A DNA stretch of 64,000 bases from Candidatus Ozemobacteraceae bacterium (GCA_965140445.1 OZ223236.1:2562010-2626009), one strand, 5' to 3'. Numbered from the stretch's first letter, positions 1-64,000 are shown. Numbers and translations: made by a program. Notes: a model not told the origin generated them from the sequence alone.

Positions 1-72
1 GTTGACGTAACTATGCGTTTCGGCGCTTCAGCAGCTGGACACAAAGCAATCGTTAAAAACGCAGGTTCTTAA
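1..72 (+). CDS. 3' end of a phage structural gene (partial; possibly major capsid protein)
   Basis: Open frame from window edge ending ...VDVTMRFGASAAGHKAIVKNAGS then TAA at 70-72; position immediately upstream of head/tail genes. Function is inference only. Confidence 0.4.
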   Translation, partial: VDVTMRFGASAAGHKAIVKNAGS

Positions 73-87
73 TTACTAACAATACCT

Positions 88-108
88 GGGGCTAACTAGC
101 TTAGCCCC
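88..108 (+). promoter_or_regulatory. GC-rich stem-loop (GGGGCTAA-ctagc-TTAGCCCC) downstream of capsid-module gene, no U-tract
   Basis: Perfect 8-bp inverted repeat with 5-nt loop read directly from sequence; lacks a trailing T-run so more likely an mRNA-stabilising or partial-termination hairpin than a full terminator. Confidence 0.3.
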
Positions 109-153
109 TGTAAATCAGTAAATCAGTAAATCATTTATAGGAGATTTTCAACA

Positions 154-504
154 ATGAAAAACAAAATTTTCGAAAAGGCTGACACGTTCAAACATACAGC
201 TACAGCAGATATAACAAGCGATGACGTTATAGTTTTGAACTCTACAACAGCTCGAATTGCTATTGCATCAAAAGATGCAGTAGCTGGAGAGACTCTGAAT
301 GTGGATTCAAGAGGAGTTTTTGAGCTCGCGAAAGGCACAGCATCAGACGTTTTTGCGTTTGGCGAAACATTCAAAATCAGCGGAAATACAGTTGTAAAGG
401 CAGCTGGCACTGGAATTCCTGACGTCGTTGTAGCTAACGGTTATGTAGCTTCAGACGATGATGCAGACGGCAACACAACTGTTTTAGTGAAGCTAAACTC
501 GTAA
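154..504 (+). CDS. hypothetical phage head-associated protein
   Basis: 116-aa ORF, ATG preceded by AGGAG (139-143); lies between capsid gene end and neck/tail genes. Confidence 0.6.
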   Translation: MKNKIFEKADTFKHTATADITSDDVIVLNSTTARIAIASKDAVAGETLNVDSRGVFELAKGTASDVFAFGETFKISGNTVVKAAGTGIPDVVVANGYVASDDDADGNTTVLVKLNS

Positions 505-519
505 AGGCAGGTTCAAATA

Positions 520-852
520 GTGAGTTTGATAGACATTATTGAAAGCGACTTAGATCAAATCTGGACAACCGGTAATTTTGCAAGCCCTTGTTTAGGCGGT
601 TTTGTCAACGACACAGCAGCTGTCAAACTCACTATTTCTTACGGTACTATCACGAACTACGAAGGCTACGCAGCTAAAACAGCAACTATCACTATACGCG
701 AAAAAGAATATCAAAATCTAAAAGTTACAGACACTATCACTGTAACTTCAAAAAATGAAAAATGGATCGTTCAAACTATTGCTCAAGCAGACTCTCACTT
801 AACTACAGCGATTTGTGTAAATGACATTCGATACTTGCCAAGGAATTTTTAA
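520..852 (+). CDS. hypothetical phage head-tail protein (GTG start)
   Basis: 110-aa ORF with GTG start, weak SD-like AAGGCAGG upstream; tightly packed with flanking + strand genes. Confidence 0.5.
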   Translation: MSLIDIIESDLDQIWTTGNFASPCLGGFVNDTAAVKLTISYGTITNYEGYAAKTATITIREKEYQNLKVTDTITVTSKNEKWIVQTIAQADSHLTTAICVNDIRYLPRNF

Positions 853-854
853 AA

Positions 855-1547
855 ATGTTCACAGTGAAAATTGACTCAATCTATGAAGCTGATTTCATCA
901 GCGGACTATTTGCGCAAGCGTTTAAAAATCCTGGAAAAACTAAGGATCTCGCGCAAGCGTTTGAAAATGCAAAAATCAGAGCGATCGGAAAAACAGCAGC
1001 TAGTTTAAGAAAACGAATTGTAGAAGCGTTCAAAGAAAACACTTTCGGCTGGAAACATACTGAATACAGCAATTGGCTTGGAATCGGTCAACGAGTTGAA
1101 ACAGACGATTTGCACGAATCGAACCAGCCTAAAAAAGCTTTTACAAGCTCAGGAAAGCGAAAGAAGGCGGGCTATAGTCTCAAAACAATGATTAATCCGC
1201 CGAAATCTGGAAATCCAGTGGGGGGCAAATATCCGAAACTCATGCGTTATTTGCTCAATGATGACAATTTCACCGTCGGTTTAGTTCCTGAAATCTCCGG
1301 AAAGCGCTGGGCTGCTCTGTTTCAACTATTTCAAAGCGGCGGAATTATCACGCCAACTGGAAAAAATGGAGCTCCTGGAACTCCAGCCAGAACGCGGCGC
1401 TATCTAGCGTCAATCGGTATTTACACTAAGCGAAATCACGCATTTAAAATGCCTGCTCGTCCTGTCATTGCTCTTATTCAGCAACGACACGATCCAAACG
1501 CGCTGTATAAAGCAAATTTCTGGGAAAAACTCAGGAGCGGTAAATGA
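855..1547 (+). CDS. hypothetical phage protein (head-tail joining region)
   Basis: 230-aa ORF, ATG 3 bp after previous stop, AAGGA upstream; no recognisable motif. Confidence 0.55.
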   Translation: MFTVKIDSIYEADFISGLFAQAFKNPGKTKDLAQAFENAKIRAIGKTAASLRKRIVEAFKENTFGWKHTEYSNWLGIGQRVETDDLHESNQPKKAFTSSGKRKKAGYSLKTMINPPKSGNPVGGKYPKLMRYLLNDDNFTVGLVPEISGKRWAALFQLFQSGGIITPTGKNGAPGTPARTRRYLASIGIYTKRNHAFKMPARPVIALIQQRHDPNALYKANFWEKLRSGK

Positions 1548-2029
1548 TGTCAAGTTTACAAGATTTACAGTTATTAATAGCTAAAGAAATAGTTACTGAT
1601 GAGACGTTGACAAACTATTGCCAAGAAAAATTTGGCAACGAAATCACAGTGTACATCGGTATTGATCAAGATGACTTACCGCGCGCTGGCGAAGTAAACC
1701 CCTGGGTCGGTTTAGCTGTACCACTTTATCAAACAGAATCTAATATTGAAGATTTAGTTAGTAGTTTCGTTCTCGACTCAGCAGTCTATTGCAAAGACGA
1801 ATCAGAGCCGTTTTCTGACGCTGACTATTCAAACATAAAAATAATTCAGGGCAATAAAACAATCGAAGAGCTTAGCGATTTGGTTTTTGCAGCAATTTTG
1901 AGAGCGGTTTCACGCTCAGCAACTCAGCTAGTAATGAGCTATCACTCACAGACTGAAACGAGTCTAGGCGCTCTTATTAAGCCCCATTTTGCTGCTACAA
2001 GAACTTGGACGATCGGTATAACAAACTAA
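1544..2029 (+). CDS. hypothetical phage protein (neck/tail completion candidate)
   Basis: 161-aa ORF, ATGA overlap with upstream gene, AGGAG 6 nt upstream of ATG. Confidence 0.55.
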   Translation: MMSSLQDLQLLIAKEIVTDETLTNYCQEKFGNEITVYIGIDQDDLPRAGEVNPWVGLAVPLYQTESNIEDLVSSFVLDSAVYCKDESEPFSDADYSNIKIIQGNKTIEELSDLVFAAILRAVSRSATQLVMSYHSQTETSLGALIKPHFAATRTWTIGITN

Positions 2030-2056
2030 CTAACTAACTAAGGAGAATTTATAAAA

Positions 2057-3082
2057 ATGATAGTTCCGACAACTGCGCAAACAGGGAAAAACAGCAAGGT
2101 TTTCATGTCAATAAATGATGGTATTGCTGTTTCAAATTTTCCGCTTTCTTTACAAGCAACATACGAGCTAAACGGTGAGACACTCACAAATCAAATGTAT
2201 TTGCTCGGAGAGACAAAAATGATCAACGACAGACCTGCTATAAGCACGTCTGTTACTGTGAATGGAGTGATTGACGGCATAGATATAATGCCAACTTCTA
2301 ACGCTGACGAAATAGCGACGACAGCGGGAACAATTCAAGTGAACGGGCAGCCTGTAGCTGTTGCAGCTAGTTTAGTTTCAATAACTCGTGCTGCTACAGA
2401 CGAAGCAGCATGGGTGGTGCTTTGTGTTTCAAACAGTGGCACAGTATCAGCAATTAAAGGTACTGATACAACAAGCTCAGCTGGAAAAGCTGGACTAGTA
2501 GCAAGTTTTGGCACTGGAGCCGGTGAAATTCCGTTTATTTCAGTTGATAGCGTGTTATTAGCTGTTCTCAAGCTCGACGATGTATCAGCTGTTATTTCGT
2601 ATTCTGAAATAGATCAATCTTATAGAGAATATAGCGCTATTTCATTTTATTTATATCCGTCAATCGGCGCTGTCAAAGTTTCTACAAGTCTACTGAAATG
2701 CCACACCGGCGAAGTTGCTAGAACGCCGCTGTTTAGCGGCAAATACATTGACGACAGTCTACTAGCTGAGATTGGAGACGCGAAAAGCTGGAGTTTAACG
2801 CCGAACTCTACGACTGTAGCAGTTGAAACGCTGGCAGGCGGAAAGTCTCAAACAACTATTAGCAGCTGGAGCTTTGCATTTAATCAGCTTTTCACGAACG
2901 GACTAGCGTTAGCAGCAATTATGAAGCGCCAGGGCTACGCATGCGTCAAAATGCAGCTTAGCAGCGGCGAGTATTTCAGATTTTCAGGATCGCTGGCAGG
3001 CGGAATTAAAGCAGATCCAGGCTCTTATGTTGAGCAAGATATATCTGGCAGCTGCGACACGCCATACTACAGCGGACAATAA
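2057..3082 (+). CDS. putative major tail protein
   Basis: 341-aa ORF with AGGAG SD, immediately upstream of chaperone/frameshift gene and tape measure gene (conserved siphovirus order); followed by a hairpin + T-run. Assignment by synteny only. Confidence 0.5.
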   Translation: MIVPTTAQTGKNSKVFMSINDGIAVSNFPLSLQATYELNGETLTNQMYLLGETKMINDRPAISTSVTVNGVIDGIDIMPTSNADEIATTAGTIQVNGQPVAVAASLVSITRAATDEAAWVVLCVSNSGTVSAIKGTDTTSSAGKAGLVASFGTGAGEIPFISVDSVLLAVLKLDDVSAVISYSEIDQSYREYSAISFYLYPSIGAVKVSTSLLKCHTGEVARTPLFSGKYIDDSLLAEIGDAKSWSLTPNSTTVAVETLAGGKSQTTISSWSFAFNQLFTNGLALAAIMKRQGYACVKMQLSSGEYFRFSGSLAGGIKADPGSYVEQDISGSCDTPYYSGQ

Positions 3083-3089
3083 GCAACAC

Positions 3090-3111
3090 AGGGGGCTGTT
3101 TGTCCCCTTTT
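3090..3111 (+). terminator. candidate intrinsic terminator after major tail gene
   Basis: 7-bp stem AGGGGGC/GTCCCCT (one G-U) with loop tgttt followed by TTTT. Confidence 0.4.
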
Positions 3112-3148
3112 AAACTTTTCTTAGAAATATCAGGAGGCAAAAAAAATC

Positions 3149-3529
3149 ATGGCTAGAAAAATTAAAAAAACAGCTAAAACACTTGTAGCACTATCAGCTG
3201 ACGACATTTTAAAACGCTGCAAACGAAAAACAAAAACAGTAGAAGTACCAGCACTTGGAGAAGATTTTGCAGTTAGCATTTTAGCACCGAATCCGCATGA
3301 ACTCTACGAGCTACGATCTGAAGCGCAAGAACAAAATTTAAACGACAAAGATTTTATTGAAAACTTATTTAAAAAATCTCTGAACGGCTGGACTGATGAG
3401 CAGTTAGAAGAGCTGAAAGAGCTAGACGGTTTTAAGTATGACAGAATCTTAGCGGCTTGTATTCCGCATCTAATGCCATTTGCGGCGGCTTTATCAGCTG
3501 AAAATATGGAGAAGCAAAAAAAAAGCTAG
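3149..3529 (+). CDS. tail assembly chaperone (gpG-like short form)
   Basis: 126-aa acidic ORF with AGGAGG SD directly upstream of tape measure gene; ends in the slippery run A_AAA_AAA (3517-3523) just before its TAG. Confidence 0.6.
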   Translation: MARKIKKTAKTLVALSADDILKRCKRKTKTVEVPALGEDFAVSILAPNPHELYELRSEAQEQNLNDKDFIENLFKKSLNGWTDEQLEELKELDGFKYDRILAACIPHLMPFAAALSAENMEKQKKS

Positions 3530-3666
3530 CTACAAATCCGGATCTTAGAGCAATTGTAGCTACTGCAATAAACGAGAGCATCAGTATTAACAGTGTTATT
3601 GAAAGAGGAGCTGATGATTTAGCGCTGAGAATAGCACTACGAAAACTAGAAAACGAAACATCTTAA
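3517..3666 (+). other. -1 programmed frameshift site (A_AAA_AAA at 3517-3523) and -1 frame extension to TAA 3664-3666 (gpGT-like long form)
   Basis: I translated the -1 frame from 3523 by hand: KLATNPDLRAIVATAINESISINSVIERGADDLALRIALRKLENETS, no stop until 3664-3666, ending 20 bp before the tape measure start. Confidence 0.55.
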
Positions 3667-3685
3667 AGAAAGGACTAGAGCGACA

Positions 3686-5254
3686 ATGGCAAGCAGCAAT
3701 ATAAATATAAAGCTCAAAGCTATAGATGAGTATAGCGGCGTCTTGACCGGGCTAAACCAGGGTTTAGAGCTCGTTGGCAAAGGATTTAATTTTATTAAAG
3801 CAACAGCCAGCGTTGCCTGGGACGCGATAAGCTACGGCACTAAAGCCGCTCTGGATCTAGCTAAAGTTGGTGGAGCTTTTCAAGAACAGCGTAATCAGTT
3901 TGAAAACCTGGCGAAGAGTTACAAAGTGAATGGTCAATCTATTATTGATACTGTTAAAGGTACTGCTCTAAACACTATTACAGAGTTTGATAGCATCAGC
4001 ATAGCTACAAAAGCTCTAGCAGCTGGTTTAAAAGGCAAAGATTTAGAGGACTCTCTAAGCTATGTGAAACGCTGGACAGAAGCTACAGGTCAAGATTTTC
4101 GCGCTGTTTCAGAAAGTGTTTTTACAAGCTTAGCAAGCGGACGTTTTAGCATTTTAAGGCAAATGGGTCTAGTAATTGAAAATGGAGCAAAACTAAATCA
4201 AGTTGTTGCTGCAATGAGCGCCGGTTTAAAAAAATTTGGTGATTCAGGCTTCAACGCAGGCGACAAACTCGCAAGTATGGCAGCTAGTCAAGACGATTTC
4301 TGGAGAAAAATTGGACAAGGAGTCAACTCGTCAAAAGAATTTCAGGACGTTTTAACTAGACTCTCTGACAATGCACTAGCTTTCGTGAAAAATTTTGATC
4401 CATTGCCCGTAACTTTGTTTGTAGACGAAGTTATAAGCGGAGCAAAAAACATTTATAACATTTTTAAAGAAACTTTTCCGGGTGTCTCAAAACTGCTCGA
4501 CACAATGTTTGTTAATCCGATTGAGGGCGTTAAAGATTTCGCTAAAGTCGGAGTTGACTCTTTCTATGCAATTTATAGAACAGCTGCTGATGTTACAAAC
4601 AGCATTTTAGAAACATTTAAAACACTAAACAGCGGAAATGTTCTGTCAGATTTAGCAAGCGGAACAATTCAACTATTAAGTTTCATCGGCTCTGCAATTT
4701 CACAACTAATAGAATCTGCTGTTGACTTGGCAGCTGATGCAATAGCACGAATTTTAAATAATCTCGGTGATTTCTTGAAACAGAGCCCAAAAATCAGCGA
4801 GTGGCTGGGCATTGACGCTAGTGTTTTTGATTTTTCAGGCTCAGCAAATCAGCTCAAAACATCAGTAGCAGCAATGACGGGCGCTTTTAAACTTGGTTTT
4901 GATGATTTGTCAAAACGATCTGATGCACTATTTAGCAATCTAAACGGCGGTTTTGATGACATGAAATCAGATTTGAGCGAAATAGACAAAGCGCATGTCA
5001 AAACGTTGTCTAGTCTCGACAGCATGAGCAAAAGCTATTCAAAAGCAAACAACGAAGCTGAAAAAATGGCAGAAACAATTAAAAATGTACCTAGCTATTC
5101 AAAAATAAAAGTTGAGCTAGCTGACGGCTCTGTTAAAGAGATTGAGGACGGATTGAAATATATTAAAGCGCCGCTTGTAAATCTTAAAGCTGAACTTGAT
5201 TTGAACGAACTCAAAGACATTGACAAAAAAAATCAGAAGCAAGATCACTACTGA
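3686..5254 (+). CDS. tail tape measure protein
   Basis: 522-aa ORF, Ala/Leu/Lys-rich helical composition, placed directly after the chaperone/frameshift pair; SD AAAGAAAGGA upstream. Confidence 0.6.
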   Translation: MASSNINIKLKAIDEYSGVLTGLNQGLELVGKGFNFIKATASVAWDAISYGTKAALDLAKVGGAFQEQRNQFENLAKSYKVNGQSIIDTVKGTALNTITEFDSISIATKALAAGLKGKDLEDSLSYVKRWTEATGQDFRAVSESVFTSLASGRFSILRQMGLVIENGAKLNQVVAAMSAGLKKFGDSGFNAGDKLASMAASQDDFWRKIGQGVNSSKEFQDVLTRLSDNALAFVKNFDPLPVTLFVDEVISGAKNIYNIFKETFPGVSKLLDTMFVNPIEGVKDFAKVGVDSFYAIYRTAADVTNSILETFKTLNSGNVLSDLASGTIQLLSFIGSAISQLIESAVDLAADAIARILNNLGDFLKQSPKISEWLGIDASVFDFSGSANQLKTSVAAMTGAFKLGFDDLSKRSDALFSNLNGGFDDMKSDLSEIDKAHVKTLSSLDSMSKSYSKANNEAEKMAETIKNVPSYSKIKVELADGSVKEIEDGLKYIKAPLVNLKAELDLNELKDIDKKNQKQDHY

Positions 5255-5411
5255 TGTCAAAGTCAATCTTGATTCAAACAAGCTTGACGCTAAAAAATCT
5301 GAAGAAGGCTTAACAGCTCAACAAGTTTTAGATGCACTAACTAAACTCGTAATGGACTATGCAGCCTCTATAGCTTCTAGTTCCGGCTTTCCAGCTGTTG
5401 TGAGCGCATAA
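5220..5411 (+). CDS. possible C-terminal continuation of tape measure protein in +1 frame (or separate small ORF)
   Basis: Frame opens at 5205 and overlaps the tape measure 3' end; an A8 homopolymer (5225-5232) lies in the overlap, and removing one A fuses the two frames. Confidence 0.3.
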   Translation: MTKKIRSKITTDVKVNLDSNKLDAKKSEEGLTAQQVLDALTKLVMDYAASIASSSGFPAVVSA

Positions 5412-5427
5412 AAAAGGATTTTTAATA

Positions 5428-5805
5428 ATGATTCAAATTAAACCGACGACCAGTTGCTTGTTAAATCATCAAGAGTTTAGTTTAACTCTTCCAGGTTCAT
5501 TGTCTTTCAATGTTCCCAGGGCTAGTAAATCAGTAAGAACGCTGGACGGCGGAGTTGCAATAACTCTTTGGAAGAAAAACAAAGCTGGAGCGATAACAGA
5601 AAAAAGTTTTTTGTTAAATCAAAGTCAATACAAAATCTTAGAGCAAATTATATATCACGAAACAGTTTTTGAGTGGTTGGTTTTCAGTGGTGAGAGCAGG
5701 TTTTTATGTTCATTAGATTTTACAAAAGATGAACAAATAACATTCGACAATAATCCTGATTTTAAAAATGTTTCAGTGCAATTTTTTGTTATACAGGAGC
5801 TTTAA
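5428..5805 (+). CDS. hypothetical phage tail protein
   Basis: 125-aa ORF with AAGGAT SD, first gene after tape measure. Confidence 0.5.
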   Translation: MIQIKPTTSCLLNHQEFSLTLPGSLSFNVPRASKSVRTLDGGVAITLWKKNKAGAITEKSFLLNQSQYKILEQIIYHETVFEWLVFSGESRFLCSLDFTKDEQITFDNNPDFKNVSVQFFVIQEL

Positions 5806-5807
5806 AA

Positions 5808-6935
5808 ATGATTCAAGGCGGAACAAGCGCGGCTGGTAGAGCAGCTAGAACCGGGTATACACAGTATTACATACCCTGTTTGCTTTTCGCGTCTTCTAAA
5901 TCTGTCTTAGAAAAAATGCAGAATACAAAGCGCGTATCTGTTTATAACGCGTATGTAAAGATTGAAGATTTTGACGGCGGTTTGCAGCTTTTGAACAGTT
6001 GCAGCTATTTTCAAATTCAGAAATATGCTGGAGCCGGAATTGACAACGCTACTCTAACAATTCAAAGAGCGGAAATATGGGGGATTTGGCAAGATACATA
6101 CAAAAACTTGTTAAAGCCGTCAAAGCGCTCTGTGACCATCTTTGCTGGAATTCCGGGAAAAGAAGAACAAGTTTTTTGTGGTCGAATAACCGGCTATCAA
6201 GAGAGCCAGGGCAGCGGCGGTGGGGCTATAAATCTGAATTTAAGTGATCATCGTTTGACTGTTCAGAGAACTACTACTACTCAAAAATACACTGAGCACA
6301 CTAGATTTTATGAAATTTCAAGAATTGCTGACGAAATTTTTAAAAATGCTGGTCAAGTTTTGCAAATAGCAGACACAGACACAGTATCAACGTGGACGCC
6401 AACTGGCAACGGGCTAGAGTCAGCAAATCAAGCGCTTTCAGGAGAACCGGAATGGACTGGAGGCGCTCTAGTAACTATAAATTCAGGCAATGTTTTAACA
6501 GTAACGAGTGATGATTTATTAATAATAAATGATTCTCTGATCAGTAATGCTTCAAGAAATTTTCACGATTCAAGCGCTTTTAACACTGTTAATGTGAAAG
6601 GTTTAGTCGATGATGTTCTGACTACTGATATTGTTCAAGATGAAACAGACGCAAAAGATCGCGGAATAATAACATATAGCGCAATCGTCGGATCTGAGCA
6701 CGATAATATAGAGCAAGCAAAATTACAAGCCCAGAGGCTCATAGCACGAGCATTGAGCGGCGTTTTCAGATGTAATACTGTTTATTTGCCGTATTTGGAA
6801 CCAGGGCAAATCGTAAAAATACAGAGTAATCGTTTTAACATTGCTCTATCGACTGCAAAAATAACTAGTGTTATGCAGCAATATCAAGTCGGAAATTGTA
6901 GCACGAGCATTAGCGGACTGGAGCTATTAGAATGA
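5808..6935 (+). CDS. hypothetical phage tail/baseplate protein
   Basis: 375-aa ORF, CAGGAGC SD, 2-bp gap from upstream gene. Confidence 0.55.
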   Translation: MIQGGTSAAGRAARTGYTQYYIPCLLFASSKSVLEKMQNTKRVSVYNAYVKIEDFDGGLQLLNSCSYFQIQKYAGAGIDNATLTIQRAEIWGIWQDTYKNLLKPSKRSVTIFAGIPGKEEQVFCGRITGYQESQGSGGGAINLNLSDHRLTVQRTTTTQKYTEHTRFYEISRIADEIFKNAGQVLQIADTDTVSTWTPTGNGLESANQALSGEPEWTGGALVTINSGNVLTVTSDDLLIINDSLISNASRNFHDSSAFNTVNVKGLVDDVLTTDIVQDETDAKDRGIITYSAIVGSEHDNIEQAKLQAQRLIARALSGVFRCNTVYLPYLEPGQIVKIQSNRFNIALSTAKITSVMQQYQVGNCSTSISGLELLE

Positions 6936-7900
6936 TACTGCACGCTATTATAACAGCTATAGACGTACCAGAAAAAGGCTGGTATCAAGCTCTAACGAAT
7001 TTCGGCACAACTGTCAATGCAGTTCGACTGAAAGGTACTGATAAAAAGTTTGCTAACGGGCAAATAGTTAGTGTTATTCAAAACGGCTCAGAGTTTGGTT
7101 TGACAGAGTTTGGCAAAACATCAGTGTTAAAAATTCCGGCTCTTTTGCGTAGCGGTTTAGCAGAACAATACAAAGCTGATACAGTTTTAGCATATATTGC
7201 AACGCTAGCAAACAATGTTAAAAAACTCTATCACGTCGCAAAAGTTGAAAATGTTGCTTTAGACGCTCTAACTGTTTTGAATGAATTTACAAAACAGGTG
7301 CAATTGTTGAGTTGCAGCGAAGTTAGTGCGCTAGATTTTAAAATTAATGACAGAGTTTTAATAGAAATCGGAAAACCGTCAAAAATAATAGGTTGGTGGA
7401 ACTGTGTCCCAGCAGCTGTTGACACAGGTTATGCAATAATAGCTATTGGTCGCAGAGCATACAGTCCTGATGTTTTTATACACAAAATCAGTTTTAAAGA
7501 CGGTGAATACAGCGTCAGCAATGAAATTCGATTTGAAATGAATAATAGAGCTCTGACGTATGCAAACATTTTTACTCTAAAGAGCTTAGACGCTGACGAG
7601 TATTTCTATTCAAGAGTAATAGCAACCGGAGCGCTAGACGTGCCAGCAGAGCTCCACTGGCTAAAATGGCGCAAGAATTTGACGAGCGTTGAAGAAATTA
7701 CAGAATCAGAATATCTAGCAAAAGAAGCTATACAGCCAGTCTACACTATGACAACTGATAACAAAATTTGGTGGACTTCAGACAATTGCTATATATCAGA
7801 CACAGAAACAAGCTCTAAAACTCTTGTTTTCCCGTCTGGCGAGCCTTTCCAGGAGCAGTTTTTTCCGATTCAAGGCAAAATTTACAAGGAGTTTATTTAG
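6932..7900 (+). CDS. hypothetical phage tail/baseplate protein
   Basis: 322-aa ORF, ATGA overlap with previous gene (translational coupling). Confidence 0.55.
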   Translation: MILHAIITAIDVPEKGWYQALTNFGTTVNAVRLKGTDKKFANGQIVSVIQNGSEFGLTEFGKTSVLKIPALLRSGLAEQYKADTVLAYIATLANNVKKLYHVAKVENVALDALTVLNEFTKQVQLLSCSEVSALDFKINDRVLIEIGKPSKIIGWWNCVPAAVDTGYAIIAIGRRAYSPDVFIHKISFKDGEYSVSNEIRFEMNNRALTYANIFTLKSLDADEYFYSRVIATGALDVPAELHWLKWRKNLTSVEEITESEYLAKEAIQPVYTMTTDNKIWWTSDNCYISDTETSSKTLVFPSGEPFQEQFFPIQGKIYKEFI

Positions 7901-8313
7901 TGAGCAGTTCTGTACCATTCAAAATTAGTATTAATCCTGATCCTGCTTTGATAATTTTTGCCGGGAAAAAGACAGACTCTGTTAATTTCGAAATTACTAA
8001 CGCAGATACTAGAAATATAACTAGTCTGCTCATTAGAGCTGTTAGAGCTGATTTGATGCCGCTGGGACTGATAAATAACGAAAATAGAGAAACAAAACTA
8101 GCAGCCGGGGAGTCAATTGTTTTTAATCAGCGACTCGAAGCAAGAGCAACAGATTTTGACGAGTGGACAAGCTGCAATGACTGGAGCAGCGGTTTAGACC
8201 TGGGCGAATTTTCTCCAGGTCAAAGCAAAACTTTTCAAATCAGATTAAATCTACTCGACGAGCAAGAGACAGAGCTAAAACAGGGCTTTTCGATCATGCT
8301 CGCAATAATCTAA
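7900..8313 (+). CDS. hypothetical phage protein (GTG start)
   Basis: 137-aa ORF, GTG start with AAGGAG 8 nt upstream. Confidence 0.5.
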   Translation: MSSSVPFKISINPDPALIIFAGKKTDSVNFEITNADTRNITSLLIRAVRADLMPLGLINNENRETKLAAGESIVFNQRLEARATDFDEWTSCNDWSSGLDLGEFSPGQSKTFQIRLNLLDEQETELKQGFSIMLAII

Positions 8314-8326
8314 GGAGGCGCTGAAA

Positions 8327-8674
8327 ATGGCAGATACAACAAATTTAGACGCGATTATAGACGCTGGAGTCAGCGCTATAGCAACAGTTGAGCTGTGGAC
8401 TGAAATCCGCGATTTACTGAAAGCAGTTTCAGGTGAAACAGGCTCTGTAACGCTAGCTGGCAGAAATACAGGCGTTGAAGTTAGTTTGACGACAACGTTT
8501 GATGCTACTACAGACTATGATGTTTTCTTTTATATCGAGAAAGCTGCTGCTGCAAAGACAGGCAGCATAGGTGAAGTGACTATTACAAAAAATTCAGGTA
8601 GTGCGTTTACTGTGAAAAATTCAGGATCTGACTCACTATCTACTCTGAATTACAAAGTTATGAAGAGAGCTTAA
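8327..8674 (+). CDS. hypothetical phage protein
   Basis: 115-aa ORF, AAGGAGG SD. Confidence 0.5.
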   Translation: MADTTNLDAIIDAGVSAIATVELWTEIRDLLKAVSGETGSVTLAGRNTGVEVSLTTTFDATTDYDVFFYIEKAAAAKTGSIGEVTITKNSGSAFTVKNSGSDSLSTLNYKVMKRA

Positions 8675-8676
8675 CT

Positions 8677-9471
8677 ATGAAAAAACTATTATTAATAATA
8701 CTTATAATGCTTTCTAGCAGATGTTTTGCAATAGACAACAACATTGTTTTTGTGAACCACTTTGACGGTTTAGTTAGTAATCAAGACTTTACTTGTGATT
8801 ACATGCCCTTTTATACGTTCTATGCAACTCAAAATGCAAACAATGCAGGTATACCGCGCCTTGACGGAGCTGGCAAATGGGGACAGAGCTATAATGCAGG
8901 TCAAAGCAGTAGATACTCGTATTGCTATAATTATACAGACTTTAACGTCAACACAGTGCTTGAAAATGACTTCACTATCGACTTTTGGCTATATCTTACA
9001 AGCGCTGACGCTGGAATTGACACAGGCTATGTTTTAAGAGCTGGCAGCTTTTCAACTTATGTATTGATGCAAGACTACACAGTAAAAATGAGCTTTACTG
9101 ACGGCTCAGGCAGTGGCTACGTAAACTATCAAGTTGATGATTTTATTCACTACGCGTTTGTGCGAAGCGGAAACACTTTAAAAGCGTATAGAAACGGAAT
9201 TTTGCAAGCTACTAGCGCAACAACTGCACCGGCTTTGAATATTTCAAACATCAGATTGGGGCGCGAGTTCATAAGCGGCGATGCTTTCACAAATGTAAAT
9301 TTTTTAATGGACGAACTGAGAGTTAGCAGAAAAGCAGAATGGTTAGAAAATTTCACGCCTCCAGCTGCTCCTTATTCTTACGCGCCGATTTATGCAAACA
9401 TCAGACTTGGAACAAGCGGAGAAATAAAACTAGGCTCAGATGGGCTGATAAAGCTGGATTGGAGGCAATAA
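8677..9471 (+). CDS. secreted LamG/concanavalin A-like lectin domain protein (tail fibre-associated)
   Basis: 264 aa; N-terminus MKKLLLIILIMLSSRCFA looks like a cleavable signal peptide; body resembles a LamG-type jelly-roll (FTIDFWLYL...YAFVRSGNTLKAYRNG...IRLGRE). Domain call by eye. Confidence 0.5.
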   Translation: MKKLLLIILIMLSSRCFAIDNNIVFVNHFDGLVSNQDFTCDYMPFYTFYATQNANNAGIPRLDGAGKWGQSYNAGQSSRYSYCYNYTDFNVNTVLENDFTIDFWLYLTSADAGIDTGYVLRAGSFSTYVLMQDYTVKMSFTDGSGSGYVNYQVDDFIHYAFVRSGNTLKAYRNGILQATSATTAPALNISNIRLGREFISGDAFTNVNFLMDELRVSRKAEWLENFTPPAAPYSYAPIYANIRLGTSGEIKLGSDGLIKLDWRQ

Positions 9472-9473
9472 AA

Positions 9474-10967
9474 ATGAATGAATCTCCTGAAAATATTTTT
9501 CTTACTGAAGACGATATAGAAAAAACTAGCACTAGTCTTGTTATTGCTGACAATAAAATTGTTGTAAACGGCATTGACGGCGGCTTCTATGATGATTTTT
9601 CGAGCGGAGACTTGAGCAGATATATTAGTTCTAACGCTGTGATAGAGGGCGGCAATGTTAGATTTACAGATAGCACAAGTAACATAGTTTATAACAACTA
9701 TATTGTTTCAGATATTATTCCGATCACTGGTACTCAATACTACGGAATTCAAGCGGGAGTTTACGAAGTCAAAGCAAGACGAATTGCTATTGATACTGTA
9801 AATAATAACTATTTATATTTTACAACTGATTTGATGACGCCGGTGCGCTATAACAACTCCAGCGGTTTTTATATGTATTACACAAAAGATGTTGTTTATA
9901 TATACGCTTTCGGCGGAAGCACTACAGCTAGTTTTCAGTATACTACTGCTCAAATTCCGATCGGCGCTGAAATAACATTTAGAATAGTTGACGAGTCTCC
10001 GCTCGGCAGCTCGTTACAGAATGCTACTAGAATGTATTTTAAAATTAACAACGAAGAATGGATAAACACAGGAATCGGCGGAATAAATAGAGGCTACGTC
10101 GGTTTCGGCTTGTTATATGCTTACTCTAGCGTCAACAGTTTTGAATTTTTGAACTTCGCAATTTATGGCTATCCTGAAAAAATCACTCTAACGCTCAATA
10201 AAACTAGCTCTCTAGTAGCTGATTTACCAGCTAAGCTTAAAACACTTGATTCTATTTCTTTAACAACAGAAGACAGCAAACAAGGTTCTATAGCTCTATC
10301 GTTGCAGAAAAAAGACGCAAGACTAGCAGAATGGTCGGATCTAGACGACAAAATAGCTGAGTTTTCGACTGTTGCTGACGTGAAAAATGGCGGCTCTTTT
10401 ATTGCTCCAGTTCAAGAGCCAGCTCCGGAGCGTGAATTTATCATCAAGCTTGAATATTCAAACGGCGGAGTCAGCGGCTATAACACTATTAATTTGCCGC
10501 TGCAAATAAGCTGGACAAGCGATATTGAAGCGCCGCTCAGTCCGTCAGCTAGCGAAGTTAACCAATTTGGAGAAGCTGGCGCAGTTTTAAAAGCTGCTGA
10601 TGCTTTGTTAGAAGATGTTTACGGCGCACAAATAGAAGTAGATATTAACAATAACGGCTATTTGCCGCTTTCTGAGCGCAGCATACTAGAAACTGACAAC
10701 AACCATTTAATTTTGCGTTCAACGACTGGCGAGAAACAGCGAGCAGGTGAGCACAACAGCTTAGTCTATGCGCTCACAGGGCTAAATATTGACGACACTA
10801 TACGAATTAGATCGCGTTTTGTTGACGAAGTTGGCAACGCGTCAGCATTCAAAAATTCAGGATTAATAACTATAAAAGGCACTCTCTACGCTCAAGTGCC
10901 AGTAAAAAATTTCAAAACAAGCTGGAAAACAGCAACAAAATGGGGGGCGAAATGGACAACAAGCTAA
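9474..10967 (+). CDS. tail fibre-like protein
   Basis: ORF-track ORF starts at 9339 but the in-frame ATG at 9474 has GGAGG 9 nt upstream and follows the previous stop; 497 aa, Asn/Thr/Ser/Gly-rich beta-type composition. Confidence 0.5.
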   Translation: MNESPENIFLTEDDIEKTSTSLVIADNKIVVNGIDGGFYDDFSSGDLSRYISSNAVIEGGNVRFTDSTSNIVYNNYIVSDIIPITGTQYYGIQAGVYEVKARRIAIDTVNNNYLYFTTDLMTPVRYNNSSGFYMYYTKDVVYIYAFGGSTTASFQYTTAQIPIGAEITFRIVDESPLGSSLQNATRMYFKINNEEWINTGIGGINRGYVGFGLLYAYSSVNSFEFLNFAIYGYPEKITLTLNKTSSLVADLPAKLKTLDSISLTTEDSKQGSIALSLQKKDARLAEWSDLDDKIAEFSTVADVKNGGSFIAPVQEPAPEREFIIKLEYSNGGVSGYNTINLPLQISWTSDIEAPLSPSASEVNQFGEAGAVLKAADALLEDVYGAQIEVDINNNGYLPLSERSILETDNNHLILRSTTGEKQRAGEHNSLVYALTGLNIDDTIRIRSRFVDEVGNASAFKNSGLITIKGTLYAQVPVKNFKTSWKTATKWGAKWTTS

Positions 10968-11269
10968 TAGTCGGTGAGTCACACGATCCAATTTTAGAAC
11001 TAACTGACGAAAATAACGAAATAATGGATCTAGAAGGCGCAAGCGTAAAGTATGGCATGAAAAAAAACAAAAATAGTGCGTATGCTCACGCGTCTATGCC
11101 AATTTCTGGTACTGCGAGCCTGGGTCAAGCTTCAGTAGAAGTTTCAGCAGCAGTAACAGCTGAAATAGAGCTCGGGCGCTATATAGAAGAATTTGAAATA
11201 ACATTAGCAAACGGAAAAACAAAGAAATTTCAGCGCTCAATATCTGTCGAATGGGCTGTCAATACATAA
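10940..11269 (+). CDS. hypothetical phage protein
   Basis: 109-aa ORF overlapping the 3' end of the upstream gene; alternative ATG at 10952. Confidence 0.45.
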   Translation: MGGEMDNKLIVGESHDPILELTDENNEIMDLEGASVKYGMKKNKNSAYAHASMPISGTASLGQASVEVSAAVTAEIELGRYIEEFEITLANGKTKKFQRSISVEWAVNT

Positions 11270-11281
11270 AAGGAGACAAAC

Positions 11282-13048
11282 ATGAAAAAATTTTTATTAT
11301 TAATAATGATACTGATAACTAGTATAGCTAGTGCTCAGAGCTATGATTCAGCAGAAGATATAGGGCTAAGTCCTTATGATGTTGCTGAATATATGCTCAG
11401 AAACGGCAATATAGCAAGTGGTACTACAGCTCCAACAGTTACAGCTGGTATACCTGACGGTGCGCTATATTGGCAGACACAGCCTAGCATTGTGTTGTGG
11501 GTTAAGCTCGATGGAAGCTGGGAGCCTGGAGCCGGGGCAGTTGATCCGATCGCTATTCATTTAGCTGAGCTCGGAGAGAAGAGCTACAACAGTCTCGACG
11601 ATAAACCGCTTATTCCTGAAAATTTGGCTGATTTGACAGAAAAGAGCTATAACACACTAACAGACAAGCCAACATCTGCCAGCTGGAATTTAGCAGAGCT
11701 TAACGAAAAAAGTTTTGCAAGTTTAGCAAGTAAACCAACGACTTTAAACGGCTACGGCATTATAGACGGAGTGCTAGACTCAGTTTTCAGCTCTCATGTT
11801 TCAGAGTTTAACTCTCACGTTAATACAGTTGTTGACGCGCATTCAGCCAATCAGAGAATATCACAAACTCTGACGATCGGCGCAGATAACGACTCGAATG
11901 CGTTTTTGGGCTACGCAGGAGCTGGCACAGTAGCAGTCGGTGATTATTTAATGGTACCTTATACTGCTACAGCTCCGACGACTATAAATAGCGGCTCAGC
12001 GCTGTTTTGGTGCGACTCAAACACGAATCAAGTAAAAATATACAACGGAAAAACAGGAGAGTGGCTGATTATCGGCAGCATTTATAGTGTTGACGCAGAT
12101 TTTGGTATTAAAAATGAGTCATATCTAAATTTATATTCAAACGATAATGTAGGAGAAAACATCAGAGCTAGACTAAGATGTATTGGAAGCGCGACGGGCA
12201 GCGGATATGGCGGAGATTTTGTATTAGAAACTAGAAATGGATCGAATGTTTGGAATTCTAACGCGTTTACTCTGAAAGAAAATGGAAACATTTTAATAAA
12301 TACAGCAACAGACGACAGCTACTACAAACTACAGCTCGCAGGAAATGCAAAATTTTATTCAACTTCGGGCGGTTCAATTGGTGAAGATGATCCGGCTGTT
12401 GCTAATCTTTTTACTAATACACCGAATGGCGGCGGTGGCTTATTCAATGTTTTGCAATTGCATCTTGATAGAGCAGCAAACAACGACGGAGCAGCTTTAA
12501 CGTTTGCAGCTAACGATGCAGGAGGCAGCAGGCGCACTCTAGCGCTAATTGGTGCAGCTCCCAGTGACACAACAGACGGATCGCCAGACGGTTACATGGT
12601 TTTTTACACTTGCGCAGGCACTATGCTAGAGAGAATGAGGCTGACTAAAAGCGGTAATCTTTTAATAAATACAGCAACAGACGATGGAATTAACAAACTA
12701 CAAGTTAATGGAAGCGTTAAATTTGACGCTGGTTCATCAGTTTGTCGATTCAAAGAAATAACTTTAGCTGACAATCAAACACTTGATTTAAGAAGTTTTT
12801 TCGGAAATGCAAACTATATGTTCGGAAATTTAAAAATAGTTGCTATTGAAAATTCAGGCAGTGCGGCTGATGTTTTTTTGACTGGATCATATAATACTGT
12901 AAATTTGTATTCAGTTGCTGGCTCAGTCGTGAACACTTCAACAGACGGCTATATTTGCGTATATCCAGCCGGAAGCGGTGAATACACTCTCGAAAACAAG
13001 CTCGGTACTTCGACTGTAATCTCACTATTTTATCAGGGGATACAATAA
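11282..13048 (+). CDS. tail fibre-like repeat protein with N-terminal signal peptide
   Basis: 588 aa; AAAGGAGA SD; N-terminus MKKFLLLIMILITSIASA-QS; three tandem ~20-aa repeats (LAELGEKSYNSLDDKP-like, aa 94-152) and a duplicated ~30-aa module (NILINTATDD..KLQ..G..KF). Confidence 0.55.
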   Translation: MKKFLLLIMILITSIASAQSYDSAEDIGLSPYDVAEYMLRNGNIASGTTAPTVTAGIPDGALYWQTQPSIVLWVKLDGSWEPGAGAVDPIAIHLAELGEKSYNSLDDKPLIPENLADLTEKSYNTLTDKPTSASWNLAELNEKSFASLASKPTTLNGYGIIDGVLDSVFSSHVSEFNSHVNTVVDAHSANQRISQTLTIGADNDSNAFLGYAGAGTVAVGDYLMVPYTATAPTTINSGSALFWCDSNTNQVKIYNGKTGEWLIIGSIYSVDADFGIKNESYLNLYSNDNVGENIRARLRCIGSATGSGYGGDFVLETRNGSNVWNSNAFTLKENGNILINTATDDSYYKLQLAGNAKFYSTSGGSIGEDDPAVANLFTNTPNGGGGLFNVLQLHLDRAANNDGAALTFAANDAGGSRRTLALIGAAPSDTTDGSPDGYMVFYTCAGTMLERMRLTKSGNLLINTATDDGINKLQVNGSVKFDAGSSVCRFKEITLADNQTLDLRSFFGNANYMFGNLKIVAIENSGSAADVFLTGSYNTVNLYSVAGSVVNTSTDGYICVYPAGSGEYTLENKLGTSTVISLFYQGIQ

Positions 13049-13049
13049 C

Positions 13050-13526
13050 ATGAAGAAATCATTAATATTTTTACTAATAACAATTTCTATTTTGCTTGTG
13101 ACTGTTTCTGTATCAGCTCAAAACGCTAGCTATTCAGCTAGCTATGATATTGAGACTGTTGTTAATAATAAAGTTGAGCAAATCAAAATAAACTTTCTTG
13201 ATGCAGTATTGAGCACTATTTCTGTCTTTCTGTTGTTTGTAGTAGCTCAGATTAAAGCATATTTTGCTCAAGCAACGAAAGAAAAACAGCACAAGCGCGG
13301 CTCAAGCGTCGTCGAAGATAGTTTGTTTTCTGCAATTTTTGAAGCTGATAGCACGCTTGAAAAAGTTTTAGCAAGTAAAGCTGAGCGCGTTCGTGTATCT
13401 GTAATTTGGGCTTCTATAGCTAAGACAAGACTAAAAGAATTAGCAGGATTTAAAAAAGCGGACTTAAATAATTGGATTTCAACACAACAAACAATCATTT
13501 TGAGCAAAAAAGCTCAAGGAGTCTAA
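13050..13526 (+). CDS. membrane protein with signal peptide (lysis-associated or moron; function unknown)
   Basis: 158 aa; N-terminus MKKSLIFLLITISILLVTVSVSA-QN plus one further hydrophobic helix (VLSTISVFLLFVVAQIKAYFA). Confidence 0.45.
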   Translation: MKKSLIFLLITISILLVTVSVSAQNASYSASYDIETVVNNKVEQIKINFLDAVLSTISVFLLFVVAQIKAYFAQATKEKQHKRGSSVVEDSLFSAIFEADSTLEKVLASKAERVRVSVIWASIAKTRLKELAGFKKADLNNWISTQQTIILSKKAQGV

Positions 13527-13630
13527 AAAATGAGATACCATATTTCGCCCGATTTATTATTTGTATATTTAGTTCTTGTGATTTTGTGCTTTCATGTTGC
13601 TGTTCCAGTGTTTTTCAGGAGCGTGAAATT

Positions 13631-14191
13631 ATGGCTAAGCTAGTGAGAATGAACGAAAACGACAAAAATTGTGGTTTAGTTGCTATGCAAATAGCGAGCA
13701 AGCTCGACTATGAAAAAATAAAAAATTCCTGGGCGGGCGGCTGGCTATCAGATAGCACAGACAAAGGAGCGGTTGGAGTACCTAACGACACTCCGCTAGA
13801 TCACTTTTCAACGCTCGAAAAACTCAAGTTAAAATTTAGAATTGTAACATGCAATGAAATCTTGAACGGCTCTTGTAGAGCTAGAAAAACAGTAATTTTG
13901 TTGCACTTGTCGAGCAGTTCAAAAAAAACAATTTGGGAAAAAATAAAAAACTGGTTTAGAGCAACTCTAGCGCAGCATTGGTGCGTATTAGAGTCAGTAG
14001 ATATTAAAAATCAAGTTTTGACTGTAGATTGGCTCTACTCAGATCAGAAAACAAAAACATTTTCTTTTTCAGAGTTTGAACAGCTATACAGTGCTGGCAC
14101 GCCAGCATGTGCGTATGAAATCGGCAGCGGCAATTACAAGGTTAAATGGTATCAGAGATTACTAGCAAAAATTTCTGGAAAATGGATCTAG
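13631..14191 (+). CDS. putative papain-fold cysteine peptidase (C39/CHAP-like), possible second lytic enzyme
   Basis: ATG at 13631 with AGGAG 9 nt upstream (track ORF begins at 13472); candidate catalytic Cys in NENDKNCG, His in AQHWCVL, Asp in ESVD. Motif-level inference only. Confidence 0.4.
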   Translation: MAKLVRMNENDKNCGLVAMQIASKLDYEKIKNSWAGGWLSDSTDKGAVGVPNDTPLDHFSTLEKLKLKFRIVTCNEILNGSCRARKTVILLHLSSSSKKTIWEKIKNWFRATLAQHWCVLESVDIKNQVLTVDWLYSDQKTKTFSFSEFEQLYSAGTPACAYEIGSGNYKVKWYQRLLAKISGKWI

Positions 14192-14200
14192 GAGATTATT

Positions 14201-14500
14201 ATGAGCGACTTAGCAGATCTCAACGAAAAACGAATAGATAGACTAGAAAACAGTGTTATTGAAATGAAAAAAGAGCTGAAAGTAGCTATTAAAGAAGGGT
14301 TCAAAGAATGCAGAGAAATTGCTCCGCTGACTTGTCCAAACTCGAAAAAATTAAGCTTGTCTAGTGCAATTATGCTCTGTAGCGTGCTGTGCGGGGTGTT
14401 TTTATTTCTCGCAAAAATTGGAGTTTTAGAAAACATTTCAATAAAAAAACAAACTAAAACTAGTATTAGCAGTGACAGACAAGAAGGAGCTAATAAATGA
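14201..14500 (+). CDS. putative holin (single transmembrane helix)
   Basis: 99 aa, AGGAG SD, charged coiled N-terminus then TM helix LSLSSAIMLCSVLCGVFLFLAKIGVL; overlaps the amidase start by 4 bp. Confidence 0.4.
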   Translation: MSDLADLNEKRIDRLENSVIEMKKELKVAIKEGFKECREIAPLTCPNSKKLSLSSAIMLCSVLCGVFLFLAKIGVLENISIKKQTKTSISSDRQEGANK

Positions 14501-15021
14501 AAATAGCACTAGTCGTCGGACACTCTAAAAAAGCAAAAGGGGCTCGAAACAGAGCGTCAAAAATGACTGAATTTGACTATAATGACGAGCTCGTTAAAAA
14601 AATAGCTGTTATGCTCAATAAAAGGGGCATAGACAACGTAATTGTCTATCGAGATAGCTATAGTGCTCTACCGGGAAAAATTAACGCTAAGAAGCCCACT
14701 TTTATTTTGAGCTTTCACGCGAACAGTTGCAAAAATGATGCTGTGTCTGGCTCAGAAGTTCTTTACTACAAAGATAGTAAAAAAGGAAAATTGCTTGCTC
14801 AAGTTATGCTCAATGCAATTGTAAAGACTCTTGAACTTAGAAATAGAGGCATAAAGCCGCGCTCAGAGAGCGATCGTGGCGGATATTTGCTAAAAAATAC
14901 TCATGCAGCTTGTGTCATACTAGAGCCTTTTTTTATTAATAATAATGCTGATTGCGAGACAGCTACGAATAAACTCGACGAGCTCGCTGTATCTATAGCT
15001 CTAGCTATTGAAAATATATGA
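14497..15021 (+). CDS. N-acetylmuramoyl-L-alanine amidase (Amidase_3 family) endolysin
   Basis: 174 aa with family hallmarks ALVVGHS...SFHANS...EVLYY...ILEPFF; AGGAG SD; located at the end of the phage late operon. Confidence 0.85.
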   Translation: MKIALVVGHSKKAKGARNRASKMTEFDYNDELVKKIAVMLNKRGIDNVIVYRDSYSALPGKINAKKPTFILSFHANSCKNDAVSGSEVLYYKDSKKGKLLAQVMLNAIVKTLELRNRGIKPRSESDRGGYLLKNTHAACVILEPFFINNNADCETATNKLDELAVSIALAIENI

Positions 15022-15096
15022 AAAAATTGTAGTAGATGCAAAACTAGCTAAACATTGCATGCTATCAAAATAAAGTTTTTTTGCCTCCTCCCTTTA

Positions 15097-15121
15097 CTCC
15101 CAGAGCTCTGGGAGTTTTTTT
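15097..15121 (+). terminator. intrinsic terminator after endolysin
   Basis: Perfect 18-bp palindrome CTCCCAGAGCTCTGGGAG followed by TTTTTTT. Confidence 0.6.
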
Positions 15122-15204
15122 ATTATTAATAATGATTAATTTCAAATTTCTTGAACAGCATAAACTATTTATATGACGATAAAAAATTTTTGGAGGTTTT
15201 TAAA

Positions 15205-15363
15205 ATGTTTGATACTACTAAATTGAGTGCTGAAGAGCTTATGAACTATAATCTAGCAAAAGAAATATCAAAAAGTCTATTAAAAGAGCTTGAAACAGAC
15301 GTAGAAACTGGCAGAATACAAGACTTGAGACTAGTTAGACTAGTAGACGAGCTGAAAAAATAA
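15205..15363 (+). CDS. small hypothetical protein (52 aa)
   Basis: ATG at 15205 with GGAGG 8 nt upstream; the track's 15151 start is a TTG extension. Charged helical peptide, followed by a strong terminator. Confidence 0.4.
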   Translation: MFDTTKLSAEELMNYNLAKEISKSLLKELETDVETGRIQDLRLVRLVDELKK

Positions 15364-15382
15364 AAAAGCCAGGAGAACAAGA

Positions 15383-15411
15383 AGCCCCCATTTTTGGGGG
15401 CTCTTTTTTTT
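15383..15411 (+). terminator. intrinsic terminator (end of prophage late region)
   Basis: Stem AGCCCCC / GGGGGCT with loop attttt followed by a T-run of about nine. Confidence 0.65.
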
Positions 15412-15660
15412 AACAATTTAATTTTCAAATTTTCGAGAGAAATGTTTTATTACACAGAACATTTTTTCAAACAATTCTATAGAGCAAGCTGGCGCATTGA
15501 AGTTGTTTAAGCAATGCAAATTTTTTCTCGCTATAAAATTCTTTGAGTATCTGTATTTATTATACTGTTGTTCATGAATGTTTTAGCATATTTAATAATA
15601 TTATAAAAATATGGCTGTATTGCTCTATTTAAAAGAGTTTCCCAGGTCGGTAAAAGTTGA

Positions 15661-15837
15661 CAAATTGTGGTACACAATCACCCGACAGGACAGATTTCAC
15701 CTTCAACACCTGATAAGAATATCACCCGCGCGCTTGCTTCAGCAGCCGAAATTTTGGATATAAGATTTCTCGACCATATAATTGTTGGTCGGGAAGGGAA
15801 GGGCTATTTTAGTTTCAGAGAGAATGGTTTACTCTGA
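15661..15837 (+). pseudogene. radC: radC (JAB/MPN-domain protein) 3'-terminal remnant, N-terminus missing
   Basis: Hand translation QIVVHNHPTGQISPSTPDKNITRALASAAEILDIRFLDHIIVGREGKGYFSFRENGLL-stop matches the RadC C-terminal HNHPSG...LDHI.IG motif block; in-frame TGA at 15658-15660 and no upstream homology. Confidence 0.7.
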
Positions 15838-16473
15838 TTCGTCTTCTTCTTTTTTGATTATGCCGTTTGGCTTATCTCTTCCTGAGAGGAGATCTCTGAT
15901 TTTGCCATATAAGACTTCAAGAGCGACTCTGTTTGAAGCACCTTGCGGAACGATTAGGTCAGCAAGATATCTTGAGGGTTGAACCATATTTATGGCTGCA
16001 TCTCTAACTGAATTTTCATATTGATCCACTATGCTTTTAACAGTTCTGCCTCTATCAATATGGTCTCGTTTAATTCTTCTAATGATTGCCCGATCCAATG
16101 GCACATCAATATAGATTCTTAAATCAAATAGCGGCATAAGCTCAGGAATATTAAAAATTAATAACCCTTCGATAATCAATATTGGATGCGGTTGAATATT
16201 AATTGTTTTTTCTAATCTATCGGAACATTTAAAATCGTAAATTGGTCTCTCAATAGCTCTATCATTGGTTAGATCATTAATGTGCTTAATGAGAAGATCG
16301 GTTTCCAGAGCATCAGGATGATCGTAATTTATAATGCGAGGTTTATCCTTTTTCGCATAGTAATACATGTCGTGTTCAAGAACACAGATTTTCCCGGGAA
16401 ATCTCTCGAGAACTGCTCTAGAAACACTACTCTTACCAGACCCGCTTAATCCACAAATCCCTATTATATACAT
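15829..16473 (-). CDS. udk: uridine kinase
   Basis: 214 aa; P-loop GICGLSGSGKSS and uridine/cytidine kinase-like body; ATG start. Confidence 0.9.
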   Translation of the reverse strand: MYIIGICGLSGSGKSSVSRAVLERFPGKICVLEHDMYYYAKKDKPRIINYDHPDALETDLLIKHINDLTNDRAIERPIYDFKCSDRLEKTINIQPHPILIIEGLLIFNIPELMPLFDLRIYIDVPLDRAIIRRIKRDHIDRGRTVKSIVDQYENSVRDAAINMVQPSRYLADLIVPQGASNRVALEVLYGKIRDLLSGRDKPNGIIKKEEDESE

Positions 16474-16519
16474 GGCGACAATTTACCACAGTTGCTGAAT
16501 TTAGAATACAAAAATTTGC

Positions 16520-16544
16520 AAAAAAAAAAGGAGCATTAAGCTCC
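16520..16544 (-). terminator. intrinsic terminator between tkt and udk
   Basis: Hairpin GGAGC-attaa-GCTCC; on the minus strand it is followed by a U-run of about ten (plus-strand A-run 16520-16529). Confidence 0.55.
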
Positions 16545-16561
16545 TCTTTTTAGTTTTTAAG

Positions 16562-18424
16562 TTAAATCAGCTTTTTAAGAGTTTCAGCAATTTTATCGTG
16601 AGATAAATTGAAGGAAGCAAGAAGCTCTTCTGGTGTACCAGATCTTGGCACTTCAGTTACCGCTGTATGATGGAATTCTTTAATTTTTCCAGCAAGGTTT
16701 AATGCTACTGCACTACCAGCTCCGCCTTCAGGTGCATGTTCTTCAAAAACAGCTACTCGTCCATTTGATTTTTCTACAAGTGCGGCTAATTCTTTTGTTG
16801 GGAAAGGTTTGATACAATACAAATCAACAACTTGAATTTTTTCTGCGCCTGGAAGAGTTTCGAGGGCTTTAAGAATTTCGTGTACAATAACACCGCAAGA
16901 AACTACTGTTAATTCAGGGTTATCTGATTTTTTTATAACCTTAAGTCCGCCAATTGGGAACTGCTCATCACTATTATAAAGAACAGCTGTTGAAGGTCTT
17001 GAAAGTCTTACATAACCAGGACCATCATGGCGGGCAAGGCTTATGATTGACTGGTATGCAGAAACAGCATCCGATGGGTACAAAACCGCTCCCTTTGGAA
17101 GTGTTCGGAAAGCTGCTATATCTTCAAGTGCCATTTGAGAAGGGCCATCTTCTCCGATTGAGATTCCTGCGTGAGTTCCAATGAGTTTAATCTTAAGACC
17201 GGAGAGAGCCGCCATTCTTACCTGATCAAATGCTCTGGCAAGGAAAGCACCAAATGTTACTGCAAATGGGATCAAACCTCTTGAGGCTAAACCTGCAGCT
17301 ACACCTGCCATATTCTGTTCAGCAATAAAGCATTCCACAAATCTTTCTGGATATGTTTCGCCAAATTTTTGAGAATAGGTTGAGTTTTGAGTATCGCCGT
17401 CAATAACCCATACTTTAGGCTCTACTTTTCCAAGCTCAAGAAGGGCAGTGTTAACTGCTTGTCTTGTCGCTGCCTTGTCGGTTTTGCTATATGGGGCTGG
17501 AGCAGTTTCAGCAGTAAATGGAGCATCAGAGATTTCAGTTTTTACTTCTTCTGGTTTAGCGATAACAGGCGCTGGAGGAGTTTTCATTAAATCAGCATTA
17601 ACTTCTTCCAAAACTTCTTTTAATCCATCAGCTTCTTTAATTGGTTTTCCGTGCCAGTTATCTTTGTCAGAGATAGCAGATACTCCGCCACCTTTAAAGG
17701 TTTTAGCAATAATACAAACTGGTTTTCCTTTTACATTTAATGCGGTATCAAATGCTTTGAGTAATTCTTCAAAATCGTGTCCGTTTTCAACAACGATTGC
17801 TTCCCAGCCAAAAGCTTCAACTTTTCTAGCATAGGTTCTAAGATCGTGCCCATGCATAGTTTCCCGGCTTTGTCCAAGACGATTGACGTCAATAATAGCC
17901 ATCAGATTATCAGTTTTCTTGTGAGCTGCCAGAGCGAAGGCTTCCCATACAGAGCCTTCTGCAACTTCGCCATCGCCAAGGATAACGTAAGTTCTTGCAC
18001 CATTTCTAACTACTTCTTGTTGTTGAAGGGCGATTCCGAGGCCACATGATAAACCTTGTCCAAGAGAACCAGTTGCAACATCAACAAATGGAAGACTAGG
18101 CATTGGATGGCCTTCTATTCTTGATCCCATTTGTCTAAGAGTGAGAACTTCTTCTTCTTTCAAATAGCCAGCTTCACACCAGGCAGCGTAAAGAGCTGGA
18201 GCTGCATGTCCTTTAGAAAGAACGAGGCGATCATTGGCATGAGAACCAGGATCAGCCGGGTTGTATTTCATTACTCTAAAAAAGAGTGAAGATAATATAT
18301 CTGCACATGAACAACATGAAGAAGGATGACCAGAGCCCGCTTTGGCTGTGGATTCAATTGAAAGCGCTCTAATTCTAGCTGCTCTGTGTTTAAGTTCTTT
18401 TATCAGGGATGTATCGTAGGACAT
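16562..18424 (-). CDS. tkt: transketolase
   Basis: TPP-binding motifs (GSGHPSS, GDGEVAEGSVWEA); start moved to the ATG (MSYDTS) with GGAGGG 5 nt upstream, the track's 18493 start is an extension. Confidence 0.9.
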   Translation of the reverse strand: MSYDTSLIKELKHRAARIRALSIESTAKAGSGHPSSCCSCADILSSLFFRVMKYNPADPGSHANDRLVLSKGHAAPALYAAWCEAGYLKEEEVLTLRQMGSRIEGHPMPSLPFVDVATGSLGQGLSCGLGIALQQQEVVRNGARTYVILGDGEVAEGSVWEAFALAAHKKTDNLMAIIDVNRLGQSRETMHGHDLRTYARKVEAFGWEAIVVENGHDFEELLKAFDTALNVKGKPVCIIAKTFKGGGVSAISDKDNWHGKPIKEADGLKEVLEEVNADLMKTPPAPVIAKPEEVKTEISDAPFTAETAPAPYSKTDKAATRQAVNTALLELGKVEPKVWVIDGDTQNSTYSQKFGETYPERFVECFIAEQNMAGVAAGLASRGLIPFAVTFGAFLARAFDQVRMAALSGLKIKLIGTHAGISIGEDGPSQMALEDIAAFRTLPKGAVLYPSDAVSAYQSIISLARHDGPGYVRLSRPSTAVLYNSDEQFPIGGLKVIKKSDNPELTVVSCGVIVHEILKALETLPGAEKIQVVDLYCIKPFPTKELAALVEKSNGRVAVFEEHAPEGGAGSAVALNLAGKIKEFHHTAVTEVPRSGTPEELLASFNLSHDKIAETLKKLI

Positions 18425-18507
18425 CTTACCCTCCATTTTAAATTTGTTTAAAACATATATAGGATTAAACAAAAGGAGGGGACTAGTCAACAAAATTGGG
18501 AAAAAGT

Positions 18508-19356
18508 TTATTTGTTTGGAACCTGCTCAGCATTTTTTAGAGAGTTTGCTTTTGCAAGTTCCTTTATACCTTCTTTGTAATCTTTCTTTTCAGCTAATGT
18601 TTTTTGAGTAATTGGATTTTCCATTCTTAGCAAAAATGCTTTAACTTGCTCGGGGCATGGTTGAAGCTCTGGAATTTTAGTTAAAACAACAGAAAAGATA
18701 AGTGCAGAGGAATAAAGAAGAAAATTTGAGGCATCTTTTATTGGATTAGGTGAAACTCTTTGAATAAGCTTAATAAAAGAAATTAACCAGATTGATGGGA
18801 TAAGCATTCTCAGGAATAGTGCAATAGCGGTGGGAATAAAAAGAGATAGGGTAGGTTTGTCTTCATCCAGGAGTCTTAGAGTTATCAAATCTAAAGTTCT
18901 GTTTGGATATGAAATGTAAATGCGACTCCAGAATGTAAAGCTGGTAGCAGAACAATCTGAAATTAAGAGAAGTGAGTCCAACCTTTCTGGAAGCTGCTCA
19001 GTTAAAAATTTCTTTCTGGCATAAACCATGAACGAATAAGTTGAAAAAAGCTGACACAGAAAAGCTATTAAAAAACCTGTTATGGGGCCAACAATAACTG
19101 CAAAAAAAGCAAATACAAAAATGGTTGGGATTCCAAGAAACAATAGCAGGGAAAGTCCAAAAATAATAAATGGCCATGAATAGATAGGCAAAAATTCTGC
19201 AGACACAGAAATATTAGCTAAAAAAGCTTTTAAGCCCCAGTTGTGTGCCAGTTCCGGATAGGCGAAAAATGCTTGATGGCTGATGGCACCAAGTAGTATT
19301 CCCCCCAAAAGGAAGGCGATCCAACGAATTCTAATTTGCCAGTTGTATGTCCACAT
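18508..19356 (-). CDS. integral membrane protein, function unknown
   Basis: Multiple hydrophobic helices; track start is TTG at 19392, first ATG at 19356; start uncertain. Confidence 0.5.
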   Translation of the reverse strand: MWTYNWQIRIRWIAFLLGGILLGAISHQAFFAYPELAHNWGLKAFLANISVSAEFLPIYSWPFIIFGLSLLLFLGIPTIFVFAFFAVIVGPITGFLIAFLCQLFSTYSFMVYARKKFLTEQLPERLDSLLLISDCSATSFTFWSRIYISYPNRTLDLITLRLLDEDKPTLSLFIPTAIALFLRMLIPSIWLISFIKLIQRVSPNPIKDASNFLLYSSALIFSVVLTKIPELQPCPEQVKAFLLRMENPITQKTLAEKKDYKEGIKELAKANSLKNAEQVPNK

Positions 19357-19532
19357 GGCATGAGAATCTAATCTCAATTGAAGCAAAAGCAAGGAAAATT
19401 TATAAAAATCTAAAATTTTCTCTGTTGTCTGTACAGAATAATTGTGTTACTTTGAAGGAGCAAAGAAAAAACTTCCTCTAATAGAGGATAGGAAGAATAA
19501 ATATAGTCTCTAGGGGAGATAAAATATCAGCT

Positions 19533-19883
19533 ATGTCAGAAGAATTCTCTCTAGCGCACCATGTTGATGGACCAGTATTAGTAATTAGGACCAAGGGCTA
19601 CTTGAACGATCTTGGGGCTGAACAGGTTGATGAGATCTGTTCTGAAAAATTGGAAGACGGTATTAATAAGATTGTAATTAATCTTCAGGAGTCTCCTTTG
19701 ATTAACAGTATCGGAATTTCAATTCTGATAGGTGTAATTGAAGCTATTGAAGAATCTGAAGGCGCACTTGCTTTTACCAACCTGACCCCAACTAACAGGA
19801 AAACCTTTGAAATGATGGGCTTGCTGCAGTTTGCACAGCCTTTTGATGCAGAGGAAGAAGCTGTTAAGCAGTTTAAGGGATAG
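19533..19883 (+). CDS. STAS-domain protein (anti-sigma factor antagonist-like)
   Basis: 116 aa, SpoIIAA-like size and pattern (LVIRTKGYLND...KIVINLQESPLINSIGISIL). Confidence 0.7.
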   Translation: MSEEFSLAHHVDGPVLVIRTKGYLNDLGAEQVDEICSEKLEDGINKIVINLQESPLINSIGISILIGVIEAIEESEGALAFTNLTPTNRKTFEMMGLLQFAQPFDAEEEAVKQFKG

Positions 19884-19889
19884 GGCTAT

Positions 19890-21470
19890 ATGTCAGATCA
19901 ATTGTCCATTCAAGAGCAGAAAATGCAGCAGCAGGTCCTGCGGTATGAGTATGTCTTAGAAGCTCTTAGTGATATCGGTGACGAACTTTGTCGCGTTACA
20001 AGTTTTGATGCCCAATTAAAATCTCTTTTGCATCTACTCCTGGGAACTCTTGGAGTAAGAAAGGGCGGGATTTTTCTTTTTGACGGGTACAAAAGAAAGT
20101 TATCATTGAGATGCGCATGGAAATTGGCCCTCAAAAAGGGCGAATTTGAAGTTGATCATGAAGAAATAGCATCTTTAGAGGACAATCAAGCTGAGCTAAC
20201 CTATAGGGTTAGCGAATTCCCTTTTTTAAAGGATGTTTTAGAATCGTTTAAAGAAGATACTCTTGATTGTATTTCCGTTTTAAAAGTTCGTGAAAAGCTT
20301 ATTGGATTCGTTGTTGTAGGGCATAAGCTTAAAAATGTTGCTCTGACTGACAAGGAAATGACTTTTTTGAAAACCCTTTCAAGAAATATTTCTGTTGCGA
20401 TCAACAACTTTCTACTTCTTTCTGAACTTAGAGAAACTAATGTTCAGCTCGATGAAAAAATTCAGGAAGTAAGTATACTTTACCAGGCGTCTCAGATGAT
20501 TTCATCAGAGCTTCAGCTCCAGGCGCTTCTGGATATGGCTATGAGTGCCATTTCTGAAATTACAGAGATTGAACGCGGTTCAACCTGGCTTTATGAAGAA
20601 GAACATCATGTATTTAATCTGATGAGCCATCTTGGTGATGCTAATGAACTTCCAGGAAGCCTTCAGCTGAGCGATTCTGAAATTCTTCAGCAGGCTATGG
20701 AATGTAAGGAGTCTTTTGACTTCAATCAAGAGCAGACAATTGATAGAACTCTTAAAAGATTAGACGAAAAAGTTTTTGGAAAGGCTTTTATAATTGTTCC
20801 TATTTTGCATCAGGGAGAATTTTTAGGAGTTGTTCATCTTTGTGGTACTCCGCAGGGGAACTGTTTCTCTGAGAGAGATTTAAGATTAATTAAAGTTTTT
20901 GCTGTTCAACTTGGTGCTGCAGTTAAAAATGCTCAACTTTATGAACAGGCCATTACAGATGGCATGACCAAGCTTTATCTGCATAGATATTTCAAGCAGA
21001 GATTGTATGATGAAATGAAGAGAGCAGCTAGATTTAAAAGAAGTTTAGCTTTAATAATGGTTGATATTGATCACTTCAAGCTTCTCAATGATAATTATGG
21101 GCATCAAACTGGTGATGAAGTTCTTAAACACGTTGCTGCTATTTTGCGAAGAGCGGTCAGAACTCATGATTTACCTGTAAGATACGGCGGTGAAGAATTT
21201 GCTCTGGTTTTACCTGAAACAGATATGGGTGGAGCCGTTGCAGTTGCTGAAAGAATAAGACGCTCAATTGAAAATGATTATCTTGAGGTTAGTGGCCAGG
21301 TATTGAAAATTTCTGCAAGCTTTGGCGTTTCAGTTTTCCCAGATAGTGCAGATTGTGCAGAATCAATTATTAAAGCGGCAGATGTTGCTCTTTACTGGTC
21401 TAAAGAACATGGCAGAAATCAGGTAACGGCAGCACCAACAAAGAAAGTTGAAGAAGCTGGGAGCAACTGA
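19890..21470 (+). CDS. GAF-domain diguanylate cyclase (GGDEF)
   Basis: C-terminal domain carries RYGGEEFALVLPETD (GGEEF active site); N-terminal GAF-like region. Confidence 0.85.
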   Translation: MSDQLSIQEQKMQQQVLRYEYVLEALSDIGDELCRVTSFDAQLKSLLHLLLGTLGVRKGGIFLFDGYKRKLSLRCAWKLALKKGEFEVDHEEIASLEDNQAELTYRVSEFPFLKDVLESFKEDTLDCISVLKVREKLIGFVVVGHKLKNVALTDKEMTFLKTLSRNISVAINNFLLLSELRETNVQLDEKIQEVSILYQASQMISSELQLQALLDMAMSAISEITEIERGSTWLYEEEHHVFNLMSHLGDANELPGSLQLSDSEILQQAMECKESFDFNQEQTIDRTLKRLDEKVFGKAFIIVPILHQGEFLGVVHLCGTPQGNCFSERDLRLIKVFAVQLGAAVKNAQLYEQAITDGMTKLYLHRYFKQRLYDEMKRAARFKRSLALIMVDIDHFKLLNDNYGHQTGDEVLKHVAAILRRAVRTHDLPVRYGGEEFALVLPETDMGGAVAVAERIRRSIENDYLEVSGQVLKISASFGVSVFPDSADCAESIIKAADVALYWSKEHGRNQVTAAPTKKVEEAGSN

Positions 21471-21479
21471 TTTTTTTCT

Positions 21480-22157
21480 CTAGCCCTGCTTTTCCAATAA
21501 AAGTATTTTGCTTTTCTTTGGGGTTAGTTCGTTTTTTAATATTTTCCAACCATCATTTTCAAGGGAAGATAATTCTTCATCCTTAAATGGTCTTACCAGC
21601 ATTCCTTTGCGTACGCCTTCTGTAAAAACTATTGAGCCGTCATCTTTAGAAACAGCCCCTTTTTCAGATGCGGAGCTGGCAAAATTGTCTAAAGTCATTA
21701 ATAAAGCCCCACCTGTTTTTAAAACTCGCCTGGCTTCCTGTAATGATAGTTTGAATCCATTTAAATCCAGATGATCAAATAAGTGGTGGGCTAAGATTCC
21801 ATCTACACTAGCAGAAGCTAAAGCCAGTTTCCGAGCATCACAAATAATTGGCAAACCACGTAAGTCTTCTTCAAAGAAATTATTTTTCATTACTCTGATA
21901 GCTTTTTCAGATAAATCAACTCCAATGGTTTTGTAGCCGACTTGTTGGAGGTAAAGACTATTTCTTCCTTCGCCGCAACCAAGGTCAAGAATCACACCAT
22001 TTCTGGGAACAACATTGCAGAGATGTTGAACCAGTTTTGATGAAGGAGCTATCATTCCCTGAAATTTTAAAAATTTATTCCAGGTTTTATTCCAATAATT
22101 TCTTGTTTCCCGCTCTTGTTGATGGTTATCCATTTTTTTTCTCCCCGACAAATTCAA
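21480..22157 (-). CDS. TehB-like SAM-dependent methyltransferase
   Basis: Motif VILDLGCGEGRNSLYLQQVGYKTIGVD closely matches the TehB-family SAM-binding motif; overlaps the 3' end of the upstream phosphatase gene. Confidence 0.7.
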   Translation of the reverse strand: MNLSGRKKMDNHQQERETRNYWNKTWNKFLKFQGMIAPSSKLVQHLCNVVPRNGVILDLGCGEGRNSLYLQQVGYKTIGVDLSEKAIRVMKNNFFEEDLRGLPIICDARKLALASASVDGILAHHLFDHLDLNGFKLSLQEARRVLKTGGALLMTLDNFASSASEKGAVSKDDGSIVFTEGVRKGMLVRPFKDEELSSLENDGWKILKNELTPKKSKILLLEKQG

Positions 22158-24792
22158 CGGAGACAGCTGTTATATCGTCATGCTGATCTGCATGCAATGA
22201 GAATTCATTAATCTCGTTAAGAAGATCCTTAGCTGGTTGCAAGCCTCTGGGTCTCCCGAGAAATCTTTTCAGTCTGCTTTCCCCAAATTCCTCTTCATTA
22301 GCATTTCTTGCTTCTGTAACACCGTCTGTATATAAGAATAACATATCCCCGGTGGTCATTTTAAAAGTTTCAGAATCATAAGAATAATCCTCAATGATTC
22401 CTAGCGGTACACCACGGATGTTTTTTTCATGAATTACCAGTTCATGTCCTCTACCGGAAATAACAAAAGCCGGGTTGTGCCCTGCGCTGGATAATTCTAT
22501 TGAACCTGTCTCAGCGTCAACAATTACATACATTGCTGTTATAAAACGATCGTTTGTAATATTTCTGGCAATGATTTTATTCGCTCTAGATAGAACTTCG
22601 CTTGCGGAAAGGGTGTCTAGATCCATTGTTGACAGAGTTGTTTTAAACACTGTCATGATAATAGCAGCAGGAACGTTTTTCCCTGAAGCATCGGCAATAA
22701 CAATACCCAACTTTTTATTGCCAAGTTCAAAGAAGTCATAATAATCTCCACCAACTTCTCCGGCTGACTTACTGACTTTACTGAGCCGCAAACCATTTAT
22801 TGAGGGTATAGTCTGCGGAAGAAGGTTTTCCTGGATCTCTCTTGCCATATTAAGCTGAGTATCCATCTTCTTTTTCAGGTCATGCTGCTGTAATAGGCCA
22901 TCCGTTTCAATAATAGAGGCTATCTGGCTGGCAATAATCTGGATAAAGAAGATTTCCTGCCAGGACAGTCTGGTTTCTCTATCAAGGTAGTAAACGAATA
23001 AAAGCCCCTTTTCCATTTCTGTTTGATCTGATTCCTGTCCGTTAACAATAAGGGGTTCGGTAACAACACAACCATTTAATCCTCTTTCATACTTTCTTTT
23101 AGCAAGAATCGCATTATCTGAAATGGGAGGAGGTGAGTAAATAGGCTGAAAGAAGCTTGCATCTTCGCTGCCGGTTTTTATTCCTACACTATTTTCGAAA
23201 TACCAACCTGATATTCCAAGATCGGCTGGTAAAGTTTCTTCCAATGATTGTGACTTGTCTACGGGATTCCAGGAAGTAGATTCAAAATAGGTTTGCGCTT
23301 CTTCACTTTTTAAGAACCTTTCGCTAAACTCCGGGTCACCAAGTCTGGAGAGAAAGGTTTTGTCATCACCAGGAGATTTTTGCAAAACCATTACTTTTAC
23401 AATGTCTATGTTTGGGCATTGTGATATTAGCTGTTGAAGAATTAAATTGATGGCCTTTTCAAGTCTTTCGTTTGGATTATCAAGACGCTTTTGAGTTTCG
23501 TGAAGCTCTCTGTAGATCTCATTTAGACTGTGTATTGATTCAAGGTAGTTTCTGTTGACTTCACCTTGAAAATTTAATCTTTCAGCCATAATTTGAAAAG
23601 CGTTGGCCAAGGAATCAATTTCCTGAGTGTTTGATTTGGGAAGGTTTTTTATTTCATTTCCAAGCCTGAAGCTTTCTATTTCTTTATTTAGTTCTTTAAG
23701 TGGTCCACCAAGGCGTTTTGGAATGACGAGATAAATATAAATTCCAAAGACAAGTACAATTAAAAGAAAGATAGATACAATTCGATAATTGCCTTTTGCA
23801 TGAGATTTTAGCTGATCAGAAATTTCATAAATTTTTCCCCAATAAATCTCTGCTTCTCTTGAAGATGCATTGACGCCCTTTTTCCTGAGAGCGCTAAGTT
23901 CTTCGATCATTTTTTGGATGTTGTCTTCGGCTTCAAATAATTCACTTTGAGGGGCTTCAAGAAGGTTTCTAAGTCTAAAGAAAGAGCTGGAAAAAAGCCC
24001 AACTTTACGTTGTATCTGCATTAATACTCTTTTGTGAAGAGGATTCTCACTATCTTTTAAGGAGTTCTCAAGTAAATATTCAATGGCTCTCAATCTTTTT
24101 TCTACTCTTGATGCGGCGCTTTTCGATCTTTTGGTGGTAGGTGTAATTGCTTTTTTCCCTTGATTTAGAGAAATATACAAAGCGACCTCTGTTTCAGCCA
24201 ATAACAGATCCTTTTCGACCTTTTCAATTTTTATCATCAAAGTAGATGTTTGACTTAGACTTGATCTAAATCCAGGATTTCTTAGAGTTTCTTTAAAATC
24301 CTTCATCATTTCTTTAAAACGATTAAGCAGCAGAGTAACTTCTTCCCAGAGACCCTCTGCTGCTTTGGTTCTATTAATGGATTTTTTCTGGATTATATTA
24401 TTCCGTCTTTTTAGTAAAAGTTCGAAATTTTCCAGTTGGCTTGTAAAGCTCCCACAAAGTCTTGCTATGTTTTGAAGACGTTCTTTTCTGTCCTTTTCTA
24501 TGACCAGGTTAGAAAGTTTTTCAAGATATCCATTAAGGACTTCTGTATTTTCAATACTTAGATTTAAAAGTGGGGTAGCTGGGTTTGCTGCGTGACCTTC
24601 AGCAATTTCTGAGATAGTAAACCATTTGTCAGCAAATCGCTCATAGGTTCTTGCAATGGTTATATGTCGCGGAAGCATTCTGGTCACAAAACCCTCGATA
24701 TCCCAAAATGAAATCGAGGAAAGACCAAGGATGATAAGTATTACAGCAAGAACGGCCGCAATACTTAAAGCCAGCTGCCGTTGAAAACTCAT
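22126..24792 (-). CDS. membrane sensor with HAMP domain and PP2C-type (SpoIIE/RsbU-like) serine phosphatase domain
   Basis: 888 aa; N-terminal TM, HAMP-like linker, C-terminal PPM motifs (GDYYDF...IADASGKNVPAA...LYTDGVTEA). Confidence 0.85.
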   Translation of the reverse strand: MSFQRQLALSIAAVLAVILIILGLSSISFWDIEGFVTRMLPRHITIARTYERFADKWFTISEIAEGHAANPATPLLNLSIENTEVLNGYLEKLSNLVIEKDRKERLQNIARLCGSFTSQLENFELLLKRRNNIIQKKSINRTKAAEGLWEEVTLLLNRFKEMMKDFKETLRNPGFRSSLSQTSTLMIKIEKVEKDLLLAETEVALYISLNQGKKAITPTTKRSKSAASRVEKRLRAIEYLLENSLKDSENPLHKRVLMQIQRKVGLFSSSFFRLRNLLEAPQSELFEAEDNIQKMIEELSALRKKGVNASSREAEIYWGKIYEISDQLKSHAKGNYRIVSIFLLIVLVFGIYIYLVIPKRLGGPLKELNKEIESFRLGNEIKNLPKSNTQEIDSLANAFQIMAERLNFQGEVNRNYLESIHSLNEIYRELHETQKRLDNPNERLEKAINLILQQLISQCPNIDIVKVMVLQKSPGDDKTFLSRLGDPEFSERFLKSEEAQTYFESTSWNPVDKSQSLEETLPADLGISGWYFENSVGIKTGSEDASFFQPIYSPPPISDNAILAKRKYERGLNGCVVTEPLIVNGQESDQTEMEKGLLFVYYLDRETRLSWQEIFFIQIIASQIASIIETDGLLQQHDLKKKMDTQLNMAREIQENLLPQTIPSINGLRLSKVSKSAGEVGGDYYDFFELGNKKLGIVIADASGKNVPAAIIMTVFKTTLSTMDLDTLSASEVLSRANKIIARNITNDRFITAMYVIVDAETGSIELSSAGHNPAFVISGRGHELVIHEKNIRGVPLGIIEDYSYDSETFKMTTGDMLFLYTDGVTEARNANEEEFGESRLKRFLGRPRGLQPAKDLLNEINEFSLHADQHDDITAVSVEFVGEKKNG

Positions 24793-24812
24793 TGCAGTTT
24801 TTTCTCCGCGAA

Positions 24813-25898
24813 TTAAACGTTAAATCTGAAATTAATTATATCACCATCTTTAACAGGGTATTCTTTCCCCTCAAGTCTGGCAAGGCCTGCTGCTTTTACT
24901 GCTGCCATTGTGCCTTTAGCAACAAAATCATCGTAGGCAACAACTTCGGCTCTAATAAATCCTCTCTCAATATCAGAATGAATCTTTCCGCCGGCTTTTT
25001 GCGCGATCAGGTTCCGTTGAATTGGCCAGGCGCGAACCTCATCTTCCCCAACGGTTAAAAAGCTTATGTAGTTCAATACTTTGTAAGCTTCTGAAATCAG
25101 TCGGTTTCTTCCAGATTCTTTTATTCCGTATTCTTCAAGGAAAATAGCTTCTTCATCAGGAGAAAGGGATGAAATTTCCATTTCGGTCTTAGCGGAAACC
25201 ATAAGAGGATCCCAACCGCGTTCGGAACAAGCGGCTTTAAACGCTTTTACATCAGCATCGTTTTCATCTGCAAATTGATCATCAGAGCAGTTTCCAATGA
25301 TAAGTAAGGGTTTTTGGGTCAGGAATCTGAAGCCTTTGAGGGAATGAAGTTCATCTTCTGTGAGTTCAACAGTTGATAGGAATTCGTTGTTTTCCAGAAC
25401 TGTTTTTAATCGTTCCATAAGTTCCAGTTCTTTAACAAGTTCTGGTTTTTTTACTGATTTAAGTTCTTTGTTAATTCTTTCAATTTTATTTTGAATAATT
25501 TCCAGATCACTGAAAATAAATTCGAGACAAAGTTCTTCAAGGTCAGCTACCGGATCAATTTTGTTATGAATATGGGGAACATCTTCACCCGGGAAAAGTC
25601 TCAGAACTAACATCAGTGCCTCACAGATTCTAATGTTAGAGAGAATCTTGCTTGCAGATTTGTTTTCATCGTGGCTGATGCCTGGAATATCAGTAAATTC
25701 GACAGTTGCGAATGTGGTTTTTTTGGGCTTAAAAATGGTGGTAAGAAAATCTATTCGAGCATCTGGAACCTTTACGATTCCGTTGTTGATTTCGTCGGTT
25801 TGCACCAGATAATCTCTAGTCTGAGCGTTGCCTCTTGTTGCCATGTTAAAAATGCTTGTTTTTCCAGACATTGGGAGTCCAGCAAGTCCGATTTTCAT
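24813..25898 (-). CDS. ychF: ribosome-binding ATPase YchF
   Basis: G1 motif GLAGLPMSGKTS, C-terminal TGS-like region; AGGAG 7 nt upstream of ATG. Confidence 0.9.
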   Translation of the reverse strand: MKIGLAGLPMSGKTSIFNMATRGNAQTRDYLVQTDEINNGIVKVPDARIDFLTTIFKPKKTTFATVEFTDIPGISHDENKSASKILSNIRICEALMLVLRLFPGEDVPHIHNKIDPVADLEELCLEFIFSDLEIIQNKIERINKELKSVKKPELVKELELMERLKTVLENNEFLSTVELTEDELHSLKGFRFLTQKPLLIIGNCSDDQFADENDADVKAFKAACSERGWDPLMVSAKTEMEISSLSPDEEAIFLEEYGIKESGRNRLISEAYKVLNYISFLTVGEDEVRAWPIQRNLIAQKAGGKIHSDIERGFIRAEVVAYDDFVAKGTMAAVKAAGLARLEGKEYPVKDGDIINFRFNV

Positions 25899-25992
25899 AA
25901 TAAGCTCCTGAATTCTTTTTTTTCAGGGCTTAATATAGCATAGTATGCATTAAATCGCACGTTCCCAAATAAAATGCTGAACAAAAAAAGGT

Positions 25993-26020
25993 AAAAAAAA
26001 GAGCCGAAATTAATCGGCTC
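25993..26020 (-). terminator. intrinsic terminator downstream of nupC-family gene
   Basis: Hairpin GAGCCGA-aattaa-TCGGCTC flanked by A-run (plus) and T-run; functional in both orientations. Confidence 0.55.
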
Positions 26021-26036
26021 TTTTTTCAGATCTGAT

Positions 26037-27362
26037 TTATTCTACTAAGAGTCCTGCAATGTTTGCTGTTAAGAAAGAGGCGAATGTTCCTGCCAGAAGA
26101 GCTCTTGCCCCAAGTTTTGCAAGATCATGACGTCTGTTTGGAGCAATAGCACCAATTCCACCAATCTGGATTCCAATTGAACCAAGGTTGGCGAAACCAC
26201 AAAGGGCGTAGCTCAAGATAACTTTGGTTCTCTCAGTAAGGACCGCTACTTTTCCATTTATAAGTAGGTCGCCGTTGAGGTATTTTCCAAGGTCTGCGTA
26301 TGCAACGAATTCATTCAGAATTGTCTTTTTACCAAGCAATTCGCCAGCAATCTGAAGATCTTGTGTTGGAACTCCAAGCATCCATGCAAATGGTCTTGAA
26401 ATATAGCCAAGAGCAGCTTCTAAAGTGTTGTAAGTGGTAAAGCCAAGTCCATTAGCAATCATGCTGTAGATGTGGTTGCCCATAGCGATCAGCGCCAGGA
26501 AGCCAATTAGCATTGCAGCAACATTGATAGCGAGGGACATTCCTTCTGAACAACCTCTTGCGGCGGCATCGATAACATTCTGGTCAACAGATTCAAGTTT
26601 CAACTCGCAAGACTTTGCTGTCTCTGCTACTTCTGTTTCGGGGACAAGAATTTTGGCAAAAACCAGGGCTGCAGGAGCAGACATAACCGATGCGGCAATC
26701 AGATGGCCCGCAATCGAAGGGAAATGCGCTGAAAGCATACTTACATAACCGGCCATTACTCCACCTGCGATAGTTGCCATTCCACCTGACATGATGCATG
26801 CCAGTTCGGATTGGGTCATTTTATCTACATAAGGCTTGATAACCAGTGGGGCCTCTGTCTGGCCTACAAAAATGTTTGCAGCTGCACTAAGGGATTCTGC
26901 TCCGGATGTTTTCATGGTTTTCTGCATAAGAAGTGCAACCCAATAAACCAGTTTCTGCATAATGCCTATGTGGTAAAGAATTGCCATAAAGGCAGAGAAG
27001 AAAATAATTGTTGGTAATACTTTAAAACCGAAGAAAGCTCCTGTATGAGCTACAAATGATAAGCCTGAAAGGCTTTCGGGAACAGTGCCATTAATGGTTA
27101 CTGGAACAGTGTGATTAATCAAACCACCAAAAACAAAACCAGCACCTTGGTCTGAGAAGTTCAACATCGTTGTGACAGCTGTGTTTAAGAATTTAAACAG
27201 ATCTTTGCCTGCATCTGTTTTAAGGATAAGGAATGCAAAAACAAGTTGAAGCCCTATTCCCCATGCGACAAGTCGCCAATCAATTTTTTTTCGATTTGTT
27301 GAAAATGCATAACAAATGCCGATCTGTATTGGAATCCCAATTAAACTAATAAATTTTTCCAT
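26037..27362 (-). CDS. concentrative nucleoside transporter (NupC family)
   Basis: 441-aa polytopic membrane protein with NupC/CNT-like sequence pattern; ATG with GAGGAG upstream. Confidence 0.8.
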   Translation of the reverse strand: MEKFISLIGIPIQIGICYAFSTNRKKIDWRLVAWGIGLQLVFAFLILKTDAGKDLFKFLNTAVTTMLNFSDQGAGFVFGGLINHTVPVTINGTVPESLSGLSFVAHTGAFFGFKVLPTIIFFSAFMAILYHIGIMQKLVYWVALLMQKTMKTSGAESLSAAANIFVGQTEAPLVIKPYVDKMTQSELACIMSGGMATIAGGVMAGYVSMLSAHFPSIAGHLIAASVMSAPAALVFAKILVPETEVAETAKSCELKLESVDQNVIDAAARGCSEGMSLAINVAAMLIGFLALIAMGNHIYSMIANGLGFTTYNTLEAALGYISRPFAWMLGVPTQDLQIAGELLGKKTILNEFVAYADLGKYLNGDLLINGKVAVLTERTKVILSYALCGFANLGSIGIQIGGIGAIAPNRRHDLAKLGARALLAGTFASFLTANIAGLLVE

Positions 27363-27496
27363 TCCCTGTGTACTCCTCTATAATCTATTGGACGCAATAA
27401 TACCATATTTGGGCGAAAAAATCAGAAATTCTTGCCAAACAAAAAAGTAATGCGTTAAAGATTAGTTTTAACAGGGTTAAGATTTGATATTAATGG

Positions 27497-30400
27497 TTAA
27501 GCAGATGGTTGTTCCTTAATCATATGAATATCTCTTTGCGGGAATGGAATTGAGATTCCGTTTTTACGGAAAGCCTTGGTAATAGCAAGGTTGATTTCAT
27601 TTTGAAAATCCGGAAAGTTTTCGGGGCTGGGAATATAAACTCTTAATTCAAAATTGAGTGAGCTGTCGCCAAAACTTGTTAAAATTGCTTTTGGCGCTGG
27701 AGATTTTTGCACATGAGAATTTGAGTTTGCAACTTCCAGAAGAACTTTTTGAACTTTTTCTATGTCGCTATTGTAAGCAACTCCAACGGGAAAATCTAAT
27801 CTAAACATCCTCTCAGAGAGTGTCCAGTTTATAATCTTGCCAGTAATAAATTCTTTATTTGGGATAACCAGTTCTCTTCTGTCTAAAGTTAAAATTGTTG
27901 TGGCTCTAATGCGAATTTCACTAACATAACCGGAATGATCACCTACAACGATGTAATCTCCTACTCTTAGGGGTCTTTCAAAAAGAATAATAAGGCCAGA
28001 TATAAAATTGGCGAAAATTTCCTGTAGGCCAAAACCGAGTCCCACACTGATACCAGTAACAAGCCACTGAACTTTTTCCCAGCTGATTCCAATCAGTTGG
28101 CATGCCCATACTGTACCCACAATGGTGACAAGATATTTGGATAAAGTTGTTACCGCGAATCTCACACCATTGTCTATTGGGAGTCTTTGCAGAATTGCGA
28201 ATTCAAGAAACCCTTGAAGGTTACGAGTTCCAAGGAAGGTCAATACCAATACTGTTAGCGACATAATAAGGTCGATCAAGGATATTGTGACTACTTTTTC
28301 GACAATTTGTTTGGAAATAGACCCGTCAGGGCCAGTTACAAGTTCTTCAACTCTTACATCAGTGGACCACAATGAAATTTGATCAAATATTTTTACTGCT
28401 GGAATTATGTCTTTCCAGATATTCCATAAATAAATGCTCATCCCTATTAACAAAAGACTGGTTATAATATTATTGGCCTGTTTGCTTAATGAATAAATGC
28501 TTATTCCGTCATTTGGCTGGGTCAGGAGATTAATGGGACTTTCTACCGAAGAAGGGTCTTCACTGGAGGCTAATTTTTCCTGATATTTTAACACTGCAAG
28601 ATTTCTGCGTTGGACCTGGAGTAGTCTTGAGATTAGCCCATAAATGAATACTGCTGCAGTTGCTATTACGAGCGATTTTATTCCACGAACATAAAGCTGT
28701 TGCGCTGTAAAAACGTATCCAATGCTGGCAAAGAGTCCCATGGAAAAAGGAAAGATAACTGAAAGAAAATATAAAAAATATCGTATTTTGCATATCAATT
28801 TGTCTTTAAAATACTTCTCTAGCTCGCAATAGACTTTGCCAGTTGGGGAGGTAATAGAATGAAAGATGAATGCTGTTGTCAGTACTAATGCAAGGAATAT
28901 GAATTTTCCAAGAGTTTCATTGATTGAAGTGTGCTGACTGGAAGCTGCAATTGAATTAAAGAAATACAAAGGAACCGGGATCAAAAACAATAATAATAAC
29001 TGCCTTCTTAAGAGCTCATACACATTCTCTAAATGCCAGCGAAAGTGCATGTTGGCAAGCCCTTTTTCTCTAAAACAGCCTCTTAGATAAAACAACAGCC
29101 ATGAAATTGGGAGAATATTTAGAAATGCGTCGCCCACTCGTTTGCTGGAGATCGAAACAGTGTTTTCGTCGGCTAATAAAGAGCCTAAAAGCCAAATACA
29201 AATTGGAGTAAAGGAAGTGATAAAAAAGGTAAGTAAAATTGATTGTATTGTTATCCAAAAGTTATCTTTTCCGGCCTTGTTTATAGATTCTGAAGCTTCT
29301 CTATTCAAAATAATCGCGCGTGGTCTTAGCCCAAGAATTGTTATTAAAAGAAGTATCGAGAAAATAGAATGCCATATGTTTGAGAAAAGTGATTTAATAA
29401 AATCTGCAGCAACGTTATACCAAAAAGAAAAGGCCAGGAGATTTTTCAGGCCATGAAATGCATTTGAAAAATCTTCAAACTTGATTGGTGAAGAGCTTGG
29501 AATCCAGAAAACATTTTCATTTATAAAGGTTTCAAACTGACGAATTGTGTCTAGCAGGCGGGCTTCCATCGCATCTAAATCTACTAGTTTTCCCAGTAAA
29601 ACCCTATATTCCTTTATAAGATCATCAATGGTTCCTCTTCTGGACTTTAGGATTTCTCTTACTGGAATATCAATTACTTCGGTAGCCACCTGATTTGCTT
29701 TTGCAATAAGATCAATGGTGTCCTTCTGGAATCTTTTTAAATCAACCATTTTACTGGCTTTGTCTTCAAAACTGAGTAATTTTCCCTGGGTTTTAGATAT
29801 ATAATCCTGTCTTTTGGCTATTTTTTCACGAAATAGTGCGGCATCCGGAAGTTCTCCACGCTTGATTCTAAATAGCAAACCCATTGAATCTGAAAAACCC
29901 ATGGCGCGAACTTTTTCTTTAAGTGCTCTTTGGTCTGCTAACAGCCTGTCCAGAATTTTTTTGCCGGTTTCAAAATCTTTTGCAGCCGTATCAATAGCGT
30001 TAAGGACCTCGCCTCTTTGGGCAGTAAAAGAGGCGTTTTCTTCAGCAAGCTGTTTAAGTTCTGGAAGAGAATGGGCAAGGTTTTCTACCTTTTGCTGGGC
30101 TTTTTGTGCTGCTTTTTCTGCTTCCAGTTTTTTTTGCTCACTTAAGAAGTTTTGCAGAGTCGTGAGATATTCTTCCATATCATTGGAAATTCTCAAAAAA
30201 TACTCTCTTTGCTCTTTAAGCAATGTGAGTCTGACTTCAAATGTTGAAATTTCATAATCATAGGCAGAGGATTCAATTTTTAGCAATTCATGTTGAATTG
30301 ATCTTAAGGCGTTTCTGGCTTGCGAAATTTCTACGTTTTCCTCTGGTTGCTGAGCTTGAATTTCCTGAGAAATGGTTTCCATTTTTTTCTTAACTTCGGA

Positions 30401-30961
30401 AACAAGTGATGGAATTTCTTGCCTTCGGGTTGTAATGGAATCAATTTGAATGTCCAATTCAACTGCTTTACTTTTTGTTGATTTTAACGAAGTTTCTTCT
30501 GTAAGAAATAGGTTTTCAAGTTCTGAAATTGTATATTTGGAATAGTCTACGCCTGTATAAAGGCGATCATTGGTTTCAAGCTTTTTATGAAGTTCTTCGG
30601 CTGATTGAACTGATGTTTCAGAAAGTCTTTTCAGGTTGTTAAGTTTTTGTTCCCATTCTTTGTATAAGCCAAGGTTTGTTTTTACTTTTCCCCATGTTTC
30701 TTCCAGCCTTTTTCTTTGCGGTTCACTCAATTGCGTGTTTTCTGATATCTCGGCAAGCTTTTGGGTAACAAGCTCTTCTGTTACTTGAAATGCTGGTTGG
30801 GTAATTTCCACAGACAAAGAAGAAGAGGCGATTAAGGTGGTTTCGCTGGTATTTTGCGCAAAAGCTGGAACTGTTGCAAAAAATAATAGAATAAGAAGAA
30901 GTTTAGGAAGTTGGCCTTTAATCAATTTATTTAAAGAGAATTTTGAAAGACTATTTTTCAC
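27497..30961 (-). CDS. mechanosensitive channel, MscK/KefA-like (MscS family) with large N-terminal coiled-coil domain
   Basis: 1154 aa; signal peptide, long coiled-coil periplasmic region, multiple TM helices, C-terminal MscS core (FANFISGLIILFERPLRVGDYIV); GTG start. Confidence 0.85.
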   Translation of the reverse strand: MKNSLSKFSLNKLIKGQLPKLLLILLFFATVPAFAQNTSETTLIASSSLSVEITQPAFQVTEELVTQKLAEISENTQLSEPQRKRLEETWGKVKTNLGLYKEWEQKLNNLKRLSETSVQSAEELHKKLETNDRLYTGVDYSKYTISELENLFLTEETSLKSTKSKAVELDIQIDSITTRRQEIPSLVSEVKKKMETISQEIQAQQPEENVEISQARNALRSIQHELLKIESSAYDYEISTFEVRLTLLKEQREYFLRISNDMEEYLTTLQNFLSEQKKLEAEKAAQKAQQKVENLAHSLPELKQLAEENASFTAQRGEVLNAIDTAAKDFETGKKILDRLLADQRALKEKVRAMGFSDSMGLLFRIKRGELPDAALFREKIAKRQDYISKTQGKLLSFEDKASKMVDLKRFQKDTIDLIAKANQVATEVIDIPVREILKSRRGTIDDLIKEYRVLLGKLVDLDAMEARLLDTIRQFETFINENVFWIPSSSPIKFEDFSNAFHGLKNLLAFSFWYNVAADFIKSLFSNIWHSIFSILLLITILGLRPRAIILNREASESINKAGKDNFWITIQSILLTFFITSFTPICIWLLGSLLADENTVSISSKRVGDAFLNILPISWLLFYLRGCFREKGLANMHFRWHLENVYELLRRQLLLLFLIPVPLYFFNSIAASSQHTSINETLGKFIFLALVLTTAFIFHSITSPTGKVYCELEKYFKDKLICKIRYFLYFLSVIFPFSMGLFASIGYVFTAQQLYVRGIKSLVIATAAVFIYGLISRLLQVQRRNLAVLKYQEKLASSEDPSSVESPINLLTQPNDGISIYSLSKQANNIITSLLLIGMSIYLWNIWKDIIPAVKIFDQISLWSTDVRVEELVTGPDGSISKQIVEKVVTISLIDLIMSLTVLVLTFLGTRNLQGFLEFAILQRLPIDNGVRFAVTTLSKYLVTIVGTVWACQLIGISWEKVQWLVTGISVGLGFGLQEIFANFISGLIILFERPLRVGDYIVVGDHSGYVSEIRIRATTILTLDRRELVIPNKEFITGKIINWTLSERMFRLDFPVGVAYNSDIEKVQKVLLEVANSNSHVQKSPAPKAILTSFGDSSLNFELRVYIPSPENFPDFQNEINLAITKAFRKNGISIPFPQRDIHMIKEQPSA

Positions 30962-31091
30962 TTAGAGCACCAGCTTTTTATTTATGTTATTGGGTTTGAC
31001 CACTCAAAATTATTTATTTTTCAGATGACATTTTACCACAATTTGGAAAACTGTTTTTTGAGGGAACTTTTTCAAGAACCATGGGAAGCTG

Positions 31092-31134
31092 AAAAAAACA
31101 AAAGGGTCCGCACTAAATTTATTAATGCGAACCC
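31092..31134 (-). terminator. intrinsic terminator downstream of VIT-vWA gene
   Basis: 9-bp stem GGGTCCGCA/TGCGAACCC (one wobble) followed on the minus strand by a U-rich tract. Confidence 0.5.
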
Positions 31135-31152
31135 TTTTAGTGTGTTGAGTTT

Positions 31153-33405
31153 TTAATTTGAAACTATTTTTAGAACTCTTCCGTTATGAAGCACTTTTAC
31201 GTTTTTGCCCAATGAAAGGTATTTTCCGATTTCTGGTGACTTTTGGATTAATTCAAAATATTCTTCAGAAAAAGCTTCTATCTCTGTTTCTTTGTCTTCG
31301 TTCTGAATAGCAGAATCAACCCAGCAATTGTTTATCAGGTAAAATGTTTTCCCTTCAACTTCCATTTTATCAATCTGTTTAAGAACTGAAGGAGTGCTTC
31401 TTTTATAAACTGGTGCAGAATTAGGAAATCCAGCAGATTTCATACTATTCATCTCTCTTGATGCACCTACCGCATCAACACCCTCGAAGTCTGAACTTAA
31501 CTTTTTAAGTGAATAGCGACTTTTTGTTTCTTCCAATCTTACTTGTGATGGTGAATCCTGAAGCATTGAATCTCTTAGGTTGGGGCCAAGATTCTTGTTA
31601 TCTTCAAGGACTAGAAAAGAAGTGTATGGGGTGAGGATTCCATATTTTTTTGCGAGCTTAACTATTTCATCTTTCAGTTCAGAATCTTCACCATTTTTTC
31701 TGATCTGCTCAAGCAGGAAGCCAATTTTTCTGGTAGCCCAAATCCTTGAAACAAAGGCGTTTTCTGATGAGCTTCTTGGAAATGACATTTCATAATCCAG
31801 TTTTACAGATTCATCCTTGAGTAAGCCTTTAAGAGTAATTCTTGCTTCTCCTGGAGATTTGTATCTTCCCAAGATCATAAGGTTACTATCTTTAAAGATG
31901 TCATTTATTTTTCTAGGATAAACTTGAGAAACTTCAATATTATTGAATTCAACTTCCACTTTGGTCATGACGGGGTGGGTGAGTTTTGAAAAAAGGCTGG
32001 AAACCTTGATTTCCATGTCTTCATCTTCAGCTACATAATCAGAAGTTCCACCATTCTGAACCGCAAGTTCATCTATAAGCTGGGCATTAAGATTGTCTCC
32101 AACTCCAAAAGTAAAAAGTCGTGTATGGTCGGTGTTTTTTTTGCTTACAATTTTAAGGATTTCTCCAACCTCTGTTTCACCAGCAGTTGGCTTGCCATCT
32201 GTTACAAAGACAATAAAGGAAGGGTTGCCACTGTTGCTATTCTGGGCTGCTTTTAAGGACTGTTCAAGGGCTTCTGAAATATTGGTTCCGCCCATTGCGT
32301 CAAGATTGTTTATGTAGTTTATAGCACCGTCTCTAGTATCCTGATTAATTGGGATCATTTTATCTTTATAGGATTCAGCTTCTGTTGAAAAATTGGCCAG
32401 ATAAAAATTGCTGCCTTCTTTTAGAGAATTTATGCAAAACTTTAATGCGTTTTTTGCCTGATCAATTTTTTTCCCTGCCATGCTTCCAGATGTGTCCATA
32501 ACAAGGCAAACGTCTATTTTGGGATTTTTTTCTTCCTGGGACTTAACTCTGGGTGCAATCATAAGCATAAATGAGCCATCTTCTGTTGGATCGGGGCGAT
32601 GGGTAAGTAAACTAACTGACATATCTTTTTTGGAGACCCCGTAATACAGAATAAAGTCTTTATCAGGAACAAGACTATTGCTTTCAAATCCAACTGTTGC
32701 CTCATTATCGCCATTTCTGTGAACTGAAATCTTGTGAGTTGGAGAATAGACACTGGTAATTGGAGTTTTTGATTTGATCTTAACTTCAATCGAAACGTCT
32801 TTCATGGGCTCTTTGGCGTATCTATCAATTCTTAATGGGTATACGTATCTTACCAGGTTACCCTGAAGCTTGAGGGATTCTTGATAAGCAAGTTTAACTC
32901 TTTTTTCGCTGCGGGCATTAATGGGATAAATTCTGGTTTTAAAAAGCCCTGATCCCATATATTCAAGTAGGCCGGGGTCCTTCATTTGCCTGACTATATC
33001 TTCATATATTTTTTTGGCTTTTCCCGCATCAAGAAGCTCCCCTTTGGTCATTTTGCCGTCTACGTCCATGGCAAATCCACTTATCGAAGCACTAATGGGA
33101 AGAGGAAAAATGTAAAGTCCTTCTATCGTTCTGTTTTCGTGATTGTAAAATTTTTGATCCACATTTGTAGCAGCTGCAAAGTCTGAAATTTCAACGTTAA
33201 CTTTGTGACTGGTAACAGAAAGGGGTACAGTAAAGCTTTCGGTCGGTCGTGGAGGTGGAATAAAAATTATATCATATACTGGTCTGGGTCTGATTTTGTA
33301 ATCAGGATCAGGCTCTATTGGAAGAATCATTCCATCAGCAAAAACTGATGTTGATGCAAGGATTAGTAATAGAGAAAAAATAGCGATTCGAAAATAAGAT
33401 TTCAT
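31153..33405 (-). CDS. secreted VIT + von Willebrand factor type A domain protein
   Basis: Signal peptide; vWA MIDAS motif (CLVMDTSGSM...GGTNISEAL...VFVTDGKPT); start set to ATG with GGGGGGA SD (track start 33420 is TTG). Confidence 0.8.
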   Translation of the reverse strand: MKSYFRIAIFSLLLILASTSVFADGMILPIEPDPDYKIRPRPVYDIIFIPPPRPTESFTVPLSVTSHKVNVEISDFAAATNVDQKFYNHENRTIEGLYIFPLPISASISGFAMDVDGKMTKGELLDAGKAKKIYEDIVRQMKDPGLLEYMGSGLFKTRIYPINARSEKRVKLAYQESLKLQGNLVRYVYPLRIDRYAKEPMKDVSIEVKIKSKTPITSVYSPTHKISVHRNGDNEATVGFESNSLVPDKDFILYYGVSKKDMSVSLLTHRPDPTEDGSFMLMIAPRVKSQEEKNPKIDVCLVMDTSGSMAGKKIDQAKNALKFCINSLKEGSNFYLANFSTEAESYKDKMIPINQDTRDGAINYINNLDAMGGTNISEALEQSLKAAQNSNSGNPSFIVFVTDGKPTAGETEVGEILKIVSKKNTDHTRLFTFGVGDNLNAQLIDELAVQNGGTSDYVAEDEDMEIKVSSLFSKLTHPVMTKVEVEFNNIEVSQVYPRKINDIFKDSNLMILGRYKSPGEARITLKGLLKDESVKLDYEMSFPRSSSENAFVSRIWATRKIGFLLEQIRKNGEDSELKDEIVKLAKKYGILTPYTSFLVLEDNKNLGPNLRDSMLQDSPSQVRLEETKSRYSLKKLSSDFEGVDAVGASREMNSMKSAGFPNSAPVYKRSTPSVLKQIDKMEVEGKTFYLINNCWVDSAIQNEDKETEIEAFSEEYFELIQKSPEIGKYLSLGKNVKVLHNGRVLKIVSN

Positions 33406-33503
33406 GTTTATTCCCCCCAATTTTTCGTTTTCATTTAATTTAACGCAAGATATACAAACTGGATTTAAAAAAAGCGGGAAGCATTTGCTCCCCGCTTTTT
33501 GTT

Positions 33504-33830
33504 TTAGAAAGTCATTCTCAGAATTGGTAACAAAAATGCCTGGAATTTACTGGTTAAGTATTTCAATATTCCATCAAGGTAAAGAATTTCTAAGAGTTTG
33601 TCGGCATTTGCTGGAACAATTAATTTCCCCAACAGTATAGATCCGGAAATAAATAAAACCAGCCCCAGGAAGTAAATCTGTGCCCATTGGAAATCCGAAA
33701 TTCTTTTGTTAAGTCTTTTGGCATTACTCCAAGTAAAGGACATATAGGACATACAAATTAGGGCCAAAGTAACAATTGTTAATATTTCACCCCATTCTGG
33801 ATCAGCTACAAGCCGATAAATCTCATACAC
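33504..33830 (-). CDS. small membrane protein, hypothetical
   Basis: 108-aa ORF with two hydrophobic helices between pheT and the vWA gene; no recognisable motif. Confidence 0.35.
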   Translation of the reverse strand: MYEIYRLVADPEWGEILTIVTLALICMSYMSFTWSNAKRLNKRISDFQWAQIYFLGLVLFISGSILLGKLIVPANADKLLEILYLDGILKYLTSKFQAFLLPILRMTF

Positions 33831-33834
33831 GTTT

Positions 33835-36213
33835 TCACCTCAATTTTACAGCAAGATCTTTTTCCAATCTGGAAATTATTTTATCCATTACAGGCTGTAT
33901 TAATTCGTCTGTAAGCGTGGCTTTAGGATCTCTAAATGTTAGAGAGTAGGCCATGGATCTAAAACCATCTTCGATTCCTTTACCTTGATAAATGTCAAAC
34001 AGGTGACAATCTTCAAGGAGATTTTTTCCCTCAGCTGTAATGATTTTTACAATGTCTCTATGAAGAACAGATTCAGGAGAAAGAAGCGCCAAATCTCTTT
34101 TTACAGGAGGTAAATCAGGAATCGCCGCCATTCTTGGAGTTGTTTGTTTGAAATCCGCAAGTAATCCTAAATCTAATTCTACTATGAATATCGTTTTTGG
34201 GATTTTTTTATTGTTAATGAAATTGGGGTGGATCTGCCCAAAAGTTCCAACAGTGGTTTTTCCACATACTACATCTAATTGCATTGTAGGATGGAAAAGG
34301 CTATTGCTGCTTGGAGTATATTTCAATTTTTGCTTAAACAAGCGTCCAATTCCCTGAACTATGCCTTTCAGCATGAAAAGGTCAAAAGTTTTATTACTGT
34401 TTGTCCAATCTAAACTATTTACCGATCCCGCAAAACCTATAGAAAGTCTTGTGTGTTCTTCACTTAGGTTGGCTGCGGTCGGGTGAAACACTTTTCCAAT
34501 TTCAAAGAATTTGAGATTGTATTCGTCATTAAGAATATTTCTTTTCAGTGCATCCAACATTCCCCATTTCAGACTGGTTCTCATAACTGCATTTTCTTCT
34601 GAAAGAGGATTTTGAAGGACCAGTGGGGTCTTTTCATGCATCGAACTGTCTATATTGGCAGGAATAAAGCTATAGGTCATAATTTCACTGAAACCTATTG
34701 ATGCCAGATGGTCTTTAAGCTTTTTCTCCATTTTCTGTAAAGGAGTTGGGAGTTGAAGAACCGATGTGATTGCCGGAAGGGTTTCTGGAATATTATTGTA
34801 TCCGTACATTCTTGCAACTTCTTCGATTATATCAACTTCAAGCTCAAGATCGTGTCTATATGGTGGAACGCTAACTATCAGGTCTTCTCCATCACGTTTT
34901 ACTTCCAGTTTCAATCTGAGAAGGAAGGTCTCAATCTGAGATGGGGTAAGGCTGATCCCGATAACTTTATTAACGCGGCGAGTTCGCACTCTGATCTGCT
35001 TTAGAGGTTCTCTTTTTGGATAGGCATCGCAAATTCCTTGAACCGGATCGCCTCCAGCAATTTCAGAAAGAAGTTTAACTGCTTCATTAAGAGCTATTGG
35101 GACGTTATCAACGTTTGTCCCTCTTTCAAATCTATATGATGATTCTGACATCATGCCTAGGCGTTTTGCTGTTTTTCTTACGCTTGTAGGAGAAAAGTAG
35201 GCTGCTTCAAGCAAAATGTCCTGAGTTTCTTCTGTTACAGAAGAATCGAGTCCGCCCATTACACCTGCCAGTGCCACAGGTTTTTCTGCATCAGCGATTA
35301 CAAGCATGGTTGCATCAAGATTATGTTTAGCATCATCAAGAGTAACAAGGGTTTCGTCTTTTTGAGCGTTTCTTACCACAATCCGTTTTCCGGCAAGTTT
35401 TTCCAGGTCGAAAGCATGCATTGGATGACCAATGTCGAGCATAATGTAATTTGTTACGTCCACAACATTATTTATCGCTCTAACTCCAGCGCTTTCAAGT
35501 CTAGCAACCATCCAGTCTGGACTTGGCCCAACTTTAACACCCTTAACAATTCTTGCTCCGTATCTTGGGCAAAGCTCTTCATTAAGGATTTCAACAGAAG
35601 TTTCCTCGTTAATGTTTCCAGCTCCCGAAGAATCGTTCAATGGGTCTCTATGCATTGGAAGGTTGAATATGGCAGATAGCTCTCTGGCAATGCCAAGATG
35701 GGAAAGGGCGTCTCCGCGATTGGGAGTTATGCTGACATCAAAAATGATATCGTCCATTCCCAGCTCTTTGACTATGTTTTCACCTATTTGAGCAGATTCA
35801 TCAAGAATGAATAATCCGCCGTGCTCATCAGAAATACCAAGCTCTTTCTTGCTGCACATCATGCCGAATGATTCCACACCACGAATTTTTGCTGGGCTAA
35901 TTTCAAATCCAGAAGGAAGTTTTGCTCCAACAACTGCAACAGGAACCTTATCTCCAGCCTTCATGTTAGATGCGCCACAAACTATCTGGAGAGCACTACC
36001 GGTTCCGACATCAACTTTGCACAAAGACAATTTATCTGCATCAGGATGGGAATCCTTTGAAAGGATTTTACCAACGAAAACTTTATTTAACTCTTTGCCG
36101 GGTTGAATAATTTCTTCAACTTCTAGGCCTGCCATCATAAGAGCATCGGCAATTTTTTCAGGTGTTTCTTCTATATCAATGTAGTCTTTTAACCAACTTA
36201 ATAATACTTTCAC
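33835..36213 (-). CDS. pheT: phenylalanine--tRNA ligase beta subunit
   Basis: 792 aa, typical PheT N-terminus (MKVLLSWLKDYIDIEETPEKIADAL); GTG start with GAGGAG 7 nt upstream; directly downstream of pheS. Confidence 0.95.
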   Translation of the reverse strand: MKVLLSWLKDYIDIEETPEKIADALMMAGLEVEEIIQPGKELNKVFVGKILSKDSHPDADKLSLCKVDVGTGSALQIVCGASNMKAGDKVPVAVVGAKLPSGFEISPAKIRGVESFGMMCSKKELGISDEHGGLFILDESAQIGENIVKELGMDDIIFDVSITPNRGDALSHLGIARELSAIFNLPMHRDPLNDSSGAGNINEETSVEILNEELCPRYGARIVKGVKVGPSPDWMVARLESAGVRAINNVVDVTNYIMLDIGHPMHAFDLEKLAGKRIVVRNAQKDETLVTLDDAKHNLDATMLVIADAEKPVALAGVMGGLDSSVTEETQDILLEAAYFSPTSVRKTAKRLGMMSESSYRFERGTNVDNVPIALNEAVKLLSEIAGGDPVQGICDAYPKREPLKQIRVRTRRVNKVIGISLTPSQIETFLLRLKLEVKRDGEDLIVSVPPYRHDLELEVDIIEEVARMYGYNNIPETLPAITSVLQLPTPLQKMEKKLKDHLASIGFSEIMTYSFIPANIDSSMHEKTPLVLQNPLSEENAVMRTSLKWGMLDALKRNILNDEYNLKFFEIGKVFHPTAANLSEEHTRLSIGFAGSVNSLDWTNSNKTFDLFMLKGIVQGIGRLFKQKLKYTPSSNSLFHPTMQLDVVCGKTTVGTFGQIHPNFINNKKIPKTIFIVELDLGLLADFKQTTPRMAAIPDLPPVKRDLALLSPESVLHRDIVKIITAEGKNLLEDCHLFDIYQGKGIEDGFRSMAYSLTFRDPKATLTDELIQPVMDKIISRLEKDLAVKLR

Positions 36214-36224
36214 TGTTTATCTCC

Positions 36225-37238
36225 TCAGAATTGCCTTAAGAATCTAACGTCAGATGAGAAAAGAAGTCTGATATCGTTAATTCCGTATCGTAGCATTGCA
36301 ATGCGTTCAATGCCCATTCCAAACGCAAATCCAGTATATTTTTCAGTGTCATATTTTACTGTTTCAAATACTTTGGGATTAACCATGCCGCAACCTAAAA
36401 TTTCCATCCAGCCTGTTTTTTTACAAACTTTGCAACCTTTACCATTACAAAAGATGCACTGAATGTCCATTTCTGCTGATGGTTCTGTAAATGGGAAGTA
36501 GCTAGGTCTAAACCTATAGGGTCTTTTTCCAAACATGCTTTCAGCAAACATGATCAGAGTTCCTTTGAGATCGCTCATGCTGATATTTTCTCCAACAACA
36601 AGTCCTTCCATCTGGTGAAACATTGGTGAATGGGTAATATCGCTATCTTTTCGGAAAACTTTTCCCAGGCCAATCATTTTGAGTGGTGGCTGGAGCTTTT
36701 CCATAGTTCTAATCTGAACAGGTGAGGTCTGAGTTCTCAAAACCTGACCGGATTCAAGATAAAAAGTGTCTTGCATATCTCTTGCAGGATGGTGTGCAGG
36801 AACATTCAAGGCTTCAAAGTTGTAATACTCTTCTTCTACTTCCGGACCTTCTGCCATAAAGAATCCCATTGAGAGGAAAATATCACTGATTTCCTGAGCA
36901 ACAGTGGTTATTGGATGAAAAGTGCCAGGTTCTGCAAAGGTTCCAGGTAAGGAATGATCAGGCTTTTCAGCTTGAAGCTTTTCTTCCTGCTCTTTTAATG
37001 CTATTTCTCTCATGGAAGCTTCAATTGATTGCTGAATTTCCATTTTTAGCTTATTAATTTCTGCTCCCACGGCTTTCTTTTCTTCGATAGGAAGCTTTCC
37101 CAGCCCTTTTAGCAGTTGGGTTATTTCGCCTTTTTTACCTAGATACTTTACTCTAAGTGCTTCCAGATCCTTAGTGGTTCTGGCGGCATTTTTTTCTGCA
37201 TTATACTGGTTCAGGATTTTTTCATGTGATTCTGTCAT
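36225..37238 (-). CDS. pheS: phenylalanine--tRNA ligase alpha subunit
   Basis: 337 aa, class II aaRS motifs (FRPSYFPFTEPSAE, GFAFGMGIERIAMLRYGI); AAGGAG SD. Confidence 0.95.
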   Translation of the reverse strand: MTESHEKILNQYNAEKNAARTTKDLEALRVKYLGKKGEITQLLKGLGKLPIEEKKAVGAEINKLKMEIQQSIEASMREIALKEQEEKLQAEKPDHSLPGTFAEPGTFHPITTVAQEISDIFLSMGFFMAEGPEVEEEYYNFEALNVPAHHPARDMQDTFYLESGQVLRTQTSPVQIRTMEKLQPPLKMIGLGKVFRKDSDITHSPMFHQMEGLVVGENISMSDLKGTLIMFAESMFGKRPYRFRPSYFPFTEPSAEMDIQCIFCNGKGCKVCKKTGWMEILGCGMVNPKVFETVKYDTEKYTGFAFGMGIERIAMLRYGINDIRLLFSSDVRFLRQF

Positions 37239-37279
37239 TGGAACTCCTTCCAGAACTATTTATCCGCTCTCTTCTGGCT

Positions 37280-38062
37280 TTACGCCTGATTAGATATATA
37301 CTTTTGCCATTCATACATGCAAATTGCTGCTGAGGTGGCAACGTTCAATGATTCTACTTTCCCTTGCATTGGAATGGCAAGAGAATCTGTACATTCTTTT
37401 TTTATTTCCGGAGCAATACCTCGGCCCTCTTGTCCCATTACAAGCGCTGTTTTTGCAGGAAATTCATAGCCAAATAAACTTTTTCCTTCCATATCAGCTG
37501 ACAGGATTGTAAAAGTTTTATCCTTTAAGGTGCTAAAACTTTCCATTAGAGCTAAATCAGAAAAAACAGGAACCCGGAAAATGGATCCCATAGAAGCTCT
37601 AATAGCTTTGCTGTTAAGGTAAGAGCAGGTGCCACTTAAAAGTAAAACGGCATCTATCCCCATTGCTTCTGCGGTTCGAATAATTGTGCCAAGGTTGCCT
37701 GGGTCTTGCACCTGATCCAGGACAAGAACACATCTTGATTTTTCCAATGTGTTTTCTAAACTCATTGCAGGCGCTAACTCAATTACTCCAAGGGGGACGC
37801 CAGGGGTTGTCATTTTTGAAACCTCTTTTAACAATTGGAGAGGTAATTTGTAAGCAATTGAGCAATAATCTAGCTCCAGACTTTCTGGGTCCGTAGAAAA
37901 AACGGCCTTTATGCTAATCTTGGAGCGAGCAGCTTCGTCTAATAGCTTTTGTCCTTCGATAATTGCATAGTGAACTTCTTCGGGAGTTTTCTTCCCTGTG
38001 GAGATGCGCTTGACCCATTTATATATGGGATTATTTTTTGATTCGATTTCTTTAATTTTCAT
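37280..38062 (-). CDS. TrmH/SpoU-family RNA 2'-O-methyltransferase
   Basis: 260 aa; SPOUT motifs (VLDQVQDPGNLGTIIRTAEAMG, GQEGRGI, ESLNVATSAAI). Confidence 0.8.
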   Translation of the reverse strand: MKIKEIESKNNPIYKWVKRISTGKKTPEEVHYAIIEGQKLLDEAARSKISIKAVFSTDPESLELDYCSIAYKLPLQLLKEVSKMTTPGVPLGVIELAPAMSLENTLEKSRCVLVLDQVQDPGNLGTIIRTAEAMGIDAVLLLSGTCSYLNSKAIRASMGSIFRVPVFSDLALMESFSTLKDKTFTILSADMEGKSLFGYEFPAKTALVMGQEGRGIAPEIKKECTDSLAIPMQGKVESLNVATSAAICMYEWQKYISNQA

Positions 38063-38069
38063 TGTTCAG

Positions 38070-38105
38070 AAAATAAAAACGCCCGGGGAAGGTTAACCCC
38101 GGGCG
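38070..38105 (-). terminator. intrinsic terminator after rplT, 8 nt upstream of trmH start
   Basis: Perfect 9-bp GC stem CGCCCGGGG/CCCCGGGCG, 8-nt loop, followed on the minus strand by UUUUUAUUUU. Confidence 0.6.
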
Positions 38106-38118
38106 ATTCTTAAGTTGC

Positions 38119-38475
38119 TTAAGCAAGTTGCTTTTTAGCTACTTCAACTATGTTAGCAAATGCTGCTGGTTCGTTAACCGCTAGTTCTGCAAGTGCTTTT
38201 CTGTTGAGCTCAACACCGGCTAATTTGAGGCCATTGATGAAAACACTGTAAGTGATTTCATTGATGCGACAGGCTGCGTTGATTCTAGTGATCCAGAGTC
38301 TTCTAAAGTTTCTGGCTCTAGTGCGTCTATCATGAAATGAATGATCAAGTGCATGAATAACAGTTTCTTTAGCAACCTTCTTTACATTCTTGTGTGAACC
38401 CCAAAAACCTTTAGCTCTGCGAAAAAGTTTTTGTTCTTTTCTTCTTGAATTACTACCACTTTTTGATCTTGACAT
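38119..38475 (-). CDS. rplT: 50S ribosomal protein L20
   Basis: 118 aa, canonical L20 sequence; AGGAGG SD. Confidence 0.95.
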   Translation of the reverse strand: MSRSKSGSNSRRKEQKLFRRAKGFWGSHKNVKKVAKETVIHALDHSFHDRRTRARNFRRLWITRINAACRINEITYSVFINGLKLAGVELNRKALAELAVNEPAAFANIVEVAKKQLA

Positions 38476-38521
38476 TTTTCAGTTCCTCCTGAATTTCTTG
38501 CCCAGTTACTCTCGACCCTGG

Positions 38522-38719
38522 TCAGGAGTAGGGGAGCATTACCTTGAGTGCTTTTTCATTGGTTTCATGACAGTTAAGAGACTGTCGGTAAGCTCTTTTT
38601 CTCTTACTGGATTTTTTTGTCAGGATGTGTTTGCCATAAGCTTTATAGCGGCGGAAAGCACCGGAACCAGTTCTTTTGATGCGCTTAGCAGCACCGCGGT
38701 GAGTTTTCATTTTAGGCAT
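38522..38719 (-). CDS. rpmI: 50S ribosomal protein L35
   Basis: 65 aa, [13 protein letters not shown]... canonical L35; AGGAGG SD. Confidence 0.95.
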
Positions 38720-38746
38720 AACCTTATTCCTCCTGTGGGAAGTTAT

Positions 38747-39268
38747 TTACTTCTTTTTTGTTCGATAGAGAATCATAGTAATCGTGTTACCTTCTTTTGC
38801 GGCGTCTTTTTCGATTTCTGCATCTTCTCCGAGAATTACTTTCATACGGTCAACAACTTTAAATCCTACTTCGATGTGAGCTCTTTCACGTCCTCTAAAG
38901 AAGACTGAAACTTTCACTTTGTCTCCATCGTCCAGGAACTTTCTGATGCGATTACATTTTGTCTGTAGATCGCCTTCATCAGTTTTTGGTCGAACTTTGA
39001 CTTCTTTCAGCTTAATAACTTTCTGTTTCTTCTTCGCTTCTTTAGCTTTTTTAGTAAGTTCATACTTGTATTGACCGAAATCCATTAATCTGCAGACTGG
39101 CGGCTGGGCGTTGGGCGCGACCTCTACGAGATCTAAACCTTTTTCCTCTGCCATCCGAAGGGCGTCGCTAGTAGCTGTAAGCCCTACCATTTCCCCTTCG
39201 TCATCGACCAGGCGAACCTGAGGAACCCTAATCTTTTGGTTAACACGAACGTTGCCTTTGATACTCAT
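38747..39268 (-). CDS. infC: translation initiation factor IF-3
   Basis: IF-3 N- and C-domain pattern; track start (39325) adds a hydrophobic extension, so start set to ATG at 39268; an ATC 6 nt downstream has better SD spacing. Confidence 0.9.
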   Translation of the reverse strand: MSIKGNVRVNQKIRVPQVRLVDDEGEMVGLTATSDALRMAEEKGLDLVEVAPNAQPPVCRLMDFGQYKYELTKKAKEAKKKQKVIKLKEVKVRPKTDEGDLQTKCNRIRKFLDDGDKVKVSVFFRGRERAHIEVGFKVVDRMKVILGEDAEIEKDAAKEGNTITMILYRTKKK

Positions 39269-39437
39269 ACCTCCGAAAAATAGAAAATGGAGCAGCAAGA
39301 ATGCCACTCCATGAATTATCTTCATGCCCCCATTACTTTGGGGAAACCTTTTTGCTTATTTGCTAAAGGTGAGGACAAAGTCCTGCTTGCGCTATTGGTT
39401 CAGATATCTTATCAGTACATTAACAATTGGTCAAGAA

Positions 39438-41597
39438 TTATTTTGCTTTATTTTTAGCTGGATCTTTACCAAACATTAGTAGGAATCCGAGCAGTAAAAT
39501 CGCTGAAAATGGAATAAGTAGGAATGGTGAGATTCCAAGTCCAGCTGGGATATAGCAGAACAAAATAGCTGTCAATCCTACGATGGCAGCGTAGGGCGCT
39601 TGAGTTTTGACATGATCAATATGATCCGAACCTGATGCCATTGAAGACATAATTGTTGTATCCGATATTGGGCTACAATGATCTCCAAAGATGGAGCCTT
39701 CAAGGACAGCGCCTATTGAAACAAGTATGGCTTGTTTCAGGTAAACTGCCATTGCTGGAGCAGCTCCAGATAGTGCTACGACTTCATTATAATGCTTCAT
39801 GTTAAGATGGTATGCCAATGGAATTGTTATTGGCAGGAGAATTGCCATTGTACCCCAACTTGTTCCGGTAGAAAAAGAAATCAGACAAGCCAGGATGAAA
39901 ATAATGGAAGGCAACAGCCAATATGGAATTACATCCGTAACCATTTCAACAATATAATTTGCCGTATTAAGTTCTGTACATATGCTGTTAATTGACCAGG
40001 CAAGTAGCATTAGACAAATCGCCATCATAATAGCTCTGACTCCGTCAATCCATGCTCTTACGCCTGTTTCTAATACAATCAAGCCCTGGAAGATTCCCAG
40101 AAGAAGTGCAACAATGGCTCCAATTGAGCTTACCCATATTAAAACCTGTGTGGAATCAGCATCTGCAAAAGCAGTTCTGATCTTAGCAAAAGCATCCATG
40201 GTACATTGTTCTGTTTTAACCCAAATTTTTTGTCCTTCGGCAAGATCTTTTAGCTGGTTTCCAGTTATATCTTTTGGGAAATAATATTTTGCGTAAGGCT
40301 CTACTTCTGAAGAAGCTATAGCTATATTAAGGACAGGTTTCAATGATGAAATTGAAATTTGTGTGTATCCATCAGTAACAGTCTTTGAAACTTTGCTTAC
40401 ATTGTAATGTGAGTCAAACATTCCTCCGTTGCCTAGTAATCCTAAAAATGTTCCAAAGATTACGATAGCTATAGGTATTGCAGCGTTGTACCATCTTTTA
40501 GGCATGTCTTCCGGTAATTCCTGCATTGCAGACTCGGATGAGCTAATGGGATTCGCGTCATCTGCCAGGGGTTTATTTTCGTGATAGGCCCGAGTTTCAG
40601 CATCAAGCATAGGGCCAAAATCTCTTCTGGTTAAACATACTGCCAATACAAAGAAAAGAGCCAGAATACAATAAAATCGGAATGGAATTGTCTGCAAGAA
40701 GATAGAATAGAAATTTGTTTCTGCTATTCCCAAATCCAGGAAAGCCTGTCTTATTAAGCCAATTTCAAAGCCAATCCAGGTTGATAGAACAGCAATTCCA
40801 GCAACTGGTGCGGCAGTTGAGTCTACAATATAGCTGAGTTTTTCTCTGGAAATTTTGTTTTTATCAGTTACAGGGCGCATTGAGTTGCCAACAATAAGCG
40901 TATTGGCGTAATCGTCAAAGAAAATCAAAACCCCCATAAGCCAGGTGAAAAATTGGGCACTTCTTGGGCCTTTTACTTTAGTAAAGATAAGCTCAACAAT
41001 ACCTTGCATCCCGCCAGTTCTATTGATTATTCCGACCATACCGCCAAGCATTAGGGAGAAAATAACAATTGAGGCATGCCCTGAATCTGCGAGAGAGCCG
41101 AGGATATATTTGTCTAAGGCTCTCAAAAAAGCTACAAAAGGGTTAAGGTTAAATATTAAAGTTGCCCCAAACCAGACTCCGAGGAATAAAGAACTGATTA
41201 CTTCCCGAGTTATCAGGGCTAAAATTATTGCAAAAAGAGGGGGAAGGAGGGAAGTCCAACCCGGAAGGCAGCGGACTTTGGTGTTTGCTGATTGTTGACC
41301 AATTTGAAAGTCGACTTTGTTGGTTCCTGACTCCTGAAAATGAAGAACAATCTTATTCAGATTTTCTGGGAGAGAAACGCCTGATGTCGCAACTTTTCCA
41401 TTTATCAGAACTTTAAAAATTAAAGGCTTGTCAGCAGGAAAATCAATTCCCGAAACATTAAAATCTGTTTTTATACCAGTTAAGGTTAGCTTTGGACTTG
41501 TTATTTCAAGTTCTGAACACAATCCACCAGGCGTTATAACAAAAAGAGAAAGAAACAATATCCCAAGAAAACAAAGGTTTTTGCTAAAATGACTCAT
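39438..41597 (-). CDS. Na+/H+ antiporter NhaC-family protein with N-terminal extracytoplasmic extension
   Basis: 719 aa; NhaC-like polytopic core with a ~110-aa signal-peptide-bearing N-terminal domain and a central soluble insertion. Confidence 0.75.
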   Translation of the reverse strand: MSHFSKNLCFLGILFLSLFVITPGGLCSELEITSPKLTLTGIKTDFNVSGIDFPADKPLIFKVLINGKVATSGVSLPENLNKIVLHFQESGTNKVDFQIGQQSANTKVRCLPGWTSLLPPLFAIILALITREVISSLFLGVWFGATLIFNLNPFVAFLRALDKYILGSLADSGHASIVIFSLMLGGMVGIINRTGGMQGIVELIFTKVKGPRSAQFFTWLMGVLIFFDDYANTLIVGNSMRPVTDKNKISREKLSYIVDSTAAPVAGIAVLSTWIGFEIGLIRQAFLDLGIAETNFYSIFLQTIPFRFYCILALFFVLAVCLTRRDFGPMLDAETRAYHENKPLADDANPISSSESAMQELPEDMPKRWYNAAIPIAIVIFGTFLGLLGNGGMFDSHYNVSKVSKTVTDGYTQISISSLKPVLNIAIASSEVEPYAKYYFPKDITGNQLKDLAEGQKIWVKTEQCTMDAFAKIRTAFADADSTQVLIWVSSIGAIVALLLGIFQGLIVLETGVRAWIDGVRAIMMAICLMLLAWSINSICTELNTANYIVEMVTDVIPYWLLPSIIFILACLISFSTGTSWGTMAILLPITIPLAYHLNMKHYNEVVALSGAAPAMAVYLKQAILVSIGAVLEGSIFGDHCSPISDTTIMSSMASGSDHIDHVKTQAPYAAIVGLTAILFCYIPAGLGISPFLLIPFSAILLLGFLLMFGKDPAKNKAK

Positions 41598-41824
41598 TTA
41601 TACTCCAAACAATACTACTATTCTATTATTTTAATTTCTGCATTCTTTACTATAATTTGGCAAAAATGTGCAAGTTCAAATGTTAAGTTAAAAAAAATGA
41701 AACAAAAGAGGTTATTTCTACGTATAAGAGTTGAGGAGCAAAATGGTCCTCTTATTGGACTATTGTTTTGACTTTGATTTAAAAGATTTTCCTGTTAGCA
41801 TGTGAGGGTGGAGATTCATAATAC

Positions 41825-42661
41825 ATGGATGACAACAAAAATATTATTCTTGTCGGAGTGGGGCTTATTTTCTGCGTATTTTTTCTGACCTGGCTGTTAT
41901 TCGGGGGAAAAAGCGAAAAAAGACCACAATATGCTGGCGCCAAAAAAAATGTTGAGAGTAAGTCCGGCAAAAAAAGCGATGGGCGCGTAGAAACATACTC
42001 TGGAAGCCCTTCAAAGGCTTCCAGTTACGATTTTTCATCAGGCAGTTCCAGCAACGATAGCCCAGGAAAAGCTTCACCTTTTAGTGAAGAAGAAAAACAA
42101 GCAATGGCTCTTAGGAAGAAGGAGGCTGAAACTCTAATTTCCGAGAGTGCTCAAAATTGGCTAACTACAAGGGTTAACGATGAAAACCTTCCCGAAAAAG
42201 TCAAAGAAAAATATAGATTAAAAACCATAGCTTCATATGTTGAGGGTACGAATCTAAAAAAAAGAAAGAATTACCCGGAGGCTCTTAAAGCGTTTATGAA
42301 TGCTTTAAAGGATCCAAATGCTTCCCCTGTATCCAAATATTACACTCTGCTCAATATGAAAACAATTGCTTTAAAAATGAAGGATTTGGATTTATTTATT
42401 GCGATCAGTAAATCTGAAGCTGAACTTATTTACGAAGAAGATCTGAAAACCATTGGAATTTCAAAGAGTAAAGAACCGTTAGAGTGGATTGAAAATTTTG
42501 AAAAAATGATGAAGGCTAAGCGCGACCCTTCTGTAATGGCAGATTTAGTTCAAAAAAGAATGGATTATACCAGTGGAAAATTTCCAAGAGAAGAAATCGA
42601 AGCTGATGTAAAAAATGAAATTGAACGTTATGAGAGTATCTTCAAGGAGCTGATGAGCTAA
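41825..42661 (+). CDS. membrane-anchored hypothetical protein (first gene of pseudopilin operon)
   Basis: 278 aa; N-terminal TM helix, Ser/Gly-rich linker, helical C-terminal region. Confidence 0.5.
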   Translation: MDDNKNIILVGVGLIFCVFFLTWLLFGGKSEKRPQYAGAKKNVESKSGKKSDGRVETYSGSPSKASSYDFSSGSSSNDSPGKASPFSEEEKQAMALRKKEAETLISESAQNWLTTRVNDENLPEKVKEKYRLKTIASYVEGTNLKKRKNYPEALKAFMNALKDPNASPVSKYYTLLNMKTIALKMKDLDLFIAISKSEAELIYEEDLKTIGISKSKEPLEWIENFEKMMKAKRDPSVMADLVQKRMDYTSGKFPREEIEADVKNEIERYESIFKELMS

Positions 42662-45198
42662 TGTTTAAGAAAAAAGGCTCTGCCTATTTAATGGTACTTG
42701 GGGCTATTACAGTTTTAATAATTATTGCTTTTTCACTTTTGCGCTCGAAAAACGAAAGAGCTTTTTCCACAAAATATTTAAGTAATGAAAAAAAGGCTGA
42801 GGCTTTGGCTGAGGCAGCTGTTGATCTGCTGGGTGCATATATTAGAAAGACTGCAAACAAGCATGATTTTGATGGAGATAGTTCACTATTTTATCATTTA
42901 TTTAGAACTCCATTGAAGCTTAAAGGAAGTAAACTGTCAACTTCTGATGGCTCAAATTTGACTTTTGATTTGTCTGATATGGCACCTTTGCCAGCAAAAG
43001 ATCAGGAATTTTCCCCTTTAAGCCCTCTTAAATATATGATTGATGAGCTTGGTGGGAATGAAAGGGTTAAGATTGAAGTAATATGCAGTATGCCTCAGGC
43101 TGAAGGTTTTACAGCGATTAGCAAGGTTTCTGGCAATTATGACGTTGTTGGAATTACTGAAAAAAGCATTGAGGCTAAGGGCGATTCCGCAAAGTTTCTA
43201 GATTCTATAGATAATTCACCAAAAAATGATGGAACTATTAGCGGATCAAAATGGGGACCGAGCTCATGGGAATTGGATGTAAATCTTCCGTCTTTAACTT
43301 CAAGTGATGTAAAAAAGTTTAAAGTTAAGGCACCATGGCCAATTGGTAAGGTAACTGTAACCTTAACTTTGACAAAAAAAACAAAAACAAAGATTCGTAT
43401 TCAAGCAGAGGCTGTTGGACTAGAAGTTTATGATAAGACAATTGATTGTCTTGATTATGTGGATGATTTTATTCCAGGCGTTAACCCATTAAATATGACG
43501 GGTTTGAGGCGAAAGGTTATGCCTGGATCAGACGGTGCAATTAGCAAGTCCTACAAAGCTGATAAATTTGCCAGCATCGCTAAAGATGAATTTGGTAAGG
43601 TCGATGGGCCAATACCATCTGCTAAGCTTGAGAAAAACAGCTTTGGGTCAAATCCAAGGGTTGTTGAAAAAGGTGCTTTGTTTGAGATTAAGGCTAAGGT
43701 TGAGTATTATCCTTTTGGAAAAAACAAGAAGATGGTTACCAGAGTTCTTGTTGCGCAGCTTCCATTTAAGGTCACTGACGTTCAGCCAATTGCCCCTGAA
43801 TATACTTTTTTTGCTGCTAACTCACCGCTAATAAAAGAAAATGCTCCGATTTCTGGTGCCAACGGCGGGAAGATAGATTTAAATGTAGCAGATGGAGCTT
43901 CTGGCGTTCCGGCTTCGGCTGTCGGATATTTTGTTTTGCACAACGTGCCTTCTGTTCCAGATGGAACGGGTTTTGCAGCTAATTACACAAATATTACCGG
44001 GTTTGATCTTGGAGCTGACGATAAAGCAATGATTCCTGGAATGGTAAGAATAAACGGTAAGGGATCTGGGGCAAATAGGATGAAGCTCCATACTTTTATT
44101 GGAACTTTCGAAGAGCCGGATTTAACTGAATTAAATATAATGTGTTCGCCATTTAGCGAAACAGATCCAAATGTTAATAAATTTCAAACAAAACCAGCTT
44201 TTCAGTGGTATCCAGAGCCATATGAGAGAGGCCATGAAGTGGAATTTCCAGTTTTATTTGATGATGACATTATTTATGCACCAGTTGCTGAAAAAGGCTG
44301 CACAGGGATAATGAAAATTTATGAGGAAGGCGGACTGAGCTTAATGATGGTTCCGACTCTCCTCTATGGAATGGGGCATATGGAATATCCGCTCGGCATT
44401 AGACCAGAGGGCCCAATTGACATGGTCTTTGGGAAGATTAAAGTTTCTGCGGATCCAAAAGCCAAGGCAAGTCTTACGAATGTTAAAGATTTAACTGAAA
44501 TTTACATTGATTATAAAAACCCCGATAAATATTTTGACGGTTCAACCGCAAAGTTTGGAATGCAAGGTTACCCAGCCTATGAAAGTGAGTCAGAATGGGA
44601 TCCTACAACCAATTTTAAGGTTATGCCTGCAAACTGCTACAGTCTCTTACAGTATTCAAAAAAAGCGAATCATTTCTATGCTTCAGAAAGTGAATTTAAA
44701 ACCGCAATGGGGTTAGATGTTTCTGATGGAGGCTTGAAGAACCCTGACGGGTCTATTGATATCAATGGAGTAATTTACATTAAAGGTTCTTTGACCATTA
44801 GTAGTCCGCTGGTTGTTAAGGGAAAGGGACTAATTGTGGCAAAAACCGATATTATTTTAAATGCAAATGTTACGCGTAAAGATGATGATACTGTTTTTGG
44901 TTTGATTGCAAGAGGCGGGACTATGGAATTTAGGGGCTGTAGCAAAGTTGAAGCGGCTTGTTTCTCTAATGGGGCTCCAACCACTACTACTTCATCAGAA
45001 GTTGTAATTAATGGAAATCTCGTTTGTAACGCCTTTGACCGAAGAAAAATAATTGATTTGAAAGTTTTTTATAATTCGAGAGCTTGCACAGTTAACCCAT
45101 TATCTGTTATTAGAGATGTTGGAAAATATTCCCCAGAAAGATACTGGGTATCCTTTGCAGAAAATTGGTCCAGGTTCTCTTATGAAAAAATTAAATAA
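42661..45198 (+). CDS. large pilus/pseudopilus-associated protein (GspK/PilX/PilY1-like candidate)
   Basis: 845 aa; N-terminus KKGSAYLMVLGAITVLIIIAFSLL is pseudopilin-like but lacks the conserved Glu; stop-start overlap (TAATG) with upstream gene. Confidence 0.5.
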   Translation: MFKKKGSAYLMVLGAITVLIIIAFSLLRSKNERAFSTKYLSNEKKAEALAEAAVDLLGAYIRKTANKHDFDGDSSLFYHLFRTPLKLKGSKLSTSDGSNLTFDLSDMAPLPAKDQEFSPLSPLKYMIDELGGNERVKIEVICSMPQAEGFTAISKVSGNYDVVGITEKSIEAKGDSAKFLDSIDNSPKNDGTISGSKWGPSSWELDVNLPSLTSSDVKKFKVKAPWPIGKVTVTLTLTKKTKTKIRIQAEAVGLEVYDKTIDCLDYVDDFIPGVNPLNMTGLRRKVMPGSDGAISKSYKADKFASIAKDEFGKVDGPIPSAKLEKNSFGSNPRVVEKGALFEIKAKVEYYPFGKNKKMVTRVLVAQLPFKVTDVQPIAPEYTFFAANSPLIKENAPISGANGGKIDLNVADGASGVPASAVGYFVLHNVPSVPDGTGFAANYTNITGFDLGADDKAMIPGMVRINGKGSGANRMKLHTFIGTFEEPDLTELNIMCSPFSETDPNVNKFQTKPAFQWYPEPYERGHEVEFPVLFDDDIIYAPVAEKGCTGIMKIYEEGGLSLMMVPTLLYGMGHMEYPLGIRPEGPIDMVFGKIKVSADPKAKASLTNVKDLTEIYIDYKNPDKYFDGSTAKFGMQGYPAYESESEWDPTTNFKVMPANCYSLLQYSKKANHFYASESEFKTAMGLDVSDGGLKNPDGSIDINGVIYIKGSLTISSPLVVKGKGLIVAKTDIILNANVTRKDDDTVFGLIARGGTMEFRGCSKVEAACFSNGAPTTTTSSEVVINGNLVCNAFDRRKIIDLKVFYNSRACTVNPLSVIRDVGKYSPERYWVSFAENWSRFSYEKIK

Positions 45199-45634
45199 TT
45201 TGGGTGCATCTCTTGTAGAGATCGCCATTGCTCTTATGATATTTGCTTTTGCAGCAATTCCCCTCTATTACGCAATGAGCTATGGAGCGCAGGAAGAAAC
45301 CAACCTTGAAAAAGTTGCAATTGCTACCAAAATTCTTGAGTCACTTAGAGATGAAATTAAGGATCTTGAATTTGAAAAGGTTGAGGGGTCTGTCGGTGCG
45401 ACAAGTGCATGGAAAACTATTGGGGTAGGCGAATTACCTCCCAATGCATTTAACGAATTGTTAACTGGGCAGAAAAAGTATAAGGATTTTGTTTTTTCTG
45501 CAGAAGTCAGAAAGTCTCCAGGGGCCGATATTGATGCCATTGAATTCAAGGCGGAAGTTAGCTGGACTACTGGTCGTGGGAAAAAATCTACTGAAAAAAT
45601 GTCATTTATAAAAGTAAAATCGGGGGCGTTTTGA
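45182..45634 (+). CDS. prepilin-type N-terminal cleavage/methylation domain protein (pseudopilin)
   Basis: N-terminus MKKLNNLG-ASLVEIAIALMIFAFA fits the class III signal/prepilin motif; start set to ATG at 45182. Confidence 0.65.
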   Translation: MKKLNNLGASLVEIAIALMIFAFAAIPLYYAMSYGAQEETNLEKVAIATKILESLRDEIKDLEFEKVEGSVGATSAWKTIGVGELPPNAFNELLTGQKKYKDFVFSAEVRKSPGADIDAIEFKAEVSWTTGRGKKSTEKMSFIKVKSGAF

Positions 45635-46257
45635 TTAGTAAAAAAAGAGGAATGACTCTTGTAGAAGTAATGATTGGCTGCCTTTTAACTGCCATTGTAG
45701 GTTTTGCAGTTTATAGAGTCATGTCAGGCGCGAGACATGCCTCGTCAATCGCATCAACAAAAGCAGCTTTGCGTCAGGATGCGCAAATAGTTTTAAAACA
45801 TCTTGAAAGAGATATTTCAAACTCTAGAGCTAAAATAGTAGTTAATGGCGCCAAAAAAGAAATCAAGAAAACCTTGGTTGTCGCAGGTGGTGGAAACTTT
45901 TCTATGGAAGTTCCAAAGGGAGACATTCCTGAGGATGCTACCTATTTTGATCAAAACACCGCTGATGAGGATAGCCAGTATATTAAAGTTGAATACGAAC
46001 TATCTGGTTCAAAGTATTATAGAACTGCTGATGGAAAAAAGAAGTGCCTGTCTACTTTTGTTAAAGAAATAGATGTTGAAACTAATTACGACGGGAAAAT
46101 TAAACTCATGTTAGCCCTGGAAGCAGCTCCTGCTGGTTCTTCCAAGAAAATGGAACATGTAGAGCGAACTATTATTGCAATTAGACAGGTAGAAACAAAA
46201 GAAGGCCACAAAGACTGGAAGCAGCGGATTGATGGTTCAGACTCCAGTAGTTATTAA
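45631..46257 (+). CDS. prepilin-type N-terminal cleavage/methylation domain protein (pseudopilin)
   Basis: N-terminus MISKKRG-MTLVEVMIGCLLTAIV fits the prepilin motif; ATGA overlap with upstream gene. Confidence 0.65.
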   Translation: MISKKRGMTLVEVMIGCLLTAIVGFAVYRVMSGARHASSIASTKAALRQDAQIVLKHLERDISNSRAKIVVNGAKKEIKKTLVVAGGGNFSMEVPKGDIPEDATYFDQNTADEDSQYIKVEYELSGSKYYRTADGKKKCLSTFVKEIDVETNYDGKIKLMLALEAAPAGSSKKMEHVERTIIAIRQVETKEGHKDWKQRIDGSDSSSY

Positions 46258-46884
46258 TTTTTTTAAATAACTTTATTGAGAGTTTTTAAGCTGACTATAT
46301 TTCCAAAAATCCTGAATGAAATTGGTATTTCATTTAAACAAGAGCAGATTTTAAACATATCATTGGCTTGAAAAGATAAAGTCTTTTTCTTTACTTTGTT
46401 TAGCTGATTTAATCATGGCTGGAAAGAACAAAATTTTCTTATACAGCCTCCCATGGAATTTAAAATAAACAAGGAATTTCGCTAAAGAGTCCGCCGAGAT
46501 TATCCTCTTTGAGTAAAAAAGGGGGGTAAACGCCTGGTTTTTTTGGGAGGAACTGTTTGTTAAAGGCTTTGATAAATCTAAATCATTGCTATCGATGAAC
46601 CCAACGCATAAAATTCTATGAAATTTTAACACTTTTTCTAATAGTAGAATTTGGAAACCAAAATGTTCGCAACAGAAACTTACATTTGCAGAGAACTCAA
46701 ATCAAGCGAATACTATTTTTTTTGTATTCCATTCGCTTAACCTTTAATTTAAGCTTCTTCGCCTGTCTTTATAGCCTCCTCACATATACATAAAGAATGA
46801 TAATTAAAGGCTATTTTAAACAGTATGATTTTTATGGCAACCTAGAGTGGGATACAAATCAATTTTTCATGAAGCCAAAAAGCT

Positions 46885-46922
46885 ACAAAAGAAAAGGGCT
46901 CTGGAGATAAACTCCAGAGCCC
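46885..46922 (-). terminator. intrinsic terminator downstream of repeat-protein gene
   Basis: 11-bp stem GGGCTCTGGAG/CTCCAGAGCCC, loop ataaa, U-rich tract on the minus strand. Confidence 0.55.
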
Positions 46923-46941
46923 TTGATCTTTTAACTAGATC

Positions 46942-48765
46942 TTATTTTCCAGCTTTAGCTTTCATTGATTCATAATCAGCTTTAGCTTTGTTCATTTCCT
47001 GAGCAACTTTCATTGCATCAGCCTGACGTCCCTGGCTGAGCATTTCATTATAGAGCTTATAAAGCTCTTTGTATTTTGATTCTGCAAGCTGGATTTCGTC
47101 ATCATAAACACCCATTGAAGCTGCATCGCCAGCTATGGAAATTTCAGGAGCCTGAGCACCAGAAACTGGGATTTCTGCTCCACCAGCTACAGCGCCGATA
47201 GAAACTGGTCCAGCTGTATCAGCTACAACAGCACCACCCATTGGGTTTGAGCCTACAGGCATTCCGATTGAACCGTAGCTGCCTTTGCCTTTTCCGAAGA
47301 TTCCAGCGATTTTCTGTGCAGCCCAGTTTCCGAGCATACCACCAGCGATACCGCCGATAATTGTTCCGAATGGAGGGAAGATTGCAGAACCGAGCATTGC
47401 ACCAAGAGTTGATCCAACTGCCTGACCTGTAACACCAACCCAATCAATCTGTTTGAAAGCTTGTTTGATTGAGAATCTGCCGTTTTTGAGATCGCCAGCA
47501 AGGTAAGCGCCTACTGAGTTACCTACGATAGAACCGAAGGTAGGAGCAAGTGCTGACATAACGCCGCCAACTACAGGGATAGCTGAGAGGAAAGGCACGA
47601 AGAATGAACCAGCTGCTGCGCCAGTTACAGATCCTACTACGCCACCTGCGAATTCTGCAGAAGCTACAGTTTTAACTGCTTTTTTGAGGCTAGGTTTTTC
47701 ACCGCGCATCATCTGAGTAGCAAGGTCAACACCAACAGTGATACCAGCAGTCATAAGAAGGTTCTTAGCGCTGAAACCAGATTTGAGGCTACCTTTTACA
47801 TTGTCAACACCCTGTTTAGTCATTACTTTACCAGCTTCGTAGCCAGCTTTGAATTTTGTAGCAGTAGTGTTTTTGAGTTTTGTGAAGAAACCAGGTTTGT
47901 CAGCTTTTGCTACAGAACCAGTTGTAGACTGTGAAGCTTCAGGAGCCTGCTGAGTCTGCTGAGCCTGAGTTCCTTCTGAACTTTGGCTGCTCTGAGAAGA
48001 CTGTTCTGAACTCTGGCTGCTCTGTGAACTCTGTTCTGAGCTCTGAGAAGACTGTTCTGAACTTTGGCTGCTCTGAGAACTCTGCTCTGAGCTCTGTGAA
48101 CTCTGAGAAGAATCACCTTTAGCTGGAGTAGCTGGTTTTTTCTTGAAGATGCTAGCGATTCTATCTTTAGCACTCTTAAGGAGGCTTCCGATTTTGCTGC
48201 CAGTTGCTTTAAGAGCTCCGCCAACTTTGCTTCCAGTTGTTTTAACTGCATCGCCAACTTTGCCAGCGCCGGTTTTTACGCCGTCTACAGTTTTAGTTCC
48301 GAAAGCCTGTCCATTATCTTTTCCTGCTGAAAAGCTATCTTTGATTTTCTGGCCATATGAACTAAGTTCGTTCTTAATCCAACTGCCTGATTTGGCTCCG
48401 CTAGCTGCTGAAGTATCTGCTGCGTTAACTGCAGGCGCCTGAGCTGCTGACTGTGAAGAGCTTACTGCTGTGTTAGCAGTTGTGGCTGCAGCTGTAGATC
48501 CAGCGTTTCCACCGAAAATCAACTTTGTATACTGAGCCATGTCAAGTGCTACTGGCTGGCCATTTACATAGCGAACATTGTAGCTGGTTGTTGTAGGACC
48601 GCTCTTAACAGTTACCCACTGGCCTGGTGTTACGTTCATGCTCTGACCGCCAACATTTACCTTGATGCCACTGTAGGCGGCCATCAGAGGTGCTTCAAGT
48701 GCGAAGCTGGCAATAAGAACTACGCATAACAGTTTGCTGATAAGCTTAATTGTGCTGTTCCTCAT
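46942..48765 (-). CDS. secreted/membrane-associated repeat protein (Ser/Gln-rich repeats, Gly-zipper hydrophobic domain, C-terminal coiled coil)
   Basis: 607 aa; AGGAG 8 nt upstream of ATG; signal peptide; (SSQ/SSEQ)n tract at aa 218-264; Gly/Ala-rich hydrophobic segment; Lys/Glu-rich C-terminus. Confidence 0.6.
   Translation of the reverse strand: MRNSTIKLISKLLCVVLIASFALEAPLMAAYSGIKVNVGGQSMNVTPGQWVTVKSGPTTTSYNVRYVNGQPVALDMAQYTKLIFGGNAGSTAAATTANTAVSSSQSAAQAPAVNAADTSAASGAKSGSWIKNELSSYGQKIKDSFSAGKDNGQAFGTKTVDGVKTGAGKVGDAVKTTGSKVGGALKATGSKIGSLLKSAKDRIASIFKKKPATPAKGDSSQSSQSSEQSSQSSQSSEQSSQSSEQSSQSSQSSEQSSQSSQSSEGTQAQQTQQAPEASQSTTGSVAKADKPGFFTKLKNTTATKFKAGYEAGKVMTKQGVDNVKGSLKSGFSAKNLLMTAGITVGVDLATQMMRGEKPSLKKAVKTVASAEFAGGVVGSVTGAAAGSFFVPFLSAIPVVGGVMSALAPTFGSIVGNSVGAYLAGDLKNGRFSIKQAFKQIDWVGVTGQAVGSTLGAMLGSAIFPPFGTIIGGIAGGMLGNWAAQKIAGIFGKGKGSYGSIGMPVGSNPMGGAVVADTAGPVSIGAVAGGAEIPVSGAQAPEISIAGDAASMGVYDDEIQLAESKYKELYKLYNEMLSQGRQADAMKVAQEMNKAKADYESMKAKAGK
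47974..48114 (-). repeat. in-frame tandem nucleotide repeat encoding (SSQ/SSEQ)n
   Basis: Plus strand shows reiterated CTGAGAAGACTGTTCTGAACT(T/C)TGGCTGCTCTG(A/T)GAACTCTG(T/C)TCTGAGCT units. Confidence 0.7.
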
Positions 48766-48950
48766 ACGTCATACTCCTGATTTTTGGAATACCCGAGTTT
48801 TAAGACCCGATTTACCCGACTCACAGCACAACCTACCCGAAAGTGCTATAAATCGCTTTTTTTAAGGGTGTACCCGCACCCTTGTTTTCAATTATAACAA
48901 ACGATTTGAAATCCGCAAGGGCAGCAATAAAAAAAAATAGTTTTTGTTAA

Positions 48951-48984
48951 GCAAAAACCGAGAGTTTTTGGCTCCCGGTTTTTT
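48951..48984 (-). terminator. intrinsic terminator downstream of hydG and the small ORF
   Basis: Stem CCGGGAG/CTCTCGG (one G-U in minus sense) followed by UUUUUGC; also plausible on the plus strand. Confidence 0.5.
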
Positions 48985-48998
48985 ACAAATTTCAAACA

Positions 48999-49247
48999 TT
49001 AAGATACGCAAGTCTTTGTGAGCAGGGGTTCTAGCTCCTGGATAATCTGTTCTTTACAGAAATTCTCACCTTGCACGAAAAAACCTATGTCTTTTGTTTC
49101 ATATATTAATTCTGATGGTAAAGGTAAAGTTTCTCCTGCTCCAATAAGAAAAGCCCAGCGTTTTCCAATTTTTCGGCAAATCCAGATTCTAATCTGGTAT
49201 TTTTTAGAAATAACTTCAAGATCAAATAAAGAGATCTCGTTCTCCAT
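48999..49247 (-). CDS. small hypothetical protein downstream of hydG
   Basis: About 82 aa from the internal ATG (track ORF 48999-49283 overlaps the hydG 3' end); sits between the hydG stop and the terminator. Weak evidence. Confidence 0.3.
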   Translation of the reverse strand: MENEISLFDLEVISKKYQIRIWICRKIGKRWAFLIGAGETLPLPSELIYETKDIGFFVQGENFCKEQIIQELEPLLTKTCVS

Positions 49248-50745
49248 TACATATCCTTTCGTAGTAATCCATTGTGGATTCAAACAATTTGGGTGAAAAA
49301 ACTGATGGAGTTTGCTTTTTTACCTCTTCGATTTCTGCTTTTATTACAGCTTCTCCAGCTTTTTTTGTTTCAGGAGAAGCGAAATCGTTGAGCCACTCTC
49401 TATAGGTAAGAATTGCATTCAATTTACAGAAGTGACATTCATGCCCAGATTTTAACATACTCATGATCTGATCGCCGGTTCTTCCGCATCTGTATCCAGC
49501 TGTGCAGAATGATGTGATAACGCCTTTTTTTGCAAGGTCACCGATGAGCTGATCTAATGTTCTTGTGTCCCCGAGCATAAATTGTTGTTCGTCTATATTC
49601 TGTTCTCCAGTAGCCTTTGAATAACCACCTATTCCAATAATCGTTGAGGCGTCAGTTTGTGTACAACCGACAAACAAAACGTCGTCTCTAACTTCCTGTG
49701 ATTCTCTGGCTGTTATAATGAGTCCTGTATAAGGAACTGCAAGACGGATTAAGGTAACGATTTTTTTAAAGTCTTCATCTGAAACGAAGTAGTCTTCATT
49801 CTGGTTATTTCCAAAAATTGGAGAATTACTGGCAGGGGTTATTCTGGGAAATGAGATGGTGTGTGGGCCAACTCCAAACTTTGTTTCCAACTCAATTGAG
49901 TGAGCCAGAAGCCCCATAACCTCAAATCTCCAATCGTAAAGTCCGAAAAGTGCGCCTATTGCTACATCATCTATCCCTGCTTCGTAGGCTCTATGGTGTA
50001 CATATAAGCGCCAGGGGAAGTTTCCTTTAACCGTATTTTCAGGGTGCATTTTCCTGTAGGTTTCGTGGTGATATGTTTCCTGAAAGACCTGGTAAGTACC
50101 GATTCCAACTTCGTGAAGCTTTCTTAAATCATCTACTGAAAGGGGAGCTGCATTAATATTGACTCTTCTAATCTCACCCTGTTTTTTGTCGGTTTTCACC
50201 TTGACGTCATAAATTGTCTTGATACTCTCTGCAATATAATCAGCGCCAGTTTGGGGATGCTCGCCATATACTACGATTACCCTTTTATGGCCAATATCTC
50301 CGGCAAGAACTTCGGCTTCTCGCTTAATTTCTTCCATTGATAAGCAAACCCGCTTTTCATCTTCATTGTCACATCTGAAGCCACAATACATGCAATTGTT
50401 TACGCAAAGGTTGCTGCAATATAAGGGAGCAAAGGTAACTATTCTATTGTCATAGACTTTAGTTTTTACTTTTGCAGCCATTTTATACATCTTATCCCAG
50501 GTTTCCGTTTTTTTTACTTTCATTAGAGTCGCAAGCTCTTCCGGGGAAAGGGTTTTTATTTGATAAGACTTTTCAAGGATTCTATCTACTTCTTCATCAG
50601 AAGGTTCTGATGCTTCGTTAATCTGTTTCCAGATCAAATCGTCGTCTATAAAATCTTTGCCATCTACCATGTGTTTTTCATATTCTTCAGGCTTGATGAC
50701 TTTGTTAATCCATGATTCTGGTGAAGCATTTTTATTTACTTGCAT
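49222..50745 (-). CDS. radical SAM protein of ThiH/HydG family, HydG-like ([FeFe]-hydrogenase maturase candidate)
   Basis: N-terminal block ...RIVTFAPLYCSNLCVNNCMYCGF (CX3CX2C) typical of ThiH/HydG; ~500 aa with Cys-containing C-terminal domain; start set to ATG with AGGAG 6 nt upstream. Confidence 0.7.
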   Translation of the reverse strand: MQVNKNASPESWINKVIKPEEYEKHMVDGKDFIDDDLIWKQINEASEPSDEEVDRILEKSYQIKTLSPEELATLMKVKKTETWDKMYKMAAKVKTKVYDNRIVTFAPLYCSNLCVNNCMYCGFRCDNEDEKRVCLSMEEIKREAEVLAGDIGHKRVIVVYGEHPQTGADYIAESIKTIYDVKVKTDKKQGEIRRVNINAAPLSVDDLRKLHEVGIGTYQVFQETYHHETYRKMHPENTVKGNFPWRLYVHHRAYEAGIDDVAIGALFGLYDWRFEVMGLLAHSIELETKFGVGPHTISFPRITPASNSPIFGNNQNEDYFVSDEDFKKIVTLIRLAVPYTGLIITARESQEVRDDVLFVGCTQTDASTIIGIGGYSKATGEQNIDEQQFMLGDTRTLDQLIGDLAKKGVITSFCTAGYRCGRTGDQIMSMLKSGHECHFCKLNAILTYREWLNDFASPETKKAGEAVIKAEIEEVKKQTPSVFSPKLFESTMDYYERICNGERDLFI

Positions 50746-50768
50746 AGGAAACTCCTGATTTGTGATTT

Positions 50769-51044
50769 TCAAATTTTTGTGAATACGGTTTTGACGCTGA
50801 TATCTGGTAGGAGCCCAATCTTCCCCGTTAAAGCACCAATTTCATCATTTGTTCCATCAACTATTAATGAAACAACAGAGATATTTCGCTCTTTATAGGG
50901 GATTCCCATTCGACCAACAATCAGGTGAGAAAATTCATGCAGCAGATTGTTAAAATCATTAACAGCAAGTCCGGGTGTTTTGAGAATAACTGCAACAACT
51001 CCGAGCCTTCTTTGCGCAGAATCTGCGCTATTCGTTCTGGTCAT
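50769..51044 (-). CDS. TM1266-like small protein (NikR C-terminal domain-like; putative hydrogenase-system regulator)
   Basis: 91 aa (VVAVILKTPG...HEFSHLIVGRMGIP...VVSLIVDGTNDEIGALTGKIGLL); AGGAG SD; 23 bp upstream of hydG. Family assignment from memory, not searched. Confidence 0.5.
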   Translation of the reverse strand: MTRTNSADSAQRRLGVVAVILKTPGLAVNDFNNLLHEFSHLIVGRMGIPYKERNISVVSLIVDGTNDEIGALTGKIGLLPDISVKTVFTKI

Positions 51045-51270
51045 TTTTTTGCTCCTTGATGTCAGGGAAACCCCTTCATCTTAGAAAAGTATGTTTATGA
51101 AAAGTTTCACAAACGTTAAGGTTAGTATACTAAATTTGTAGCATTTTGCAACCATAATTTTGCAAACTTAATTTTGCCAAATTACATCTGTTTGAGAAAA
51201 AAATCTCAAAGTTCTTGCCTAAGCAGGCCTTTTTATTTATCTTTGCAGTAATAAACACAGGGGCATATCA

Positions 51271-52650
51271 ATGGAACAAAAATTTCGCCTTGAACATGAC
51301 TTCATTGGAGAAAAATCAATTCCCACAGAAGCATTGTTTGGAATAAACTCCTTGCGAGCATTTGAGAACTTTTTTTTAACTGGAAAAAAAATCCCATCTG
51401 AAATGATTAGAGCGTTGGCAATGGTAAAAAAAGCTGCCGCAAAAGCTCATAAAAATTCAGGAGAAATTGCTGATGCTAAAGTAGAAGCCATTATAAGTGC
51501 TTGTGATGAAATGATTTCAGGAAAGCTCGATTCCGAAATCATTGTTGATCCTCTTCAGGGTGGAGCCGGAACAGCCGCTAATATGAACATCAACGAAGTC
51601 CTTGCTAATCGAGCAAATGTAATTCTTGGTGGGAATCCAGGAGATTATGAGCTGGTTCACCCTCTGGATCATGTCAATAAAGGACAAAGCACCAATGATG
51701 TTTTCCCTACTGCGCTTAAAATAGCAGCTATATGGGATTTGAGAGATATGGTTGAAGAGGTTGCCAGACTTCAGGAAGCTCTACAGGAAAAAGAAACTGA
51801 GTTCGCTCCAATTATAAAAATTGGGCGCACCCAACTTCAGGACGCCGTTCCCGTAACCTTGGGAGCTGAATTCAGTGCTTTTGCAGAAGCAATTTCCAGA
51901 GATAGATGGCGACTCTATCGAGTGGAAGAACGTCTTAGAGTTGTAAATCTAGGTGGAACTGCTATTGGGACAAGTATTCGGGCGAGAAGAGAATTTCAAT
52001 TTGAAATGCTTAAACATCTTAGAGATGAAACCGGAATTGGCATCGCTCGTGCTGAAAATCTTGTTGAGGCTACTCAAAATGCCGACGTTTTCTGTGAAAT
52101 TTCGGGTCTTTTAAAGCCATTGGCAGTTAACTTGTCTAAAATGGCATCTGATTTACGTTTACTTTCCTCTGGACCGCATTCTGGAATTGGAGAAATTTTT
52201 CTTCCGGCAGTTCAGGAAGGAAGTACTATCATGCCAGGGAAAGTGAATCCCGTAATGTGTGAAATGATAAATCAAGTTGCGATGAAGGTTATGGGCAACG
52301 ATTTAATTATTGCTCACGCTGCCGAGAGCGGACAGCTTGAGCTTAATGCTTTTTTACCACTTATAATGGATGTACTGTTGGAGTCGCTTACGATTCTGAG
52401 AAGAGGTATTGGTTTATTTACTGATAAATGTATAAAGGGCATAAAGGCTAACAAAGAAAGATGTGAGAAAAACTTAAAGGGGTCGCTAGGTATGCTGACT
52501 CTTCTAGCCGAAAAACTTGGGCATGATAAAACTTCCTTGATTTACAAAAAACACCTGGAAACAGGTGAGTCTGTAGAAAAACTTTTACTGGAAAACAAAT
52601 TTGTAACCTCTGAAGACATTGGAGAAGCATTAAAGGCATGTAGACCATAA
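51271..52650 (+). CDS. aspartate ammonia-lyase / class II fumarase family lyase
   Basis: 459 aa; fumarate-lyase signature GSTIMPGKVNPV and conserved N-terminal block (IPTEALFGINSLRAFENF). Confidence 0.85.
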   Translation: MEQKFRLEHDFIGEKSIPTEALFGINSLRAFENFFLTGKKIPSEMIRALAMVKKAAAKAHKNSGEIADAKVEAIISACDEMISGKLDSEIIVDPLQGGAGTAANMNINEVLANRANVILGGNPGDYELVHPLDHVNKGQSTNDVFPTALKIAAIWDLRDMVEEVARLQEALQEKETEFAPIIKIGRTQLQDAVPVTLGAEFSAFAEAISRDRWRLYRVEERLRVVNLGGTAIGTSIRARREFQFEMLKHLRDETGIGIARAENLVEATQNADVFCEISGLLKPLAVNLSKMASDLRLLSSGPHSGIGEIFLPAVQEGSTIMPGKVNPVMCEMINQVAMKVMGNDLIIAHAAESGQLELNAFLPLIMDVLLESLTILRRGIGLFTDKCIKGIKANKERCEKNLKGSLGMLTLLAEKLGHDKTSLIYKKHLETGESVEKLLLENKFVTSEDIGEALKACRP

Positions 52651-52684
52651 GGTTTTCACAATTTTTAACCAGACAGGAATCTAA

Positions 52685-52728
52685 AAAACAAAAGGCCGTC
52701 TGCAACTTATGCAGACGGCCTTTTATAA
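52685..52728. terminator. bidirectional intrinsic terminator between convergent aspA-like and sppA genes
   Basis: Perfect 11-bp stem GGCCGTCTGCA/TGCAGACGGCC, 5-nt loop, flanked by A-run upstream and T-run downstream. Confidence 0.65.
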
Positions 52729-52733
52729 TTTTA

Positions 52734-53744
52734 CTAATTTGAAAGGGGCATAGACATTTTGTACATTAAAGATGGAACTTCTGAACTCTCCATGATTTTT
52801 TTGAATTCATTAATCAAAGCTGGTGCTCCAGAATTCATGCTTGCCATTTCAGACAGTACTTCAGCAAAGCCTTTTTTGGAATAGCTTTTAACCAGAGCGG
52901 CGCTTTCAATTTTCGCAAGTTTACAGGCAACCGCCATTGAATCTTCCCTGTAACCTATTTGATCGATTAAACCAAGCTCCTTTGCTCTGGTCGCATTATA
53001 AATGCCGCCATCCGCAATTTTTTCGACATCTTTTCTGGTCATCTTTCTTCCTTTGGTAACAATTTCAACAAATCTTTCGTAGATGCTGTTAATTATTTCC
53101 AGGATCATTTCTTTTTCTTCTACCGTCATTTCACGGAAAGGTGAAAGAATGTCCTTTTTCGGAGTTTTTTCTGATTTGAGAACAACAGGTTTAATGCCGA
53201 GATTAGCAACCAGGCGCTCAAAGTTCATTCCATGCATAATAACGCCAATGCTTCCAAGGATTGAGGTAGGGTGGGCGAGGATTTTGTCAGCGGCACAGGC
53301 CACATAATATGCTCCAGAAGCGCCAAGGGTTCCAAAATGTGCAACTACTGGTTTGCCAGTTTTCTTTTTGAAATTTTCAATTTGATGATAAATAATATCA
53401 CTGGCAGTAACTTCTCCACCGGGAGAATTTATCTCTATCAAAACCGCTTTTATCGCATCCCTTTTTTCTGCGACAAGTAGATCTTTTTTGATCTGTTTGA
53501 ACATGTCTTTATTTGGTTGAAAGGGGATTGATTGTTCTTCATCTTTTTCCTGAATAACACCTTTGATTTTTATCAGGAGGATTTCTTCTTTAGCTTCTTC
53601 ATCGCCTTCAACAAATTTAACTCGGAGCTTTTTCTTGCTTTTTTCACTGGCTGAAGGCGCAAAAATACTAAAAATACCCTGGGCGAAGCTTGCGCTTGAT
53701 ACGGTAAAAATTAATGCGAAACACAAATAGTAAATTTTTTTCAT
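52734..53744 (-). CDS. sppA: signal peptide peptidase SppA (36K type)
   Basis: ClpP/crotonase-fold peptidase pattern (VVAHFGTLGASGAYYVACAADKILAHPTSILGSIGV); start set to ATG with GAAGGGG SD; N-terminal signal peptide. Confidence 0.8.
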   Translation of the reverse strand: MKKIYYLCFALIFTVSSASFAQGIFSIFAPSASEKSKKKLRVKFVEGDEEAKEEILLIKIKGVIQEKDEEQSIPFQPNKDMFKQIKKDLLVAEKRDAIKAVLIEINSPGGEVTASDIIYHQIENFKKKTGKPVVAHFGTLGASGAYYVACAADKILAHPTSILGSIGVIMHGMNFERLVANLGIKPVVLKSEKTPKKDILSPFREMTVEEKEMILEIINSIYERFVEIVTKGRKMTRKDVEKIADGGIYNATRAKELGLIDQIGYREDSMAVACKLAKIESAALVKSYSKKGFAEVLSEMASMNSGAPALINEFKKIMESSEVPSLMYKMSMPLSN

Positions 53745-53757
53745 TGACTTACCCCTT

Positions 53758-54867
53758 CTATTTTTCTTGTCCTCTTGTCCAGAAACCTTCATTCCGCTCA
53801 TCTGGACATGCGTTAAAAAGAACCTGGCAATCGTTACACCTGAGACAGAGATCAGCGTTGGTAGCTTTTCTATTCTGCATCGAAGCGTAAATAAATTCAG
53901 GACTTCTTAAAAGTGCTTTGTCAAAATTAATCATGTCAGCATAATTGTGGGAAAGTATGTTTGCCGCACTGCGCTGAGAAAAAACATTTCCTGAATAAAT
54001 TACAGGAATAGAGAGTTTCCTTAATTCGATTGCTTCATCCTTAAAAACGCAATCAGGAGAATCTTTGCCAAAAATTGAATCTGCTCCATATTGATTTGAT
54101 GGAATGCCCCCGGTTAGATGAAAGGCATCCACTTTGCAATTTGCAAGCATTTTTGCCAGTTTTAATGATTTTGCCATGGTTAATCCGCCAGGCAGGTAAT
54201 CCCGCATAGGGATTCGATAAAATAAAAGCAAATCTGGAACGGCTTCCTTGATTTTCGTAACAACTTCCATCGCAAGACGAAATGAATTGTCATACTCAAG
54301 TCCAAATTCATCAAATCTTTTATTGGTTTTTGGCGAAATAAATTGATGAAGAAGCTCTCCATCGCCCCCTTGAATCTCAATTGCTTCAAACCCGGCATCC
54401 CATGCTGAAATTGCTCCCTGAACAAAATCTGAAATGATTTTCTGGATTTCCTGAAAGGTTAACTCTTTGCCTAGAGGATCATTTTTGCCTTTAAAGTCAA
54501 TTCCAGATGGAGATAACCTGAATGCTCTTTCAGGAGTTAAAGCAAGAACACCTGGATGAGTGATTCGTATTGCGGGAATCGCACCCTTTGATCTGACTCG
54601 TTCGGCAATAGCCGCGAAACGGTTCATATTTTCATGGCTTTGTAAGTTTAGCTGTTTTGAAAATGAGCGATGATTTTTTTGAATTGATGCGCTTTCTACA
54701 ATAACCAGAGATGGACCTGTTTCAGCAATTTTTCCATAGAAATTTATGAGCTTATCCGTTGGCTTACCGTTTAAATCTGCTAATTTTGTGCAATTAAATG
54801 AAACAACTGCTCTATTTTTCAGTTGAAGTTTTTTTATTTGGATTGGCTCTGACAATAAGATCGGCAT
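53758..54867 (-). CDS. Old Yellow Enzyme-family NADH:flavin oxidoreductase
   Basis: 369 aa TIM-barrel flavoprotein-like pattern with C-terminal Cys cluster (CLRCNDCQVLFNACPDE). Confidence 0.7.
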   Translation of the reverse strand: MPILLSEPIQIKKLQLKNRAVVSFNCTKLADLNGKPTDKLINFYGKIAETGPSLVIVESASIQKNHRSFSKQLNLQSHENMNRFAAIAERVRSKGAIPAIRITHPGVLALTPERAFRLSPSGIDFKGKNDPLGKELTFQEIQKIISDFVQGAISAWDAGFEAIEIQGGDGELLHQFISPKTNKRFDEFGLEYDNSFRLAMEVVTKIKEAVPDLLLFYRIPMRDYLPGGLTMAKSLKLAKMLANCKVDAFHLTGGIPSNQYGADSIFGKDSPDCVFKDEAIELRKLSIPVIYSGNVFSQRSAANILSHNYADMINFDKALLRSPEFIYASMQNRKATNADLCLRCNDCQVLFNACPDERNEGFWTRGQEK

Positions 54868-54891
54868 TTTTTGATATTACATTGTCGCTCT

Positions 54892-55851
54892 ATGCGGGTC
54901 AAGGTTAAGAAAAGGCTGCAACAGTTTATATTTTGTGATAAGATTCCCAACATGATTAAAATTCCAAATTTTCCCGAACAAACTACAATTCAGTTATCAC
55001 ATAGAGATGCCTTAACAGAAGCAGTTACAGCACAGGGAATTAAATCTGCCGAATTTTCTATTTATTACCTATTAAGTTGGTTTTATAACCGACCTGCATA
55101 TATTTCCAAAATTGATGACAGATTGATCCTGGATGTTGAGAGTCGCGAAGGTTGCCATATCTTTCTTGGACCATTCGGAACAGGCCCAATTAAGCCAGCT
55201 GTCGAGAAGATGCTTTCCTATATGGAATCTCTGGGCTGTGAAAGAGCAATTAGATACATTCCCCAGACTTTAGTTGAAGAGATTAAGTCTGTTATGACTC
55301 CCATAAGGGAAGAAGAGCACAGAGACTACTTTGACTATATTTACAGTCGGGAAGAATTAGCTGAACTGCCAGGAAGAAAGTTTCAAAAGAGGCGCAATCA
55401 GGTAAATCGAATACAAAGGACCATCAATCCAAAGATAAAAATTATTTCCAAAGATGATGTGGAAGAAATTATGCATTGTCTTGATTTATGGTACGAAAAA
55501 TATGGCGATGGTGATCTTTTTCTTGAAATGGAAAAAGAAAGCATAAAAAGGGCTCTCCCAATGTTATGGACACTCGGTGGAGTTGGCGTAAAGCTGGAGC
55601 TGGAAGAGGGAATGTGCGGGCTTTCATGGGCTGTTCCCTTAACAAAAGAAACCTGGCTGGTTCCTGTAGAAAAAGCTTCCCGAGAGATTGGCGGAATGTA
55701 CCAGTATGTAAATTGGGCTCTTGCAAATAATTTACCAGAAGAGGTCAAATATTTAAACAGGGAAGCAGACCTTGGTATTGAAGGCCTTAGAACAGCTAAA
55801 ATTCGTTATAATCCTGTTGATTTCGAGAAGAAATTCACCCTCTGGTTTTAA
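54892..55851 (+). CDS. DUF2156-like protein (MprF C-terminal-like acyltransferase fold), hypothetical
   Basis: Track ORF starts at TTG 54871; first ATG at 54892; no clear SD; family call is a tentative recollection. Confidence 0.45.
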   Translation: MRVKVKKRLQQFIFCDKIPNMIKIPNFPEQTTIQLSHRDALTEAVTAQGIKSAEFSIYYLLSWFYNRPAYISKIDDRLILDVESREGCHIFLGPFGTGPIKPAVEKMLSYMESLGCERAIRYIPQTLVEEIKSVMTPIREEEHRDYFDYIYSREELAELPGRKFQKRRNQVNRIQRTINPKIKIISKDDVEEIMHCLDLWYEKYGDGDLFLEMEKESIKRALPMLWTLGGVGVKLELEEGMCGLSWAVPLTKETWLVPVEKASREIGGMYQYVNWALANNLPEEVKYLNREADLGIEGLRTAKIRYNPVDFEKKFTLWF

Positions 55852-55909
55852 GTTATCTAGTTAAATCTGCCGATAGTTATAGTATAGATAAAAAAAAGCT
55901 GGCAGGCAG

Positions 55910-56515
55910 ATGAACAGATTTATCAAAAGGTTAACTTTTGCATTTAAAACTGTGGTTGGTATTTGGCTCTTTATAATACTGGCAATGGTTCTGTCTGGAT
56001 GCGCGGCAGAACGCGACAATCCTCTTGCTGTTGAGACATTAAACGGTGCACCTCCCAAACAAGAATCGGTTGCCATGGAGCTGGATGCTCGTGGTTTGCT
56101 AAATGGAAAGCTGGTTCCAAGTGGTGCAACTCCCTCAGATCTCACCAATAATGTAATTACTTATACCGGAAATTGGACACCAATTAAAAGCAGCAACAGT
56201 CCGGAATGGTATACCATGACCAGCGAAACGCCAGGTGCGCAGGTAGAAATCGTTGCCACATTGAGCCGTCTGGTTTTTGACTTTTGGGACTACGAATTTT
56301 ATCCAGATCCAGGCAATGTTTCATTTTTTATTGACGGAAAGCCGCTTGGTTCATTCCAATTGGCCCGCACTAGCGCAGATGGCAGAAAAATAACCGACTA
56401 TCAGATTTCCACACAAAAAAATACCGTGGCCACCATAACCATGAAGCTTAACTCCGGGCGTGTAACTATTTCAGGCTATCTGTTGTTGTTTCTCGATAAG
56501 AACTATCCCTATTAG
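55910..56515 (+). CDS. putative lipoprotein
   Basis: 201 aa; signal peptide ending in lipobox-like LSGC (WLFIILAMVLSGCAAE). Confidence 0.55.
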   Translation: MNRFIKRLTFAFKTVVGIWLFIILAMVLSGCAAERDNPLAVETLNGAPPKQESVAMELDARGLLNGKLVPSGATPSDLTNNVITYTGNWTPIKSSNSPEWYTMTSETPGAQVEIVATLSRLVFDFWDYEFYPDPGNVSFFIDGKPLGSFQLARTSADGRKITDYQISTQKNTVATITMKLNSGRVTISGYLLLFLDKNYPY

Positions 56516-56631
56516 GGAAAACCATTATTTGCCGCCAGCTATTAGGTGGATTTGTAGCTTTTTGTTATTTAGCGGTTTTCAAGCTAATTTATTGAAGTGA
56601 AATAATGCGCGTATCCAGTTTACTTAAATAA

Positions 56632-59583
56632 TTAAATTAGTTCGATAATCTCAAAAATTGGTTGTTTCTGTTTTTTGCCTTTTATCTCAATGTCGCCTAG
56701 ATTGCTGCAATTGGCATATTCTCCAATTGCTTTTTCTGTAGCCATTGACACTAGGATATATGTTGATTTTCCCAGCTTATGAATTGATTTTAATCGTGCC
56801 GCCATGTTTACTGTGTCACCAATAACAGTAAAATCCAATTTGCCAGTATGAGAGCCTATTTTACCTGATATGAGGCGACCTGTTGAAATTCCAGAATGGC
56901 ATGAAAACCTATCAGCAGTTATCTTTTTTAAAGTTAATGAAATTTCTAAAGCACTTTTACATGCATTGATAGCGTGATTACCTTTTTTGAAAACTACCAT
57001 CAAACTACCTTCTACAATTTTGTCTATTACCCCGTGATTTGCTCCGCATATTTTTGAAACAATTGATACGAATTGATTTAACAACTCAATAACTTGATTT
57101 GCTTCTTGTTCTTCGGAGAAGCTTTCAAAATTATCAATTTCACAAAATAAAATTGTCGCTTCAATTAAGTCGCCACCAGGTTTCAAATCTTCTTTACCCA
57201 TGTTTTCCATGTCTGCAAGAACATCTTTTGATACAAATTTTTCTAACTGCTCTTTTTGTGCAATATCTTTAGCCATTTCATTAAATGAGTCTGCAAGTTC
57301 TTCAAATTCGTCACCAGTATTTAATTGGCATCTATATTCAAGATTGTTGTTGGCAATATGCTGCAACTGTTTTGATATTATCTTGACTGGTCTTACATAG
57401 AACAACTGGGCAAGCAGTAATACGAATACAAATAGAATAACAAGGTAAACAACAATTTTAGCCGTAGATTTAAAAAAATCATTAACCATCTTCTTTTGTG
57501 GTGTTGCCGTCACTATACCAATGTAATTGAAATCTAGAATAGGTTCTATGCGCTTATAAACCGCACCTTCTTCCCATTGGACAGGAGTTTTCAATTTTAA
57601 AGATAAAGCAATTTGCTGGTGTTCCAGTGGGGTTAATTTTCTACTATTTATGTCGTATTTTCCTGTTTTGGCATTTTTTATGGAATAAGTAAAATCAATT
57701 TCATAGCCACTAAACACCTCTGACATCTCGCTCTTAACTTCTTTTAATGAGAAAAAGTCAGTTGCTAGTTTTTGCAAAGAATACATAATTTGGATGTATC
57801 CGGAAGGGGTGTTATGCTGATCATAGGTAAGAATATTTGCAAATTTGGTATTTGGCGACGATTTTTTTAGTGAAACCATTTCTCCTATGTGCCCAAGTGT
57901 GATTCTTTGTGAAGACTGGGTTTTTCTATAATTTCCAATTATTTTGTTTGCTAAACTACCTGTATCGGTTTTTTTATTGTTCATTGAATCCAAAAAAAAC
58001 GAACCAAAAATTATCGCTGGCTCATCTGTCGCATTGCCACCTTTTAGCTCTGGATTTGTTGATTGAGCTATCATAGGCTTTTCTACATTCGCCATATGAA
58101 ATAAAATTGTATCTGCGCCTACACGCGTTAACCATTTTTCAAAATACTTTTGAAGGCTTTCATTTCCATTTTTTAAAATCTTTTGGACTGTTATTCCCAA
58201 CTCAAGGTTTTGAATTTCTTTTTTTCTGAGAATATTGCTAAAAGCCTTTTTGATTTCGAGTGATTTATTTTCCATCGTGTGTTTTAAAAGAGATTTTTCA
58301 ATAGATGATGAAAATTTGCCATACAAGTTTCCAGTAAAGAAAAGAATTGCAACCGGCAAAATCAATGTAAAACAAATGCCTAGCATAATTTTGCCTTTAA
58401 TCGGCATTGAGAAGTTAAAACCAAAAATACTTAGTCCAAATATCACCACAGAACCCAGAATGAATAGCAATAAAAATATAAACTTTATGGTTTTAAGATG
58501 ACTGTAGAAAGGTGGTCGCAAATCTTTTTTATTTACGCTCACCCTAAGCAGTGGAATGTTGCTTTTGAGTTTTCTCAATCCGTTTGGGGCAAGCAGCCCC
58601 CCTTGAGATAAAAAAACAATAAATGATTGGGGTACAATTGCGTCTAGATGTATTTTTTCTTCATCTTCTAAAATCTTATCTGTTCCCAAAGCCTCCATTT
58701 GTTCCACAATTTCAGTCTCTTCAATCCGAACATTAGAATTTATTACACTTCTATTTAGCAATGGACTAAATGGTTTTCTACACGCATTTTTTATTATCAA
58801 CTTTGCAGGGATATCTTTTAACCTGATAATCGCCAGATAACCACCCAGGTTTGATTTTTTTCCATCTTTTGTACAAGTTGCTTCTGAAAAATAGAATAAG
58901 GTTTTACCGATTTCGCCTATTTTAGAAGAAATGCTTTCACTTGCTTTCTTATTTTTCAGCTGTATTTGATCAATGTTTCCAAAAATCGTTTTAAGGAAAA
59001 AGGCTGAATCCAAAACGGCCTTATCTTTTTTGACTTGCTTCAAATAGCTTAACAAGCTGTCTGAAGTAGATTTATGTTTCAAGATTTTTGCAGTTGATTG
59101 ATTATTCAACAACCCAAAGAATCTTTCCAGTAATATGTTTGGCGGCTTTCTTATTTTACTATTTTTAAGATGACTTCCCTGGGTAAAACTTATTGATTTT
59201 GTATCTGGACCATAATAAAAAAGCCCAGCAACTTTAAGTTGGGTGAATTTTTCAAGTTCGGTAAGTAAAATTTTAGCATCGAGTTTTTCAAATTTCTCTA
59301 CTAACGCTTTGTCTCTTGAAAAATCCTTAAACCCGAATTGCAGATCAAATTTGTTTAACAAATTTTCAATAAAGACTTTTGGCATAACGTCTTCTTTGAA
59401 TTTTTGAATTTCAAGATTAATTTTGGGCTTAATCTCTCGCAATTCGTTTTTAAGAGAAAAATCAGCAAAAGCAATCAAAGAGTAATATGAAATTAACAGG
59501 GGAATAGAAAGCAATAGCAACCAGATACTCAAGGCTAAGGTTGTTGATATTTTGCTTTTTGAGGATAATGTACTATTTCTCAT
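56632..59583 (-). CDS. membrane sensor class III adenylate/guanylate cyclase (extracytoplasmic sensor + HAMP + cyclase domain)
   Basis: 983 aa; two TM segments flanking a large N-terminal sensor region; C-terminal cyclase domain (ILFCEIDNFESF...VIGDTVNMAARL). Confidence 0.85.
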   Translation of the reverse strand: MRNSTLSSKSKISTTLALSIWLLLLSIPLLISYYSLIAFADFSLKNELREIKPKINLEIQKFKEDVMPKVFIENLLNKFDLQFGFKDFSRDKALVEKFEKLDAKILLTELEKFTQLKVAGLFYYGPDTKSISFTQGSHLKNSKIRKPPNILLERFFGLLNNQSTAKILKHKSTSDSLLSYLKQVKKDKAVLDSAFFLKTIFGNIDQIQLKNKKASESISSKIGEIGKTLFYFSEATCTKDGKKSNLGGYLAIIRLKDIPAKLIIKNACRKPFSPLLNRSVINSNVRIEETEIVEQMEALGTDKILEDEEKIHLDAIVPQSFIVFLSQGGLLAPNGLRKLKSNIPLLRVSVNKKDLRPPFYSHLKTIKFIFLLLFILGSVVIFGLSIFGFNFSMPIKGKIMLGICFTLILPVAILFFTGNLYGKFSSSIEKSLLKHTMENKSLEIKKAFSNILRKKEIQNLELGITVQKILKNGNESLQKYFEKWLTRVGADTILFHMANVEKPMIAQSTNPELKGGNATDEPAIIFGSFFLDSMNNKKTDTGSLANKIIGNYRKTQSSQRITLGHIGEMVSLKKSSPNTKFANILTYDQHNTPSGYIQIMYSLQKLATDFFSLKEVKSEMSEVFSGYEIDFTYSIKNAKTGKYDINSRKLTPLEHQQIALSLKLKTPVQWEEGAVYKRIEPILDFNYIGIVTATPQKKMVNDFFKSTAKIVVYLVILFVFVLLLAQLFYVRPVKIISKQLQHIANNNLEYRCQLNTGDEFEELADSFNEMAKDIAQKEQLEKFVSKDVLADMENMGKEDLKPGGDLIEATILFCEIDNFESFSEEQEANQVIELLNQFVSIVSKICGANHGVIDKIVEGSLMVVFKKGNHAINACKSALEISLTLKKITADRFSCHSGISTGRLISGKIGSHTGKLDFTVIGDTVNMAARLKSIHKLGKSTYILVSMATEKAIGEYANCSNLGDIEIKGKKQKQPIFEIIELI

Positions 59584-62488
59584 TTTTTATCTCATAAACT
59601 AGCCCATGCTTGTCTAACTCAAACTCATCTAACAAATATAGATCAGAAACCTTTTTTGCTACGCATGAATCAATAATAATTTTTGTATGTTTTCCGTCTT
59701 TTGACGCAGCTTCAAGATCATTCGCCTTTTTTATTGGTCTTCCGGTGATAGTAAATTCAAGATACTCGCCACTGTCTCCAACATTTCCTGAGATGATCTC
59801 GCCATGGGAAATCCCAACGCCATTTTCTACGGTAATTAATCTATTTTTTTCTCTTTCAGAGTTAAATAAAGTTAAAGACTGCCTCATTGTCACTGCAGCT
59901 TTACAAGCGTTTAACATAGTATTTTCATTTTCTTTCGTTGGGTAAAAAACAGCAATAATCGCATCGCCTATAAATTTATCTATCACTCCACCATTACTTA
60001 TAATTGCTGCCTCCATCAACGTAAAATATTCGTTTAAAAGAGCAACAATAACTTCCGGTTCGCAGGTTTCTGTTATAGATGTAAAGCCTCTAATATCGCT
60101 ACATAATACTGTTGCATGATTGCTTTCACCTTTACAATTTTCAACATTATCATTTTCTTTCAAAGTGGAGAGAAGCTTTTCAGAAACAAATCTGGAAATA
60201 TTCTTTCTCATTTGGAGCTCTGATGTCATATTATTAAAAATTAAACCCATTTCTTCTATTTCATCTTTTGTATTTATTGAAACTTTGGTCAAAAAATCAT
60301 GCTCTTTTCTTATTTGTTCCGCTCCTCTGTACAACGTGCGAATTGGAGAATTGAACAAACTGGACATTGCTTCTGCCATCAATACAAGTATTATCAACGA
60401 CATAACACCCATAAAGGCAGGTAAAAAAAGAAATAAAGAATGCAATTTCATTTCTTTGCCTATGTCTGCCATTGCCGAAAAAACAAATTTTGAATTGCCG
60501 TAATATCTCCATTCGGTAAGCATTTTTCCGTTATTTGTAGAAACTATCTTGCGTCCAGACACCCTGTCTCTAATAGTTTCTTTGGCGAAATTAACCAACT
60601 CCACTTTGTCCAGGTTTCCAAGAAAATAGCCTAGTTTTCCTTGATCAAGAAATAAAACTGAAATCCTACTTGTTCCAACAATTCCATCTTTATGGATATC
60701 AAAAAAGCTATAATATTTTTCTACATTTTTTAACAAAGCTGATATCACCAAATCAATAGCAAACTGCAGAAAAGAAGCTGCAAATACTGACTTTCCAGGT
60801 TTATTGTCTTTATAGAGATTGAAAACACTTGTATTTTTTGTGTTAATTTCCACAGGGCTTATCTCAATTTCTGATTCAGCAGCCAGAATTCTAGGGTTAT
60901 CTATCAAGTCTAGATAATCACCAGCCAGGCCTGTTGTCATTTGAACGACTTTTATTAAATGTTTAGTCTTAGATGACTTTTTGTCTAAGACGCCTAGATT
61001 TGATAACGCCTTAATTCCAAGAGAAATATGAATTGGATTAGGCCTACTTTTAGTGGGCTTAACAATTATGTTTCCCGAGTTATCCAGAATGAAAAATTTG
61101 GGAACCAAACCATAGCCAGATGGAAATTTTTCAGAAACAGGTGGCTTATAATTATTTTCAAACAATTTCTTTGTTAATTGCTTTTTCAGCTCAAGACAAA
61201 ATATAGTTTGTCGACAATTTGCCTCATAAAAAATTCGCTCGAATTGGTCAAGCTTTCCAGAAACTATTGAGATCGCATTGTTTAGATGAAATTTATCTAT
61301 CTGCTGATAAATCAAAAATGAGAAAAGACTGGTAAATAACATCGGAAAAATAGCTACACTAAAAACAATCAACATGAACTTTCGTCTCAAACTGATTGAA
61401 ATTGTATTTTTGAATAAAATGCCTCTTATCCACAAAAAGAAAACAAACAACAAAATGCATCTGTTTGAGAAACTGAAAACAGGAATCAAAGTATTCAAAT
61501 TTGATTTCAGCAAATTTGCATCGATAGTTATGGCTATTCTTTGTTTTGGGCTTACAATAAATTTTTCGTTACTATTTAATCTACTCTGAGTATAAATAAC
61601 TCGAACAAGATCTGGTGGCAAAAATGAAGATACTGATGATCTGGAATCCTGTAAATTTGATGTTAAAATCCGTTTCGCTCCCTGAAACGGATTTTTGTTC
61701 AACACATTTTCAAGCAGTTTTGAAACGTTGATGTCAGATTCGAGAACTCCAAAAATAAAGGCCCCATGGATTCTACCCTGGGAAACTATTGGAGCAGAAT
61801 AAACAAACACTCTTTGTTGTTTAAATATAGTCGTATAGTAACTGTTGCAAGTGTTTGGGGTAGGGAGTGTGTTGGCAAATTTGCCAAATACTTTGAATGT
61901 TTTATCTACTATTTTTTCCCAATCATAATTGGAAAAAATAAAAGTGTTTTGAAGAACTTCATAAAAATCAAACTTACGAATATGCGGTAGAGAAATAAGC
62001 CATCTACAGTGTTCTGGAAAGTTATATAAAGTGGTCAAAGCCATAAGAAAATCAAATCCATTATCTAAAGAAGCCTTATTGGTAAAACGTTTCGAATAAT
62101 TTTTGTAAATATTGCTGAAGCTTCTATCTGCTGCAATTAAAAAAAATGGCTTCACACCATATTTTTCTTTTAAGGTTTTATGACAATTCTTGCCAAAATT
62201 GAATGGATCAAATTCTTCAGGATTTGTAATATACCTGGCAAAAATATCTGCCATAGCATTGTTTACATAGGCTGGTGTGGTTAAATCAGATTGAAAATCA
62301 ATAATTCCTTGAGTTAGGTTTTCTTTGACAGTTGCTTGCAAAGCACTTTCATGTTTATCAATCTCATTTTTGAGCTGTTGTTGAACCAAGAAAAGAGGTA
62401 GACAAAGAACTGCAAGCATGACTATTGCAATAGCTGAAATTAGCGAGTTATAACCAATTCCAGATTCTGTTGTCTGATGAATACCCAA
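59573..62488 (-). CDS. membrane sensor class III adenylate/guanylate cyclase (paralogue of downstream gene)
   Basis: 971 aa; same architecture, cyclase motifs VLCSDIRGFTS...FIGDAIIAVF; TTG start per track; 11-bp overlap with downstream paralogue. Confidence 0.85.
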   Translation of the reverse strand: MGIHQTTESGIGYNSLISAIAIVMLAVLCLPLFLVQQQLKNEIDKHESALQATVKENLTQGIIDFQSDLTTPAYVNNAMADIFARYITNPEEFDPFNFGKNCHKTLKEKYGVKPFFLIAADRSFSNIYKNYSKRFTNKASLDNGFDFLMALTTLYNFPEHCRWLISLPHIRKFDFYEVLQNTFIFSNYDWEKIVDKTFKVFGKFANTLPTPNTCNSYYTTIFKQQRVFVYSAPIVSQGRIHGAFIFGVLESDINVSKLLENVLNKNPFQGAKRILTSNLQDSRSSVSSFLPPDLVRVIYTQSRLNSNEKFIVSPKQRIAITIDANLLKSNLNTLIPVFSFSNRCILLFVFFLWIRGILFKNTISISLRRKFMLIVFSVAIFPMLFTSLFSFLIYQQIDKFHLNNAISIVSGKLDQFERIFYEANCRQTIFCLELKKQLTKKLFENNYKPPVSEKFPSGYGLVPKFFILDNSGNIIVKPTKSRPNPIHISLGIKALSNLGVLDKKSSKTKHLIKVVQMTTGLAGDYLDLIDNPRILAAESEIEISPVEINTKNTSVFNLYKDNKPGKSVFAASFLQFAIDLVISALLKNVEKYYSFFDIHKDGIVGTSRISVLFLDQGKLGYFLGNLDKVELVNFAKETIRDRVSGRKIVSTNNGKMLTEWRYYGNSKFVFSAMADIGKEMKLHSLFLFLPAFMGVMSLIILVLMAEAMSSLFNSPIRTLYRGAEQIRKEHDFLTKVSINTKDEIEEMGLIFNNMTSELQMRKNISRFVSEKLLSTLKENDNVENCKGESNHATVLCSDIRGFTSITETCEPEVIVALLNEYFTLMEAAIISNGGVIDKFIGDAIIAVFYPTKENENTMLNACKAAVTMRQSLTLFNSEREKNRLITVENGVGISHGEIISGNVGDSGEYLEFTITGRPIKKANDLEAASKDGKHTKIIIDSCVAKKVSDLYLLDEFELDKHGLVYEIKNEK

Positions 62489-62695
62489 CCTCTGCCCCTA
62501 TGAATGCATATATCTAATTTAACATACAAAACTGGAATTTTTTTAATTCACTTGGCTAGAAGACAGATTTAAATAAAAAATTAGGAAGATTCGATTTGTC
62601 AGAGCCAGAAAGCGTTTTCTTATGCGCGCTTTAAAGCTTAATGCAACATTTTTTCTCTAAAATTATCGTTTGAAATGACTAACGCTGGTTTCTCG

Positions 62696-63694
62696 TTACC
62701 TTTTTGCCCAATCGCAATATCTAACTTTTTCCACTTTATTCGTCCAGATGTAACCGACAAAACCCTCAGGAATTTTTGCCAAATCTTCTTGTGAATCGAA
62801 GCCCTCAGACCATTTTCCGTCTCCATTCACAAGAACAACCCGGGTATTAACAGACTTCATTCTCTGCTGGAACTTTGTAGGCCACCCCCAAAGCAACCTG
62901 GCAAATTTCAGTGGGATAAAAAACTGCGAATTTCGAATAGTCTCTGGTATGTATCCGGTCCAGCCCAAGAGAATATAAGAAATAAAACTGTTTTTTAAGG
63001 TTTTCATTGATAGTATTCCAATACTGGGGATACATCTTTTCACAGTCGTGACAGCTCTGTGATCACCGTAAACTACAAACTTCTGTATTTCATTTTTCCC
63101 TAAATTGGCAAGAACATCCGCTAGAATTTTGCCCATTTTCTCGTCGCCTTCTTTGATATGGATAAGAAAGCTCTTTCTTGGAAATGCCTCAAGCAATTCT
63201 TCAACAGAAACCAACAGGCCAACTCCTTTGCCACGGAGAGGATAGGTTTTTCCCCCGTCGGCAGTATAGCCATAACCCACGTCCAGTTTACGCAGTTCAG
63301 CCATCGTATAGCTTGCAACAAGCCCACTTGCATTTGTTCTGTAATCTAAAAGATAGTCGTGGAAAACGGCTAATTGATTATCCTTGGTTAACCGAACATC
63401 AAACTCAACCATATCAGCTCCAGCCTCAAACGCTGCATTTACAGAAGGTATTGTGTTCTCAATAAATTCATGCTCTGGTTTGTAAATCATTGCAGCAGTG
63501 TTTGAGTTCCACTTGAGTCCTTTTATAGGAAAAGTTTGTGCAACATCTCTATGGGCAAGAAGTTTGGGTTTCCCCGGGAGAGGGCTGGAAAGCATTGAAG
63601 TGTTGTTGAGGAAGATAAAGGCTAATAAAGCAATAAGGGAAATCGCAACCCGATAGATCCAGGCTCTGGCTTTATTAATTATTTTATTTTTCAT
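62696..63694 (-). CDS. glycerophosphodiester phosphodiesterase family protein
   Basis: 332 aa; N-terminal signal/TM; GDPD motifs (LLAHRD...ENTIPSVNAAFEAGADMVEFDVRLTKDNQLAVFHD). Confidence 0.8.
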   Translation of the reverse strand: MKNKIINKARAWIYRVAISLIALLAFIFLNNTSMLSSPLPGKPKLLAHRDVAQTFPIKGLKWNSNTAAMIYKPEHEFIENTIPSVNAAFEAGADMVEFDVRLTKDNQLAVFHDYLLDYRTNASGLVASYTMAELRKLDVGYGYTADGGKTYPLRGKGVGLLVSVEELLEAFPRKSFLIHIKEGDEKMGKILADVLANLGKNEIQKFVVYGDHRAVTTVKRCIPSIGILSMKTLKNSFISYILLGWTGYIPETIRNSQFFIPLKFARLLWGWPTKFQQRMKSVNTRVVLVNGDGKWSEGFDSQEDLAKIPEGFVGYIWTNKVEKVRYCDWAKR

Positions 63695-64000
63695 CTTCTT
63701 TTCTCTTAAGGTATATGCATACTCACGCTTTTCAGGACTTTTGGTTTTCTTCTTTGCGTATTATTTTAGCTGCTACTCAGCAGAAATGTTTGAGCTGTCC
63801 TAATTGCTGCTAAGGTATTTCAGTATACTTTGCTCAACCTTGTCTAAAGGTTGTGGAGATCGATTTGCAGGACTTGAGCCTGAATCGTTGAACCAGGTAA
63901 TCTGGGCTGATTTGACCGGTAAAGCTCCGAAGCTGCCGTTTAGAACTCTGAAGCTATTATTGGGTGCAGTTTTCAGAAAAAGCAGAAACTGGGTTTCTGA

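What the first reader, a model, noticed from the sequence alone, without database searches (positions are those of the whole stretch)
48999..52650. Orphan hydG-like maturase with TM1266-like regulator and divergent aspartate ammonia-lyase-like gene
A ThiH/HydG-family radical SAM protein of HydG size with a Cys-bearing C-terminal domain is co-oriented with a small NikR-C-terminal-like (TM1266-type) protein and a small downstream ORF. A fumarate-lyase-family (AspA-like) gene lies divergent to them. No hydA, hydE or hydF is present in the window. I recall that a TM1266-type protein and an AspA-like lyase accompany hyd maturases in Thermotoga-type clusters, but I cannot verify that here. If true, this is a partial [FeFe]-hydrogenase maturation locus and the lyase may have a maturation-linked role.
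Basis: partly seen in the sequence, partly recalled or inferred. Interest (0 to 1): 0.5.

Follow-up and report, generated by a model that had tools for sequence, protein, structure and literature searches.

The report
Partial FeFe-hydrogenase maturation gene module
This part of a Riflebacteria genome encodes HydG, one of three enzymes that build the active site of iron-only hydrogenase, with its usual helper genes; the arrangement is already described, but two conserved parts, a tiny protein and an RNA leader, match no family in Pfam, NCBIfam or Rfam.

Summary
On the minus strand lie a TM1266-family gene (50769-51044), a true hydG (49222-50745; HydG model 456 bits against a cut-off of 312, ThiH model below its cut-off) and an 82-aa ORF (48999-49247). 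An aspartase-like gene (51271-52650) is divergent. The 64-kb window holds no hydA, hydE or hydF.

The source is a Riflebacteria (Ozemobacter-like) genome, a single 5.2-Mb contig. Every Riflebacteria relative keeps the same TM1266-hydG-small-ORF triplet away from hydE/F/A. Other phyla hold the same genes inside full hydA/E/F/G clusters, so this is a split hyd maturation module.

The aspartase link is published: Pagnier et al. 2024 showed ammonia supply for the dithiomethylamine ligand. The headline finding is therefore ordinary.

Two parts appear uncatalogued:
- **The 82-aa ORF.** It belongs to a family of 422 clusters with no Pfam or NCBIfam model. It overlaps the hydG stop by 26 nt and is sometimes fused to HydE.
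- **An RNA leader (51049-51087).** This three-helix structure sits upstream of TM1266 genes across phyla. It covaries, occludes the ribosome-binding site or precedes a terminator, and matches no Rfam family.

I could not test whether hydA/E/F exist elsewhere in this genome.

The parts
51271..52650 (+). Aspartate ammonia-lyase-like gene of the hyd-linked clade (459 aa), divergent from the hydG operon
   Evidence: NF008909 627 bits (cut-off 510); TIGR00839 539 bits (cut-off 681). Solved aspartases score 405-441 bits against 337 or less for fumarases. Catalytic residues T101, S140, T141, N142, T187, S318, K324 and N326 are conserved. A neighbour-joining tree places it inside the hyd-linked clade. 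pN/pS is 0.23-0.25 against L001 and L002.
51124..51180 (-). Promoter-like hexamers for the TM1266-hydG operon (TTGCAA, 16 nt, TATACT, ending at 51124)
   Evidence: Consensus scan; the total number of sites in the region is not above chance. The same TTGC(C/A)A...TATAAT arrangement occurs at the same place in Riflebacteria relatives. This is an inference, not a demonstrated promoter.
51143..51184 (.). Three direct repeats of T(T/G)GCAAAAT spaced 14 nt apart, overlapping the promoter-like site
   Evidence: Present as a triple only in the window; relatives have one copy or none. Possible operator; function unknown.
51093..51114 (-). 5'-proximal hairpin of the leader (GUUUGUGA...UCAUAAAC), specific to Riflebacteria
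   Evidence: Read from the sequence. Relatives carry TTGTGAAA-N8-TTTCACAA at the same place.
51049..51087 (-). Conserved three-helix leader RNA. P0 is UCU/GGA(G), which is the Shine-Dalgarno sequence. P2 is GAUG/CAUC. P1 is (A)GGG/CCC(U). The helices are separated by small A/G-rich internal loops (AA opposite AA, and A opposite GA).
   Evidence: Covariance model R1: 35.7 bits, E=8e-6, and the only hit in the window. MFE -12 kcal/mol, z=-1.85. No Rfam family matches.
50769..51044 (-). TM1266-family small protein (91 aa), annotated as a 'putative iron-only hydrogenase system regulator'
   Evidence: TIGR03959 100 bits, PF21699 103.6 bits. PDB 2NZC at E=5e-13. pN/pS is 0.19-0.28.
49222..50745 (-). 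hydG, the radical SAM tyrosine lyase and [Fe(Cys)(CO)2(CN)] synthon synthase (507 aa)
   Evidence: TIGR03955 456 bits. 4WCX 441 bits. CX3CX2C motif CVNNCMYC. Three conserved C-terminal Cys. pN/pS is 0.17-0.19.
48999..49247 (-). 82-aa ORF of a conserved, unmodelled family coupled to hydG; its start overlaps the hydG stop by 26 nt
   Evidence: The family is found directly after hydG in 41 of 81 loci. 422 representatives at E<=1e-3. No Pfam or NCBIfam model. Fusions to HydE exist: P0142 and L075. AF2 pLDDT 86.7. pN/pS is 0.36-0.39 in the non-overlapping part. The overlap is 26 nt in 33 of 37 loci.
48953..48978 (-). Terminator-like hairpin (CCGGGAG-N7-CTCTCGG, then TTTTT) ending the operon
   Evidence: Read by eye from the sequence. 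The consensus scan did not list it.
52688..52726 (.). Bidirectional terminator-like hairpin between the AspA-like gene and the convergent S49 peptidase gene
   Evidence: 15-17 pairs, with T-runs on both strands.

Best explanation

One minus-strand operon reads: promoter, about 70 nt of structured leader, TM1266-family protein, HydG, 82-aa protein, terminator.

- HydG (function established for the family) cleaves tyrosine by radical SAM chemistry. It builds the Fe(CO)2(CN)(Cys) synthon that is passed to HydE.
- The divergently transcribed AspA-like lyase belongs to the clade that travels with hyd genes. It most likely releases ammonium from aspartate for the dithiomethylamine bridge. That route runs through the glycine-cleavage H-protein and HydF, and was shown in vitro with E. 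coli AspA, not with a hyd-linked enzyme.
- HydE, HydF and the hydrogenase itself are inferred to be encoded elsewhere in the 5.2-Mb genome.

Two further inferences:
1. The 82-aa protein is translationally coupled to HydG and is fused to the N-terminus of HydE in some organisms. I therefore propose it acts at the HydG-to-HydE hand-off as an adaptor or chaperone.
2. The leader folds into a three-helix hairpin whose outer 3' strand is the Shine-Dalgarno sequence. In other phyla the same hairpin is followed by a terminator. A stabilised fold would therefore switch the operon off. The most likely stabiliser is the TM1266 protein encoded immediately downstream, giving negative autoregulation. TM1266 has a ligand-binding-type fold and no DNA-binding domain.
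For: Shown:
- Family assignments.
- Source lineage and the single 5,206,294-bp contig.
- The triplet TM1266-hydG-smallORF is conserved in every Riflebacteria locus. The same genes sit inside complete hydA/E/F/G clusters in Thermotogae, Syntrophales and others, with HydA/E/F verified by NCBIfam.
- Synonymous sites are saturated (pS about 0.8) while pN is 0.14-0.34 for all four genes, which indicates purifying selection.
- The AspA-like protein lies in the hyd-linked clade with its catalytic residues intact.
- The AspA-to-DTMA nitrogen route is published (PMC11736057).

Small ORF:
- Present in 41 of 81 loci, with 422 clusters in the exhaustive search.
- A fixed 26-nt overlap with hydG.
- It stays with hydG when hydE/F are elsewhere.
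- HydE fusions P0142 and L075.

Leader:
- R1 gave 56 hits in 1.26 Mb searched on both strands. All are on the hydG strand, one per locus. 54 lie directly upstream of TM1266, with no hits elsewhere.
- 23 of 25 loci lacking TM1266 have no motif.
- In an independent metagenome set the motif is about 100-fold enriched upstream of TM1266, with 19 different P2 duplexes.
- Covariation exceeds shuffled controls.
- There are two expression platforms: Shine-Dalgarno occlusion, or a downstream terminator whose 5' arm (UCCC) can pair with the P0 3' strand.
Against: - No hydA, hydE or hydF lies in the window or within 10 kb of hydG in any Riflebacteria locus. I could not show that they exist in this genome.
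- The AspA-like gene is next to hydG only in the window and its two closest relatives, L001 and L002. Other Riflebacteria lack it at that site.
- The AspA-like protein fails the strict AspA equivalog cut-off. No hyd-linked lyase has been assayed.
- Two leader copies (L066, L074) sit upstream of hydG with no TM1266 within 10 kb. Many TM1266 genes in the metagenome set lack a recognisable leader. Binding of TM1266 to the RNA is therefore not required by the data.
- The window's own leader folds only modestly better than shuffles (z=-1.85).
Confidence: 0.8

Rival explanations
1. The genome has no [FeFe]-hydrogenase. This HydG-like enzyme, with TM1266 and the small protein, serves another Fe-CO/CN or tyrosine-derived cofactor pathway, or is a relic.
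For: No hydA/E/F lies within 49 kb on one side and 13 kb on the other side of hydG in the window, or within the fetched flanks (up to 10 kb) in 10 other Riflebacteria loci. Their presence in the genome could not be shown.
Against: - The protein passes the HydG equivalog model along its full length.
- It is 56-64% identical to HydGs that sit inside complete hydA/E/F/G operons.
- All genes of the module are under purifying selection.
- Isolated hydG loci are common (15 of 51). They include Caldanaerobacter subterraneus (L023). The [FeFe]-hydrogenase of Thermoanaerobacter tengcongensis, which from memory I take to be the same species, has been produced and characterised (PMC4694547).
- The companions TM1266, the small ORF and the AspA-like gene are the same as in full hyd clusters.
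Confidence: 0.07
2. The AspA-like gene is a housekeeping aspartase or fumarase-type lyase. Its position next to hydG is coincidental.
For: - It is divergently transcribed with its own terminator.
- It is absent from this site in most Riflebacteria, where the S49 peptidase gene abuts TM1266 directly.
- All aspartase catalytic residues are ordinary, and Gln at the AspB His188 position is shared with E. coli AspA.
Against: - In a neighbour-joining tree it falls inside the clade formed only by AspA-like genes that lie within hyd clusters, apart from E. coli AspA, Bacillus AspB and 8RJ1.
- It shows the same score pattern as those genes: the subfamily model passes and the equivalog model fails.
- 32 of 81 hydG loci carry such a gene.
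- The association is published (PMC11736057).
Confidence: 0.15
3. The leader is a riboswitch that senses a small molecule or metal ion directly. Alternatively it is bound by a factor other than TM1266. In either case TM1266 is merely the first gene of the regulated operon.
For: - Two leader copies control hydG directly in loci without TM1266 (L066, L074).
- The RNA has the two alternative expression platforms typical of riboswitches.
- Many TM1266 genes lack the motif.
Against: - 54 of 56 copies are immediately upstream of a TM1266 gene, and 23 of 25 TM1266-less hydG loci have none.
- The RNA is short (about 35-45 nt) and pseudo-twofold symmetric, with two similar GA/RA internal loops. That would suit a dimeric protein.
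- TM1266 has no DNA-binding domain that would explain its 'regulator' label.
Confidence: 0.25
4. The 82-aa ORF is not a gene. It is an out-of-frame artefact of the conserved 3' end of hydG.
For: The first 8-9 codons lie inside hydG, so their conservation (M-x-K/N-E-T/I) is explained by the HydG C-terminus NGERDL(Y/F).
Against: - The conserved core (IW..K.GRRWS[FY]..G) lies outside the overlap.
- 422 clusters were found in an exhaustive search.
- pN/pS is 0.36-0.39 in the non-overlapping part, with saturated synonymous sites.
- The AF2 fold is confident (pLDDT 86.7).
- In-frame fusions to HydE exist.
Confidence: 0.03

Closest known systems
Thermotoga-type hyd maturation cluster (TM1266-hydG-...-hydE-hydF-aspA); TIGRFAM/NCBIfam families TIGR03955, TIGR03959, TIGR03956 and TIGR03918
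   Same: The same HydG clade (63-64% identity), the same TM1266 family, the same small ORF overlapping the hydG stop, and the same AspA-like clade.
   Different: In the window and in all Riflebacteria loci, hydE, hydF and hydA are not within the fetched flanks (up to 10 kb). The AspA-like gene is divergent instead of co-oriented.
aspA-hyd operon association and the ammonia-lyase route to the dithiomethylamine ligand (Pagnier et al., J Biol Chem 2024, PMC11736057; adjacency noted in Pelobacter carbinolicus, PMC3543383)
   Same: An aspartase-family gene sits next to hyd maturase genes. The proposed role is supply of NH4+ for the DTMA bridgehead nitrogen.
   Different: The paper reports aspA closest to hydF and tested E. 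coli AspA. Here the partner is hydG/TM1266. The enzyme is only 44% identical to E. coli AspA, and it belongs to a separate hyd-linked clade that fails the AspA equivalog cut-off.
[quoted passage not shown]
   Same: A gene of unknown function placed between hydG and hydE. That is where the 82-aa family sits in full clusters.
   Different: HydX is reported as 23.9 kDa, whereas this family is mostly 75-120 aa. I could not obtain the HydX sequence, so homology is untested. None of the 150 listed hits in the exhaustive search has a length near 215 aa.
Autoregulatory leader RNAs bound by their own gene product (for example PyrR, TRAP and ribosomal-protein leaders) and small riboswitches with dual expression platforms
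   Same: A structured 5' leader either occludes the Shine-Dalgarno sequence or precedes an intrinsic terminator, depending on lineage. It lies directly upstream of a small putative regulator gene.
   Different: No Rfam 15 family matches, even at E<=10. The architecture is three stacked helices with two GA/RA 2x2 loops, which matches none of those Rfam families. No binding partner is known. The resemblance is functional analogy only.

Membership tests
HydG (TIGR03955, [FeFe] hydrogenase H-cluster radical SAM maturase) | Full-length score above the curated equivalog cut-off and above the ThiH score | tested here: met
   456.2 bits against a cut-off of 312, with profile positions 1-467 of 470 matched. 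ThiH scores 250 against 380.
HydG (TIGR03955, [FeFe] hydrogenase H-cluster radical SAM maturase) | N-terminal radical SAM CX3CX2C cluster motif | tested here: met
   CVNNCMYC is present. PF04055 scores 50.7 bits. The motif aligns with the 4WCX motif.
HydG (TIGR03955, [FeFe] hydrogenase H-cluster radical SAM maturase) | Three C-terminal Cys for the auxiliary cluster (CX2CX22C in the solved HydGs) | tested here: inconclusive
   Three Cys are conserved but spaced C-x5-C-x19-C (CTAGYRCGRTG...FC) instead of CTACYR...FC. The first-to-last span is the same. The variant is shared by all 75 related HydGs, including those inside complete hydEFG operons.
HydG (TIGR03955, [FeFe] hydrogenase H-cluster radical SAM maturase) | Co-occurrence with hydE, hydF and an [FeFe]-hydrogenase in the same genome | tested here: inconclusive
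   Absent from the 64-kb window.
HydG (TIGR03955, [FeFe] hydrogenase H-cluster radical SAM maturase) | Tyrosine lyase activity and CO/CN synthon formation | not testable with these tools
   Requires biochemistry.
TM1266 family (TIGR03959 / PF21699) | Score above the curated cut-offs and homology to the solved TM1266 structure | tested here: met
   100 bits (cut-off 60.8) and 103.6 bits (cut-off 27). 2NZC at E=5e-13.
TM1266 family (TIGR03959 / PF21699) | Gene neighbourhood with hyd maturase genes | tested here: met
   It lies directly upstream of hydG with a 4-nt overlap of stop and ORF start region. 56 of 81 hydG loci carry one.
TM1266 family (TIGR03959 / PF21699) | Regulatory function | not testable with these tools
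   The label is only 'putative'. The protein has no DNA-binding domain. The conserved leader RNA upstream is circumstantial evidence.
Aspartate ammonia-lyase (AspA) | Score above the curated cut-off of the AspA equivalog model TIGR00839 | tested here: not met
   539 bits against 681. The subfamily model NF008909 is met (627 against 510). The hyd-linked homologues L036 and L069 show the same pattern.
Aspartate ammonia-lyase (AspA) | Catalytic and substrate-binding residues (AspB numbering T101, S140, T141, N142, T187, S318 in the SS loop, K324, N326) | tested here: met
   All are conserved. Position 188 is Gln, as in E. coli AspA.
Aspartate ammonia-lyase (AspA) | Closer to aspartases than to class II fumarases | tested here: met
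   Solved aspartases score 405-441 bits; fumarases score 337 or less. Identity is 44-47% to aspartases and 38% to E. coli FumC.
Aspartate ammonia-lyase (AspA) | Aspartate deamination activity | not testable with these tools
   No hyd-linked member has been assayed. PMC11736057 used E. coli AspA.
HydX (Shewanella hydGXEF) | Position immediately after hydG and before hydE | tested here: met
   In the window it follows hydG. In L036 and L069 the family sits between hydG and hydE.
HydX (Shewanella hydGXEF) | Sequence homology to SO_3924 | not tested
   The sequence was not obtainable here. The sizes differ (23.9 kDa against 82 aa).
Any Rfam 15 family (for the leader RNA) | Match reaching the family's gathering score | tested here: not met
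   No match at gathering score. The best permissive hits score 15-23 bits and are driven by terminator hairpins or A-rich tails.

The most novel reading that the evidence does not exclude
The [FeFe]-hydrogenase maturation system has two widespread components I did not find described:

1. A pseudo-symmetric three-helix leader RNA. It is the operator of the TM1266 protein, which would make TM1266 an RNA-binding, ligand-sensing attenuator rather than a DNA-binding regulator.
2. A protein of about 80-100 aa, translationally coupled to HydG and sometimes fused to HydE. It would act as a fourth dedicated maturation factor at the HydG-to-HydE synthon hand-off.
Probability: 0.3. Interest if true: 0.75.

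Novelty: new member of a known kind. Interest (0 to 1): 0.5.

Why it matters
As a locus this is a routine, correctly read piece of the hyd maturation system in a little-studied candidate phylum. It adds nothing to the published AspA story.

Defined in-vitro maturation systems are still gaining components. Papers retrieved here describe roles for the glycine-cleavage H-protein, ammonia-lyases and NfuA. The label 'putative regulator' for TM1266 has never been given a mechanism.

The data here make two questions directly testable:
- A conserved small protein is genetically welded to hydG and occasionally fused to HydE. It is an obvious candidate to add to such systems.
- A covarying leader RNA lies directly upstream of TM1266 genes in many phyla. 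It gives a concrete hypothesis for how hyd maturation genes are controlled.

Tried and rejected
- **Exact look-up of window proteins.** This was meant to fetch the rest of the genome, but the proteins are not on record. Cluster look-up only showed that the genome is a single 5,206,294-bp contig.
- **Search for HydE/HydF in the same genome.** I used a chimeric Thermotogae HydF+HydE query and the contig length as a fingerprint. There were 7972 hits, only 120 were listed, and none came from that contig. The result is inconclusive.
- **Literature on Riflebacteria hydrogenases.** Nothing specific was accessible.
- **His188 to Gln in the lyase.** It looked like a diagnostic substitution, but E. coli AspA also has Gln there. 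I rejected it as a marker.
- **Covariance model R2.** Built from an N-padded structural seed, it performed worse than R1 and was dropped.
- **A loose structural descriptor for the leader.** It hit about 25% of the controls and was replaced by a strict one.
- **TM1268 and hydX literature searches.** No paper on the small family was found. HydX of Shewanella is a positional analogue of unknown relation.
- **Rfam scans of the leader.** These were run at gathering and at permissive thresholds and gave nothing.

Full report
**1. Observation**

The ORF map shows four genes in the region.
- On the minus strand is a 91-aa ORF (50769-51044), then a 516-aa ORF (49222-50772), then a small ORF.
- The 516-aa ORF most likely starts at the ATG at 50745, which is preceded by AGGAG. 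This gives 507 aa.
- The small ORF starts at 49247, which is 26 nt inside the end of the large ORF, and ends at 48999. It encodes 82 aa.
- A terminator-like hairpin follows. I read it by eye; the scan did not list it.
- On the plus strand, divergent, is a 459-aa ORF (51271-52650).

Family scans gave these results.
- The large protein scores 456 bits on HydG TIGR03955 (cut-off 312). It scores only 250 on ThiH (cut-off 380).
- The 91-aa protein scores 100 bits on TIGR03959 and 104 bits on PF21699, the TM1266 family.
- The lyase passes the aspartate ammonia-lyase subfamily model (627 against 510) but not the AspA equivalog (539 against 681).
- The small ORF hits nothing.

Solved-structure searches agree. 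HydG matches 4WCX and 4RTB, TM1266 matches 2NZC, and solved aspartases score ahead of fumarases for the lyase.

Pfam scans of the other 44 large ORFs of the window found no second radical SAM protein and no hydrogenase large subunit. The only other GTPase is YchF. tblastn with NCBIfam-verified HydA, HydE and HydF found only the HydG paralogue itself.

**2. Source and comparative context**

The best HydG relatives (75-81% identity) are MAGs of Candidatus Riflebacteria/Rifleibacteriota, the closest labelled Candidatus Ozemobacter. The window's proteins occur in the protein collection on one contig of 5,206,294 bp.

In all eleven Riflebacteria loci the triplet TM1266-hydG-smallORF is conserved. 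No hydE, hydF or hydA lies within the fetched flanks.

The AspA-like gene is present only in the window and its two closest relatives, L001 and L002. There it sits between an S49 peptidase gene and TM1266. In the other Riflebacteria the peptidase gene abuts TM1266 directly.

Outside the phylum the same genes lie in complete clusters.
- L036 (Syntrophales): hydA-TM1266-aspA-hydF-hydG-smallORF-hydE.
- L069 and L027 (Thermotogae): hydA-TM1266-hydG-smallORF-hydE-hydF-aspA.

Counts over the 81 hydG loci:

| Gene near hydG | Loci |
|---|---|
| TM1266 | 56 |
| small ORF | 41 |
| AspA-like | 32 |
| hydE | 51 |
| hydF | 50 |
| hydA | 30 |

Of 51 loci with at least 3 kb on both sides, 15 have no hydE/F/A nearby. 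One of these is Caldanaerobacter subterraneus (L023). The [FeFe]-hydrogenase of Thermoanaerobacter tengcongensis, which from memory I take to be the same species, has been produced and characterised (PMC4694547). An isolated hydG is therefore common and does not imply a missing hydrogenase.

Synonymous sites between the window and its relatives are saturated (pS about 0.8). Nonsynonymous differences stay at 0.14-0.34 for all four genes. This is consistent with all four being maintained by selection.

**3. The lyase**

The hyd-aspA association and a mechanism are already published. Pagnier et al. (J Biol Chem 2024, PMC11736057) found aspA in the neighbourhood of hyd genes in many genomes. They showed by 15N-ENDOR that E. 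coli AspA plus aspartate can deliver the bridgehead nitrogen of the dithiomethylamine ligand. The route runs through ammonium and the glycine-cleavage H-protein. The adjacency was already remarked on for Pelobacter carbinolicus in 2012 (PMC3543383).

The window's enzyme keeps all aspartase catalytic residues. A Gln at the AspB His188 position first looked distinctive, but E. coli AspA has it too.

In a neighbour-joining tree the enzyme falls within a clade made only of hyd-linked AspA-like proteins (45-55% identity). That clade is separate from E. coli AspA, Bacillus AspB and 8RJ1 (44-47% identity). The hyd-linked proteins tested (window, L036, L069) all pass the subfamily model and fail the equivalog model. 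The tree has no support values and few outgroups, so I treat the clade as likely rather than proven.

**4. The 82-aa ORF**

A local iterative HMM found homologues directly after hydG in 41 of 81 loci. These include Riflebacteria, Thermotogae, Caldanaerobacter, Thermodesulfovibrio, Thermodesulfobacterium, WOR-3, Omnitrophota, Aminicenantes, Cloacimonadota, Desulfobacterales and Archaeoglobaceae MAGs.

- The start overlaps the hydG stop by exactly 26 nt in 33 of 37 loci. This explains the conserved N-terminus and implies translational coupling.
- The conserved core, IW..(E/K).GRRWS(F/Y)..G, lies outside the overlap.
- An exhaustive profile search of 1.84 billion representatives found 422 clusters at E<=1e-3 and 179 at E<=1e-10. 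Nearly all of the 150 listed are 75-120 aa.
- Every source name is 'hypothetical protein', and no member hits Pfam or NCBIfam.
- Two fusions to the N-terminus of HydE exist. One is P0142, 448 aa, with the family domain at 1-105 and TIGR03956 at 119-431. The other is the truncated ORF in L075.
- AlphaFold2 with a 43-sequence alignment gives a confident helix, four strands, helix fold (pLDDT 86.7).

The family stays with hydG when hydE and hydF are elsewhere. From that linkage, the coupling and the HydE fusions, I infer a role at the HydG-HydE interface. I cannot show it.

Shewanella's hydX occupies the same position in hydGXEF and has no known function. It is reported as 23.9 kDa (PMC2991362, PMC4694547). 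Homology is untested.

**5. The leader RNA**

Aligning the regions upstream of TM1266 genes revealed a conserved element:

5'-(UU)CCU-GA-[N2-4]-RA-GGG(N)...loop...(N)CCU-GA-[N2-4]-RA-GGG(AA)-3'

In the window it lies at 51049-51087 on the minus strand: UUUCUAAGAUGAAGGGGUUUCCCUGACAUCAAGGAGCAA.

Evidence for the structure:
- RNAalifold on a plain MAFFT alignment predicted an outer helix P0 and an inner helix P1.
- Single-sequence folding gave three or more nested helices in 51 of 53 distinct copies. The middle helix, P2, is formed by the two variable stretches.
- P2 covaries: GAUG/CAUC, GGU/ACC, GGG/CCC, GAUC/GAUC, GAAG/CUUC, GGUU/AACU, GAG/CUC, GAUU/AAUC, AG/CU.
- The helices are separated by two small internal loops, typically GA opposite GA or AA.
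- On the model-fitted alignment, 95% of cells pair and the covariation score exceeds all 500 shuffles.
- On a structure-fitted alignment, 9 of 11 pairs show double changes, in 72 cells against 22 +/- 4.5 in shuffles. That alignment was fitted to each sequence's own fold, so the percentage paired is biased.

Evidence for specificity:
- A covariance model (R1) searched over 1.26 Mb on both strands gave 56 hits at E<=1. There was exactly one per locus, all on the hydG strand.
- 54 hits lie directly upstream of a TM1266 gene. The other two (L066, L074) lie directly upstream of hydG in loci without TM1266. There were no hits anywhere else.
- 23 of 25 TM1266-less loci have no copy.

As an independent test I fetched 80 TM1266 loci from metagenomes.
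- R1 found 34 hits, all on the TM1266 strand and nearly all within about 200 nt upstream of the gene.
- A strict descriptor found the motif in 31 of 73 distinct upstream regions (19 kb). It found 10 hits in 627 kb elsewhere in the same loci. That is about 100-fold enrichment.
- The 31 copies carry 19 different P2 duplexes, for example UAAU/AUUA, CUUA/UAAG, CGGU/ACCG, CUGC/GCAG and GAAU/AUUC.
- Some TM1266 genes clearly lack the motif, and divergent variants escape both searches.

Two expression platforms occur.
- In Riflebacteria, Thermotogae, WOR-3 and others, the 3' strand of P0 is the Shine-Dalgarno sequence AGGAG of TM1266.
- In Omnitrophota, Spirochaetota, Syntrophales and others, the motif is followed by an intrinsic terminator. 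The 5' arm of that terminator begins UCCC, which is complementary to the GGGA of P0.

Both designs predict that a stabilised fold turns the operon off. Rfam 15 has no matching family even at E<=10. Full-text searches found no description.

TM1266 is a 76-91-aa protein matching only the TM1266-like Pfam domain (PF21699), with no separate DNA-binding domain. Its gene almost always follows the motif. The simplest model is therefore negative autoregulation by TM1266 binding its own leader. A riboswitch is the main rival, favoured by the two TM1266-less copies.

**6. What I could not establish**

I could not establish whether the genome encodes HydE, HydF and a hydrogenase. Exact-sequence look-ups did not return the contig. 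A homology search that used contig length as a fingerprint listed only 120 of 7972 hits.

**7. Verdict**

The value added here lies in the two conserved, apparently uncatalogued components. Both are present in the window and widespread in hyd clusters generally.

Noticed in passing
window 49420-49520 (HydG residues about 410-440); all HydG ORFs in L001-L080: HydG here, and all 75 related HydGs examined, carry the C-terminal cluster motif as CTAGYRCGRTG...x...FC (C-x5-C-x19-C). The two solved HydGs (4WCX, 4RTB) have CTACYR...FC (C-x2-C-x22-C). The middle Cys is shifted by three residues and the overall span is unchanged. The window's HydG has one extra Cys (HECHFC).
   Followed up: partly
window 1-15021: A prophage-like block. 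It holds a phage cement protein (154-504), a Laminin_G_3/ConA-like protein (8677-9471) and an N-acetylmuramoyl-L-alanine amidase (14497-15021). About 15 co-oriented ORFs between them have no Pfam hit.
   Followed up: no
window 51143-51184: Three direct repeats of T(T/G)GCAAAAT at 14-nt spacing overlap the predicted -35 region of the TM1266-hydG promoter. Relatives have one copy at most. The motif TTGC(C/A)AAATGCTACAAA is shared with L007 and L032.
   Followed up: partly
window 51093-51114 (minus); same place in L001-L009, L032, L046: A Riflebacteria-specific inverted repeat, TTGTGAAA-N8-TTTCACAA, lies at the very 5' end of the predicted transcript and upstream of the three-helix motif. It could be a 5' stabilising hairpin or a DNA operator.
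   Followed up: no
proteins P0198, P0201-P0209, P0213, P0301: Natural HydF-HydE fusion proteins (655-829 aa, carrying both HydF domains and a Radical_SAM domain) appeared among the top hits of the chimeric HydF+HydE query.
   Followed up: no
L039, L042 and others: Some hyd clusters encode a second, divergent TM1266-like small protein (for example MIGTITILMDANKRAPEINEILHKNAEFILGRMGLPQ...). Its gene ends just before the leader motif of the canonical TM1266 gene.
   Followed up: no
hyd-linked AspA-like genes in L010, L024, L033, L034, L036 and others: About two thirds of hyd-linked AspA-like proteins have Glu at the position of AspB His188 / E. coli AspA Gln191 (GRTELQ[DE]A). The window and the Thermotogae/Aminicenantes types have Gln. 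I did not explore what this means for substrate or mechanism.
   Followed up: partly
window 46942-48765 (minus): A 607-aa secreted or membrane protein. It has a long SSQSSEQSSQ low-complexity repeat and a C-terminal glycine-zipper region. Its gene lies immediately downstream of the hydG operon terminator.
   Followed up: no
window 56632-62488 (minus): Two tandem paralogous proteins of about 975 aa, each with a HAMP domain and an adenylate/guanylate cyclase domain.
   Followed up: no
L144 2837-2920: Two copies of the leader motif in tandem lie upstream of one TM1266 gene.
   Followed up: no
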